Part shown: piece by piece, positions 1 through 35,560 of the stretch | Layout of the letters: the number at the start of each line of letters is the position of its first letter | How positions within the stretch are numbered: the first letter of the stretch is position 1 | Origin: a virus | Taxonomy: Duplodnaviria; Caudoviricetes | Strand: one strand, 5' to 3' | Virus record (IMG/VR): IMGVR_UViG_3300031965_000097 | Coordinates: 1 to 35,560 of that record | Length of the DNA stretch: 35,560 bases | Position numbers and translations under genes: made by a program | Notes under the pieces: generated by a model | What the model saw: only the letters and a program-made list of their open reading frames with translations | Databases searched by the model: none | Told to the model about the DNA's origin: nothing

Positions 1-249
1 GTGACTCGGGCCAAACCAAGAGTAATCATATTTGAAGGGACCTTCCCCTTGCACCTGTTTAGGCTTGAACATCTCTTCGAACAGTGATTGTGCTTGGAGG
101 AATTTTTTGTCCAGCGCTTCAAGTTTAAATGCAGCGCTTGCGATAGCGGGACAGCAGAAGTCTAGGTCCTTATCTTCTATAAGATTCGATGCTAACTTTA
201 AGATGGTTGCGGTGGTGACTTCTTTGGTTCCGTCATTTTTAATGTTCAT
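1..249 (-). CDS. Hypothetical protein, runs off the left edge (MNIKNDGTKEVTTATILKLASNLIE...)
   Basis: ATG at 249 abuts the stop of the 250..750 ORF; frame stays open to the window edge (manual translation; not in ORF track). Confidence 0.6.
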   Translation of the reverse strand, partial: MNIKNDGTKEVTTATILKLASNLIEDKDLDFCCPAIASAAFKLEALDKKFLQAQSLFEEMFKPKQVQGEGPFKYDYSWFGPSH

Positions 250-750
250 TTAAATCTCCTCGATTGTAATACGGATGCGACCAGTGGCAGGGTTACGACC
301 TATGATCACGCTGGTTGCTTGTTCGCCAGGCTTGGTTGAAGGAAGGACTAGTTCTACTTCCTTTGTTGCGGTGGCAACTTTGGTTGTAGCACGTCGGTCT
401 GTGAAGCTGGTGACTTGCGGCTCGGAGGGTGCTGTATGCTTTTGTTTCATCTGCCTTGTAGGCAGGACAAACGGCGGGGACTTGGGATCCCACACATAAC
501 GGGCGTCTGTGCTGGAACCTGTTTTAATGACATGACCTCTCTTTATGAGAGTTTTAATGAGGTCGCGTACCTGAAAGGCATTCTTAGCATGCTTGCGAAT
601 GTCGTCCTTAGCCAGCAAGTCGCTCATGCCGATCGGACCCTTGCGCAAGTGTGCCTCGAGGAAATTGTACATTTGAGCTATCTGCGCGACCGGGTTGTTG
701 ACCGTGCCGTTCGAAGATTGTGCAGATTGCCCATTCGTTGAAGTTGCCAT
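250..750 (-). CDS. Hypothetical early protein, possible winged-helix N-terminus
   Basis: 166-aa ORF with AAGGAG SD (ctcctt 757-762). Confidence 0.75.
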   Translation of the reverse strand: MATSTNGQSAQSSNGTVNNPVAQIAQMYNFLEAHLRKGPIGMSDLLAKDDIRKHAKNAFQVRDLIKTLIKRGHVIKTGSSTDARYVWDPKSPPFVLPTRQMKQKHTAPSEPQVTSFTDRRATTKVATATKEVELVLPSTKPGEQATSVIIGRNPATGRIRITIEEI

Positions 751-801
751 TACGTTCTCCTTACATAGATTGGGTTGGTGTTAGCTTGGTGTTACTTGGT
801 G

Positions 802-1008
802 TTACTGCTTATCTGCTGGTGGGGCATTGAGCTCGTGCCATTCCCAGAAATAAGCCGGTGCAATATAGTTCGTTATTGCCCAGTCAATGCAGGCGCGCGG
901 CAGACCATCATATGTTGCGATCAGTTTATCTTTGAGACCTAGTTCATTACGGGAATAGATTGCAATGCGGGTATGGTCTGTATCACCCGGTCTATAAGGA
1001 TTCGTCAT
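802..1008 (-). CDS. Hypothetical protein
   Basis: 68-aa ORF with AAGGAG SD just upstream. Confidence 0.7.
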   Translation of the reverse strand: MTNPYRPGDTDHTRIAIYSRNELGLKDKLIATYDGLPRACIDWAITNYIAPAYFWEWHELNAPPADKQ

Positions 1009-1038
1009 TTGTTGCTCCTTGGTAGGTGTTGCTTGGTA

Positions 1039-1206
1039 TTACTCATCGAAGAAGCCCCAATGGTCTTCTGGTATTGGGGAATTATTTGGCTCTTCATGGT
1101 CTTCATGGTCGTCGCATTCAAGATGACCACCAAGCAACTCTTCCAAGACGTCGGATATAGCGGCTTCTAGTGTGGTCAGGTATTGTTTGCGATGGATTTG
1201 AGCCAT
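1039..1206 (-). CDS. Small acidic hypothetical protein (MAQIHRKQYLTTLEAAISDVLEELLGG...WGFFDE, 55 aa)
   Basis: Manual translation; fills the gap between co-oriented genes; SD weak. Confidence 0.5.
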   Translation of the reverse strand: MAQIHRKQYLTTLEAAISDVLEELLGGHLECDDHEDHEEPNNSPIPEDHWGFFDE

Positions 1207-1233
1207 TGGTTCGTTGGGGCGGGTGTGGCTTAA

Positions 1234-2034
1234 TTAGTTGTATTTATCGTCTGGGTTAGGTCTCCCCATCATTGCATAGTAGGTGACGCGACGGTGTAAC
1301 GGCAAATCGCGTGCTTCTGCATCATGCTCGGACAACGGGGCGCTTTTCCTTTCGGGGGTTGATTGGATAAATGCCTTTGTTGTTGTGAAGTCTTGGCGCT
1401 CGATTGTCTCAAACATGGGGATTTTTATACCAAGCAGAGATTCGTAATAAGCTGCTACTTGGTCCAGATAAACAGCATTGGTGAACCATTCTTCAATGCT
1501 CTCGGCTGTTTCTTTGCCTGGGACTTCATAGCCTAGCAATATCGCGTTATTTGTTTGCTGTTTGCGGAGTGGTAAGTTACCGCTGAACAGGTCATGTGTA
1601 AAGAAATGAATACTTTCTTCTAGTGTGTGGTCTTTCATGTAATTTAACAGAGCGGTTCCCTCACGCTCATCTTTATTACCAAAGAATTCTTTATACTTCT
1701 GGCAATTGGTTTTAGCTATGATTTGCTGCTTTTGCTCTTTCTTTTCCAGACTTGCGTATAGGGCTCTTGTTGTTGGAGCGAGCTCTTTTGGATTCATACG
1801 CGGTCGGCCCATTGTTTGCCCGGTGTCACCGTATGGGTTGGGCTTGTTGGGGTCGGACTTGTTATTGGATTTGTTGGAGTTATTAGAGTTAGGTTTGGGA
1901 CATTGAGAAATTTTAAACTTGATTTCCTGTATGACGAACTGAATGCGTTTTACTTCCAACTTAGCTTTTTCTAGGTTGGAAGACTCTTGGGTTAGTTGTT
2001 CGGTTAGTTGTTCTCGCGTATTTGGCTCATCCAT
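1234..2034 (-). CDS. Hypothetical protein with N-terminal coiled coil and GRPR motif
   Basis: Long ORF; likely start MDEPNT at 2034 with GGGA SD. Confidence 0.7.
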   Translation of the reverse strand: MDEPNTREQLTEQLTQESSNLEKAKLEVKRIQFVIQEIKFKISQCPKPNSNNSNKSNNKSDPNKPNPYGDTGQTMGRPRMNPKELAPTTRALYASLEKKEQKQQIIAKTNCQKYKEFFGNKDEREGTALLNYMKDHTLEESIHFFTHDLFSGNLPLRKQQTNNAILLGYEVPGKETAESIEEWFTNAVYLDQVAAYYESLLGIKIPMFETIERQDFTTTKAFIQSTPERKSAPLSEHDAEARDLPLHRRVTYYAMMGRPNPDDKYN

Positions 2035-2079
2035 GATTGGTCCCGTTAGGTTAATTATGAATGCTAATGCTAACACGCT

Positions 2080-2340
2080 TAATAAAGTATGTGTACTTTA
2101 TTTTTCGTTTTGGTTGCGGGTAGTTACTTATTAGGGGTGTTTTAGGGGGCTAAAGCAGCTAAAATTAGCAGTTTAGCGGTTAGCCGCTAAATACCCCCTT
2201 ACATATTCTAAGTAAGTACACCTAAAAATTTTTTTAAAACGACTTACTTAGTATATAAAAAAATCTGGGTGTTAATAATTACTAATAATACTAATAATAT
2301 ACTACTATACCCTTTATAAACAACAACTTATCCCCATTAT
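2080..2340. other. AT-rich non-coding region with inverted and tandem repeats; candidate replication origin or control region
   Basis: TTTAGCGG/CCGCTAAA (2172-2191), TAAGTAAGT/ACTTACTTA (2209-2250), TAATAATAC-type tandem units (~2273-2310). Confidence 0.4.
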
Positions 2341-2379
2341 TGCAGCATTAAAGTCATGTTAATGCGATAGAACATCACA

Positions 2380-2402
2380 AATACCCTCTGTCACAGGGTA
2401 TT
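2380..2402 (-). promoter_or_regulatory. Hairpin with conserved GUGACAG loop (copy 1)
   Basis: + strand AATACCCT CTGTCAC AGGGTATT, perfect 8-bp stem. Confidence 0.7.
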
Positions 2403-2414
2403 AATTATGTCTAT

Positions 2415-2762
2415 TCAGTCCAGGTGACCGGGCAAACAATACAGCAAATCATCTTGGTGGATCTTCCCACTTTGGGACAAATCGTTTATCGCAGCGTTCA
2501 CATTTTCAATGTTGAAATCCGTAGCACATTTTCGGCAATATTCCCTCAGCTTTTGGATAGTCTGTGGACCATGAAGTTTCAAGCTTGCTTGAACAGCCAT
2601 TATGCAAGGATAATGCAGAGTAGCTATTGGATCTTGTCGAGTCCTGTTGCTACCACGCAACCGCTTCACCTCCGCTTGCAATACTTCAACGACTTCCATG
2701 ACTTCATTGAAGGTTATAAGCCCTGAACGATTGTACGTCATTGCTTCTTCTAAAGTTTTCAT
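2415..2762 (-). CDS. Hypothetical protein, possible C-terminal winged helix
   Basis: 115-aa ORF with AAGGAG SD. Confidence 0.7.
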   Translation of the reverse strand: MKTLEEAMTYNRSGLITFNEVMEVVEVLQAEVKRLRGSNRTRQDPIATLHYPCIMAVQASLKLHGPQTIQKLREYCRKCATDFNIENVNAAINDLSQSGKIHQDDLLYCLPGHLD

Positions 2763-2777
2763 AATCTATTACTCCTT

Positions 2778-2993
2778 TTAATAAGATTTTAATTCAGACC
2801 GCAAAAGAGCAGCTCGCTTCTGGAAATATGCTTCATTCCGAAGAGCTTCTCGGGCTTTATGAGCCTCAACCGCAGCGCACATATCGTAATGTGTGGTTAA
2901 CCTTTCCATCTGCCAGCATTTAATCCTAGTCGCGACAGGTTTCACTGCCAAGGCTAATAATTCAGGTACATTGATTATGGTTTTTGTCTGCAT
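2778..2993 (-). CDS. Hypothetical protein (MQTKTIINVPELL...)
   Basis: Start re-assigned to ATG 2993, preceded by AAAGGA. Confidence 0.65.
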   Translation of the reverse strand: MQTKTIINVPELLALAVKPVATRIKCWQMERLTTHYDMCAAVEAHKAREALRNEAYFQKRAALLRSELKSY

Positions 2994-3031
2994 TGTTGGT
3001 CCTTTGTTAAACGCTGGGCAAGCTTGTAAAA

Positions 3032-3050
3032 GGGTTAGGGTAGGGTTGGG
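3032..3050 (+). other. Canonical G-quadruplex motif GGGTTAGGGTAGGGTTGGG
   Basis: Four G3 runs with 2-3 nt loops, intergenic. Confidence 0.6.
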
Positions 3051-3114
3051 TATTACCGCGCTATAAAAACAGCTTGCCGGGTGCTTGCCGTGCGGGCAAA
3101 TGGGGTTTGTGGTG

Positions 3115-3393
3115 CTAGGGAAGGTTGCCGTTTGTGTAGTACGGTAAATCTCTGTGCAATTCATGCGGATCGGTACACAGGATTTGTTCTTGTATTTGGA
3201 TGACAACGAGATACCAGACTAAAGCCATGTGCTGGTCATTATTTTCTTCCAGGCGCTTGATGTGCTCTTTGTCGGCCAATTCGAGAATAACTTCATTGGT
3301 TATACCGTTTCGAATGAGGCAATCAAGAATGTCATTTGCTTGTTCAATGCGGCCTTTGAGATCGATCGCATTGAAGCGTTTTGCATTTACCAT
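3115..3393 (-). CDS. Hypothetical protein
   Basis: 92-aa ORF with AAGGAG SD. Confidence 0.7.
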   Translation of the reverse strand: MVNAKRFNAIDLKGRIEQANDILDCLIRNGITNEVILELADKEHIKRLEENNDQHMALVWYLVVIQIQEQILCTDPHELHRDLPYYTNGNLP

Positions 3394-3396
3394 AAT

Positions 3397-3546
3397 TTAC
3401 TCCTTAGATTTGATTTTGGAAGCTTCCTCGAGGGAAATCCGGGTAACGCCACGTACAATGCCACGGAAGACCCAACGAACAACTATAGCGCCGACGACAA
3501 TCCCGCCAATTATGATGACAAAACCTAAACTAGCGTCGCTGTTCAT
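3397..3546 (-). CDS. Small single-pass membrane protein (MNSDASLGFVIIIGGIVVGAIVVRW..., 49 aa)
   Basis: Manual translation; AAGGAG SD at 3555-3560; hydrophobic stretch then basic tail. Confidence 0.65.
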   Translation of the reverse strand: MNSDASLGFVIIIGGIVVGAIVVRWVFRGIVRGVTRISLEEASKIKSKE

Positions 3547-3775
3547 GTTCTTTACTCCTTGAGGTAAAATAAGCTACACGGAAGGCGAGCCGTGCCTCGT
3601 TGTAACCTTCATGATAAGCACGATCGGCTTCGATTCGGTCAGTTAAACAGCTTTCAGCAGCCCTGGCCTTACGAAACCAATCATTTTCGAGATAGTATAA
3701 TTCATTATCATGTGCGCAAAGAGCATTGGCAGCTCGTTCCCCACATCCGCAATAAACTTCTGGGCTATGATTCAT
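3530..3775 (-). CDS. Hypothetical protein
   Basis: 81-aa ORF with AGGA SD. Confidence 0.6.
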   Translation of the reverse strand: MNHSPEVYCGCGERAANALCAHDNELYYLENDWFRKARAAESCLTDRIEADRAYHEGYNEARLAFRVAYFTSRSKEHEQRR

Positions 3776-3832
3776 ATTATTTTCCTAAGCGTAGACCATG
3801 CGCGACCAATTGCCGCTAAGTTGGGTGGTCAT

Positions 3833-3881
3833 CCACTGACGCCCGTGAGGGCGTTTCGTCGTTACCGACTCATCAGAGTGG
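3833..3881 (-). ncRNA. Type I hammerhead ribozyme (HH-A)
   Basis: Minus strand CCACU CUGAUGA GUCG-GUAA-CGAC GAA ACGCCC-UCAC-GGGCGU C AGUGG: full core, three perfect stems, GUC site (cut between 3838 and 3837). Confidence 0.93.
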
Positions 3882-3883
3882 AA

Positions 3884-4510
3884 TTAGAACTTCGGGAGTG
3901 TTCCGAAACCCGGGTTCCAAGCAGCTTTTTCTTCATGGACAGCATTGATTCTCGGCAAACGGCCTGAGACACCGTTGAAAGCGCGCCAGCGAGCGTATTG
4001 CGTTTTAATAGTGTGTTCGTTTACGTCCTTGGTAGCCGGGTCTCCCTTCAGAGCGGAGATGGTTGCCACCGCACCGTGCTGGCTGTTGGTGATTTGATCG
4101 GCTGCTTCCCAAATCTTACCACAGAGGGTGTTCGCCGCAGGGCGCGTAATGCCATTTTGTTGCACTTTGTCCGCTCTTTGGGGTTTAACTTTCGCAGCCG
4201 GGCCAGTAATATTGTACTTGGCTTTCAGTTCTTCCAGTTCTTTGTTGAACTGTTCCCTTGCAGCGGGCGGAGTTTCCAAAGACGGGCTAGGGGCCACCGG
4301 AGTGCTGAGTTGTTGAACAGCAAATGCCATGCTGTCAACATTTGCGCGGCGTTCGCCTTTGCGCTGATCTTCGGTTACCGGCTGCACATCACCCTTCGGT
4401 TCTTCCAGCGGAGCTTCTTTCCCGAACAACTTTTCAGACTTGGCAATTTGAGCTTTGGTGGGGCCTTTTGCCTTAGCTTTGGAGCTAGGGGCAGCTTGAG
4501 TTTTAGACAT
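3884..4510 (-). CDS. Hypothetical protein with Lys/Pro-rich N-terminus and C-terminal helical, probably DNA-binding, domain
   Basis: 208-aa ORF, AAGGAG SD; C-terminus resembles the 7413..7805 protein. Confidence 0.85.
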   Translation of the reverse strand: MSKTQAAPSSKAKAKGPTKAQIAKSEKLFGKEAPLEEPKGDVQPVTEDQRKGERRANVDSMAFAVQQLSTPVAPSPSLETPPAAREQFNKELEELKAKYNITGPAAKVKPQRADKVQQNGITRPAANTLCGKIWEAADQITNSQHGAVATISALKGDPATKDVNEHTIKTQYARWRAFNGVSGRLPRINAVHEEKAAWNPGFGTLPKF

Positions 4511-4666
4511 GATGTGACTCCTTAAAATGCAGCATACACTATTAGTAGCTGCGGGTTAGGTGCTGAATGCACCGTTAAATAGTACAACTACAGCATCGCA
4601 CAGAGTTGGCGTTTGCGCAAACTAATTCGCTTCAGTTGTTACAAATTAAATTGTAACAGTGCGATG

Positions 4667-4858
4667 CTATTCAACGTAAGGGTCCGGAATGCCTTCTTCT
4701 ACATCCGTTAAATCAACGTTCGTGATTGCGAATTTAGGGTTGTAGACAAAAGCGTCCGTCGGCTTGCCCTCTAACAGACATTGGGTCAGCTCTTCCGCAA
4801 AGTCAGCCGCGCTGGTATGATCGTCGACTAGAAACTTTACAACTAGGTATTTCATCAT
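4667..4858 (-). CDS. Small acidic hypothetical protein
   Basis: Start MMKYL with AGGAG SD at 4861-4865. Confidence 0.7.
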   Translation of the reverse strand: MMKYLVVKFLVDDHTSAADFAEELTQCLLEGKPTDAFVYNPKFAITNVDLTDVEEGIPDPYVE

Positions 4859-4876
4859 AGCTCCTAAGTGGTACAT

Positions 4877-4926
4877 CCACAGACCTCCTCGCGGAGGTTT
4901 CGCCGTCTAACGGCTCATCAGTGTGG
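4877..4926 (-). ncRNA. Type I hammerhead ribozyme (HH-B)
   Basis: Minus strand CCACA CUGAUGA GCCGU-UAG-ACGGC GAA ACCUCC-GCGA-GGAGGU C UGUGG: full core, GUC site (cut between 4882 and 4881). Confidence 0.93.
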
Positions 4927-4933
4927 TTAAGAT

Positions 4934-5101
4934 TTACAACAGATCGAAAACGTAGTCCGGTTCCAACCCGAACTCGTCGTGCAGGATTTCTTCCGGGTCT
5001 TCACCTTTTGCAACGCGACGTTTGGCGTCGTCGATCATGCTTTGCGCATCACGTTGTGACATTTTATCACGACGCATGATCGTTTTAAGTAGACTTTCCA
5101 T
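4934..5101 (-). CDS. Small phage hypothetical protein (MESLLKTIMRRDKMS...GEDPEEILHDEFGLEPDYVFDLL, 55 aa)
   Basis: Manual translation; TAATG coupling with the upstream gene; MRRD...FGLEPDY pattern recalled from phage hypotheticals. Confidence 0.8.
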   Translation of the reverse strand: MESLLKTIMRRDKMSQRDAQSMIDDAKRRVAKGEDPEEILHDEFGLEPDYVFDLL

Positions 5102-5238
5102 TATTTTTTCCTTTTGTCACTTGCAGGTTTGAGATGCCAACCAAGTCGGCGGCGGATTTCCTCTTGTGAGGGAATCGGTAGTCGTGACTGTGAACGTCGC
5201 CGCATGTAGACACGAATAAGTTCTTTTGCAGTAGACAT
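5101..5238 (-). CDS. Small basic protein of 'PSxEEIRRxLGW' type
   Basis: Start MSTAKEL with AGGAG SD; similar to 15725..15871. Confidence 0.75.
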   Translation of the reverse strand: MSTAKELIRVYMRRRSQSRLPIPSQEEIRRRLGWHLKPASDKRKK

Positions 5239-5308
5239 AATTCTACTCCTAAGACAGTGCAAAGCGCACTCAGTTGACTGCTGTTGCCAACAGTCAAGAA
5301 AGTTGCTC

Positions 5309-5491
5309 TCAGCTGACTTCACGTTCGATGAACTTACGTAGCACCTTGGTCATTGTTGTGCCGTGCTCAGCGCATTTGGCCAAGAATGCTTCTTTAAGTT
5401 CAGCCGGGATACGAATGTTCAGCGGTACAGTTTGTTCCGCTTCGTCATTTTCGTATAGTTCATTGGATGCTGCCGGAATAAGTTTTGCCAT
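5309..5491 (-). CDS. Ribbon-helix-helix (Arc/CopG/ParG-like) DNA-binding protein
   Basis: PLNIRIPAELKEAFLAKCAEHGTTMTKVLRKFI fits the RHH pattern; AAGGGA SD. Confidence 0.8.
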   Translation of the reverse strand: MAKLIPAASNELYENDEAEQTVPLNIRIPAELKEAFLAKCAEHGTTMTKVLRKFIEREVS

Positions 5492-5530
5492 GATGGTTCC
5501 CTTGATTAGAAGTAGATGCAAAGCGCATCC

Positions 5531-5555
5531 GCAAGCTATCTGTCACATAGCTTGC
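5531..5555 (-). promoter_or_regulatory. Hairpin with conserved GUGACAG loop (copy 2)
   Basis: GCAAGCTAT CTGTCAC ATAGCTTGC, perfect 9-bp stem. Confidence 0.7.
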
Positions 5556-5567
5556 AGCAGTGCTTTA

Positions 5568-5819
5568 TTACTCTTTAAATGGTTCAACACAAATTATGGT
5601 GAACCAACCATTTCCTTGTAAAGAAATCTCTTCCATTGCTTCTGTTAAGTAGTCTGCTTGCTCCAACCAGTTAAAACAAGTAGCATTTTCTACAGTGGGG
5701 AAGTAGCTTCCTACTTCCCTATTCCAAAATCCATGTTCTGTTTCAATTGCAAACTTAGTTAGCTTTGCTTGTTCTTGGAACTTGTCTTTTGCTTCCAGTT
5801 TATCGGAATGTATGCCCAT
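5568..5819 (-). CDS. Hypothetical protein
   Basis: Start MGIHSDK with AAAGGA SD. Confidence 0.7.
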   Translation of the reverse strand: MGIHSDKLEAKDKFQEQAKLTKFAIETEHGFWNREVGSYFPTVENATCFNWLEQADYLTEAMEEISLQGNGWFTIICVEPFKE

Positions 5820-5830
5820 AATAATTCCTT

Positions 5831-5891
5831 TCAGTATATGTACCCTACTATTAAGATACATATACATGGGTCCTGTCACGACCTATGTATA
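5831..5891 (-). promoter_or_regulatory. Double-hairpin leader element (GUGACAG loop plus UUAAUAGUAG loop), copy 3
   Basis: Homologous to 6663-6721 with stem substitutions that keep pairing. Confidence 0.7.
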
Positions 5892-5894
5892 GCA

Positions 5895-6089
5895 TTATTT
5901 AAAAGTCACCCACAAGCGGTAATCTTCAAAATATTTTTCAATGTCAGTTTCTTCTATTTCAATTTCTTCTGCTTCAGAGAAGCTAGCAAATGCATCATCT
6001 GCTTCTAATGCTCCTTCTAAGTATTCGTCCACTTGGTCTAATTCGCAATCACGTTCAAACAGTGCGTTGCGTAAATTAATTTTTGCCAT
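5895..6089 (-). CDS. Very acidic small protein (20 of 64 residues D/E); DNA-mimic candidate
   Basis: ORF with AGGAG SD; composition. Confidence 0.75.
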   Translation of the reverse strand: MAKINLRNALFERDCELDQVDEYLEGALEADDAFASFSEAEEIEIEETDIEKYFEDYRLWVTFK

Positions 6090-6111
6090 GTCATGCTCCT
6101 GTATGTTGTTA

Positions 6112-6165
6112 ACATATGCACACTACAATAATGCGCATATGTATAGTGCCTGTCACTACCTATGC
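6112..6165 (-). promoter_or_regulatory. Degenerate double-hairpin leader element, copy 4
   Basis: ACATATGC..CTACAATAA..GCATATGT then CTGTCAC at 6150-6156. Confidence 0.5.
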
Positions 6166-6174
6166 TAACTGCTT

Positions 6175-6366
6175 TTACTTTTCAACCAAATCACCATTTT
6201 CATCAATTTCACAATTAATGCGTTCCAAAAGGTCATTCAGCACGTCACCAGTTTCATCCTCAAGTATGCTGCACAAACTATATGCAACTTCTTTTTCTTG
6301 TTTTGTGCTATTCACGTCAAATGTGTTTAACAGTGTTTCAGCAATTGCTATTTGTTGGGTATTCAT
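6175..6366 (-). CDS. Small acidic protein (15 of 63 residues D/E)
   Basis: ORF with AAGGAG SD. Confidence 0.75.
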   Translation of the reverse strand: MNTQQIAIAETLLNTFDVNSTKQEKEVAYSLCSILEDETGDVLNDLLERINCEIDENGDLVEK

Positions 6367-6450
6367 AATGTTGCTCCTTAGTACAGGTTAAACTGCAAAG
6401 CGCAGTCATAAGCCACCTGCTATCAAGTAGCTTATAAAGTGCTTTACTGC

Positions 6451-6651
6451 TTACATGTAGTAATGTGCAAATTGTTGCACTACCTCACCAACTTGGGCCT
6501 TGTTAATTGTTTCAGGCAGCTTGTGCGCTGTTATGTAGTCAGCAACTACAAGCTTACGTGCGGCCAGTTCATTTTTACTATCAGCTGCGTCACGTTGCAC
6601 ACCATCAGTTACGTTGCTTACATTTAGCAATAGTTCAAATGTGTTAATCAT
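6451..6651 (-). CDS. Hypothetical protein (MINTFELLL...)
   Basis: Start re-assigned to ATG 6651, GAGGAG SD. Confidence 0.7.
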   Translation of the reverse strand: MINTFELLLNVSNVTDGVQRDAADSKNELAARKLVVADYITAHKLPETINKAQVGEVVQQFAHYYM

Positions 6652-6662
6652 GGTATTACTCC

Positions 6663-6721
6663 TCAGTATATGCTGGCTACTATTAATCAGCATATACATG
6701 CCCCCTGTCACGAGGTATGTA
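6663..6721 (-). promoter_or_regulatory. Double-hairpin leader element, copy 5
   Basis: GTATATGCTGG CTACTATTAA TCAGCATATAC; TACATGCCCC CTGTCAC GAGGTATGTA. Confidence 0.7.
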
Positions 6722-6844
6722 GCTAACCGGCACATTCAAGTAGCTTATTGTATGTGTTGCGGTAGCATGTTACACCATGTAGCAGTTTTAGTGCTTACGC
6801 GTATAGGTAATGTTTTATGCTTACTAACTTTAGGTTAGCAGTTG

Positions 6845-6961
6845 TTATACACCTTGTAATACTAAGGTAGCAGTACGTTTATATACACCATTAACATGGT
6901 AGTGCATAGTATGTGCAATGTTGCTATACACACTATGCGTATAGGTTGTTAAATAACGCAC
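6845..6961 (-). CDS. Possible 38-aa D/E-free peptide (MRYLTTYTHSVYSNIAHTMHYHVNGVYKRTATLVLQGV)
   Basis: GTG start preceded by TAAGGT at short spacing; SD lies in a CGCTACC/GGTAGCG hairpin. Confidence 0.3.
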   Translation of the reverse strand: MRYLTTYTHSVYSNIAHTMHYHVNGVYKRTATLVLQGV

Positions 6962-7044
6962 GCTACCTTATACCGGGTAGCGGTGCAGCACATTGTTATG
7001 CGTGCTGTTTTAATGCGCTGTTGTGCGCACACGGTTTATTACAA

Positions 7045-7311
7045 TTATACGCTTACCACGCTTGCATACAAGCGCATGTTGTTTTTAGCAATATGCGCTG
7101 TTGCTTGTGTGCGTGTAGCAAAAACAGCATACAGCGTACCGTTACCTGTTTTGCTTTTGTTGCTTGTATACCCTTGCAACCTACCTGCAAAACCCTTGCT
7201 TACTACATAAAACATGTTACCTGTAGTAGTGCTAGGTGCGTTGTTAGGTGTAGTAGTGCGTAACCCTAATGCAACGGGTTTGCGCGTACCTACAATAAAT
7301 GTACGTTGCAT
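7045..7311 (-). CDS. Basic early protein with no Asp/Glu (88 aa)
   Basis: ATG with AAGGT SD at 5-nt spacing; flanked by hairpin intergenic regions. Confidence 0.7.
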   Translation of the reverse strand: MQRTFIVGTRKPVALGLRTTTPNNAPSTTTGNMFYVVSKGFAGRLQGYTSNKSKTGNGTLYAVFATRTQATAHIAKNNMRLYASVVSV

Positions 7312-7412
7312 GGTATACCTTATGGTGCGTTATACATGTATATACACTATGGTATGTACATACATGTATGCACTACCCCCCCCCTAATGTGGGGTAGTGC
7401 TATACGCTTGCA

Positions 7413-7805
7413 TTATTGCGCAGCTACGTATGCACGCTTAGCGTTTGCAAACTGCGTTGCTGCGGTAGCAGGGTTAATACCTGCTGCTTTGCAAGCTGCA
7501 AGGGTAGCTGCGCGGTTGTAATTGTTTGCTGCTGCAAGTGCGCGTACCTGCGCACATGCACCGCTTTGCGCACTTGGTGCATGCTTTTGTGTACCTGCTA
7601 CGCTGCGCACACTAAGGGTAGTAGGTGCAGGTACACCATACTGTGCTGCAAGCTGCTGTACTGCAAGCATGTATGCTTGCTGGTTATGCGCTTGTGTTGC
7701 TGCTACATGTGCAGCAAGTTTTGCACTACGTGCACGTGTACGGTATGCGTTGCTAACTGCTGTTACGCGTTTTGCGCGTGTTAGTGCGTGTTGTTTGGTA
7801 AGCAT
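7413..7805 (-). CDS. Ala-rich basic early protein with no Asp/Glu (130 aa); C-terminus paralogous to 3884..4510
   Basis: AGGGGT SD at 5-nt spacing; SGACAQVRALA...GINPATAATQFANAKR aligns with NTLCGKIWEAA...DVNEHTIKTQYARWR. Confidence 0.8.
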   Translation of the reverse strand: MLTKQHALTRAKRVTAVSNAYRTRARSAKLAAHVAATQAHNQQAYMLAVQQLAAQYGVPAPTTLSVRSVAGTQKHAPSAQSGACAQVRALAAANNYNRAATLAACKAAGINPATAATQFANAKRAYVAAQ

Positions 7806-7886
7806 GCTAAACCCCTATAAAGTTGTATATACAAGTGGTATTGCTACTTGGTACATACCTGCTGTAATGCTGCTAGGTATGTACAC

Positions 7887-7914
7887 AGTATATACCTAGT
7901 ACAGCTACATACAA
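7887..7914 (-). promoter_or_regulatory. Candidate leftward sigma70 early promoter
   Basis: TTGTAT-16-TATACT on the minus strand upstream of 7805. Confidence 0.35.
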
Positions 7915-8208
7915 TGGGTTTATATACAGTAGTATGTAGTTCTGTTATACAGGTTAGCTATATAGCTTATTACTTTTAGCTATATGCAATGTGCAATGCG
8001 CATGTGTAGGTACGTATATGCAATACGGTTTAAACGCATTTTAAGGTACATTACAGCACATTACGGTATGTGTAGCTAGGGGTATAGCTTAGTACGCTTG
8101 CGCTGCGTATAGCGCGTTTTGGTGCGTTTGTGGGTGGATGCAAGAAGTGGACCAGGCTGTGCTGTAAGTAAATTGGGAAGTGAGTGCCCACTTCGGGGTA
8201 CGGCCACA

Positions 8209-8264
8209 TACCACAAAGGTAGACTTAGTGCGATCTATCATATCTATCTACCACAAAGGTAGAC
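8209..8264 (+). repeat. 16-bp direct repeat TACCACAAAGGTAGAC x2 with ATCTATC sub-repeats
   Basis: Copies at 8209-8224 and 8249-8264; ATCTATC at ~8233, 8242, 8273, 8390. Confidence 0.85.
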
Positions 8265-8486
8265 ACTATGAAATCTATCTAGAACATCAACTTTGTCATA
8301 CAACCACCTGACCCCCCCCCCATCTCTTTAATAATTCCACTCTACCGAACACCAATCCTAAAAAAAAAATAGGAATACCCATAAGAACGATCTATCATAA
8401 GCAATAATTGGACCAGTCTAATTATCCTCTGCGAGAGCCACCAAATTGCACCATCAAACCATCCAAAATCCTATAAAATATATTGC

Positions 8487-8516
8487 TTGCAACTCATATT
8501 GCTTGTGGTACATACT
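8487..8516 (+). promoter_or_regulatory. Candidate rightward promoter
   Basis: TTGCAA-18-CATACT; predicted start coincides with the base of the 8523-8643 stem. Confidence 0.4.
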
Positions 8517-8522
8517 GCATTA

Positions 8523-8643
8523 CCTGCTAGTAACCACAAAGCAAGGAGAGTCACTCTTAGGAAGAGAACTCAAACTTGTCTACATGCAAGACGCCGTTCG
8601 ACAACAGTCCAGCGTCTCCTCTGTAGTGTGGTCATCTAGCAGG
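8523..8643 (+). ncRNA. Candidate structured RNA or 5' leader of the thyA operon
   Basis: Nested pairings CCTGCTAG/CTAGCAGG, ACCACA/TGTGGT, AGGAGA/TCTCCT plus internal hairpins. Confidence 0.5.
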
Positions 8644-8689
8644 CCCTAAGACCGTCTTAACCCAGCCACCGTCTCCGTAAAGGAATCAA

Positions 8690-9547
8690 ATGAAACAATA
8701 TTTAAACCTGCTGCAAGACATCCTCCATGACGGGATACGGCAATCGAATCGTACAGGGATTGACACACTCACCCTGCCCGGTGCAATGCTCAAGTTCGAC
8801 CTGCGAGAAGGCTTCCCTGCCGTAACCACAAAGAAGCTCGCATTCAACCAAGTCAAAGGTGAGTTAATTGCCTTCTTGGAAGGGACCAGCTCCCTAAAGC
8901 GATTTAAAGACCTGGGCTGCAATGTGTGGGATGCAAATGTCAATGCGCTAGGTTGGCTTACCAACCCTCACCGCGACACGCCAGACGACATGGGGCTCAT
9001 CTACGGCACGCAGTGGCGAAATTGGTCGGACGGGATTGGGGGTAGCATCGACCAAATCCAACTTGCACTTGACACAGTCAGGAACAACCCAACCTCCAGA
9101 CGGATCATTGTCAATGCGTGGAATCCTGCTGAACTGGATCAAGCTTGCTTGCCTCCGTGTCATGTGCTGTTTCAATTGCTACCGCACGTCGAGTCCAAAA
9201 CCCTGCATATGACAATGTATCAGCGATCATGCGACATGTTCTTGGGTGTACCGTTCAACATCGCTAGTTACGCATTGCTCTTATCCTTGTTTAGTGCTTG
9301 GACAGGATATAGTGCCGGAACGCTCACCATATTTCTAGCCGATGCTCACATTTACGTCAACCATATTGACCAAGTTAAAGATCAGCTCGATCGCAGACCT
9401 TTACCTCTACCTGAGTTAGGCTTGTCCTTCCCGCATGATCCGGAACAATTACCTTTGGACATTTTACTCAAGTGGTTGAGGCCGGACGATATTTGCCTCC
9501 ACGGCTATCAGCACCATCCTGCAATCAAAGCTTCTATGGCGGTTTAA
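8690..9547 (+). CDS. thyA: Thymidylate synthase
   Basis: RTG, FPAVTTKKL, LPPCH and YQRSCDMFLGVPFN motifs. Confidence 0.97.
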   Translation: MKQYLNLLQDILHDGIRQSNRTGIDTLTLPGAMLKFDLREGFPAVTTKKLAFNQVKGELIAFLEGTSSLKRFKDLGCNVWDANVNALGWLTNPHRDTPDDMGLIYGTQWRNWSDGIGGSIDQIQLALDTVRNNPTSRRIIVNAWNPAELDQACLPPCHVLFQLLPHVESKTLHMTMYQRSCDMFLGVPFNIASYALLLSLFSAWTGYSAGTLTIFLADAHIYVNHIDQVKDQLDRRPLPLPELGLSFPHDPEQLPLDILLKWLRPDDICLHGYQHHPAIKASMAV

Positions 9548-9548
9548 T

Positions 9549-9734
9549 ATGCAAATCTCACACCACCCTGACACTTGCGAGATCATCTCGAACGAGGTTC
9601 TGCAAATCCTTGCAGACGCAGTCTTCGAAAAAACTGGACGGAAGCCGCTTCCTGACAGCGTGACTTTCAATGCGTACCACGGGAACAAGAAGATGATTGT
9701 AACGTTCACACTTCAGGACCCGGAGATCAAATGA
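9549..9734 (+). CDS. Hypothetical protein
   Basis: Tightly packed ORF; ATGA overlap with the next gene. Confidence 0.6.
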   Translation: MQISHHPDTCEIISNEVLQILADAVFEKTGRKPLPDSVTFNAYHGNKKMIVTFTLQDPEIK

Positions 9735-9934
9735 CTACGCAGATTCGTACGGTTCGGCAAGTCTGGCATTTCAGCCCTCCACCTGAGGACTCACGCCATG
9801 CCCCTATGCAGTTGCTCACAATCGCAGGCATCGGTGTTCAGGGCGAGTGGTGTGGTCAAATGGGTGAGCATTACTCCGCGTGGGCGCCTCTCACCCAAGG
9901 TAACGTCGAAGCTTACCAACGCAGTTTTAATTAA
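9731..9934 (+). CDS. Hypothetical protein
   Basis: GGAG SD, ATGA coupling. Confidence 0.65.
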   Translation: MTTQIRTVRQVWHFSPPPEDSRHAPMQLLTIAGIGVQGEWCGQMGEHYSAWAPLTQGNVEAYQRSFN

Positions 9935-9945
9935 ATCCTAACCAC

Positions 9946-10242
9946 ATGAATAAGATCGAACATTTATTGCTCTGTCTGGCTGAAGAAGCCGGAGAAGTGG
10001 TGCAAGCTGCTGGTAAAGCTGGTCGATTTGGCCTCAACGACCAACCTAGCCCTGACAAACTGTCGAATAATGAATACATTGTCCGTGAAGTCAATGATGT
10101 ATTAGCTATCTTGGAACTTTTGAAAGAGGAAGGTGTTGACCTTCAAGGTATCGGTCGTCACCTAGACATTCAACTCAAAAAAGAAAAAAATGAAAAGAAT
10201 GATGACTTATTCACAAATTTGTGGCACACTTCAACCAAATAA
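9946..10242 (+). CDS. MazG-like nucleotide pyrophosphohydrolase (C-terminus possibly frameshifted)
   Basis: LAEEAGEVVQAAGKAGRFG...EVNDVLA, MazG ExxE...ExxD pattern. Confidence 0.8.
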   Translation: MNKIEHLLLCLAEEAGEVVQAAGKAGRFGLNDQPSPDKLSNNEYIVREVNDVLAILELLKEEGVDLQGIGRHLDIQLKKEKNEKNDDLFTNLWHTSTK

Positions 10243-10251
10243 GGAACAATA

Positions 10252-10524
10252 GTGAACGACCAACCTAAAGAACCAATGAAAGAAGAGCCTGGTCCCGCCT
10301 TTAGCAAACAAGAGCTCGAACAGCGTCGGGCCGGTGCTAACCTTATCCAAGCTCTTAAAGATGCAGATAAGAACTTTTTGCTGCGTGTTGATAAGAACTT
10401 TTTGCTCCGTGTTGAAATGATCAACTATCAATCCAAAGAGATCCGTGTTAAATACGAGGCTTGCTTAGCTCAAGGGTTCAGCGAGGCGCAAGCGATTTTC
10501 CTTTCAACTCAACATTGGACCTAA
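10252..10524 (+). CDS. Hypothetical protein with internal 8-aa duplication
   Basis: AAGGA SD; DKNFLLRV x2. Confidence 0.7.
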   Translation: MNDQPKEPMKEEPGPAFSKQELEQRRAGANLIQALKDADKNFLLRVDKNFLLRVEMINYQSKEIRVKYEACLAQGFSEAQAIFLSTQHWT

Positions 10525-10525
10525 G

Positions 10526-10768
10526 ATGAATAAGACTCAACATCCTACTAATAATGGAGCCTTAGGTGCACCTAAGGATTGGGGCCAAAAAGATCTAAGT
10601 TGTGGCGCTTTGCCAATCACCAGGACTGAAATAGGGCATCTTGCTGCAATTAAGTCGTATTGGAAGCCTACCAAGAAAGAATTGATTGACCTTAATAATG
10701 GTGCCCCAGTTTGTCTGTGGGTTCTCAGCGATAAAATGGCTCCTGTCGCGTTATCTGTGGAGGAATAA
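10526..10768 (+). CDS. Conserved phage hypothetical protein
   Basis: GAPxxW..CGALP..SYWKP pattern; packed in the operon. Confidence 0.75.
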   Translation: MNKTQHPTNNGALGAPKDWGQKDLSCGALPITRTEIGHLAAIKSYWKPTKKELIDLNNGAPVCLWVLSDKMAPVALSVEE

Positions 10769-11215
10769 ATGAGGCTCTCTGACGACTCAGCATCAGACTT
10801 GTTCCATCTCATTTGCGGGCAAATGATTGGGGAAGGGCAATATAGACAGGTCTTTGAACACAGTTTGGATAAAACCAAGGTGATGAAGCACGATAGCGGA
10901 AAGAACTGGAGTAACATTAGCGAATACCAGATTTGGGCAGAGTTTCAGAATACTCCGATTGGTAAATGGTTGGCGCCGGTAGATTGGGTTAGTGCCCGAG
11001 GGCTTTGGTTGATCCAAGCTCGTACTACGCCGATTGCAATTGGCGAATTTCCAAAGAGGGTTCCTGCTATCTTTAGCGATCTAAAGCCTTCTAATTGGGG
11101 AATGCTAAACGGGCGTCCGGTTTGCCATGATTATGGGAACCATGCTTTGTTCACGTTAGTCTTAAAAGAAGCTTCCGTGTTAAAACGAGTTGTTTGGGAA
11201 CATGAGGCGACATGA
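10769..11215 (+). CDS. Minimal protein kinase-like protein
   Basis: IGEGQYRQVF (Gly loop), VMK, E, DLKPSNWG (catalytic loop), HDYG (DFG-like). Confidence 0.75.
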   Translation: MRLSDDSASDLFHLICGQMIGEGQYRQVFEHSLDKTKVMKHDSGKNWSNISEYQIWAEFQNTPIGKWLAPVDWVSARGLWLIQARTTPIAIGEFPKRVPAIFSDLKPSNWGMLNGRPVCHDYGNHALFTLVLKEASVLKRVVWEHEAT

Positions 11216-11607
11216 TGAAGCCAGAAGACCTTGCAAAGCCGGGTACAGAACATGCTCATCAAGTTGCTCTTTTCTGTTGGATGTCACAACAATTTGACAA
11301 ATGGCCTGAACTCAAGTGGGCTTACGCTATTCCTAACGGTGGTGAACGGAATGCCGCTGTGGCTGGGCGGCTCCGAGCAGAAGGTGTTAAATCTGGTGTT
11401 TCGGACATTTGCCTACCGTTTTCCAAGCGCACCTTTCACGGCTTTTATATCGAAATGAAAAAGCCTGGTAAGCTCAAAACAGAATCCGCTAATCAAAAAG
11501 AATTTGGTGCGTTCGTGACCACACAAGGATATTTGTACGCCTGCTTCGATAGTTGGGAGAAGGCGCGGGATGCAATCTCTTGGTATATGACTAACGAGGA
11601 TAAATAA
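11212..11607 (+). CDS. VRR-NUC domain nuclease
   Basis: EHAHQ, AIPNGG, EGVKSGVSD, IEMK, Q..F motifs. Confidence 0.92.
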   Translation: MMKPEDLAKPGTEHAHQVALFCWMSQQFDKWPELKWAYAIPNGGERNAAVAGRLRAEGVKSGVSDICLPFSKRTFHGFYIEMKKPGKLKTESANQKEFGAFVTTQGYLYACFDSWEKARDAISWYMTNEDK

Positions 11608-11609
11608 AG

Positions 11610-11981
11610 ATGGAACTCTCAGAAGAAATGAAAGCTTTGAAGGAGCAAGTTGAAAATCTACTTTCCCGGAAGGGCTCCCCAAAGAACCCTGAAGAGATCC
11701 GCATAGCGTTGAAGGTTATCGACTTCATGATCCCCCACCGAATGCTTCACATTGTAGCAGATAGTCAACGTGTTGCTAGGGATTTTGCAGAGGTAATGTG
11801 TCGACCGTACAAACACATCAAACACCGGGAAGACATAGTAGGCTACAACAAGATCCATGTTGTGGTCTTACATACCGGGCATCGTACAGACCACCAGAAA
11901 GCAAACTATCTGGAAGTCAGGGAGCTTATCCGTATTTACTGCAGAGATGTTATAACCTGGCACATTGGGGAATGGCGTTGA
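11610..11981 (+). CDS. Hypothetical protein
   Basis: 123-aa ORF with GAGG SD. Confidence 0.65.
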   Translation: MELSEEMKALKEQVENLLSRKGSPKNPEEIRIALKVIDFMIPHRMLHIVADSQRVARDFAEVMCRPYKHIKHREDIVGYNKIHVVVLHTGHRTDHQKANYLEVRELIRIYCRDVITWHIGEWR

Positions 11982-12128
11982 CATGAAGCTTGGGCAAAGC
12001 GCTATAAGCTGCGGTGTACCATAGTGTACCTGTACCGCTACCCTGCAAACTACGCGGTATGCCCGGTGCTATACCCTATTTGCCCAACCTTTTAACGGTA
12101 CACCTCCCACACTTTAAGCAAATAAAGC

Positions 12129-12158
12129 TTGCCTTAGTTTTTGCTTCTAACATATACT
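12129..12158 (+). promoter_or_regulatory. Candidate promoter for terminase genes
   Basis: TTGCCT-18-TATACT. Confidence 0.45.
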
Positions 12159-12193
12159 CCAACTAATATTAATTGCATCATTGGAGTTGCGCC

Positions 12194-12721
12194 ATGTCAG
12201 AGCAGCAGACAGACAACATCGACGAACCGGAAGTAGGAGCAGATCTGAGTTTCCGTGAGCGTGCGCTCCGTGACCTCTTTGTCAACGAATATCTAGTTGA
12301 CTACAACGAGTATGCTGCCGCGATCCGTATTGGTTATTCCCAAGCTTACGCAAAGGAATATTCTGTAAGGTTTATGAATGAGCCTTACGTGCTCCAGCAA
12401 ATCCGTTTGAAAGAAAATGCACCGACACCAGACGACTCTGTAGAAGACATGAAAAAAAGAGTGATGACGGGACTGATCCGGGAAGCAAATTATCGTGGCC
12501 CGGGTTGCTCACAAAGTGCCCGTGTAGCGGCCCTGTCCAAGCTTGCAGCAATCCACGGCATGGATGCACCTATCCGTTCGAAAACTGAGATAACTGGGGC
12601 AGACGGGCAACCCTTGAACGGTGGTGTATTTGTCATCCCTGGCGTAATGACTGTTGAACAATGGGAAGCTGCTGCTGCGGAACAGCAGACTGCTCTTGTC
12701 AATGGAACCCCCGCTGCATGA
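12194..12721 (+). CDS. terS: Terminase small subunit
   Basis: FVNEYLVDYN..AAIRIGYS motif, EITGADG tail; GGAG SD before ATG 12194. Confidence 0.92.
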   Translation: MSEQQTDNIDEPEVGADLSFRERALRDLFVNEYLVDYNEYAAAIRIGYSQAYAKEYSVRFMNEPYVLQQIRLKENAPTPDDSVEDMKKRVMTGLIREANYRGPGCSQSARVAALSKLAAIHGMDAPIRSKTEITGADGQPLNGGVFVIPGVMTVEQWEAAAAEQQTALVNGTPAA

Positions 12722-14178
12722 CAGGGTTAATACTACCAAGTCAAGAACTATGCATACCGCAACGCAAGATAATCGTTCCGCCGGTATGGAAAGCGCTGCC
12801 TGGTAGTCAATCTCTCTTTTTGCAGAGCCCAATAAGGGAGGTTTGTTTCGCTGGTACTCGCGGCCCAGGTAAGACAGATGCAATGTTGATGTCTTTCGCG
12901 CAGTATTGCGGACGAGGTTATGGGGATTATTGGCGAGGCGTCATTTTTCGTCGGAACTATAAGCACTTGGACGACATTATCTCCAAGTCGAAACGATGGT
13001 TCAATCGCTCTGCACAAAAGCCTCGATTCTTGGCCGGCTCGAGCTCCCTCAAGTGGGTTTGGCCAACAGGTGAAGAGTTACTGCTTCGCGCTTTCGAGGA
13101 TGAGGAAGATTACTGGTCGTACCATGGACACGAGTACCCTTTCATCGGATGGGAAGAATTAACTAGCTGGCCTTCAATTAACTGTTACGAATCGATGAAG
13201 AGCTGCAACCGCTCTTCGTTCCCCGGAACAGAACGATTGCCGTCTATCCCAAGATTTATCCGTAGCTCAACAAACCCTTACGGTGTCGGACATAATTGGG
13301 TAAAGAATTATTTTATCGATCCTGCACCCTATGGACAGGTTATTCGAGACGGTGAGGGAAATGCTCGAGTATGCTTGTTTGGGTCCATCAAAGAGAACCC
13401 TCACCTAGGTGAAGAATATGTAAAAACCCTTCAAAGTATTACTGATCCCAATAAGCGTAAAGCTTGGCTGGAGGGTAGTTGGGATATTACATCAGGAGGC
13501 ATGTTTGACGATCTTTGGGACGCCAAGAAACATGTTATCAAACCATTTAAGATTCCTTATTCTTGGAAAATCGACCGCTCGTTCGATTGGGGTAGTTCCA
13601 GACCTTTCAGCGTGGGTTGGTGGGCACAAAGCGATGGCACAGACGTTGTAATGGCTGATGGTAGGAGTAGAAGTTTTCCACCAAAGACGTTGTTCCGTAT
13701 CTGCGAATGGTACGGAAGCAGCGGGAAGCCGAATGAGGGTTTGCGGATGACTGCCAAAAACGTAGCGCTCGGCATTTTGTCTCGCGAGATACAGTTCGGT
13801 ATTCAAAACCGAGTGCATCCGGGACCAGCAGATTCTGCGATTTACGCTGTCACAGACGATGCTTCAATCGGGCAGAATATGGAATCGGAAGGCGTCTTTT
13901 GGACGCTTGCGGACAAAAAAGCTGGAAGTCGTAAGAATGGGTGGGAGTTAATGCGAGATCGTTTATCTGCAACAGCAAACGACGATACGGACAAGCCCGG
14001 TTTGTTGGTTTTCGAAACTTGTCGTGATTTTATTCGGACTGTGCCTCCGATTCCTCGTGATCCTAAAGATCCCGATGATGTAGATACAGACGCGGAAGAC
14101 CACGCAGGTGACGATACCCGTTATCGTGTATTAGCTGCTGACCAAGTAGCGCATAAAGTTAGAATTAGTGGAGCTTAA
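12718..14178 (+). CDS. terL: Terminase large subunit
   Basis: Walker A GTRGPGKT, Walker B IGWEE, STNP motif, RNase H-like DWG and EDHAGD; ATGA overlap with terS. Confidence 0.95.
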   Translation: MTGLILPSQELCIPQRKIIVPPVWKALPGSQSLFLQSPIREVCFAGTRGPGKTDAMLMSFAQYCGRGYGDYWRGVIFRRNYKHLDDIISKSKRWFNRSAQKPRFLAGSSSLKWVWPTGEELLLRAFEDEEDYWSYHGHEYPFIGWEELTSWPSINCYESMKSCNRSSFPGTERLPSIPRFIRSSTNPYGVGHNWVKNYFIDPAPYGQVIRDGEGNARVCLFGSIKENPHLGEEYVKTLQSITDPNKRKAWLEGSWDITSGGMFDDLWDAKKHVIKPFKIPYSWKIDRSFDWGSSRPFSVGWWAQSDGTDVVMADGRSRSFPPKTLFRICEWYGSSGKPNEGLRMTAKNVALGILSREIQFGIQNRVHPGPADSAIYAVTDDASIGQNMESEGVFWTLADKKAGSRKNGWELMRDRLSATANDDTDKPGLLVFETCRDFIRTVPPIPRDPKDPDDVDTDAEDHAGDDTRYRVLAADQVAHKVRISGA

Positions 14179-14179
14179 A

Positions 14180-15697
14180 ATGACTGTGAAGAACGAACAC
14201 GTTGATTACCAAAACATGACTGCAAAATGGCAGCGTTGCCTAGATGTCTGCAAGGGGCAAGACGCAATTCATGCAGCGGGTACCACTTATCTGCCAAGAC
14301 TCGGGGATCAAACTGAGTCCGATTACCAGGCTTACAAGGATCGGGCCTCTTTTTACAATGCTACTTGGCGGACGGTGGTAGGGTTACAAGGTATGTTATT
14401 CAGGAAGCCTCCGGCCGTGACTTTTCCGAAACAAGCTGAGGCAATGTTGGACAACATTACGTTGACAGGAACCTCCCTTCACTTGTTTGCATTGGAGGTA
14501 GCAGAGGAATGTTTGAAACTTGGGCGTGTCGGGGTGTTTGTTGATTTCCCTGTTGCACCAATAGGCGCAACACAAGCGGACGTACTGGGCAGCAATTTTA
14601 GACCTTCAATGAAGATTTATTCTGCTCCAAGTGTAATTAATTGGAAAACAAAGACCATCAATAACTCGACTATGTTATCGATGGTTGTGATTAAAGAGGT
14701 TGTCGATTTACCCGGTGACGACGAGTTCGCCGATATTGCAAAAATCCGTTATCGAGTGTTAGATTTGACCTTAAATGGCAACTTTTCTAAACCTATTTAT
14801 AGGGTTAGAGTGTTCGAAGTTGAAGATGACAGCGGTAAACCTAGGGATGTCTTAGTTGAAGGGCCGTTTTACCCAAAGATAAACGGAAAACATCTTGAAC
14901 TCATCCCTTTCCAATTCATTGGCGTCGATGATGTTAGCTGGGCTGTTGACGAGCCTCCGTTGATTGACCTAGTGGATGTAAACATTTCGCATTATCGGAC
15001 AAATGCGGACTATGAACATGGATGCCACTTCACAGGATTGCCAACACCAGTGATCAGCGGATACACTGTAGACCCTGCTAATACACAGAAATTCCACATT
15101 GGTAGCATGACGGCTTGGGTCTTCCCAAACGCGCAAGCGAAAGCAACTTATCTTGAATTCACCGGGCAAGGTCTCGATGCTTTGCGTACAAACCTCGACA
15201 AGAAGGAAGGTCAAATGGCCATCCTCGGTGCTCGCATGCTCGAGGTGCAAGTGCGCGGAGTTGAGTCGGCAAATACTGCATCCATCCATCGCGGTGGTGA
15301 GCAGTCTATGCTGGCGAGTATTGCGCAAGCTATCTCCATCGGCATTCAAAAAACGCTGGAAATGTTCTGCAAGTTTGCTGGTGCAGAAGGAGAAGTAAAG
15401 TTCGAGTTAAATCGTGACTTCTTCCCTGCACCAATGGATGCGCTAACCTTGACTGCAATTATTGCAGGGTGGCAGAACGGTGCATACAGCTACGATACAA
15501 TGTTTGCAAATCTTAAGAAAGGTGAAATCGTGCCCGTGGAAGCCACCCCCGAAGCTGAGCAAGCAGCAATTAAAGCGAACCCGCCACCGGCGCAGGATGT
15601 GCCCACGACACCAGGCAACGCCTCCCCGAAAGGCCCGAAGGCTAACGAAACCCCTGCAACACCAGCTCCAACCATAACACAGTTACAGAATACATGA
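14180..15697 (+). CDS. Portal protein (DUF4055-type)
   Basis: YLP...Y..Y..RA.FYN start, PPLIDL..NISHY; position after terL. Confidence 0.9.
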   Translation: MTVKNEHVDYQNMTAKWQRCLDVCKGQDAIHAAGTTYLPRLGDQTESDYQAYKDRASFYNATWRTVVGLQGMLFRKPPAVTFPKQAEAMLDNITLTGTSLHLFALEVAEECLKLGRVGVFVDFPVAPIGATQADVLGSNFRPSMKIYSAPSVINWKTKTINNSTMLSMVVIKEVVDLPGDDEFADIAKIRYRVLDLTLNGNFSKPIYRVRVFEVEDDSGKPRDVLVEGPFYPKINGKHLELIPFQFIGVDDVSWAVDEPPLIDLVDVNISHYRTNADYEHGCHFTGLPTPVISGYTVDPANTQKFHIGSMTAWVFPNAQAKATYLEFTGQGLDALRTNLDKKEGQMAILGARMLEVQVRGVESANTASIHRGGEQSMLASIAQAISIGIQKTLEMFCKFAGAEGEVKFELNRDFFPAPMDALTLTAIIAGWQNGAYSYDTMFANLKKGEIVPVEATPEAEQAAIKANPPPAQDVPTTPGNASPKGPKANETPATPAPTITQLQNT

Positions 15698-15724
15698 TCT
15701 AGTGTGGTTATAAACGGAGGTCCT

Positions 15725-15871
15725 ATGTCGAAGCCTAGCAAAGAGCAAGTTCGAGATTGGCAAGAAAAGAATCGAAAAGAACATCGACCTCCGCCTACTC
15801 CTGAACAAACCAAACGAGAACTTGGTTGGGATTTAATCAAAGAGACAAGAAAACAGAAGTCTAATAAATAA
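15725..15871 (+). CDS. Small protein MSKPSKEQVRDW...PPPTPEQTKRELGW (48 aa)
   Basis: Manual translation; GGAGG SD; similar to 5101..5238. Confidence 0.8.
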   Translation: MSKPSKEQVRDWQEKNRKEHRPPPTPEQTKRELGWDLIKETRKQKSNK

Positions 15872-15894
15872 TTACGTAAAGGCCTAAATAATCG

Positions 15895-15923
15895 TTGCGT
15901 TCTATTTTTAGAACGATTATAAT
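15895..15923 (+). promoter_or_regulatory. Sigma70-type promoter for head genes
   Basis: TTGCGT-17-TATAAT. Confidence 0.65.
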
Positions 15924-16002
15924 TAGTTTGAAATCATAATCTGTCTAAGCCGGATTACTTCGTTGCGACTAGGTCGCTATCTTAACTTCCCAAGGGGATC
16001 AC

Positions 16003-16764
16003 ATGTTCAAAAATACAAACTACAGCACAATTCGTCACGCAACAGTTCTCACCGCTCGCGAAGATGACCCGGCAGCAGCCGCAGCGCAAGCAGCGCAAGC
16101 AGCGGTCGATCTACAAAAAAAGATCGATGACGCAGTAATAGCAGCGACCAAAGGTCTGAAAGACAAGAATACTGAATTGCTTGGCAAGATGAAAGAAGCA
16201 AGCGACCGGGCGAAGTTGTTCGAAGGTCTTGACCCTGCAGAAATGAAAGCGTTGAAAGAACGTCTGGAAGCAGACGATGATGCTAAGCTTCTCGCACAAG
16301 GCAAGAAGAATGTTGTTATCGAAAAATACACAGAGCGTATGCGCGCATCTCACGCGGATGAATTAAAAGCCAAGGATGCAAAGATTGCCGAAGAAGCAGC
16401 GCGTGCCGATGCTTGGCGTGGCAGTGTGTTGGATAACCAGATTCGTGCAGTAACCGCCGGGCTGCATCCGGGGGCTGTCGAGGACGCCCTGTTGCACGCA
16501 CGTCAAATCTTTACGTTGGATGCCAAGGGCAATGCTGTGCAACTGGACTCCGAGGGACGTCCTGTATTGGGTAAAGATGGTTCCAAGCCGTTTAGCCCAA
16601 GTGAATGGATTGAGCTGCAAAAGGAATTGAAGCCTCATTGGTTCCCAATGAGCTCTTCAGGTAGCGGCTCGAGTGGCGCACGAGATGCAAGAGGCATCGG
16701 ACGCGATTTATCAGGACTCTCCCCAACGGAGCGGCTGACTGCTGCACGTAGCGGAAAAAAATAA
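16003..16764 (+). CDS. Head scaffolding protein
   Basis: Coiled coil GLKDKNTELL, PHWF..SSGSGS tail; directly before the capsid gene. Confidence 0.85.
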   Translation: MFKNTNYSTIRHATVLTAREDDPAAAAAQAAQAAVDLQKKIDDAVIAATKGLKDKNTELLGKMKEASDRAKLFEGLDPAEMKALKERLEADDDAKLLAQGKKNVVIEKYTERMRASHADELKAKDAKIAEEAARADAWRGSVLDNQIRAVTAGLHPGAVEDALLHARQIFTLDAKGNAVQLDSEGRPVLGKDGSKPFSPSEWIELQKELKPHWFPMSSSGSGSSGARDARGIGRDLSGLSPTERLTAARSGKK

Positions 16765-16777
16765 AGGATTTAAGATC

Positions 16778-17821
16778 ATGTTAAAGAAACTTACCAATGT
16801 GTTTGCCGCCCTGTTTGCGGCAATTGTACACGACGTTCGTGAGATCGCTTACATCCAGATCAACCGATTTATGGTTAGTCACGGATTGATGCTGCACGCA
16901 TTGACCCTTGTTGAAGCAGCAAAACTGGAGACAGGCGACATTATTCGTCAAGCAATTATCGAACTGTATGCGGGATCGTCCGACATTCTGATGAATTTAG
17001 GGTTTGAAAATATTCCCGGCAACGCGATGAAGTATAACCGTGAATCTTCTCTCCCTGGCGTCGGTTTCCGTGGGGTTAACGAGGCATACACACCTTCGAC
17101 CGGTATCCTGAATCCGTTGACCGAAGCGCTGGTTATTGCCGGCGGTGATCTGGACGTTGATAAGTTCATTATTGACACAATGGGTGCCAACCAACGGTCT
17201 GTCCATGAAGCAATGAAAGTTCGTGCCCTGTCCTTGGCGTGGACCCAAAAGTTCATCAAGGGTGACAATCAGTCCGATCCGCGGGAATTTGATGGTTTGC
17301 AAACTCGTATCACTGGTGCCCAAAAGATTGCAGCAGGTTCTACGGCCAATGGCTCTGCGCTGTCTCTGGCAAAGCTAGACGAAGCGATCGACCAGACGCT
17401 AAACCCGACTCACCTGCTGATGTCTAAAGCTATGCGTCGCCGTCTGACTCAAGGTGCCCGTAGCACTACCGTAGGCGGTTTCATTACCTACACCAAGGAT
17501 TCCTTTGGTCGCCCGGTTACTGTGTATAATGATTTGCCAATCTTAACGGTGGACCTTGACCACACCAATACGGAAATTCTCCCGTTCACCGAGGCTGCTA
17601 CGTCTGGAACAGATACTGCTACCTCCATCTATATTTTGTCAATGACAGAAGGTGGTGTTATCGGTTTGCAGAATGGCAGTGTCAGCGTCCGCGATATGGG
17701 CGAATTGCAAACCGCCCCGGTCTTCCGTACCCGCGTTGAATGGTATAACGGTTTCGGCGTCTTCAACGGCCGCGCAGCCACACGTCTGTGGTCCATCTCT
17801 GACGCAGCAGTTGTTGCGTAA
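16778..17821 (+). CDS. Major capsid protein
   Basis: LTLVEAAKL, FRGVNE, GGDLDVD, FDGL, RTRVEW motifs. Confidence 0.92.
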   Translation: MLKKLTNVFAALFAAIVHDVREIAYIQINRFMVSHGLMLHALTLVEAAKLETGDIIRQAIIELYAGSSDILMNLGFENIPGNAMKYNRESSLPGVGFRGVNEAYTPSTGILNPLTEALVIAGGDLDVDKFIIDTMGANQRSVHEAMKVRALSLAWTQKFIKGDNQSDPREFDGLQTRITGAQKIAAGSTANGSALSLAKLDEAIDQTLNPTHLLMSKAMRRRLTQGARSTTVGGFITYTKDSFGRPVTVYNDLPILTVDLDHTNTEILPFTEAATSGTDTATSIYILSMTEGGVIGLQNGSVSVRDMGELQTAPVFRTRVEWYNGFGVFNGRAATRLWSISDAAVVA

Positions 17822-17829
17822 TGCCCGAG

Positions 17830-17851
17830 GACTGGTGCTTCGGCACCAGTC
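17830..17851 (+). terminator. UUCG-tetraloop hairpin after the capsid gene (stabiliser or weak terminator)
   Basis: GACTGGTGC TTCG GCACCAGTC, no U tract. Confidence 0.55.
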
Positions 17852-17887
17852 ACTGAAGAACTCGTCAAAACTTAAAGGATTTACATC

Positions 17888-18301
17888 ATGGCAAACTTGT
17901 ACTCGCAATTCCAATACGATGGTGACTTGCTGCTCAAAGCGGCCGGACTCGTTGCAGCTTCTGCTGACGGCAGCATTCTTGACCTTGGTGAAGGTCTGGT
18001 CGACGGCTTTCTTGTTCTGGACGTCACTGCTGTGGAGGTGGCTTCGGGTAACGAAATTTACACCGTCTCACTTGAAGGCTCCAGTGTTGCAGCAATGACT
18101 TCACTATCGGTGTGCTTGGCGAAGATTGTTCTGGGCAATCTGGTTGTACCGATGGACGGAGCTACTGGTATAGGGCGTTTTGTTGTGCCGTTCCGCAATG
18201 AGCAAAATGGCGTTCTGCAACGTTACGTCCGGTTGAGCACCCTTGTGGCCGGTACCATTGCTACCGGTGTCAACTTCACAGCTTTTATCGCTAAACGTTA
18301 A
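17888..18301 (+). CDS. Capsid decoration/cement protein
   Basis: Beta-rich 137 aa after MCP; RYVRL motif. Confidence 0.7.
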   Translation: MANLYSQFQYDGDLLLKAAGLVAASADGSILDLGEGLVDGFLVLDVTAVEVASGNEIYTVSLEGSSVAAMTSLSVCLAKIVLGNLVVPMDGATGIGRFVVPFRNEQNGVLQRYVRLSTLVAGTIATGVNFTAFIAKR

Positions 18302-18325
18302 TCTACTAAAGCGTTCAATACTCAC

Positions 18326-18361
18326 ACCATGAAGAGGTTTGATCCCTTCTTCATGGTTTTA
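18326..18361 (+). terminator. Rho-independent terminator-like hairpin
   Basis: ACCATGAAGAGG...CTTCTTCATGGT followed by T run. Confidence 0.6.
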
Positions 18362-18377
18362 TTTTAAGGAGTTGATC

Positions 18378-19001
18378 ATGACACGAAATATTGAAGTTGA
18401 AACAGCAATCAACGCGAATATTAAAAAGTTCTCTCTTGTTGATTTGGACCAACAAACGGATACCGCTTCTAAAGGTACGGTCCCGGCAGCGGTTCAAGCT
18501 TATTGTGTGGCCAGCGAGTACGGCGACAATTTAATGCATAAAACAGTGCTTACGTTGACCGATCTCCCGATCACTATGCGGGACACCGAACAGGGCGGTG
18601 GGGCAAAAGTCTACACTTTCCCGGCCGGGCGGATCCTGCGTCTCGGAGCAACTGCTTCCATCGCTGTTACTACAACATCGGTCCTCGCAGACACGCTCAA
18701 CACCGGCGTAACTTGTAATTACGGTGTGGGTTCCACAACTCAAGCTAGTGCAACGGTGGCGACAACTGAACAAGACTTCGTCAACGTTGCAGCCTTCACA
18801 GCTTCTGCTACAATCGATGTTGCCGGTGCAGTTGCAAACGGTGTCGGTCCAGGTGTCCTGGCGTCGCTCGACGGCACTTCGACTGCAATTGATGCATTTT
18901 TAAACCTTGCAGTGGCGTCTGCAACAGACATCGATGCTGATGCAACCGTGCTCGTTAATGGAACTATCACATTAGTCTGGTGTAACGTCGGCGATTACTA
19001 A
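18378..19001 (+). CDS. Virion structural protein
   Basis: Start MTRNIE with AAGGAG SD; Thr/Ala-rich beta protein in the head module. Confidence 0.75.
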   Translation: MTRNIEVETAINANIKKFSLVDLDQQTDTASKGTVPAAVQAYCVASEYGDNLMHKTVLTLTDLPITMRDTEQGGGAKVYTFPAGRILRLGATASIAVTTTSVLADTLNTGVTCNYGVGSTTQASATVATTEQDFVNVAAFTASATIDVAGAVANGVGPGVLASLDGTSTAIDAFLNLAVASATDIDADATVLVNGTITLVWCNVGDY

Positions 19002-19053
19002 AACCGAGGGGCTAGGGTAACTTAGCCTCATCGAGTCCTGGGATGTGCATCCA

Positions 19054-19971
19054 ATGATTAGCAAACTATTCTTTTTTGTGTTGTTCGCGGTCAGTTTGAC
19101 TGTATCCGCGTCCCCGCAGTCTGCAAAGATGATAACAGATGGCGCTGGTCGCTTGCTCCTGCAACATTATGATCCAATATCGGGCGAGTACCAAGAGACG
19201 TCAAAAGACCACGGTCTGCCTGTGCGTATACTCGGCGACTATTTTACAGCCGTTGGGTTTTCGCAGATACCGGGTCATTCAAGGGTGTCAGCGCTCGGTA
19301 ATAATCCTGACATTGACGTCGCCGCGCCTGAGGATGTATGGACGGGCGGCGGCACGTACCCCTGGATGCCTGCTGCAACATCCCTTGAGATCGTATCAGG
19401 TTGCGCTGATGATTCAGCGTCAGGCATTGGCGCTCGCACTGTACTAGTCAACACGTTGTCTGGCACTTACGCCGAGTTGCCACAAATCCTAACCATGAAC
19501 GGGACGAGCGCTGTACCGCTACCGTCACAAGGGTTGAGAATTAACCCGTCATTTATTCTGACCGCTGGCACCAATAGAACTAATGTTTGCGACATCACCA
19601 TCCGGGATGCGGGCGGCGGAGCAACCCGGGCAGTAATCCCTGCAGGATACGGAATTACTCGGCAAAGCGCATACACGATACCGGCCGGTAAAACGTTAAG
19701 CATCGTTTCGTTTGTGTTCTCGATCACAAGGGCTGGAGGGGCCACCAAAAGCGCCACGATTGCAACTTTCATCCAGACGTCAGCGAATGTATACAGATTG
19801 CCGTTGGAGTTAGAGATTGCAACCGGATCACCCTATCTGCATCCCGGTCAACCGGGCGTCGTTTTGCCGGAAAAGACAGACTTTGCATTTCGTGTGACAG
19901 CCGTCACTGCGGAAAACACTAACGTCACAGCCGCTTGGCTAGGCGTGCTCAAAACCAATGGGGTTGACTAA
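19054..19971 (+). CDS. Probable virion protein with signal-peptide-like N-terminus
   Basis: GNNPDID..EDVW.GGG.Y pattern; MISKLFFFVLFAVSLTVSA start. Confidence 0.7.
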   Translation: MISKLFFFVLFAVSLTVSASPQSAKMITDGAGRLLLQHYDPISGEYQETSKDHGLPVRILGDYFTAVGFSQIPGHSRVSALGNNPDIDVAAPEDVWTGGGTYPWMPAATSLEIVSGCADDSASGIGARTVLVNTLSGTYAELPQILTMNGTSAVPLPSQGLRINPSFILTAGTNRTNVCDITIRDAGGGATRAVIPAGYGITRQSAYTIPAGKTLSIVSFVFSITRAGGATKSATIATFIQTSANVYRLPLELEIATGSPYLHPGQPGVVLPEKTDFAFRVTAVTAENTNVTAAWLGVLKTNGVD

Positions 19972-19972
19972 A

Positions 19973-20173
19973 ATGCCACTAATTACATGTTATGACCCAA
20001 AAGGGAATCCCCGGCAAAAAGAAACAGTAGATGCCCGAGAATGCTGCGAATACTGTGGCTATACGATGGCGCCTCCCATAAATAAAACGACAGAAGCGTC
20101 AGACGGGCCTTCTATGGTTGAGCCAATGGTGAATTCTGACGGTTTCAAGACACCTTGGGCAAAACCTGATTAA
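19973..20173 (+). CDS. Small hypothetical protein
   Basis: In-operon ORF. Confidence 0.6.
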   Translation: MPLITCYDPKGNPRQKETVDARECCEYCGYTMAPPINKTTEASDGPSMVEPMVNSDGFKTPWAKPD

Positions 20174-20196
20174 TCTTAACAGGACTGAGGTCTACT

Positions 20197-20736
20197 ATGG
20201 CATTAGTTGTAGAAGATGGAACTGGAAAAGCTGACGCAGAAAGTTATATTTCTGTAGCGGATGCCGACACCTACCATTCCAATCGTAACAGTACCTCCTG
20301 GGCAGTGTTGAGCACTGCAGTTAAGGAAGCTTGTCTCCGTAAAGCAACGGAGTACATGGTCAATCAATACCGGACAAGGTGGCTTGGTGTTCGGGTTGAG
20401 TCGAGCACAGGCCAAGCTTTAGATTGGCCTCGTGCCTTCGTTTACAGTGAACCATTCCTTAACGGTGCGGTGGGCGAATACCCATATTTGGTCGCAGATG
20501 ACGTAGTTCCAACTGAAGTGCAAAGAGCTTGTGCAGAATTAGCTCTCCGTGCTAGCGCAACTACTCTTGACCCCGATCTTGAGCAAAAGGTTGTGCAAGA
20601 AACAGTTGGCCCAATTACGGTGAAATATGATGTAAATGCTCCTGTTTACGTTACTTATCGACAGATCGATAACATGTTGAAGATATACTTGAAAACTGGT
20701 GGTAACTCTGGCATGGTGCGGTTGACGCGTTGTTAA
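20197..20736 (+). CDS. Head-tail adaptor (DnaT-like family)
   Basis: MALVVEDGTG..AESY, QALDWPR, VGPITVKY motifs. Confidence 0.88.
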   Translation: MALVVEDGTGKADAESYISVADADTYHSNRNSTSWAVLSTAVKEACLRKATEYMVNQYRTRWLGVRVESSTGQALDWPRAFVYSEPFLNGAVGEYPYLVADDVVPTEVQRACAELALRASATTLDPDLEQKVVQETVGPITVKYDVNAPVYVTYRQIDNMLKIYLKTGGNSGMVRLTRC

Positions 20737-20768
20737 CCTAAGTCTAACAGCTGATACAAATAAACCAC

Positions 20769-20797
20769 TTGCAGATCTTAATATTCCGTGTTAGCAT
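20769..20797 (+). promoter_or_regulatory. Candidate promoter for neck/tail genes
   Basis: TTGCAG-17-TAGCAT with extended TG. Confidence 0.45.
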
Positions 20798-20824
20798 AGT
20801 CCAATTATCTAGCAATGTGACATC

Positions 20825-21223
20825 ATGAGCTTCTATGATAGAATGTCAGCGTTAGCGTTAAAGCAACTGACTAAATATGGTCAGTCTGTCACGCTACGCC
20901 CATTCTCTCAAGGTGGTGGCGACTACGATCCGAATACAGGCGCAGCTACTCCGGACGGGGCAGACGGTGTTGAAGACGAGAGCCGGAAAGCGTTGGTTAC
21001 AGATCAGCCCGGAAGTCAGATTGCACAGAGATTCGGGCAAACCTTGCAAAACGGGACACTGCTTCAGTCAACAGATAAATGGTTGTATATGGATGCAGAC
21101 GGGCAAGTGCCAAAGTTGCAAGACCATGTTATTTTTGACAATACTGATTTTTCTATTATAAATGTTCAAGTTACAAGCCCTGGGGGGACACCAATATTAT
21201 ACTTATTGGTGCTGAGAGCATGA
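20825..21223 (+). CDS. Head closure/head-tail joining protein
   Basis: FY..M...A...L.KYG, YDP.TG, P.G..ILY pattern; position. Confidence 0.8.
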   Translation: MSFYDRMSALALKQLTKYGQSVTLRPFSQGGGDYDPNTGAATPDGADGVEDESRKALVTDQPGSQIAQRFGQTLQNGTLLQSTDKWLYMDADGQVPKLQDHVIFDNTDFSIINVQVTSPGGTPILYLLVLRA

Positions 21224-21693
21224 GTAACTCAATCAATGCTAAAGCTTCTTCGGATATGTTCAAGTTCATTGAAAAAGCTAAAGGGAAGATTCAGAAATTA
21301 ACAAGAAACACACTGATGGAAATTGGTTACAGGATTGTCATGCGTTCTCCAATTGGAGATCCCTCAACCTGGCATCCGCCATACTGGCCGAAAGGCTACA
21401 GACCCGGTCATTTTCTTAATAACTGGCAACTCGGCATCGATGCGATTCCCCAAGGCGTGATTGCTGGAGAAGTCTCAAGTACTGGACCGATCGTTGCAAG
21501 ATTAAGTAAAGTTGGACGCTGGCCTGTTGGGCATGTTTATTATTTTGTGAACAATGTGCCGTATGCTGCTGTCTTAGAAAGAGGGCTGCACTCGCCACAG
21601 GTTGGACCGCTTGGAATGGTAGGGTTAACAACAATGGAGTTCCCAGATATAGTCAGGGAAGCTGAAGCTAACTTAGCAGCAGAGGGCGCATAG
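21220..21693 (+). CDS. Neck/tail completion protein (HK97 gp10-like)
   Basis: SPIG, G.F..NWQ, NNVPYA..LE.G.S.Q.P.GMV motifs. Confidence 0.85.
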   Translation: MSNSINAKASSDMFKFIEKAKGKIQKLTRNTLMEIGYRIVMRSPIGDPSTWHPPYWPKGYRPGHFLNNWQLGIDAIPQGVIAGEVSSTGPIVARLSKVGRWPVGHVYYFVNNVPYAAVLERGLHSPQVGPLGMVGLTTMEFPDIVREAEANLAAEGA

Positions 21694-22343
21694 TGTCAAT
21701 TGTGAAGATCCGAGCAGCTTTAGAGATTGCTCTTGACGCAATGGCAGGAATCATCCCAAGCGTCAATATATCTACTTCCACTTCAGGAACAACTGCTGCT
21801 TTTATAAGTGCTTCAGCACATGGGATGACGACCGGGATGACTGTTAGTATCTCAGGTCATGTTGGATCAACACCAGATTTAAACGGGACTTATTTGTTTG
21901 TGTCGACAGGGGCTAGTGCTTTTAGCCTGCAACACCCTGTAACGAAAGCAGCGATCGCAAGCACGGCAAACGGTACGGGTGGGGTTTTAACTGCTAACCT
22001 TACCGCATGGGAAGGGGTAGGGTTTGCACCTGTTGCCGGGGTTGCTTTTCAGCGCGTAAACCTGTTGCCCGCTACCCCCTTTAACCCTAGCTTTGGTGGA
22101 AACCATAGCCGCGAGTCAGGTTATATGCAAGTCACCTTGTATTACCCTCTGCAAAGAGGGACAAACGCAGTGATGACAAGAGCTGAGCTTATTCGATCGA
22201 CTTTCCCAAGGGGATCTTCGTTCACAAACAATGGGATAACTGTGCATATCCCGAAAACCCCGGAGATTTTGCCCGGAGTTGTGCAAGACGAAAATTTTGT
22301 AGTCCCGGTCAAAGTTCAGTATTGGTCCGATATATTTGCGTAG
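21693..22343 (+). CDS. Tail terminator-like protein with inserted beta domain
   Basis: IRAALE...AWE..F.P...G..QV..YP..G..F.RG core interrupted by ~90 aa. Confidence 0.75.
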   Translation: MSIVKIRAALEIALDAMAGIIPSVNISTSTSGTTAAFISASAHGMTTGMTVSISGHVGSTPDLNGTYLFVSTGASAFSLQHPVTKAAIASTANGTGGVLTANLTAWEGVGFAPVAGVAFQRVNLLPATPFNPSFGGNHSRESGYMQVTLYYPLQRGTNAVMTRAELIRSTFPRGSSFTNNGITVHIPKTPEILPGVVQDENFVVPVKVQYWSDIFA

Positions 22344-22408
22344 TTTCAAAACCTGCCGCGTGAGCGGCCCAATTCACCGCACTGGGCGGGCTACTTAAAG
22401 GAAATATC

Positions 22409-23638
22409 ATGACAACGATTGCATCAGGTATTAATAAGCTGCTGACTTTCAAGAAACAGTCAGCTCTTGGCACCATCGCCACAGCAGGTTCTGCACAAAA
22501 CTTGCGTCGCACTACATCGACTCTGGACAAGAAGAAGGCTACTTACGCCTCGAAGGAAATTAAACCTTCGCAGCAAGTCTCGAACTTCCGCCATGGTGTG
22601 GTTAGCGTCGACGGTACAATTAGTGGGGAACTGTCCGTTGGCACCTATCAAGCATTTACTGAATCTATTTGTCGTCAACTAGTCCTTGCAGCAGTATCGA
22701 GCGGTGCTCTGACTGATGTTACCGCTGCGTCTACCTCCGGTGCGGAAGGCACATTCACCACTGCTGGAGCCGATTGGTTGTCACTAGGCTTTAAAAAAGG
22801 CATGGTACTTCGTTGGACAGGTTGGGCAACCACTGGTGCTACGAATAACTCCACCAACATGTTAATCACAGCGTTGACCGCAACTGTAATGACTGCTGTT
22901 CGTTTGGACGGCGTTGCAGTTGGTGGCAAAGCGGCAGGCGATAGCGTTACGGCGCTGGAAGTCGGTAAACACACTTTCATTCCAGCTAGCGGGCATACCC
23001 GGGATTATTACTCAATTGAGCACAATTTTGAAGATATCACACAATCTGAGGTATTTACCGATTGCGTGATTACCCAGATGGATGTGAAGCTACCTGCAAC
23101 AGGCATGGCTAACGTTGATTTCATGGTCAAGGGTTTGGACATGACAGAAGGAACAACTGGTTACTTCACCAGCCCGACTGCTGTCACTACAGGGACAACC
23201 CTCGCAGCAGCGAATGGCGTGGTTTACTTGCAAGGTTCTGCGGTTGCACTAATCACAGGGTTGAACTTCTCGGTCAAAGGTGGACATACCACGATCGGGG
23301 GTGTTGTTGGCAGCAATGTTGAACCGGATATTTTCCCGGGCACAGTGACGGTGGATGGTCAGGTGACAGTCCTGTTTGCTGACGCAACTATTCGTGACTA
23401 TTTCTTGGATGAAACTGAAGTTGAGCTGATCTGTGTGTTTACAACAGATAGCTCCGCAACTGCTGGCTTCCAAGCCTATAGTTTCCCCCGTGTCAAGGTA
23501 GGCGGTGCAAATAAGGACGATGGTGAAAAAGGCCTGGTGATGACCATGCCTTTCACCGCATTGGAAAATGTCTCAGGTGGTTCGGGTACTAGTACGCATG
23601 CGACAACCTTCGCGGTCCAAGACAGCGCGTTCGCGTAA
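22409..23638 (+). CDS. Major tail tube protein
   Basis: LRRT.STL, S.EI, V.G.I.GELS, YSIE motifs; position. Confidence 0.88.
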   Translation: MTTIASGINKLLTFKKQSALGTIATAGSAQNLRRTTSTLDKKKATYASKEIKPSQQVSNFRHGVVSVDGTISGELSVGTYQAFTESICRQLVLAAVSSGALTDVTAASTSGAEGTFTTAGADWLSLGFKKGMVLRWTGWATTGATNNSTNMLITALTATVMTAVRLDGVAVGGKAAGDSVTALEVGKHTFIPASGHTRDYYSIEHNFEDITQSEVFTDCVITQMDVKLPATGMANVDFMVKGLDMTEGTTGYFTSPTAVTTGTTLAAANGVVYLQGSAVALITGLNFSVKGGHTTIGGVVGSNVEPDIFPGTVTVDGQVTVLFADATIRDYFLDETEVELICVFTTDSSATAGFQAYSFPRVKVGGANKDDGEKGLVMTMPFTALENVSGGSGTSTHATTFAVQDSAFA

Positions 23639-23675
23639 AGAATCAGGACGTTGGTGACTCCTCGTCCTGTGCTTT

Positions 23676-23703
23676 CCCCTCGGCCAAAACCGAGGGGCTT
23701 TTT
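23676..23703 (+). terminator. Rho-independent terminator
   Basis: CCCCTCGG CCAAAA CCGAGGGG CTTTTT. Confidence 0.75.
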
Positions 23704-23734
23704 AAACAGTAGTATCAATTAAAATAGGTAAAAT

Positions 23735-24184
23735 ATGAACACAGCACAAACAATCATTGCAGCAGGTTTTGATCTGGGCAATCTGGACAACCCTGACTTC
23801 AACCAAGTCACGCACAAAGTCGCGGTTATCGAAGACGCGGACGGTGAACCAGTCTCAGGCTTCTATATTGTGGGCAAAAACAGCGCAGAGTATCAAGAAG
23901 CGAACAACGTTGTTCGCCATGACAACATTAAGCGTGCTTCCAAGCGGAGCAAGCACATTGACTCTAGTACCGATGAAGGTGCCCAAGTTGTCGCTAATAC
24001 TGTTGATCGTAACGAGAAAGCTATCGCCATTGCAATCACAGTGGGATGGTTCGGCTTCAACGCTGGCGGTCAACCGCGCGAGTTTGACAAGGCTCTTGTC
24101 GCAAAGATGTTTGACAAATTCCCGGTCTGGCAAGCTAAGGTAATAAATGACCTGGAGAAAGATTCAAATTTTATGAAGGTCTGA
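23735..24184 (+). CDS. Tail assembly chaperone (gpG-like)
   Basis: Between tube and tape measure; ends DSNF at a slippery site. Confidence 0.85.
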   Translation: MNTAQTIIAAGFDLGNLDNPDFNQVTHKVAVIEDADGEPVSGFYIVGKNSAEYQEANNVVRHDNIKRASKRSKHIDSSTDEGAQVVANTVDRNEKAIAIAITVGWFGFNAGGQPREFDKALVAKMFDKFPVWQAKVINDLEKDSNFMKV

Positions 24185-24549
24185 TCCGAGACTTAGTAGA
24201 ATTTGCCAAGTTCAAGTTTTATTGGAGCAGCGGGCAGTCGGATGGTGCGTCAACTCAGCAGCACGTTGACATTGCAAAGAAAAGCTGTTTTGCTGCCCTT
24301 GTAATTACGGATCAGACTTTTGAAGAGGCACCAAAAGAGATTTATTGTCCAGTTGAAGTTGAATATGTTTGGGACTGGTTTTGCGCATTAAGTAGGAGGA
24401 GGCAGAACGGAATGGCGCAGAATCCGCTTACTCACACAGAGATAACAGCATGGGCGGAGGGGATGAAACTAAACCTGTTACCTTTTGAACGTGAAGCAAT
24501 TGTAAGAATCGACGACGCTTTCCAAAGTCACTCTAACTCTAAAGATTAA
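24172..24549 (+). CDS. Frameshifted extension of the tail chaperone (gpGT-like)
   Basis: AAATTTT at 24166-24172; -1 frame open to TAA 24549 (YVWDWFCALSRRRQNGMAQNPL..EI.AW). Confidence 0.85.
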   Translation, partial: YEGLIRDLVEFAKFKFYWSSGQSDGASTQQHVDIAKKSCFAALVITDQTFEEAPKEIYCPVEVEYVWDWFCALSRRRQNGMAQNPLTHTEITAWAEGMKLNLLPFEREAIVRIDDAFQSHSNSKD

Positions 24550-24550
24550 A

Positions 24551-27500
24551 ATGGCAACTCCTCCAAGCGGCGGTACGGACATTGTAGCACTAGGTATCAG
24601 TGTTGACACGACGCAACCCGCGGAAGCTGCTGGAGCTTTAGATAAGCTTGGCACTGCTACTGTTAAAGTTGTCAAGAACTTGGACGATCTTAGCAACGCT
24701 ACTGAGAAAAATTCGAAATGGGTATCAGATGCTACCCAAAAATACCAGAACCAAATCCAGGTCTTGGAAGCAGCGTGGAAAGCTGAGCAATCTATGCTCA
24801 ATGCTGAAAAAGACGTTGATAAGATCCGTAGAGCTGCAGTCGGAACCTCTTCTGAACTTATCGCTAAGTTAGAGCAGTTGATTTCTGTTTACGGGTTAAC
24901 CCGCGAACAAGTGATGCGATTGAACGCAGAGCAGCTTAACATGTCTGCAGCAGCTGAGCCGCTCATTGCCAAGCTGGAAGCCTTGAAGGCGGCAACTGCT
25001 CGTTATGGGGCAGGCATCACCGACCTTGCGAGTATCGAGGAAAAAGAACGGTCTGCTGCGATCTCCCTCAATGCGCAACGTATCCGTTCAATTAACGAAC
25101 AAGCTGCTGCTGAAGAGTCTGCGCGCACCTCACTAAATGCGCAACGTATTCGTGCCATCAGTGAACAGAAAGCAGCTGAAGAGTCTGCTGCAACCTCTCT
25201 GCAAGCTTTCAGGCGTCGGACAATGGGGGAAAATCGTGTAGCTGCTATCGCCGAAATTGAGGCAATGGAGGCCGCACGGTTATCAGGTCTTGAACGTGAG
25301 CGATCTCGTGAAGCTGTATTTTCAGCATTCAAGAAACGTACGATCGCTGAGAATCAAGCGGAAGCTATTCGTAAAGCTAAAGAACACGAAGAAGCTGCTG
25401 TCAAGCTTGCAGAGAAGCAAGCCCTCGAAGAGATTAAATGGGCTCAGACCTCTACTCGTGCAAAGATTGCGGAACTGGAGCGTTTAAAAGCGTATCAAGC
25501 AAATACCGCTGTCCGTCCGGAGACAATTAACAGTTCTTTTTCAGGTGCAGCACTAAGAGACCTTGCTAATTTACAAAAGTATCACGATGAGGTTGCTAAG
25601 TCTGCCGGAGTCCACGGTAGAGCTAAAGCAGGGGTTAGTTCCTTTAGCGATTCTGTAAAAAACCTCGGATGGAATGCTCGTGCTTCAACTGAGCTTCTCG
25701 TCCTTGCTCACGAGGCAGTAGAAGGCCGGTTTAAAAGAATGCCTGGATCCTTAATGGTCCTAGGCGAATTTACTGGTGCTGCATCCTTAGCTTTTTCTAA
25801 GCTTGGCTTGGCAATTCTCGGCGTCGGCGCAGCGTTTGTCACATTAAGTTACGCTATTGTCAAAGGTATCCTCGAACAAAAGGCGATGAATGATGCCTTG
25901 ATTTTTAGTGGCAATTACGCTGGGCAGACCGCCGAGTCCTTACTTGGCGTAGCTCGGGCTGCAGCAGATATGTCCGGCTCTATTGGTGTGGCCAAAGAAG
26001 CTGTAATTGCTCTCGCTGAAAGTGGCCGGTTTACAAGTGATCAATTTGCACTTGTGACAGAAGCCGTTGTTGCTTGGGAACACGCAACAGGTCGTGGGGT
26101 AAACAATATAGTCAAAGAATTTGAATCCCTTGCAGTTCAAGCTACTGGCCACACTAAACGTGCCTCTGAGCAGGTGTCTATCAATTTGATGAAACTTAAT
26201 GACACTTATCATTTTACCACACAAGCTGTTTACGAACAAATTCGAGTTTTGGAATTGGAGGGCAAGCAGCGTGAGGCTTCCACCCTTGCCCTTGCCACCT
26301 ATGCTGAAGAAGCGCAGCGTCGTTCTACAGAATCTGCCAACAATCTTGGAAAAATTGAGAAAGCATGGAAGGCGATTAAACATGCAACAGGAGAAGCTAT
26401 CGACTCAATGATGAGTTGGGGTAAGACTGCTGGCCCAATGGAGAAATTGGCCCAAGCCCAAGCTGATCAAGCGAAAGCCCAAGCTGAGCTTGATCGACTG
26501 AATAACGGAGGGAAGGACCGTTTAAGCGCTTCTCGTGAAGCGTTGGCTCAAGAAGCTTTAGCAAAAGCCAATGCTTCTGTTGTAGCTGCTTCTAAAGAAC
26601 TTTTAGGTGTCCAGGAACGTCTCTATGAGCAAGGTGAACGAGCTCGTACGCAAGCAGATGCTATTCATGCTTCTCAAGCTATATTTATGCAACAGCAACA
26701 ACTCCAGCGTAAAAGCATGGGTGAATTGAATTGGACCTTAAAAGAGTATGAAGAACGCATTAAGGTAATCAAGGAAGGCAACCCTGATAGCATCTTGGTA
26801 AGCGATGAAGCTGTTGCTGACATGATTGCCGCTATTACAAAAGCACACACTCAAACTGTCAAAATTGTCCGCGATGGGCGTAAGCAACAGCTCTCAGCCC
26901 AAATGGAAGGTGCAACTGCGGAATATAATCTTACAAAGCAAGCCACGGAGACTAACGAGAGACTGTTGTCTGAAGCTTACCGAGCAGGTGTGGTCATGAG
27001 CGATAGCTATTACTCCGCTCTGAGAGAAGGGCGTGCAGATGAGCTACGTGCGGTTGACCGTGAATATATAACAAAGATTAAATTCTTAGCTGACTTCAAG
27101 GCAAAGGGCAACGATGAAAAAGAAGAAGTAAAACGCCGTCTGCAAGAAATAACTAACGCACATGAGCTTGCAGCGCAACGAATCAAAGATGCAACAGTTC
27201 AAGACGAACTAAAACAAACTAGTGCTAAAAAGAAGATTGAAGACGATTCGGACAACTCTATTGGAAAGTTTTTATCAGATCTGTTAAAAGAAGCAGAAGC
27301 GTTAGAGAATGCTAATCTGGCCCGTGAAAGGTCAAAGTCTGTAATTGAACAGGAAGCACTTGCTAGAACTAACAACGCTATTGCCGCATTGCAAGAGAAT
27401 AGGGCTCGTCAAATTTTAAATGGGGCAAGTGAAGACGAAATTAAGCAGACTGAGAAGCTTATCCTCTACTTGGAACAGGTCGCCAAACTGCGCGGGAGGA

Positions 27501-30500
27501 TTGTGGCTGCTCAAATCAAGAAGGACGAGAACAAGGGTTTCGACGACATGTTCAAGGACATGGAAAAAGATGCCAAGAAGCTTGAAAATGTCTTGTCTTC
27601 TTCTTTTGGAAACATTGGGAAGTCTATTGGTAAAGCTGTCCGTGCTTTGATGGAATATCGTAAGACACAGAACGAAATTGAGAAAGATTACAAAAAAGAA
27701 CACGCCAATGCAGCGGGGGACCAGAAAAAAGAGATCAAAGCATTGGAAAAGATGCAGAAGGATTCCGCAGAAGCTCAAGTCAAGAGTTACGGAGACATGG
27801 CGGGTGCTGCTAAAGGATTTGTTAGCGAGAAAACGGCTGCTTATAGAATCTTGTCAATGACCGAGCAAGGTTTTCGAGCATTGCAACTGATGCTTTCTAT
27901 CTCTGCAATGGTGATGGATAATACGGAAACTGCCAATTCTGTAAAGAACGCTACAGTAAAAACTGCAACTTCTACTACCGCAGGCGTTGCAAAAGCATTC
28001 GAGCAAATGGGTGTCTGGGGATTTGTGGGAGCAGCGGCAATCCTAGCTTTTATGGCAGCGATCGGCGCTAAGGGGTCCGGCGGGGGGAGTGGGGTGTCTG
28101 TTTCTCAACAACGTCAAGAAAAGAATGGCACCGGAACTGTGTTTGGTGATGAAACTGAAAAGTCCGAATCTCTTGCAAACTCAATCGACCTGCTTGCGGA
28201 CAATTCTGATATTGCTCTGAAGCATACCTCGGGCATGCTATCTGCTTTAAAGAACATTGAAGCTAATATTGGCGGGTTAGCAAACCTTGTTGTTCAAGCT
28301 TCCGGTCTCCGTGGCACGAAGCAGGACGTTGATGCGCTCAATTTAAAAACACCTTCAGGAGTATTGTCTTCCTTATTTGGAGGGAAAACCCAGACGTTGC
28401 TAGACTCAGGAATTTCTGTATCTAACCAGAATCTTGGGCAAGCTCTTAATGAAGGAATTGCCGCGCGAACTTATTCTGAAATCCAAAGCGTTAGGAAATT
28501 CTTAGGTATTACTATTAGCACTAAAAAAGAGACCCGATACGGTGAGCTTGAGCAAGAGCTCAAAGACCAGTTTACCCGCGTACTGGCGGACATGGTGACT
28601 GGTGTAGCTACCGCTGCCGAAGGCTTGGGACGTTCGGGTGCTACCGTTCGCGAAACTTTAAATTCCATGGACATTTCCTTAAGCGAGATATCGTTCAAAG
28701 ATTTGTCCGGTGAAGAAATTCAAGAAGAGCTACAAGCCTTATTCAGCTCCATTGGTGACAATATGGCTTCTCTCGGCCTAAGAGGTCTTGGAGTTGAGTC
28801 GTTTCAGAAAGTGGGCGAAGGATTGTTGGAAACAACGATCAGAGTTTCTTCTGGAATAGAAATTGCACAGTATGCATTGGAACAATTGGGGATTGCAGCC
28901 GTTGATTATACTGCTATAACACAGAAACAAGGTGACGTTGCTGTAGAGATGATTCGCGATAGCTTGTTGGCAGTAGAGGCTGGAAGTGGTGTTGCAGAAA
29001 TGATCCGCACACTTACAGGAACCGCAGACGACTTAATTAGCGCTTATGCTGATCTTAATGAAGTACGAGACCTACTGAATTCCGCTGGTCTCAATGGTAC
29101 TAACTTGTCAAGGGACACGGTACGTGGTGCGGGCGGGCTTGATCCGTTGAAGTCAGGTCTTGAAACCTATTCTGAAGAATTCTTCACAGATGCGGAACGA
29201 CATGCTTTTGCACTTTCCAGGTTAACAATAGAGTTTGCAAAGCTTGGCCGAGCCTTGCCCGATTCTCGGGAAGGATTCCGAGCACTGGTGACATCTGTTG
29301 ACGATGGTACTGAAGCTGGTGACCGTTTAGTTGGTAAGTTGTTAACTCTATCAGAAGCATTCGCTGACGTAATGGACTCGGCTGATGACACTGCAGAATC
29401 CATTCGGGACTCAGCCCGTGCAGCAGCAGACGTCAAGATGGAAAATCTGGAAGCTGCTTTTACACAGCTTCAACGTTCCGTTGAAGCTGTCCGTAAGCGT
29501 GCCATTGAAGATTATAATGAGACGGTTAAAAACTTCAATAATGGCATTAAAGATGTAAATGCGTCTATTGGTGCTTTGAATCGGTTAGCGGGTTCTTTAC
29601 GTTCCACGATTGAACGTATGCGTTTGCCGGTCGAATTTGGTGCCGATCGTACTGCAGCACAAGCTCAAATCATAACTGCTCTAGCTATTGCCCGAGCTGG
29701 TGGAGTATTGCCGAAAATTGAAGATTTACAATCTGCCTTAAATGTCGTTAGCCAACCTAGCGAGCAACTATTTAGCACATTTTTGGACTACCAACGTGAC
29801 TTCATAATCACCAGGAATAATATTACTGGTCTAGCAACACTAACGGACGTACAGTTGACGGTTGAAGAACAAACTTTGACCACACTGAATGCCCAACTGG
29901 AAGCTGCGCAAGCCGCGCATGAAGCTGAGATGGGTAGTCTGGACGCGATCTTGGAAACAGCTCGTAACGAGATAGATATCCTCAACGGCATCCGAGTTGG
30001 GGTGCTCGCAATCCCAGAAGCGTTAGCTCGGTTCAACAGTGCCCTGGGTGTGGCAAAAGCTGACCCAATCCTTGGTTCGACGGGTGCTATTTCTGGTGCT
30101 TATAACCAGTATTTGCATCGGGATCCGGAAGAACGTGGTCTGACTTATTGGCAAGACCAAGCGGCAACTGGTACTTCAGTTGATGACATTGTTTGGAACA
30201 TTGCTAACTCTAATGAATCGAAGATTCAACAATTGTATGGAAGCATTCTTGGTCGAGTTGGTGAGGCTGCAGGAGTGGATTATTGGACGCAAAAGCTTGA
30301 GCAGGGCGTCTCTGTTGCAGCCATTGAAAATGAATTTTATCATTCCGACGAATATTTGTCCAAGCTGCCAAGTTTAGACATAGGTACGAATTCGTTGCCC
30401 GCAGATATGCCTATCATGGCACACGCTGGTGAACGCATTATACCCCCTGCAGACAATCGGGAGCTAATGTCCAGACTAAGTAGCCCTGCTGCAAATAATG

Positions 30501-30664
30501 CAGTGTTGATCGCAGAACTGCGCGCCCAACGCGCAGAGAATAAAGAAATGAAACAAATGCTTGAGCAACATTTATATGCGATCGCAAAAACCAATCTTGC
30601 GACATCTGAAGCGATAGAGGATGCTGTAACAGGTAAGCGTCCACTCCAAACAGAAGTGGTCTAA
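24551..30664 (+). CDS. Tape measure protein with C-terminal DUF4214-like repeats
   Basis: 2037 aa, helical and Ala-rich; lambda-type ALI.SGNYAG.T segment; YL.R.PE..GL.YW repeats. Confidence 0.93.
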   Translation: MATPPSGGTDIVALGISVDTTQPAEAAGALDKLGTATVKVVKNLDDLSNATEKNSKWVSDATQKYQNQIQVLEAAWKAEQSMLNAEKDVDKIRRAAVGTSSELIAKLEQLISVYGLTREQVMRLNAEQLNMSAAAEPLIAKLEALKAATARYGAGITDLASIEEKERSAAISLNAQRIRSINEQAAAEESARTSLNAQRIRAISEQKAAEESAATSLQAFRRRTMGENRVAAIAEIEAMEAARLSGLERERSREAVFSAFKKRTIAENQAEAIRKAKEHEEAAVKLAEKQALEEIKWAQTSTRAKIAELERLKAYQANTAVRPETINSSFSGAALRDLANLQKYHDEVAKSAGVHGRAKAGVSSFSDSVKNLGWNARASTELLVLAHEAVEGRFKRMPGSLMVLGEFTGAASLAFSKLGLAILGVGAAFVTLSYAIVKGILEQKAMNDALIFSGNYAGQTAESLLGVARAAADMSGSIGVAKEAVIALAESGRFTSDQFALVTEAVVAWEHATGRGVNNIVKEFESLAVQATGHTKRASEQVSINLMKLNDTYHFTTQAVYEQIRVLELEGKQREASTLALATYAEEAQRRSTESANNLGKIEKAWKAIKHATGEAIDSMMSWGKTAGPMEKLAQAQADQAKAQAELDRLNNGGKDRLSASREALAQEALAKANASVVAASKELLGVQERLYEQGERARTQADAIHASQAIFMQQQQLQRKSMGELNWTLKEYEERIKVIKEGNPDSILVSDEAVADMIAAITKAHTQTVKIVRDGRKQQLSAQMEGATAEYNLTKQATETNERLLSEAYRAGVVMSDSYYSALREGRADELRAVDREYITKIKFLADFKAKGNDEKEEVKRRLQEITNAHELAAQRIKDATVQDELKQTSAKKKIEDDSDNSIGKFLSDLLKEAEALENANLARERSKSVIEQEALARTNNAIAALQENRARQILNGASEDEIKQTEKLILYLEQVAKLRGRIVAAQIKKDENKGFDDMFKDMEKDAKKLENVLSSSFGNIGKSIGKAVRALMEYRKTQNEIEKDYKKEHANAAGDQKKEIKALEKMQKDSAEAQVKSYGDMAGAAKGFVSEKTAAYRILSMTEQGFRALQLMLSISAMVMDNTETANSVKNATVKTATSTTAGVAKAFEQMGVWGFVGAAAILAFMAAIGAKGSGGGSGVSVSQQRQEKNGTGTVFGDETEKSESLANSIDLLADNSDIALKHTSGMLSALKNIEANIGGLANLVVQASGLRGTKQDVDALNLKTPSGVLSSLFGGKTQTLLDSGISVSNQNLGQALNEGIAARTYSEIQSVRKFLGITISTKKETRYGELEQELKDQFTRVLADMVTGVATAAEGLGRSGATVRETLNSMDISLSEISFKDLSGEEIQEELQALFSSIGDNMASLGLRGLGVESFQKVGEGLLETTIRVSSGIEIAQYALEQLGIAAVDYTAITQKQGDVAVEMIRDSLLAVEAGSGVAEMIRTLTGTADDLISAYADLNEVRDLLNSAGLNGTNLSRDTVRGAGGLDPLKSGLETYSEEFFTDAERHAFALSRLTIEFAKLGRALPDSREGFRALVTSVDDGTEAGDRLVGKLLTLSEAFADVMDSADDTAESIRDSARAAADVKMENLEAAFTQLQRSVEAVRKRAIEDYNETVKNFNNGIKDVNASIGALNRLAGSLRSTIERMRLPVEFGADRTAAQAQIITALAIARAGGVLPKIEDLQSALNVVSQPSEQLFSTFLDYQRDFIITRNNITGLATLTDVQLTVEEQTLTTLNAQLEAAQAAHEAEMGSLDAILETARNEIDILNGIRVGVLAIPEALARFNSALGVAKADPILGSTGAISGAYNQYLHRDPEERGLTYWQDQAATGTSVDDIVWNIANSNESKIQQLYGSILGRVGEAAGVDYWTQKLEQGVSVAAIENEFYHSDEYLSKLPSLDIGTNSLPADMPIMAHAGERIIPPADNRELMSRLSSPAANNAVLIAELRAQRAENKEMKQMLEQHLYAIAKTNLATSEAIEDAVTGKRPLQTEVV

Positions 30665-30665
30665 T

Positions 30666-30794
30666 ATGCTAATTATTGAACCGATCGTCGTTAATGACTC
30701 CGTACTGACCACCTCAAATGTAGCAAAATCGGACCAGCGCGGCCTGGCTATGAAAATGATCGAAGACCAGTCGCTGGAAACGCAGGAGTCGTAA
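30666..30794 (+). pseudogene. 42-aa chimeric remnant (MLIIEPIVVNDSVLTTSNVA...SLETQES)
   Basis: N-terminus mirrors the next gene's MYIIDPIKITD...AMLVSNV; stop overlaps ATG 30794. Confidence 0.55.
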
Positions 30795-32914
30795 TGTATA
30801 TTATCGATCCAATCAAGATTACTGATCCTGGCTCATTCACGCGAGCCAGCACAGGCACTTATTACGATAGTGATGGTGTGGTTCAAACGGCAGCGGTGGA
30901 CGTTCCACGTTTTGACTATGACCCGTCCGATCTGACTGCTGCGCCTGAGTTATTGATCGAAGCGGAGGCGACCAACGTCGCGCAGAGGTCTGAAGAGTTG
31001 GACAATGGTTTTTGGTCGCCGACGCGTGTAACGGTTACGCCAAATGCAACGACGGCTCCTGACGATGCGTCCACAGCAGATCTCATTACAGAAGATTCAA
31101 CAGCGTCCGCGACGCACCTACTTGGTAATGCGGCTTCATTTAGTGTAACAGCCAATCAAAATCATGCCCTCTCGGTTTGGGTGCAATCTGCTATTGGCGG
31201 AAGAACTAGGTGCCGATTGGTGTTATCCCAGGGCGGCGATGAGGTTGGGATTAACGCCGACCTTGCAGCAGGTACGATCACGGAACACACGACTGGGAGC
31301 GGCATTGTCGCCTCATCTGAGATCGAAAGTTGCCCTAATAACTGGTTCCGTATTAGTGTGGCGGGGAAGTGCAATGCGACAGGCACGACGCTCCAAACTG
31401 TTTTATACCTCGCCGATGACACTGGCAACATTACGTACGACGGCAATGGTGCAGCCTCGATGTATGCGTGGGGCATACAGTTGGAGAACGACACTGCTTC
31501 CGCAACTAGCTACATTCCGACCACTAGTGCGTCCGTTACCAGATCTGCGGACGTCAACAATGCGATGCTGGTATCCAACGTGCTGGAAAATGATCATTCC
31601 ACATGGGCGGCGTCGACCACATACGCGACAGGTGACCGCGTCATAGAGACGTCGTCCAGCTCGACTGTCACCATCAGCATCGCGTCGCCTTGTGTGGTGA
31701 CGTGGACCGCGCATGGACGGGCACCAAACACAGCGGTGGCGTTCACGACGACTGGCGGACTGCCGTCCGGCATCACTGCGGGCGTGGAATATTACGTCAT
31801 TGCGGTCGATGCCGACACGTTCAAACTGGCGGAAAAGGCCAGCGGTTCTGCCATGAACACCTTCGGGTCACAATCCGGCACGCATACCGCAAGGGCGCGG
31901 GTCCATAAAATCTACGAATCGCTGGCTGGCAGCCGGTCCACTGTAACGATGACGATTGCAAGTCCATGTGTTGTTACCTGGACCGCGCACGGGCTGGCCG
32001 AAGATACGCGGATATCGTTCACAACGACCGGGGGCCTACCTACCGGGCTGGTCGCTGGAACTGTGTATTACGTCCTTTCTCCAGCGACCGACACATTCAA
32101 TGTCGCGGCGACGGCTGGAGGAGCAGCAATCAACACATCCGGATCGCAGTCTGGCACGCATACGGCGACCGCCACACCAGCGGCGAGCTACAACAAACAG
32201 CCTGCCATCAACACGTCTTCTTGGCAAGACCTCGGTTCAACGAACAGGTGGAAAATGTTCGACGAGCAAAATAATACCCAGACAGAGAATCCTGAATCCA
32301 TTGTGGTCACAGTCAGCCCCGTTGAGATTGCCAACGGTGTCTATTTGGGCGGTGTTGAAGGCGACAGTGTCACCGTAACTGTCACAGATGCAATTGAAGG
32401 TTTAGTTTATAGCGAGGTCCAGAGTCTTATTTTATCCAATTCTGCTAGTAGTTTCTGGAATTGGTTCTTCAAACGCATTACTAGAAAGACAGTGTTCATA
32501 TCTGCGCTGTTGCCCATGTACGCTAACCCAGTAATCTTAATCACGATAGATAAACCCGGAGGCGTGGCGAAATGCGGAATGTGTCGTTTCGGACAGACTG
32601 CGGAAGTCGGATTATCTGAGTATGGAGTCAGTACAACCATCAAAGACTACTCGACTACTCAGTTTAATTTCGATGGAACTAGCAGTACTGTGGAGCGCGG
32701 ATTCTCTAAAATTATGTCTTTGGATGTGGTTCTTGACAACGATGTTATAGACTCTGTGCAGAATTTGCTTGCTAATTACCGCCAACGTAATGTAGTATGG
32801 GTACCTACAGACTATGAATCCAGTGTTATTTACGGGAAATTTTCAAGCTTCAGGAATGTTATTGAAGGGCCGACACATTCAAAGATGGCCTTACAGATTG
32901 ATGGAGTAATTTAA
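30794..32914 (+). CDS. Distal tail/baseplate-region protein with inserted beta domains
   Basis: W.DLG.TNRW.MFD core; FTRAS..PR..LLIE..TN insert; two TVT.SIASPCVVTWTAHG repeats. Confidence 0.8.
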   Translation: MYIIDPIKITDPGSFTRASTGTYYDSDGVVQTAAVDVPRFDYDPSDLTAAPELLIEAEATNVAQRSEELDNGFWSPTRVTVTPNATTAPDDASTADLITEDSTASATHLLGNAASFSVTANQNHALSVWVQSAIGGRTRCRLVLSQGGDEVGINADLAAGTITEHTTGSGIVASSEIESCPNNWFRISVAGKCNATGTTLQTVLYLADDTGNITYDGNGAASMYAWGIQLENDTASATSYIPTTSASVTRSADVNNAMLVSNVLENDHSTWAASTTYATGDRVIETSSSSTVTISIASPCVVTWTAHGRAPNTAVAFTTTGGLPSGITAGVEYYVIAVDADTFKLAEKASGSAMNTFGSQSGTHTARARVHKIYESLAGSRSTVTMTIASPCVVTWTAHGLAEDTRISFTTTGGLPTGLVAGTVYYVLSPATDTFNVAATAGGAAINTSGSQSGTHTATATPAASYNKQPAINTSSWQDLGSTNRWKMFDEQNNTQTENPESIVVTVSPVEIANGVYLGGVEGDSVTVTVTDAIEGLVYSEVQSLILSNSASSFWNWFFKRITRKTVFISALLPMYANPVILITIDKPGGVAKCGMCRFGQTAEVGLSEYGVSTTIKDYSTTQFNFDGTSSTVERGFSKIMSLDVVLDNDVIDSVQNLLANYRQRNVVWVPTDYESSVIYGKFSSFRNVIEGPTHSKMALQIDGVI

Positions 32915-33819
32915 TGACAATTGATGCGTTACCGACACCGGGGCCAGACAGGACGCAAACACAAGCAGCTTTCGACGCTTCTGTGGCTGCGCTAATGACA
33001 GCGTGGCCGACTTTCATTACTCAAGCCAACGCGCTTGCTGCTGCAATGAATGCCATTGCTGCCGGCACCGCTTTCGCGATCCCATACACGTTCAGCACGA
33101 CCACGGCCGATGCCGATCCTGGCGCGGGGCTCCTGCGTCTGGATCAAGCCACGCAGAATACCGCGACCGCTATCCGCGTGGATTTGCTTGGCTCTGACAC
33201 CGGCGATTACACAGACTTAATCGATTCGTTCGATGCCAGCACCAGCACGGTAAAGGGAAACATCAGGCTGGTAAAGTTAGCCGACCCAACGAAGTGGATC
33301 GACTTCGACATAACAGCCGTTGGTGCTGAATCCGGCTACCGGAACCTCACTGTCTCGGTCGTGGATTCCAGCGCAGCCAGTCCCTTCACTGACGCTAACG
33401 AACTGCTGCTGCTGTTCACGCGGACGGGTGATAAGGGCGACACCGGGACGGCGGCGACGCAGACCGAAATGGAAGCTGCGTCCAGCAACACCGTGTTTGC
33501 AACTCCGTCGAATATGAAGTGGCATCCCGGTATTGCGAAAGCGTGGCTTAAATGCGATGCTGCGGGGGCAATTCAGGTATCGCACAACATCACGTCTATT
33601 ACGGACAACGGCACTGGTGACGTTACGGTGACTATTGCAACAGATTTTAGCAGTGCGGATTTCGCCCCAGTTGCAACACCTATTTCCGGAGGAGCAACCT
33701 TTGTGCATATAAACCCTAGTGGTCTAGCTGCCGGGTCTTTTAATGCGCTTTGTCGAAACGATGCCGGGTCCGCCACTGATCCGTCAAACTGGTCGTTTGT
33801 GTGCTTCGGAGATCAATAA
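32914..33819 (+). CDS. Tail fibre/tip protein
   Basis: LPT.P.R...F N-terminus, ADPG.G.LRL, GDKGD, C-terminal AKAW..S.NI.SITD.GTG. Confidence 0.75.
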   Translation: MTIDALPTPGPDRTQTQAAFDASVAALMTAWPTFITQANALAAAMNAIAAGTAFAIPYTFSTTTADADPGAGLLRLDQATQNTATAIRVDLLGSDTGDYTDLIDSFDASTSTVKGNIRLVKLADPTKWIDFDITAVGAESGYRNLTVSVVDSSAASPFTDANELLLLFTRTGDKGDTGTAATQTEMEAASSNTVFATPSNMKWHPGIAKAWLKCDAAGAIQVSHNITSITDNGTGDVTVTIATDFSSADFAPVATPISGGATFVHINPSGLAAGSFNALCRNDAGSATDPSNWSFVCFGDQ

Positions 33820-34328
33820 TGAAAATCGCGATTAATCGCACTGATGGCGGCGCATCTCTGATGACGCCGATCTTTCCGGATCTACCGATGACGGACGACG
33901 AGCGCGCCGAGTTTATCGACACCATCGTTGAACAATGGAAGGCCGCGCAACCCGGACAATATATCAGTCATCATGAAATCGACGAATCAGAATTGCCGTC
34001 GTCTCGAACGGATCGTTCGCGGTGGGGTGTCGTCGATGGCCGCCTTGTTGCCGACGCGCTGCCGCCGACACGCGAACACCTAAAAGCCGCCCGCGCCGAA
34101 GCCGTCGCGCGCATCACCGTCACAACGTCCATCGGTAATACCTTCGACGGCGACGAAGACAGCCAGTCCCGCATGTCTCGCGCAATCCTGATCAGCCAAG
34201 CTACCGGCCAGACGGAAACCACATGGACACTTGGAGATAACTCGATCGTAACAGTTACGAGTGCTGAATTAATGGAAGCACTAGCACTAGCTGGGCAGCA
34301 GCAGTCCGAACTGTGGGCAATACCGTGA
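33819..34328 (+). CDS. Tail fibre-associated protein, DUF4376-like C-terminus
   Basis: FDGDE.SQ.RM.RAI, W.L.DN motifs; start at ATG 33819. Confidence 0.75.
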   Translation: MKIAINRTDGGASLMTPIFPDLPMTDDERAEFIDTIVEQWKAAQPGQYISHHEIDESELPSSRTDRSRWGVVDGRLVADALPPTREHLKAARAEAVARITVTTSIGNTFDGDEDSQSRMSRAILISQATGQTETTWTLGDNSIVTVTSAELMEALALAGQQQSELWAIP

Positions 34329-35551
34329 ACATCAGTTTGTCGCGTTTTTCCGATGCGCACTTGGATCAAGGTCCTTGGAATACATGTATGCAGAACGGTA
34401 TTGTTGAAGCGCTCGATTTACAAATGCGCCAATCTGGACAGGAAGTGACTCAACGGTCTCGACTGCAAAATTACACCGACACAAGCATAGCGCAAAATAC
34501 ATTTGGCACAGATTACGGCTCAGTACCTTACGTCGCCTTGGATCAAGCAAAAATGAAAGGCTTGGCTAGCGAATCGTCGTGGGAATATTCTGCCGAAAAC
34601 TTGCACCTAGTTCCACCTTCGTCTGTTTATGCTGAAGCTGCCAATTATAAAATCACTTCCTATTCGGTTATTAACAATGAATACAGCTACACCAGCATAG
34701 CTCATACTATTCGCGGATGGTTAGCAGAAGGTAAGCCGGCCATTCTTGGATTCCGTGCAGGTAGTGCATTTTACGGGCAATCAGGTCCTCTGAATAGTCA
34801 GGTCAACCAATGGGACGGAGCCGAGTCCGGCACAGGGCACGCTGTACTGGTGGAACGCATGGACGATGGTTTAAACGGGGGTTCCTATGTCGTTAAAAAC
34901 TCTTGGGCTAATTGGGGTGATAACGGGTACGGCACAATTAAATATTCACAGTTCATTGTGCAGAATAACGACTTTATAGGCGCCTACGCAATCAATGGTT
35001 TTGCTAGCGTTGATTGGACGTTTACTGCTCAGCGTACCAATGTGGCGGAACTCTACGTGGCGTTGTTAGATCGTCCACCAGATCACTCAGGTCAAGATTA
35101 TTGGGCAGGGATTCTCAGCAGCGAATGCAGTGATGCCGATCTTGCTAACTATCTGTTATCCTGCGAAGAAGAGCAAATTGAATTCCCACCGTCGTCTACC
35201 AATGCATATTTTGTCGATAAAATATATGCTGATGCGTTAGGGCGTGAGGCTGACAACGAAGGTTTGGATTATTGGGTCGGTCTGCTTAACGACGGCATGA
35301 GCCGGGGTGCAGTAGTTGACGCAATTATCGATTGCACAAGACAGTACGTGAATGGTGCAAATCAGCAGCACGACGCTCTGGCTATTTATTCCAGGGATTT
35401 ATTCAACAATAAATTAAACATAGCTATGTATTTTGGCGTCGCTTTACAGAGTGACGATCTAGATGCAGCCAGGGGTGCGTTTGACAACGTAACAAACGAT
35501 GCAAATTCTGTCGAAATTGCAAAAATCGGCTTATACGATTACTACATTTAA
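34325..35551 (+). CDS. Papain-like (C1) cysteine peptidase fused to DUF4214-like repeats
   Basis: DQG...C, GHAV, KNSW..WG..GY catalytic motifs; LY..LL.R.PD..G..YW and FV..IY...LGR..D..GL.YW; GTGA overlap start. Confidence 0.85.
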   Translation: MNISLSRFSDAHLDQGPWNTCMQNGIVEALDLQMRQSGQEVTQRSRLQNYTDTSIAQNTFGTDYGSVPYVALDQAKMKGLASESSWEYSAENLHLVPPSSVYAEAANYKITSYSVINNEYSYTSIAHTIRGWLAEGKPAILGFRAGSAFYGQSGPLNSQVNQWDGAESGTGHAVLVERMDDGLNGGSYVVKNSWANWGDNGYGTIKYSQFIVQNNDFIGAYAINGFASVDWTFTAQRTNVAELYVALLDRPPDHSGQDYWAGILSSECSDADLANYLLSCEEEQIEFPPSSTNAYFVDKIYADALGREADNEGLDYWVGLLNDGMSRGAVVDAIIDCTRQYVNGANQQHDALAIYSRDLFNNKLNIAMYFGVALQSDDLDAARGAFDNVTNDANSVEIAKIGLYDYYI

Positions 35552-35560
35552 AAAAAAAAT

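Follow-up and report, generated by a model that had tools for sequence, protein, structure and literature searches.

The question raised by this locus is why a phage would keep 1.4 kb of its DNA almost free of a few very short words. The window, that is, the whole stretch of 35,560 nt analysed here, contains 2149 GA, 1917 TC, 478 GGC and 381 GCC. A preliminary description had reported no GA, one TC and no GGC or GCC in 1400 nt, and our recount of positions 6738-8137 agrees with it (0 GA, one TC at 7941, 0 GGC and 0 GCC); the second-longest run in the window without all four words is 68 nt. Its estimate of roughly 150-175 expected GA+TC was also borne out, as 1000 base shuffles of the island gave 169.2 ± 10.3 with a minimum of 136. 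Given the island's own dinucleotides, 21.0 GGC and 18.8 GCC (about 40 together) would still be expected and none was observed, which makes the lack of GGC independent of the lack of GA. General palindrome avoidance was ruled out because AGCT, GTAC, CATG, TGCA and GCGC are still frequent in the island, as had been noted (11, 16, 14, 26 and 16 copies, respectively). The missing words had been related to phage CAjan and, in fact, GA and GGC are exactly its two mapped motifs, with dPreQ0 present at nearly all of them according to the accessible text of the CAjan study (PMC7544227). There is almost no CAjan-type DpdA target on either strand of the island. What had been missed is its extension: between 5981 and 8136 the + strand, from which the leftward genes are transcribed, contains a single GA, at position 6712, and TC, unlike GA, keeps its normal density in 5981-6736. 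An assembly artefact is an unlikely origin of the island, because contigs of run X1 (which may be the source run) are identical to the window over 2000-14000, with zero differing letters, and because GA+TC drops at the same landmark, the 11-mer of Table 1, in 11 of 12 relatives, G001 being the exception.

Table 1. Features of the window discussed in the text (strand as in the window).
Feature	Position	Strand	Remarks
Core island	6738..8137	both	no GA, GGC or GCC; one TC (7941) on the + strand
130-aa first gene, opening the leftward block; no Asp/Glu	7413..7805	-	RBS AGGGG (GA-free); conserved in the clade
Second ORF, 88 aa, no Asp/Glu	7045..7311	-	RBS AAGGT (GA-free)
TC-free variant of an element reading CTCTTTAACAA or TTCTTTAACAA in several relatives	6942..6960	-	
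Conserved 11-mer TTTACTTACRG	8162..8172	-	beyond the island edge; GA+TC falls directly past it
Two 31-nt direct repeats	8209-8239, 8249-8279		beyond the island; arranged as the repeats at the 9g pac
Second tier: four small, mostly acidic genes	5568..6736	-	template-strand GA 7 vs 41.1 expected
Repeats containing GTGACAG	upstream of genes at 6711, 6156, 5879, 5546	-	four copies, 5546-6721
208-aa paralogue of the island protein C-terminal domain	3884..4510	-	normal GA/TC and Asp/Glu; related to CAjan gp46
GA/TC-free 120-nt patch in the leftward block	3001..3120		
GA/TC-free 120-nt patch before terS	11986..12105		place conserved across the clade

The window is a siphovirus fragment in which small leftward genes extend up to 7805, followed by rightward genes in the order thymidylate synthase (8690), terS, terL, portal, capsid and tail genes. 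It represents half of the ~68-kb genome of an uncultured soil phage: in run X1 a 13,300-nt contig stops at 7384 and a 54,776-nt contig begins at 7376, and a 68,426-nt contig is recorded for the island protein in a protein collection. Gene order and a deazaguanine cluster in the replication block would fit Queuovirinae, with a TerL ~50% identical to those of cultured phages (all 664 cultured-phage terminase matches are below 60% identity, the best at ~50%), and closer relatives exist in IMG/VR, with TerL 75-86% identical. Neither blastn of positions 6400-8700 nor tblastn of the island protein gave a match among 50,697 cultured phage records; a search for relatives among genome contigs found none, so it provides no host lead, and no RNA datasets containing the stretch are listed.

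The modification genes that the preliminary description had in mind were found, as a piece of dpdA in the phage's own genome and as folE, queD, queC and queE in relatives. The own dpdA, known from a single 161-nt piece of the gene, lies in the continuing 54,776-nt contig (depth 22.6) and matches inside the dpdA of relative G004 with 26 differences (84%); its strand and its distance from terL (~29 kb) are those found in relatives, and this sequence evidence indicates that the genome of this phage carries dpdA. DpdA was present in all eight clade contigs of at least 48 kb; 11 shorter fragments were searched and had none. It is 61-67% identical to that of CAjan and 56-61% to that of Pseudomonas phage iggy. 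In relatives G001-G005, G011 and G012 the genes folE, queD, queC and queE adjoin dpdA; none of these four is among the 8 listed of the 46 own-genome pieces that match the G004 cluster. QueF matches were obtained in five of five relatives, three inside folE ORFs and two at the folE position, and a Pfam search of 72 proteins of G002 and G011 detected no further conversion enzyme (QueF, Gat-QueC or ArcS). As the QueF matches fall at folE, dPreQ0 is the predicted modified base of the clade. A 97-kb contig (G035:C1:86516-89643) contains three distant dpdA-like genes in tandem.

To see how far the gap extends, every dinucleotide class was scanned in 400-nt windows over 39 genomes or contigs. For GA/TC, log10 P was below -12 in seven of 13 clade entries and between -5.5 and -7.6 in four, with G001 at -4.1 and G012, whose contig does not include the first gene, at -2.8. 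Outside the clade, iggy reached -9.9 and the other DpdA phages -2.2 to -5.6; the best windows of CAjan (-5.0) and phage 9g (-4.5) are in this range and neither phage has an island. The idea that the island is universal in DpdA phages was rejected, since only one of these 18 phages (iggy) passes log10 P -6. An island in non-modifying relatives had been named as evidence against self-avoidance, and none of the eight dpdA-less controls shows one (log10 P -2.0 to -3.1); these controls are distant (TerL ~45-50%), three of them are less than 95% complete, and the clade has no dpdA-less member. Sliding-window counts over the genome and its relatives, as had been proposed, show that the island recurs, and it is a clade trait of varying strength, from absolute in the window to almost none in G001. 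Two AC/GT-poor windows were also observed, at G012:C1:501-900 (log10 P -13) and G036:C1:8001-8400 (-10), the former likely due to the composition of an Ala/Lys-rich gene adjoining queE.

The preliminary description placed the first genes of the phage in the island, and it does hold the first genes of the leftward block. According to synonymous resampling, each of the two island ORFs should contain ~8 avoidable GA and 13-17 avoidable TC, and both have none. Across ten first-gene orthologues the observed/expected ratio was 0.34 for avoidable GA, 0.40 for TC, 0.43 for GGC and 0.50 for GCC, with the control AG/CT at 1.05 in the same genes. The 208-aa gene and its paralogues served as an internal control, and in six of these paralogues the purged words were at 0.75-1.23 of expectation. 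Amino-acid composition was rejected as the cause because synonymous sites are purged too, both in the resampling and in the orthologues, and the purge is maintained by selection acting on DNA. In the orthologues it is strand-symmetric, which led us to discard a strict template-strand rule for the first gene. The family of the 130-aa protein has 61 members, 30 of them without Asp or Glu, and these two residues make up 1.5% of all positions in it. Ribosome-binding sites free of GA (AGGGG, AAGGT or AGGTG) are found in the window, G002, G005, G008, G009, G011 and L021, and AGGAG is used instead in G003, G004, G006, G007, L013 and L133. The 88-aa ORF, which had only a self-match in the protein search and a weak match to phrog_4050 (E 8.7e-4), is likely a genuine gene. 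At locus L026 (5600-6729, relative G016) the landmark is followed by an island that lacks both a homologue of the 130-aa gene and any clear ORF, so that the purge does not depend on that gene.

The element at 6942..6960, which several relatives carry either downstream or upstream of the first gene, keeps its TC in seven relatives; the window, G005 and L013 have a TC-free form within their islands. It resembles the consensus of rrn boxA. A scan for sigma-70 promoters gave 5 sites vs 8.1 expected, none of them within the island.

Beyond the island, the second-tier genes have 14 avoidable GA on the coding strand vs 20.8 expected, and the bias against GA in their template strand has a P of 0.002 in the window, for genes picked after the pattern was seen. 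This template bias is present in two of 13 genomes, the window and one gene in G008, and not in the 11 other relatives. The GTGACAG repeats, which contain GA, lie upstream of these genes and may be sites for a phage activator; one copy lies at most 2.5 kb past the landmark in nine of 12 relatives. In 14 of 18 clade loci, and in none of four outgroups, the DNA ahead of terS contains a run without GA or TC that exceeds the 56-nt maximum of a null derived from coding DNA. This clean patch measures ~50-150 nt across the clade, amid otherwise GA-rich DNA, and is likely a late control site; its counterpart in the leftward block is likely a control region. As the terS patch is far from the landmark or any end, entry order cannot be the whole story, and the readers of control DNA seem to need unmodified G irrespective of it. 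Elsewhere in the window, an AT-rich intergenic region (2059-2331) has two GA/TC-free runs of 102 and 67 nt before a 280-aa gene, and the tape-measure gene (24551-30664) has 73 coding-strand GGC vs 107 expected.

The landmark is exact and single in 10 of the 14 relatives covering the region, has one mismatch in two and is absent in two, and no exact copy was found in 26 genomes outside the clade. In 12 relatives, mean GA+TC per 100 nt was 12, 8, 11 and 12 in the intervals before it and 4, 4, 4, 2, 3, 3 and 3 in those after it, and returned to usual values by 1.0-1.4 kb past it; in G001 it does not drop (19 before vs 22 after). The contig of G001 was opened with the 11-mer inside its 127-nt overlap and the ends of the G002 and G004 contigs are 251 and 235 nt away; the contig ends of G003, G005 and G011 are not near it. 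These contig ends, together with a layout like that of the 9g pac, suggest that the 11-mer probably marks the packaging start or a genome end. The last-packaged end of a genome as a rule enters first. With terminal redundancy, a copy of the island would lie within a few kb of that end, and it is on this probable packaging start that the term "entry region", used for the island from the beginning, would depend. A contrast in contig depth at the poly-C break 7376-7384 (30.5 on the left vs 22.6 on the right) would agree with terminal redundancy across the leftward genes, but it was not counted, because a single depth value for each contig does not give a copy number. Outward of the landmark, positions 8290-8400 carry tracts of poly-G and poly-T on the minus strand as well as GATAGA-type repeats, which also occur in G003, G004, G008 and G009 and may be an origin or a terminase loading site. 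A near-palindrome around TTTAAA (8027-8040) was seen 17-157 nt past the landmark in the window, G002, G005, G007, L013 and L026, and a match to the Tad3 (Thoeris inhibitor) family lies near the contig end opposite the island in G002 (L096:12065-12595).

The island protein is basic and Ala/Gln-rich. Its structural model consists of a 55-residue N-terminal helix and a three-helix C-terminal domain (helices 21-31, 36-45 and 50-67, pLDDT 89); Foldseek hits were mostly HTH or homeodomains with E of at least 3.8, which is not significant. Pfam, PHROGs, ESM Atlas and fold searches gave no name to the protein, with a best ESM Atlas value of 0.87 to unnamed viral clusters, and no PDB sequence matched it. 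The three-helix domain has several paralogues per genome and a weak likeness to CAjan gp46. The 130-aa protein is likely a DNA-binding regulator with a predicted HTH-like fold.

We consider it highly probable that the purge is caused by avoidance of the phage's own DpdA targets; that the transcription machinery is the reader being served is, in our opinion, an even bet. Our main reading, with a probability of roughly one half, is that the island is a start-up unit kept from being modified so that host RNA polymerase could read it. DpdA would introduce a 7-deazaguanine (predicted dPreQ0) in the remaining genome, with GA and GGC as its presumed targets like those of the CAjan enzyme, and the island would probably stay unmodified. 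If the landmark is the packaging start, the island would be within the terminal redundancy. The modified G could hinder RNA polymerase and other DNA-reading proteins, and what are probably the first genes would be transcribed by host RNA polymerase at a time when no phage protein has yet been made; the 130-aa product, presumably a DNA-binding regulator, could then activate genes in modified DNA. The RNA polymerases of E. coli and B. subtilis are reported to be inhibited more strongly by 7-ethynyl- and 7-vinyl-7-deazaguanine than by other bases carrying an ethynyl or vinyl group, with the block at initiation and not at elongation (PMC4838386, accessible text). By analogy, the ethynyl group may be likened to the cyano group of dPreQ0. 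A block at initiation explains clean promoters but not the clean coding sequence, the lost Asp/Glu or the rewritten ribosome-binding sites.

The clean terS patch, the template bias of the second tier and the inhibition by 7-deazaguanines were counted in favour of transcription, together with the absence of a phage RNA polymerase: no such family was found among the 72 ORFs that remain, out of 132 listed for two complete relatives, when structural and opposite-frame ORFs are set aside. Against the start-up unit we counted that CAjan, with GA and GGC nearly fully modified, and 9g have no island, that its strength ranges from absolute to almost none with template bias in two of 13 genomes, that no sigma-70 consensus promoter lies inside it and that the HTH fold matches are not significant; the annotation or accessible literature of CAjan and 9g contains no hint of transcription trouble. 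The dodge of self-modification proposed in the preliminary description is partly supported, by the presence of dpdA, the matching motif words and the lack of islands in dpdA-less phages, but it is not general, as CAjan and 9g do without one.

A different reader could be a defence system. The unmodifiable island would shield the first-expressed unit from defences that attack 7-deazaguanine, such as Dag1/Dag2-type glycosylases and END or GmrSD-family nucleases, until a phage product protects the remaining genome. This would account for the purge of the entire coding sequence on both strands, the cheaper template-only purge next door, the uneven strength among relatives and the absence in CAjan. 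Dag1 removes the modified G and cleaves the DNA of dPreQ0 phages, with escape via dpdA loss (bioRxiv 10.1101/2025.10.29.685425, accessible text), hypermodified phages encode END inhibitors (PMC12191111, accessible text) and, in Autographiviridae, restriction escape is reported to be decided by motif absence in the first-injected region (PMC12455610). However, a shield leaves unexplained the conserved clean patch of ~50-150 nt before terS in GA-rich DNA, and the island protein is basic, belongs to a three-helix paralogue family and matches no known inhibitor family in Pfam or PHROGs. The remaining genome would also have to wait outside or be shielded, and we know of no stepwise entry in this phage group. 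We regard this explanation as somewhat unlikely; both defence and the reading by RNA polymerase may operate.

The region could also be kept unmodified as a terminal repeat or packaging start, for terminase cutting, repeat duplication or circularisation, its genes being purged merely through lying there. The stepwise beginning of the purge at the 11-mer, its length of ~1 kb, near the 1091 bp of the iggy repeat, and the contigs of three relatives that open within 251 nt of the 11-mer fit this. We nevertheless find it improbable, as the purge ends with transcription units (0.6-1.4 kb) and not at a fixed distance, goes on along the template strand only, spares the GA-rich repeats and homopolymers that lie outward of the 11-mer and is missing at the mapped pac of 9g. 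A gap unrelated to DpdA, arising from a basic protein rich in Ala and Gln, from the structure of the RNA or from composition at the locus, is hardly credible and already largely refuted: basic DNA-binding proteins are naturally poor in Asp/Glu, and Ala/Lys-rich genes give AC/GT dips elsewhere in these genomes, but the purge also affects synonymous positions and non-coding DNA, both mapped CAjan motifs coincide exactly with the missing words, the iggy gap follows iggy's own different motif and the controls have no gap.

Extending the start-up unit for host RNA polymerase to the whole clade, it is possible rather than probable that these phages carry a sequence-encoded exemption system, in which a start-up module placed at the end of the genome, together with control patches in other places, is written without their own modification words; the host would begin by reading a gene, and the product of this gene, devoid of Asp/Glu, would license transcription of the modified DNA. 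If this were true, the missing words would reveal the modification motif, the first genes and the packaging start of an uncultured phage from sequence alone, and the approach could predict DpdA motifs and genome ends for other uncultured phages. It also bears on how host machinery reads heavily modified phage DNA in the first minutes, and the island suggests that a cost of hypermodification is paid in sequence, as an Asp/Glu-free protein and altered ribosome-binding sites. Phage iggy, which is cultured and has a mapped motif, permits a direct test.

Among known systems, CAjan (Seuratvirus, Queuovirinae) shares with the relatives of this phage the set of dpdA, folE, queD, queE and queC, with DpdA 61-67% identical. 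Unlike this clade, CAjan lacks an island and its longest GA/TC-free run is 81 nt; the clade itself, with genomes of 68-95 kb, is uncultured, and its TerL is ~50% identical to that of Queuovirinae-type phages. Phage iggy, with dPreQ0 at GA only and a 1091-bp direct terminal repeat (PMC10484667, accessible text), has a GA/TC-poor zone, at 59,950-60,628 plus 1-120 of its record, where leftward small genes and rightward genes diverge as they do in the window, ~5-6 kb before terL. This zone contains 21 GA/TC vs 76.9 expected and 46 GGC/GCC vs 23.9 expected, so that iggy loses GA/TC but keeps GGC, matching its GA-only motif. Unlike that of the window, the zone is weaker and mostly non-coding and retains GGC; the accessible text of the iggy paper and one supplement (PMC10484667) do not mention a GA-poor zone or give a position of the repeat. 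In phage 9g, the mapped pac cut has two direct repeats beside it, leftward packaging and ~3 kb of redundancy (PMC5567051, accessible text). The landmark of the window lies at the same kind of divergence, and the 9g cut is ~5 kb before terL; in contrast to the window, the 9g pac shows no GA/TC purge, and the 11-mer is absent from 9g.

A word locally missing from the first-expressed region and present elsewhere has been described in Murciavirus (PMC12455610), and in the first-step region of T5-like phages a word is likewise locally missing (PMC10644984), according in both cases to the accessible text. In those phages, unlike here, the avoided word is a host restriction site; GA and GGC are DpdA motifs, and the phage very probably avoids what its own modifying enzyme would act on. 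Furthermore, the avoided words have two to three letters here and the purge reshapes amino-acid content and ribosome-binding sites. To the extent of the open literature, and of the accessible text of the CAjan, iggy, 9g and BASEL (PMC8594841) papers, a region purged of the phage's own modification motif has not been described, and the nearest described pattern is the absence of restriction sites in first-injected DNA (PMC12455610, accessible text). What is new here is a local motif avoidance in which the thing avoided is very probably the phage's own enzyme, together with the template-strand-biased purge in the next four genes and the GA/TC-free patch before terS.

Follow-up and report, generated by a model that had tools for sequence, protein, structure and literature searches.

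The early arm begins with two acid-free proteins in a purged DNA island

The window analysed here is the whole 35,560-nt stretch of a viral record (IMGVR_UViG_3300031965_000097), which represents half of a siphophage. Its early genes form an arm directed leftward, and a second, rightward arm extends from thymidylate synthase as far as the tail genes. Ahead of the 2037-aa tape measure gene, 23735-24551 holds an ORF of 149 aa and a gap of 366 nt, presumably where a frameshifted tail chaperone is normally encoded. An island (6737..8136, both strands) occupies the head of the early arm, and GA, TC, GGC and GCC are all absent from 6737-7940; a single TC stands at 7941, after which the sequence is clean to 8136. 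In these 1204 nt, about 147 GA/TC would be expected from their own base composition and about 34 GGC/GCC from their own dinucleotides, and the count of each is zero. All trinucleotides other than the absent words occur, no 4-mer is clearly missing beyond the GA/GGC-type words, and a search for low complexity and repeats found no long repeats. The longest GA/TC-free run outside the island in the 35.6-kb window is 119 nt. The non-coding parts of the island (308, 101 and 331 nt) are purged as well, as are synonymous sites.

Two minus-strand genes lie within the island. The first early gene, ORF130 (7413..7805), encodes a basic protein with 30% Ala, and ORF88 (7045..7311) encodes a second, conserved basic protein. 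Neither contains a single Asp or Glu, Ser is encoded only by AGC or AGT in both, and GCC and GGC codons do not occur. A sequence-only reading of this DNA had described these features, together with the absence of TCN codons, for the 130-aa and 88-aa ORFs, and all are present in the sequence. It had also described GA-free Shine-Dalgarno sites, which we located as AGGGGT for ORF130 (7811..7816, minus strand) and AAGGT for ORF88 (7317..7321, minus strand), and AGGAG/AGGA sites for most early genes outside the island; of the 16 further minus-strand early ORFs listed, 10 have AGGA no more than 25 nt from their start. Between the two genes is a hairpin with a run of nine C (7370-7400). Two contigs of one public sequencing run, which may be that of the source sample, match at 99% or more and meet at this stretch of C (7376-7384), the length of which is uncertain.

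All Asp and Glu codons start with GA, so a complete purge forces both residues out. At the D+E fraction of 12.8% found in 27 reference genes of the window, the chance of encoding neither residue is 2e-8 for ORF130 and 7e-6 for ORF88. The loss of acidic residues has a cause wider than these two genes, namely a DNA island in which neither strand contains GA or GGC. ORF208 (3884..4510, minus strand), a paralog of ORF130 located outside the island, serves as an internal control, with 22 D/E and normal motif use.

Acidic residues are lost from two conserved gene families

Among 58 near-full-length orthologs of ORF130 (ORF130 included), 28 have no D/E and 42 have two or fewer, counts that come from related sequences and are not independent events. 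The median D/E content of 33 longer paralogs is 8.8%. A check for equally D/E-free homologs in normal DNA found none, with all 30 distant carriers of the ORF130 domain having 11-35 D/E in DNA of normal GA/TC content outside islands. The 31st domain locus examined, L133, is a true ORF130 ortholog that lies in an island and has 0 D/E. In five relatives with a weak island, the ORF130 orthologs contain 38 D/E among 796 residues (4.8%); the island thus lowers the D/E content of the family from about 5% to 0-2%.

The substitutions follow the DNA words. At a position where an acid is present in 23 of 23 paralogs, 24 of the 28 zero-D/E orthologs have Ala, and Ala and Gln are the residues that stand in for the lost Asp and Glu. 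Residue pairs that force a G|A junction between codons (Met or Trp followed by K, N, T, I or M) number 1 of 70 in zero-D/E orthologs versus 16 expected, and 7 of 129 in acid-bearing orthologs versus 30 expected. Trp itself is nearly missing from the zero-D/E orthologs (1 vs 20).

These patterns bear on whether selection acted on the proteins, for basic acid-free DNA-binding proteins, or whether the island arose through local mutation, for instance TC-specific deamination. Even where GA is allowed, D/E content in the ORF130 family stays low (at most 7.3%), and no member of the ORF88 family exceeds 4 D/E, as selection on the proteins would predict, but the purge of non-coding parts and synonymous sites is not accounted for by it. 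Deamination predicts an excess of AA/TT and replacement by Lys or Asn, whereas AA and TT stand at 0.82 and 0.83 of expected and the replacements are Lys and Asn in 1.4% and 6% of cases versus Ala in 54%; it also leaves the loss of GGC/GCC unexplained. As sole causes, both are largely refuted, and we regard an origin of this kind as very improbable.

ORF88 has a syntenic ortholog at locus L173, in the same place and with 52% identity, 0 D/E and a GGGGGT Shine-Dalgarno site. A profile of the family gave 26 matches, and zero D/E was found in 17 of 25 homologs, a count that excludes one 1965-aa repeat protein and again concerns related sequences, not independent events. A word-index search gave only ORF88 itself, and its status as an orphan was considered and rejected given the L173 ortholog and the profile matches. 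There was no support for a suspected likeness to the N-terminal domain of RNase H1, and no consistent match in Pfam, PHROG or PDB. ORF130 and ORF88 are both conserved genes. No ORF130 or ORF88 was found in any cultured phage by tblastn at E of 1 or lower, and locus scans with single proteins gave no matches.

The predicted structure of ORF130 consists of a 55-residue N-terminal helix, a linker and a three-helix HTH/homeodomain-like domain (pLDDT 89). Modelled alone, this domain again forms three helices (pLDDT 80). It aligns with many homeodomains at Z of 4-5.4; the highest Z, 5.6, is reached by unrelated bundles too and is below the level that identifies a family. Foldseek matched the domain only at E above 6 and Pfam had no match for it; a fold search with the whole protein returned only generic helices and weak phage-protein matches, and a profile search of PDB had no match under E 0.1. 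DNA binding by ORF130 is plausible from the model; the sequence-only reading had proposed both proteins as candidate effectors, for example binders of RNA polymerase or DNA or inhibitors of defence. The paralogs of ORF130 include ORF208 and a queE-adjacent gene in the phages CAjan and iggy, and these connect it to a family labelled 'putative transcriptional activator' in databases (CAjan gp46, iggy QEA09772; PHROGs 11298/18634), with which it shares a C-terminal three-helix N-x-x-T-x-x-T-Q domain. Unlike that family, ORF130 is a short protein without acidic residues, and the acid invariant in the family has been lost from it. Complete relatives (G005-G010) carry three ORF130-domain paralogs, one as first early gene, one mid-early and one directly before queE.

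Island strength varies among relatives

DNA was available for 13 ORF130 orthologs, which we sorted by eye on their motif profiles into seven island loci, five weak-island loci and one intermediate (L011). The Shine-Dalgarno site is GA-free in 7/7 island orthologs versus AGGAG in 5/5 weak-island orthologs; L133 and L011 retain AGGAG despite having only 0-2 D/E (0 in L133). In the seven island orthologs, optional GA on the coding strand was observed once against 60 expected and template GA 10 times against 118. The corresponding values in the five weak-island orthologs are 29 against 46 and 70 against 101, so that some depletion is seen there too. Across the 13 orthologs, D/E density follows the density of synonymous and template motifs (Spearman 0.67, p=0.013, uncorrected for kinship). 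Together with the purged non-coding DNA, this bears out the proposal of the sequence-only reading that selection at the DNA level removed Asp and Glu.

Loci found later extend the range. The near-identical L171 and L172 have 0 D/E and 0-1 GA/TC, and L170 has 3 D/E with some motifs present. The L173 ortholog of ORF130 has 1 D/E and lies in about 1.5 kb with a single GA, with 32 GGC/GCC kept in the gene; a 2.1-kb zone of this locus (375-2501) is free of template GA, keeps GGC/GCC and contains both acid-poor genes. From sequence, L173 suggests a GA-only enzyme within the clade, a pattern of the iggy type. Downstream of the ORF130 ortholog in L004/G001, about 12 tandem copies of AAGCAAC lie inside the depleted zone.

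In five DpdA-clade relatives (DpdA seen in four), depletion is partial only. Strong- and weak-island genomes showed no difference in modification genes or pathway. A column of the DpdA alignment was considered as a discriminator and set aside, as just 1 of 316 columns splits five from five and chance can give that. In the weak-island loci L091 (15953-16897) and L107 (9984-10892), FolE carries an additional domain of about 100 aa at its N terminus, which FolE of G006 lacks. Island strength is scattered over the trees, with four to five changes on that of TerL and three on that of DpdA, trees that are poorly resolved, so that origins are not countable.

The absent words match the target of a guanine-modifying enzyme

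The available text on Escherichia phage CAjan reports that its DpdA puts 7-cyano-7-deazaguanine into DNA, with a mapped target of GA and GGC (PMC7544227), and that on Pseudomonas phage iggy gives GA as the mapped modification motif (PMC10484667). Counting both strands, the island lacks precisely GA and GGC, which is the CAjan target and gives indirect evidence of the enzyme's specificity. A dpdA gene was not found within the 35.6-kb window. Among ten close relatives, seven have DpdA, 61-66% identical to that of CAjan, and the other three are fragments (32-48% complete). One further DpdA, P0094, is 83% identical to a relative's, with the CAjan and iggy proteins just 57-60% identical to it. The window's TerL has about 50% identity to that of CAjan and 78-86% to those of uncultured relatives. 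For the preQ0 pathway, QueC exceeds the cut-off in 6/10 relatives, including 4/4 of those that are at least 90% complete; FolE and QueE were found by tblastn, with NCBIfam matches in G007, and QueC, QueE and FolE occur together in six. The relatives resemble CAjan and iggy (Queuovirinae, dPreQ0) in genome layout and in carrying queE, queC, queD, folE and dpdA beside the polymerase.

On this comparison, the DNA of the phage is very probably modified at GA and GGC, likely by its own DpdA, and we are similarly confident that avoidance of self-modification explains the island. The sequence-only reading had named no selecting agent; the phage's own DpdA-dependent guanine modification is the most likely one. 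DpdA would insert a 7-deazaguanine (probably preQ0) at GA and GGC, and an island without these words would likely stay unmodified in the virion.

For the cultured phages, the available portions of the two reports describe near-saturating modification and mention no motif-free island (PMC7544227, PMC10484667). The early divergence region of iggy is among its most GA/TC-poor windows, with 5-6 GA/TC per 300 nt against a mean of 29; one poor window keeps 31 GGC/GCC, and an equally low window sits inside a gene elsewhere. The lowest window of CAjan is intergenic and AT-rich (10 GA/TC vs 32), and depletion in 9g is weak. Depletion in cultured phages is thus weak and mostly non-coding, whereas here whole genes, Shine-Dalgarno sites and two amino acids are affected. 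According to the part of the CAjan report at hand, dpdA and queC deletion mutants still propagate (PMC7544227), so no step needs modified DNA.

Strand asymmetry favours transcription as the probable cause

Host RNA polymerase would probably read an unmodified first operon at full speed, and the island operon is likely the one expressed first. The whole account, in which the island is kept unmodified probably so that host RNA polymerase reads the first operon, is one we hold with modest confidence, and on balance we lean towards this enzyme as the selecting reader. Evidence for transcription includes a tail that follows the island (5980..6736, both strands), where a single GA remains on the template (plus) strand versus 49 on the coding strand. 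Three D/E-containing genes occupy this tail, with template GA observed twice against 26 expected and optional coding GA 5 times against 12. Tails confined to the template strand also occur in G001 (23 vs 2, intergenic), L171/L172 and L173, and five island relatives have no clear one. Such asymmetry favours transcription as the cause.

An ethynyl group resembles a cyano group. In the accessible part of the relevant study, 7-vinyl- and 7-ethynyl-7-deazaguanine blocked the RNA polymerases of E. coli and B. subtilis in vitro, with the block placed at initiation and no stalling described during elongation (PMC4838386). A block at initiation fits clean promoters and leaves clean coding regions and the purging of whole genes not fully explained. 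Two further points count against transcription, in that within ORF130 the purge is as complete on the coding strand as on the template and that the rest of the early arm would have to be read from modified parental DNA. The account as a whole is also weakened by the partial depletion in the five DpdA-clade relatives, the five island relatives without a clear tail, the AGGAG sites of L133 and L011, the weak depletion in CAjan and 9g, the propagation of the CAjan deletion mutants, the absence of dpdA from the window and the identity of only 57-60% between P0094 and the CAjan and iggy DpdAs.

Two candidate sigma70-type promoters lie on the minus strand, TTGTAT-N16-TATACT (7887..7914) and TTGTAT-N16-TATAAT (7044..7071), both unproven motif matches. 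The -35 sequence TTGTAT proposed in the sequence-only reading thus occurs twice with a 16-nt spacer; as promoters, these sites are not distinguishable from chance, since TTGTAT matches the consensus at 3/6 positions and a consensus scan listed neither site (5 found vs 7.9 expected by chance). Three GTGACAGG-centred elements precede small early genes on the minus strand (5872-5887, 6149-6164 and 6704-6719); they contain GA and are candidate phage-specific promoters, and a scan gave four matches at up to two mismatches versus 0.6 expected. GTGACAG is also found near the ORF130 orthologs of G004, G006, G007 and G008. Elsewhere, two 119-nt GA/TC-free non-coding stretches (11986-12104, plus strand, and 3001-3119, minus strand) share TTGCCCA-N-TTTAAC, of which they hold the window's only two matches; one lies just before terS, and they too are candidate phage-specific promoters. 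A third GA/TC-free stretch lies at 2106-2206, and relatives have similar ones of 110-170 nt. Short stretches of this kind, found in front of terS and other genes, would suit transcription as the cause.

Defence escape or a cis-acting element as alternative causes

The main rival to transcription as the cause is escape from defence. The island would enter the cell first and be unmodified so as to escape modification-dependent defences (Dag glycosylases and END/type IV nucleases) until ORF130 and ORF88 neutralise these or coat the DNA. The portion of a recent report available to us describes cleavage of preQ0 phage DNA by Dag1, with escapers that lose DpdA function (10.1101/2025.10.29.685425), and another, equally partial source describes phage inhibitors of END nucleases (PMC12191111). 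Purging of both strands and of a whole gene is what a base-excising enzyme would demand, and the scatter of island strength on the TerL and DpdA trees would be expected if it depended on the host. A unique conserved motif at the island edge is also in its favour, as is the restriction of T5-like phages only via sites in the first-injected region, as given in the part of PMC10644984 at hand. As in the first-step-transfer region of T5/BF23 described in that part, the sequence of the early region would decide survival until early proteins act; there the targets are host restriction sites of at least 6 bp, whereas here the phage's own 2-3 bp modification target limits the protein alphabet (PMC10644984). 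If defence were the cause, the island would be the mirror image of the T5 region, with two-step injection known for the T5 side only. Strand-blind enzymes do not predict a template-only tail, however, and the short GA/TC-free control stretches far from the island (11986-12104 and 3001-3119, and those of the relatives) and the lack of a large island in CAjan and iggy also speak against defence. We consider it an unlikely cause, if a serious one.

The edge motif bears on a third explanation, in which the island is a cis-acting DNA element, such as a terminal repeat or a start of packaging or replication, bound unmodified by terminase or host proteins, with the genes as passengers. The motif, RTTTACTTACRG (8162..8173, minus strand), is conserved and single-copy, lies on the upstream border of the depleted zone where the two arms diverge, and is preceded by poly-T and poly-G runs; it was noted in the window and in L001, L002, L004, L010, L011, L024, L027, L098, L106 and G006. 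Of 13 loci examined, 11 have it in the form RTTTACTTAC at a distance of 136-669 nt upstream of the gene, and GA+TC falls behind it in all 11. In G006 it falls in a repeated contig end, and several contig ends lie near this region. By its sequence context, it is possibly a terminus, terminase or packaging signal. L024 carries the motif together with an island of 287 nt and has no match to ORF130, and iggy has a 1091-bp DTR, both as a cis-acting element would have it. The purge, though, tracks gene boundaries and the transcribed strand and not a fixed length, and binding sites are short and would not need 0.4-2 kb; such an element is decidedly improbable as the cause.

Returning to transcription by host RNA polymerase, ORF130 could tentatively be a DNA-binding regulator that helps to express the modified downstream genes. 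A broader proposal, which we regard as doubtful, is a two-tier genome in which host RNA polymerase uses only a modification-free starter operon written in an 18-amino-acid alphabet, ORF130 (as an HTH-like activator) and ORF88 license the modified remainder, and the specificity of DpdA (GA or GA+GGC) can be read from the words that the island lacks.

Implications for hypermodified phages

No account of modification-free islands, or of amino acids missing because of them, turned up in the open-access literature searched, PMC8594841 included. The novel points are the involvement of two gene families, the loss of an invariant residue, the switching of Shine-Dalgarno sites, the GA-only variant, the strand asymmetry and the edge motif. 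Such islands offer a sequence-only route to the target motifs of DpdA in uncultured phages, and the cause can be tested directly in iggy, a phage in culture whose GA motif is mapped and whose island is weaker. They also flag the genes that a phage must express before all others, and they suggest that hypermodifying its DNA has a hidden cost for a phage, one strong enough to delete two amino acids, a family-invariant residue among them, from two protein families.
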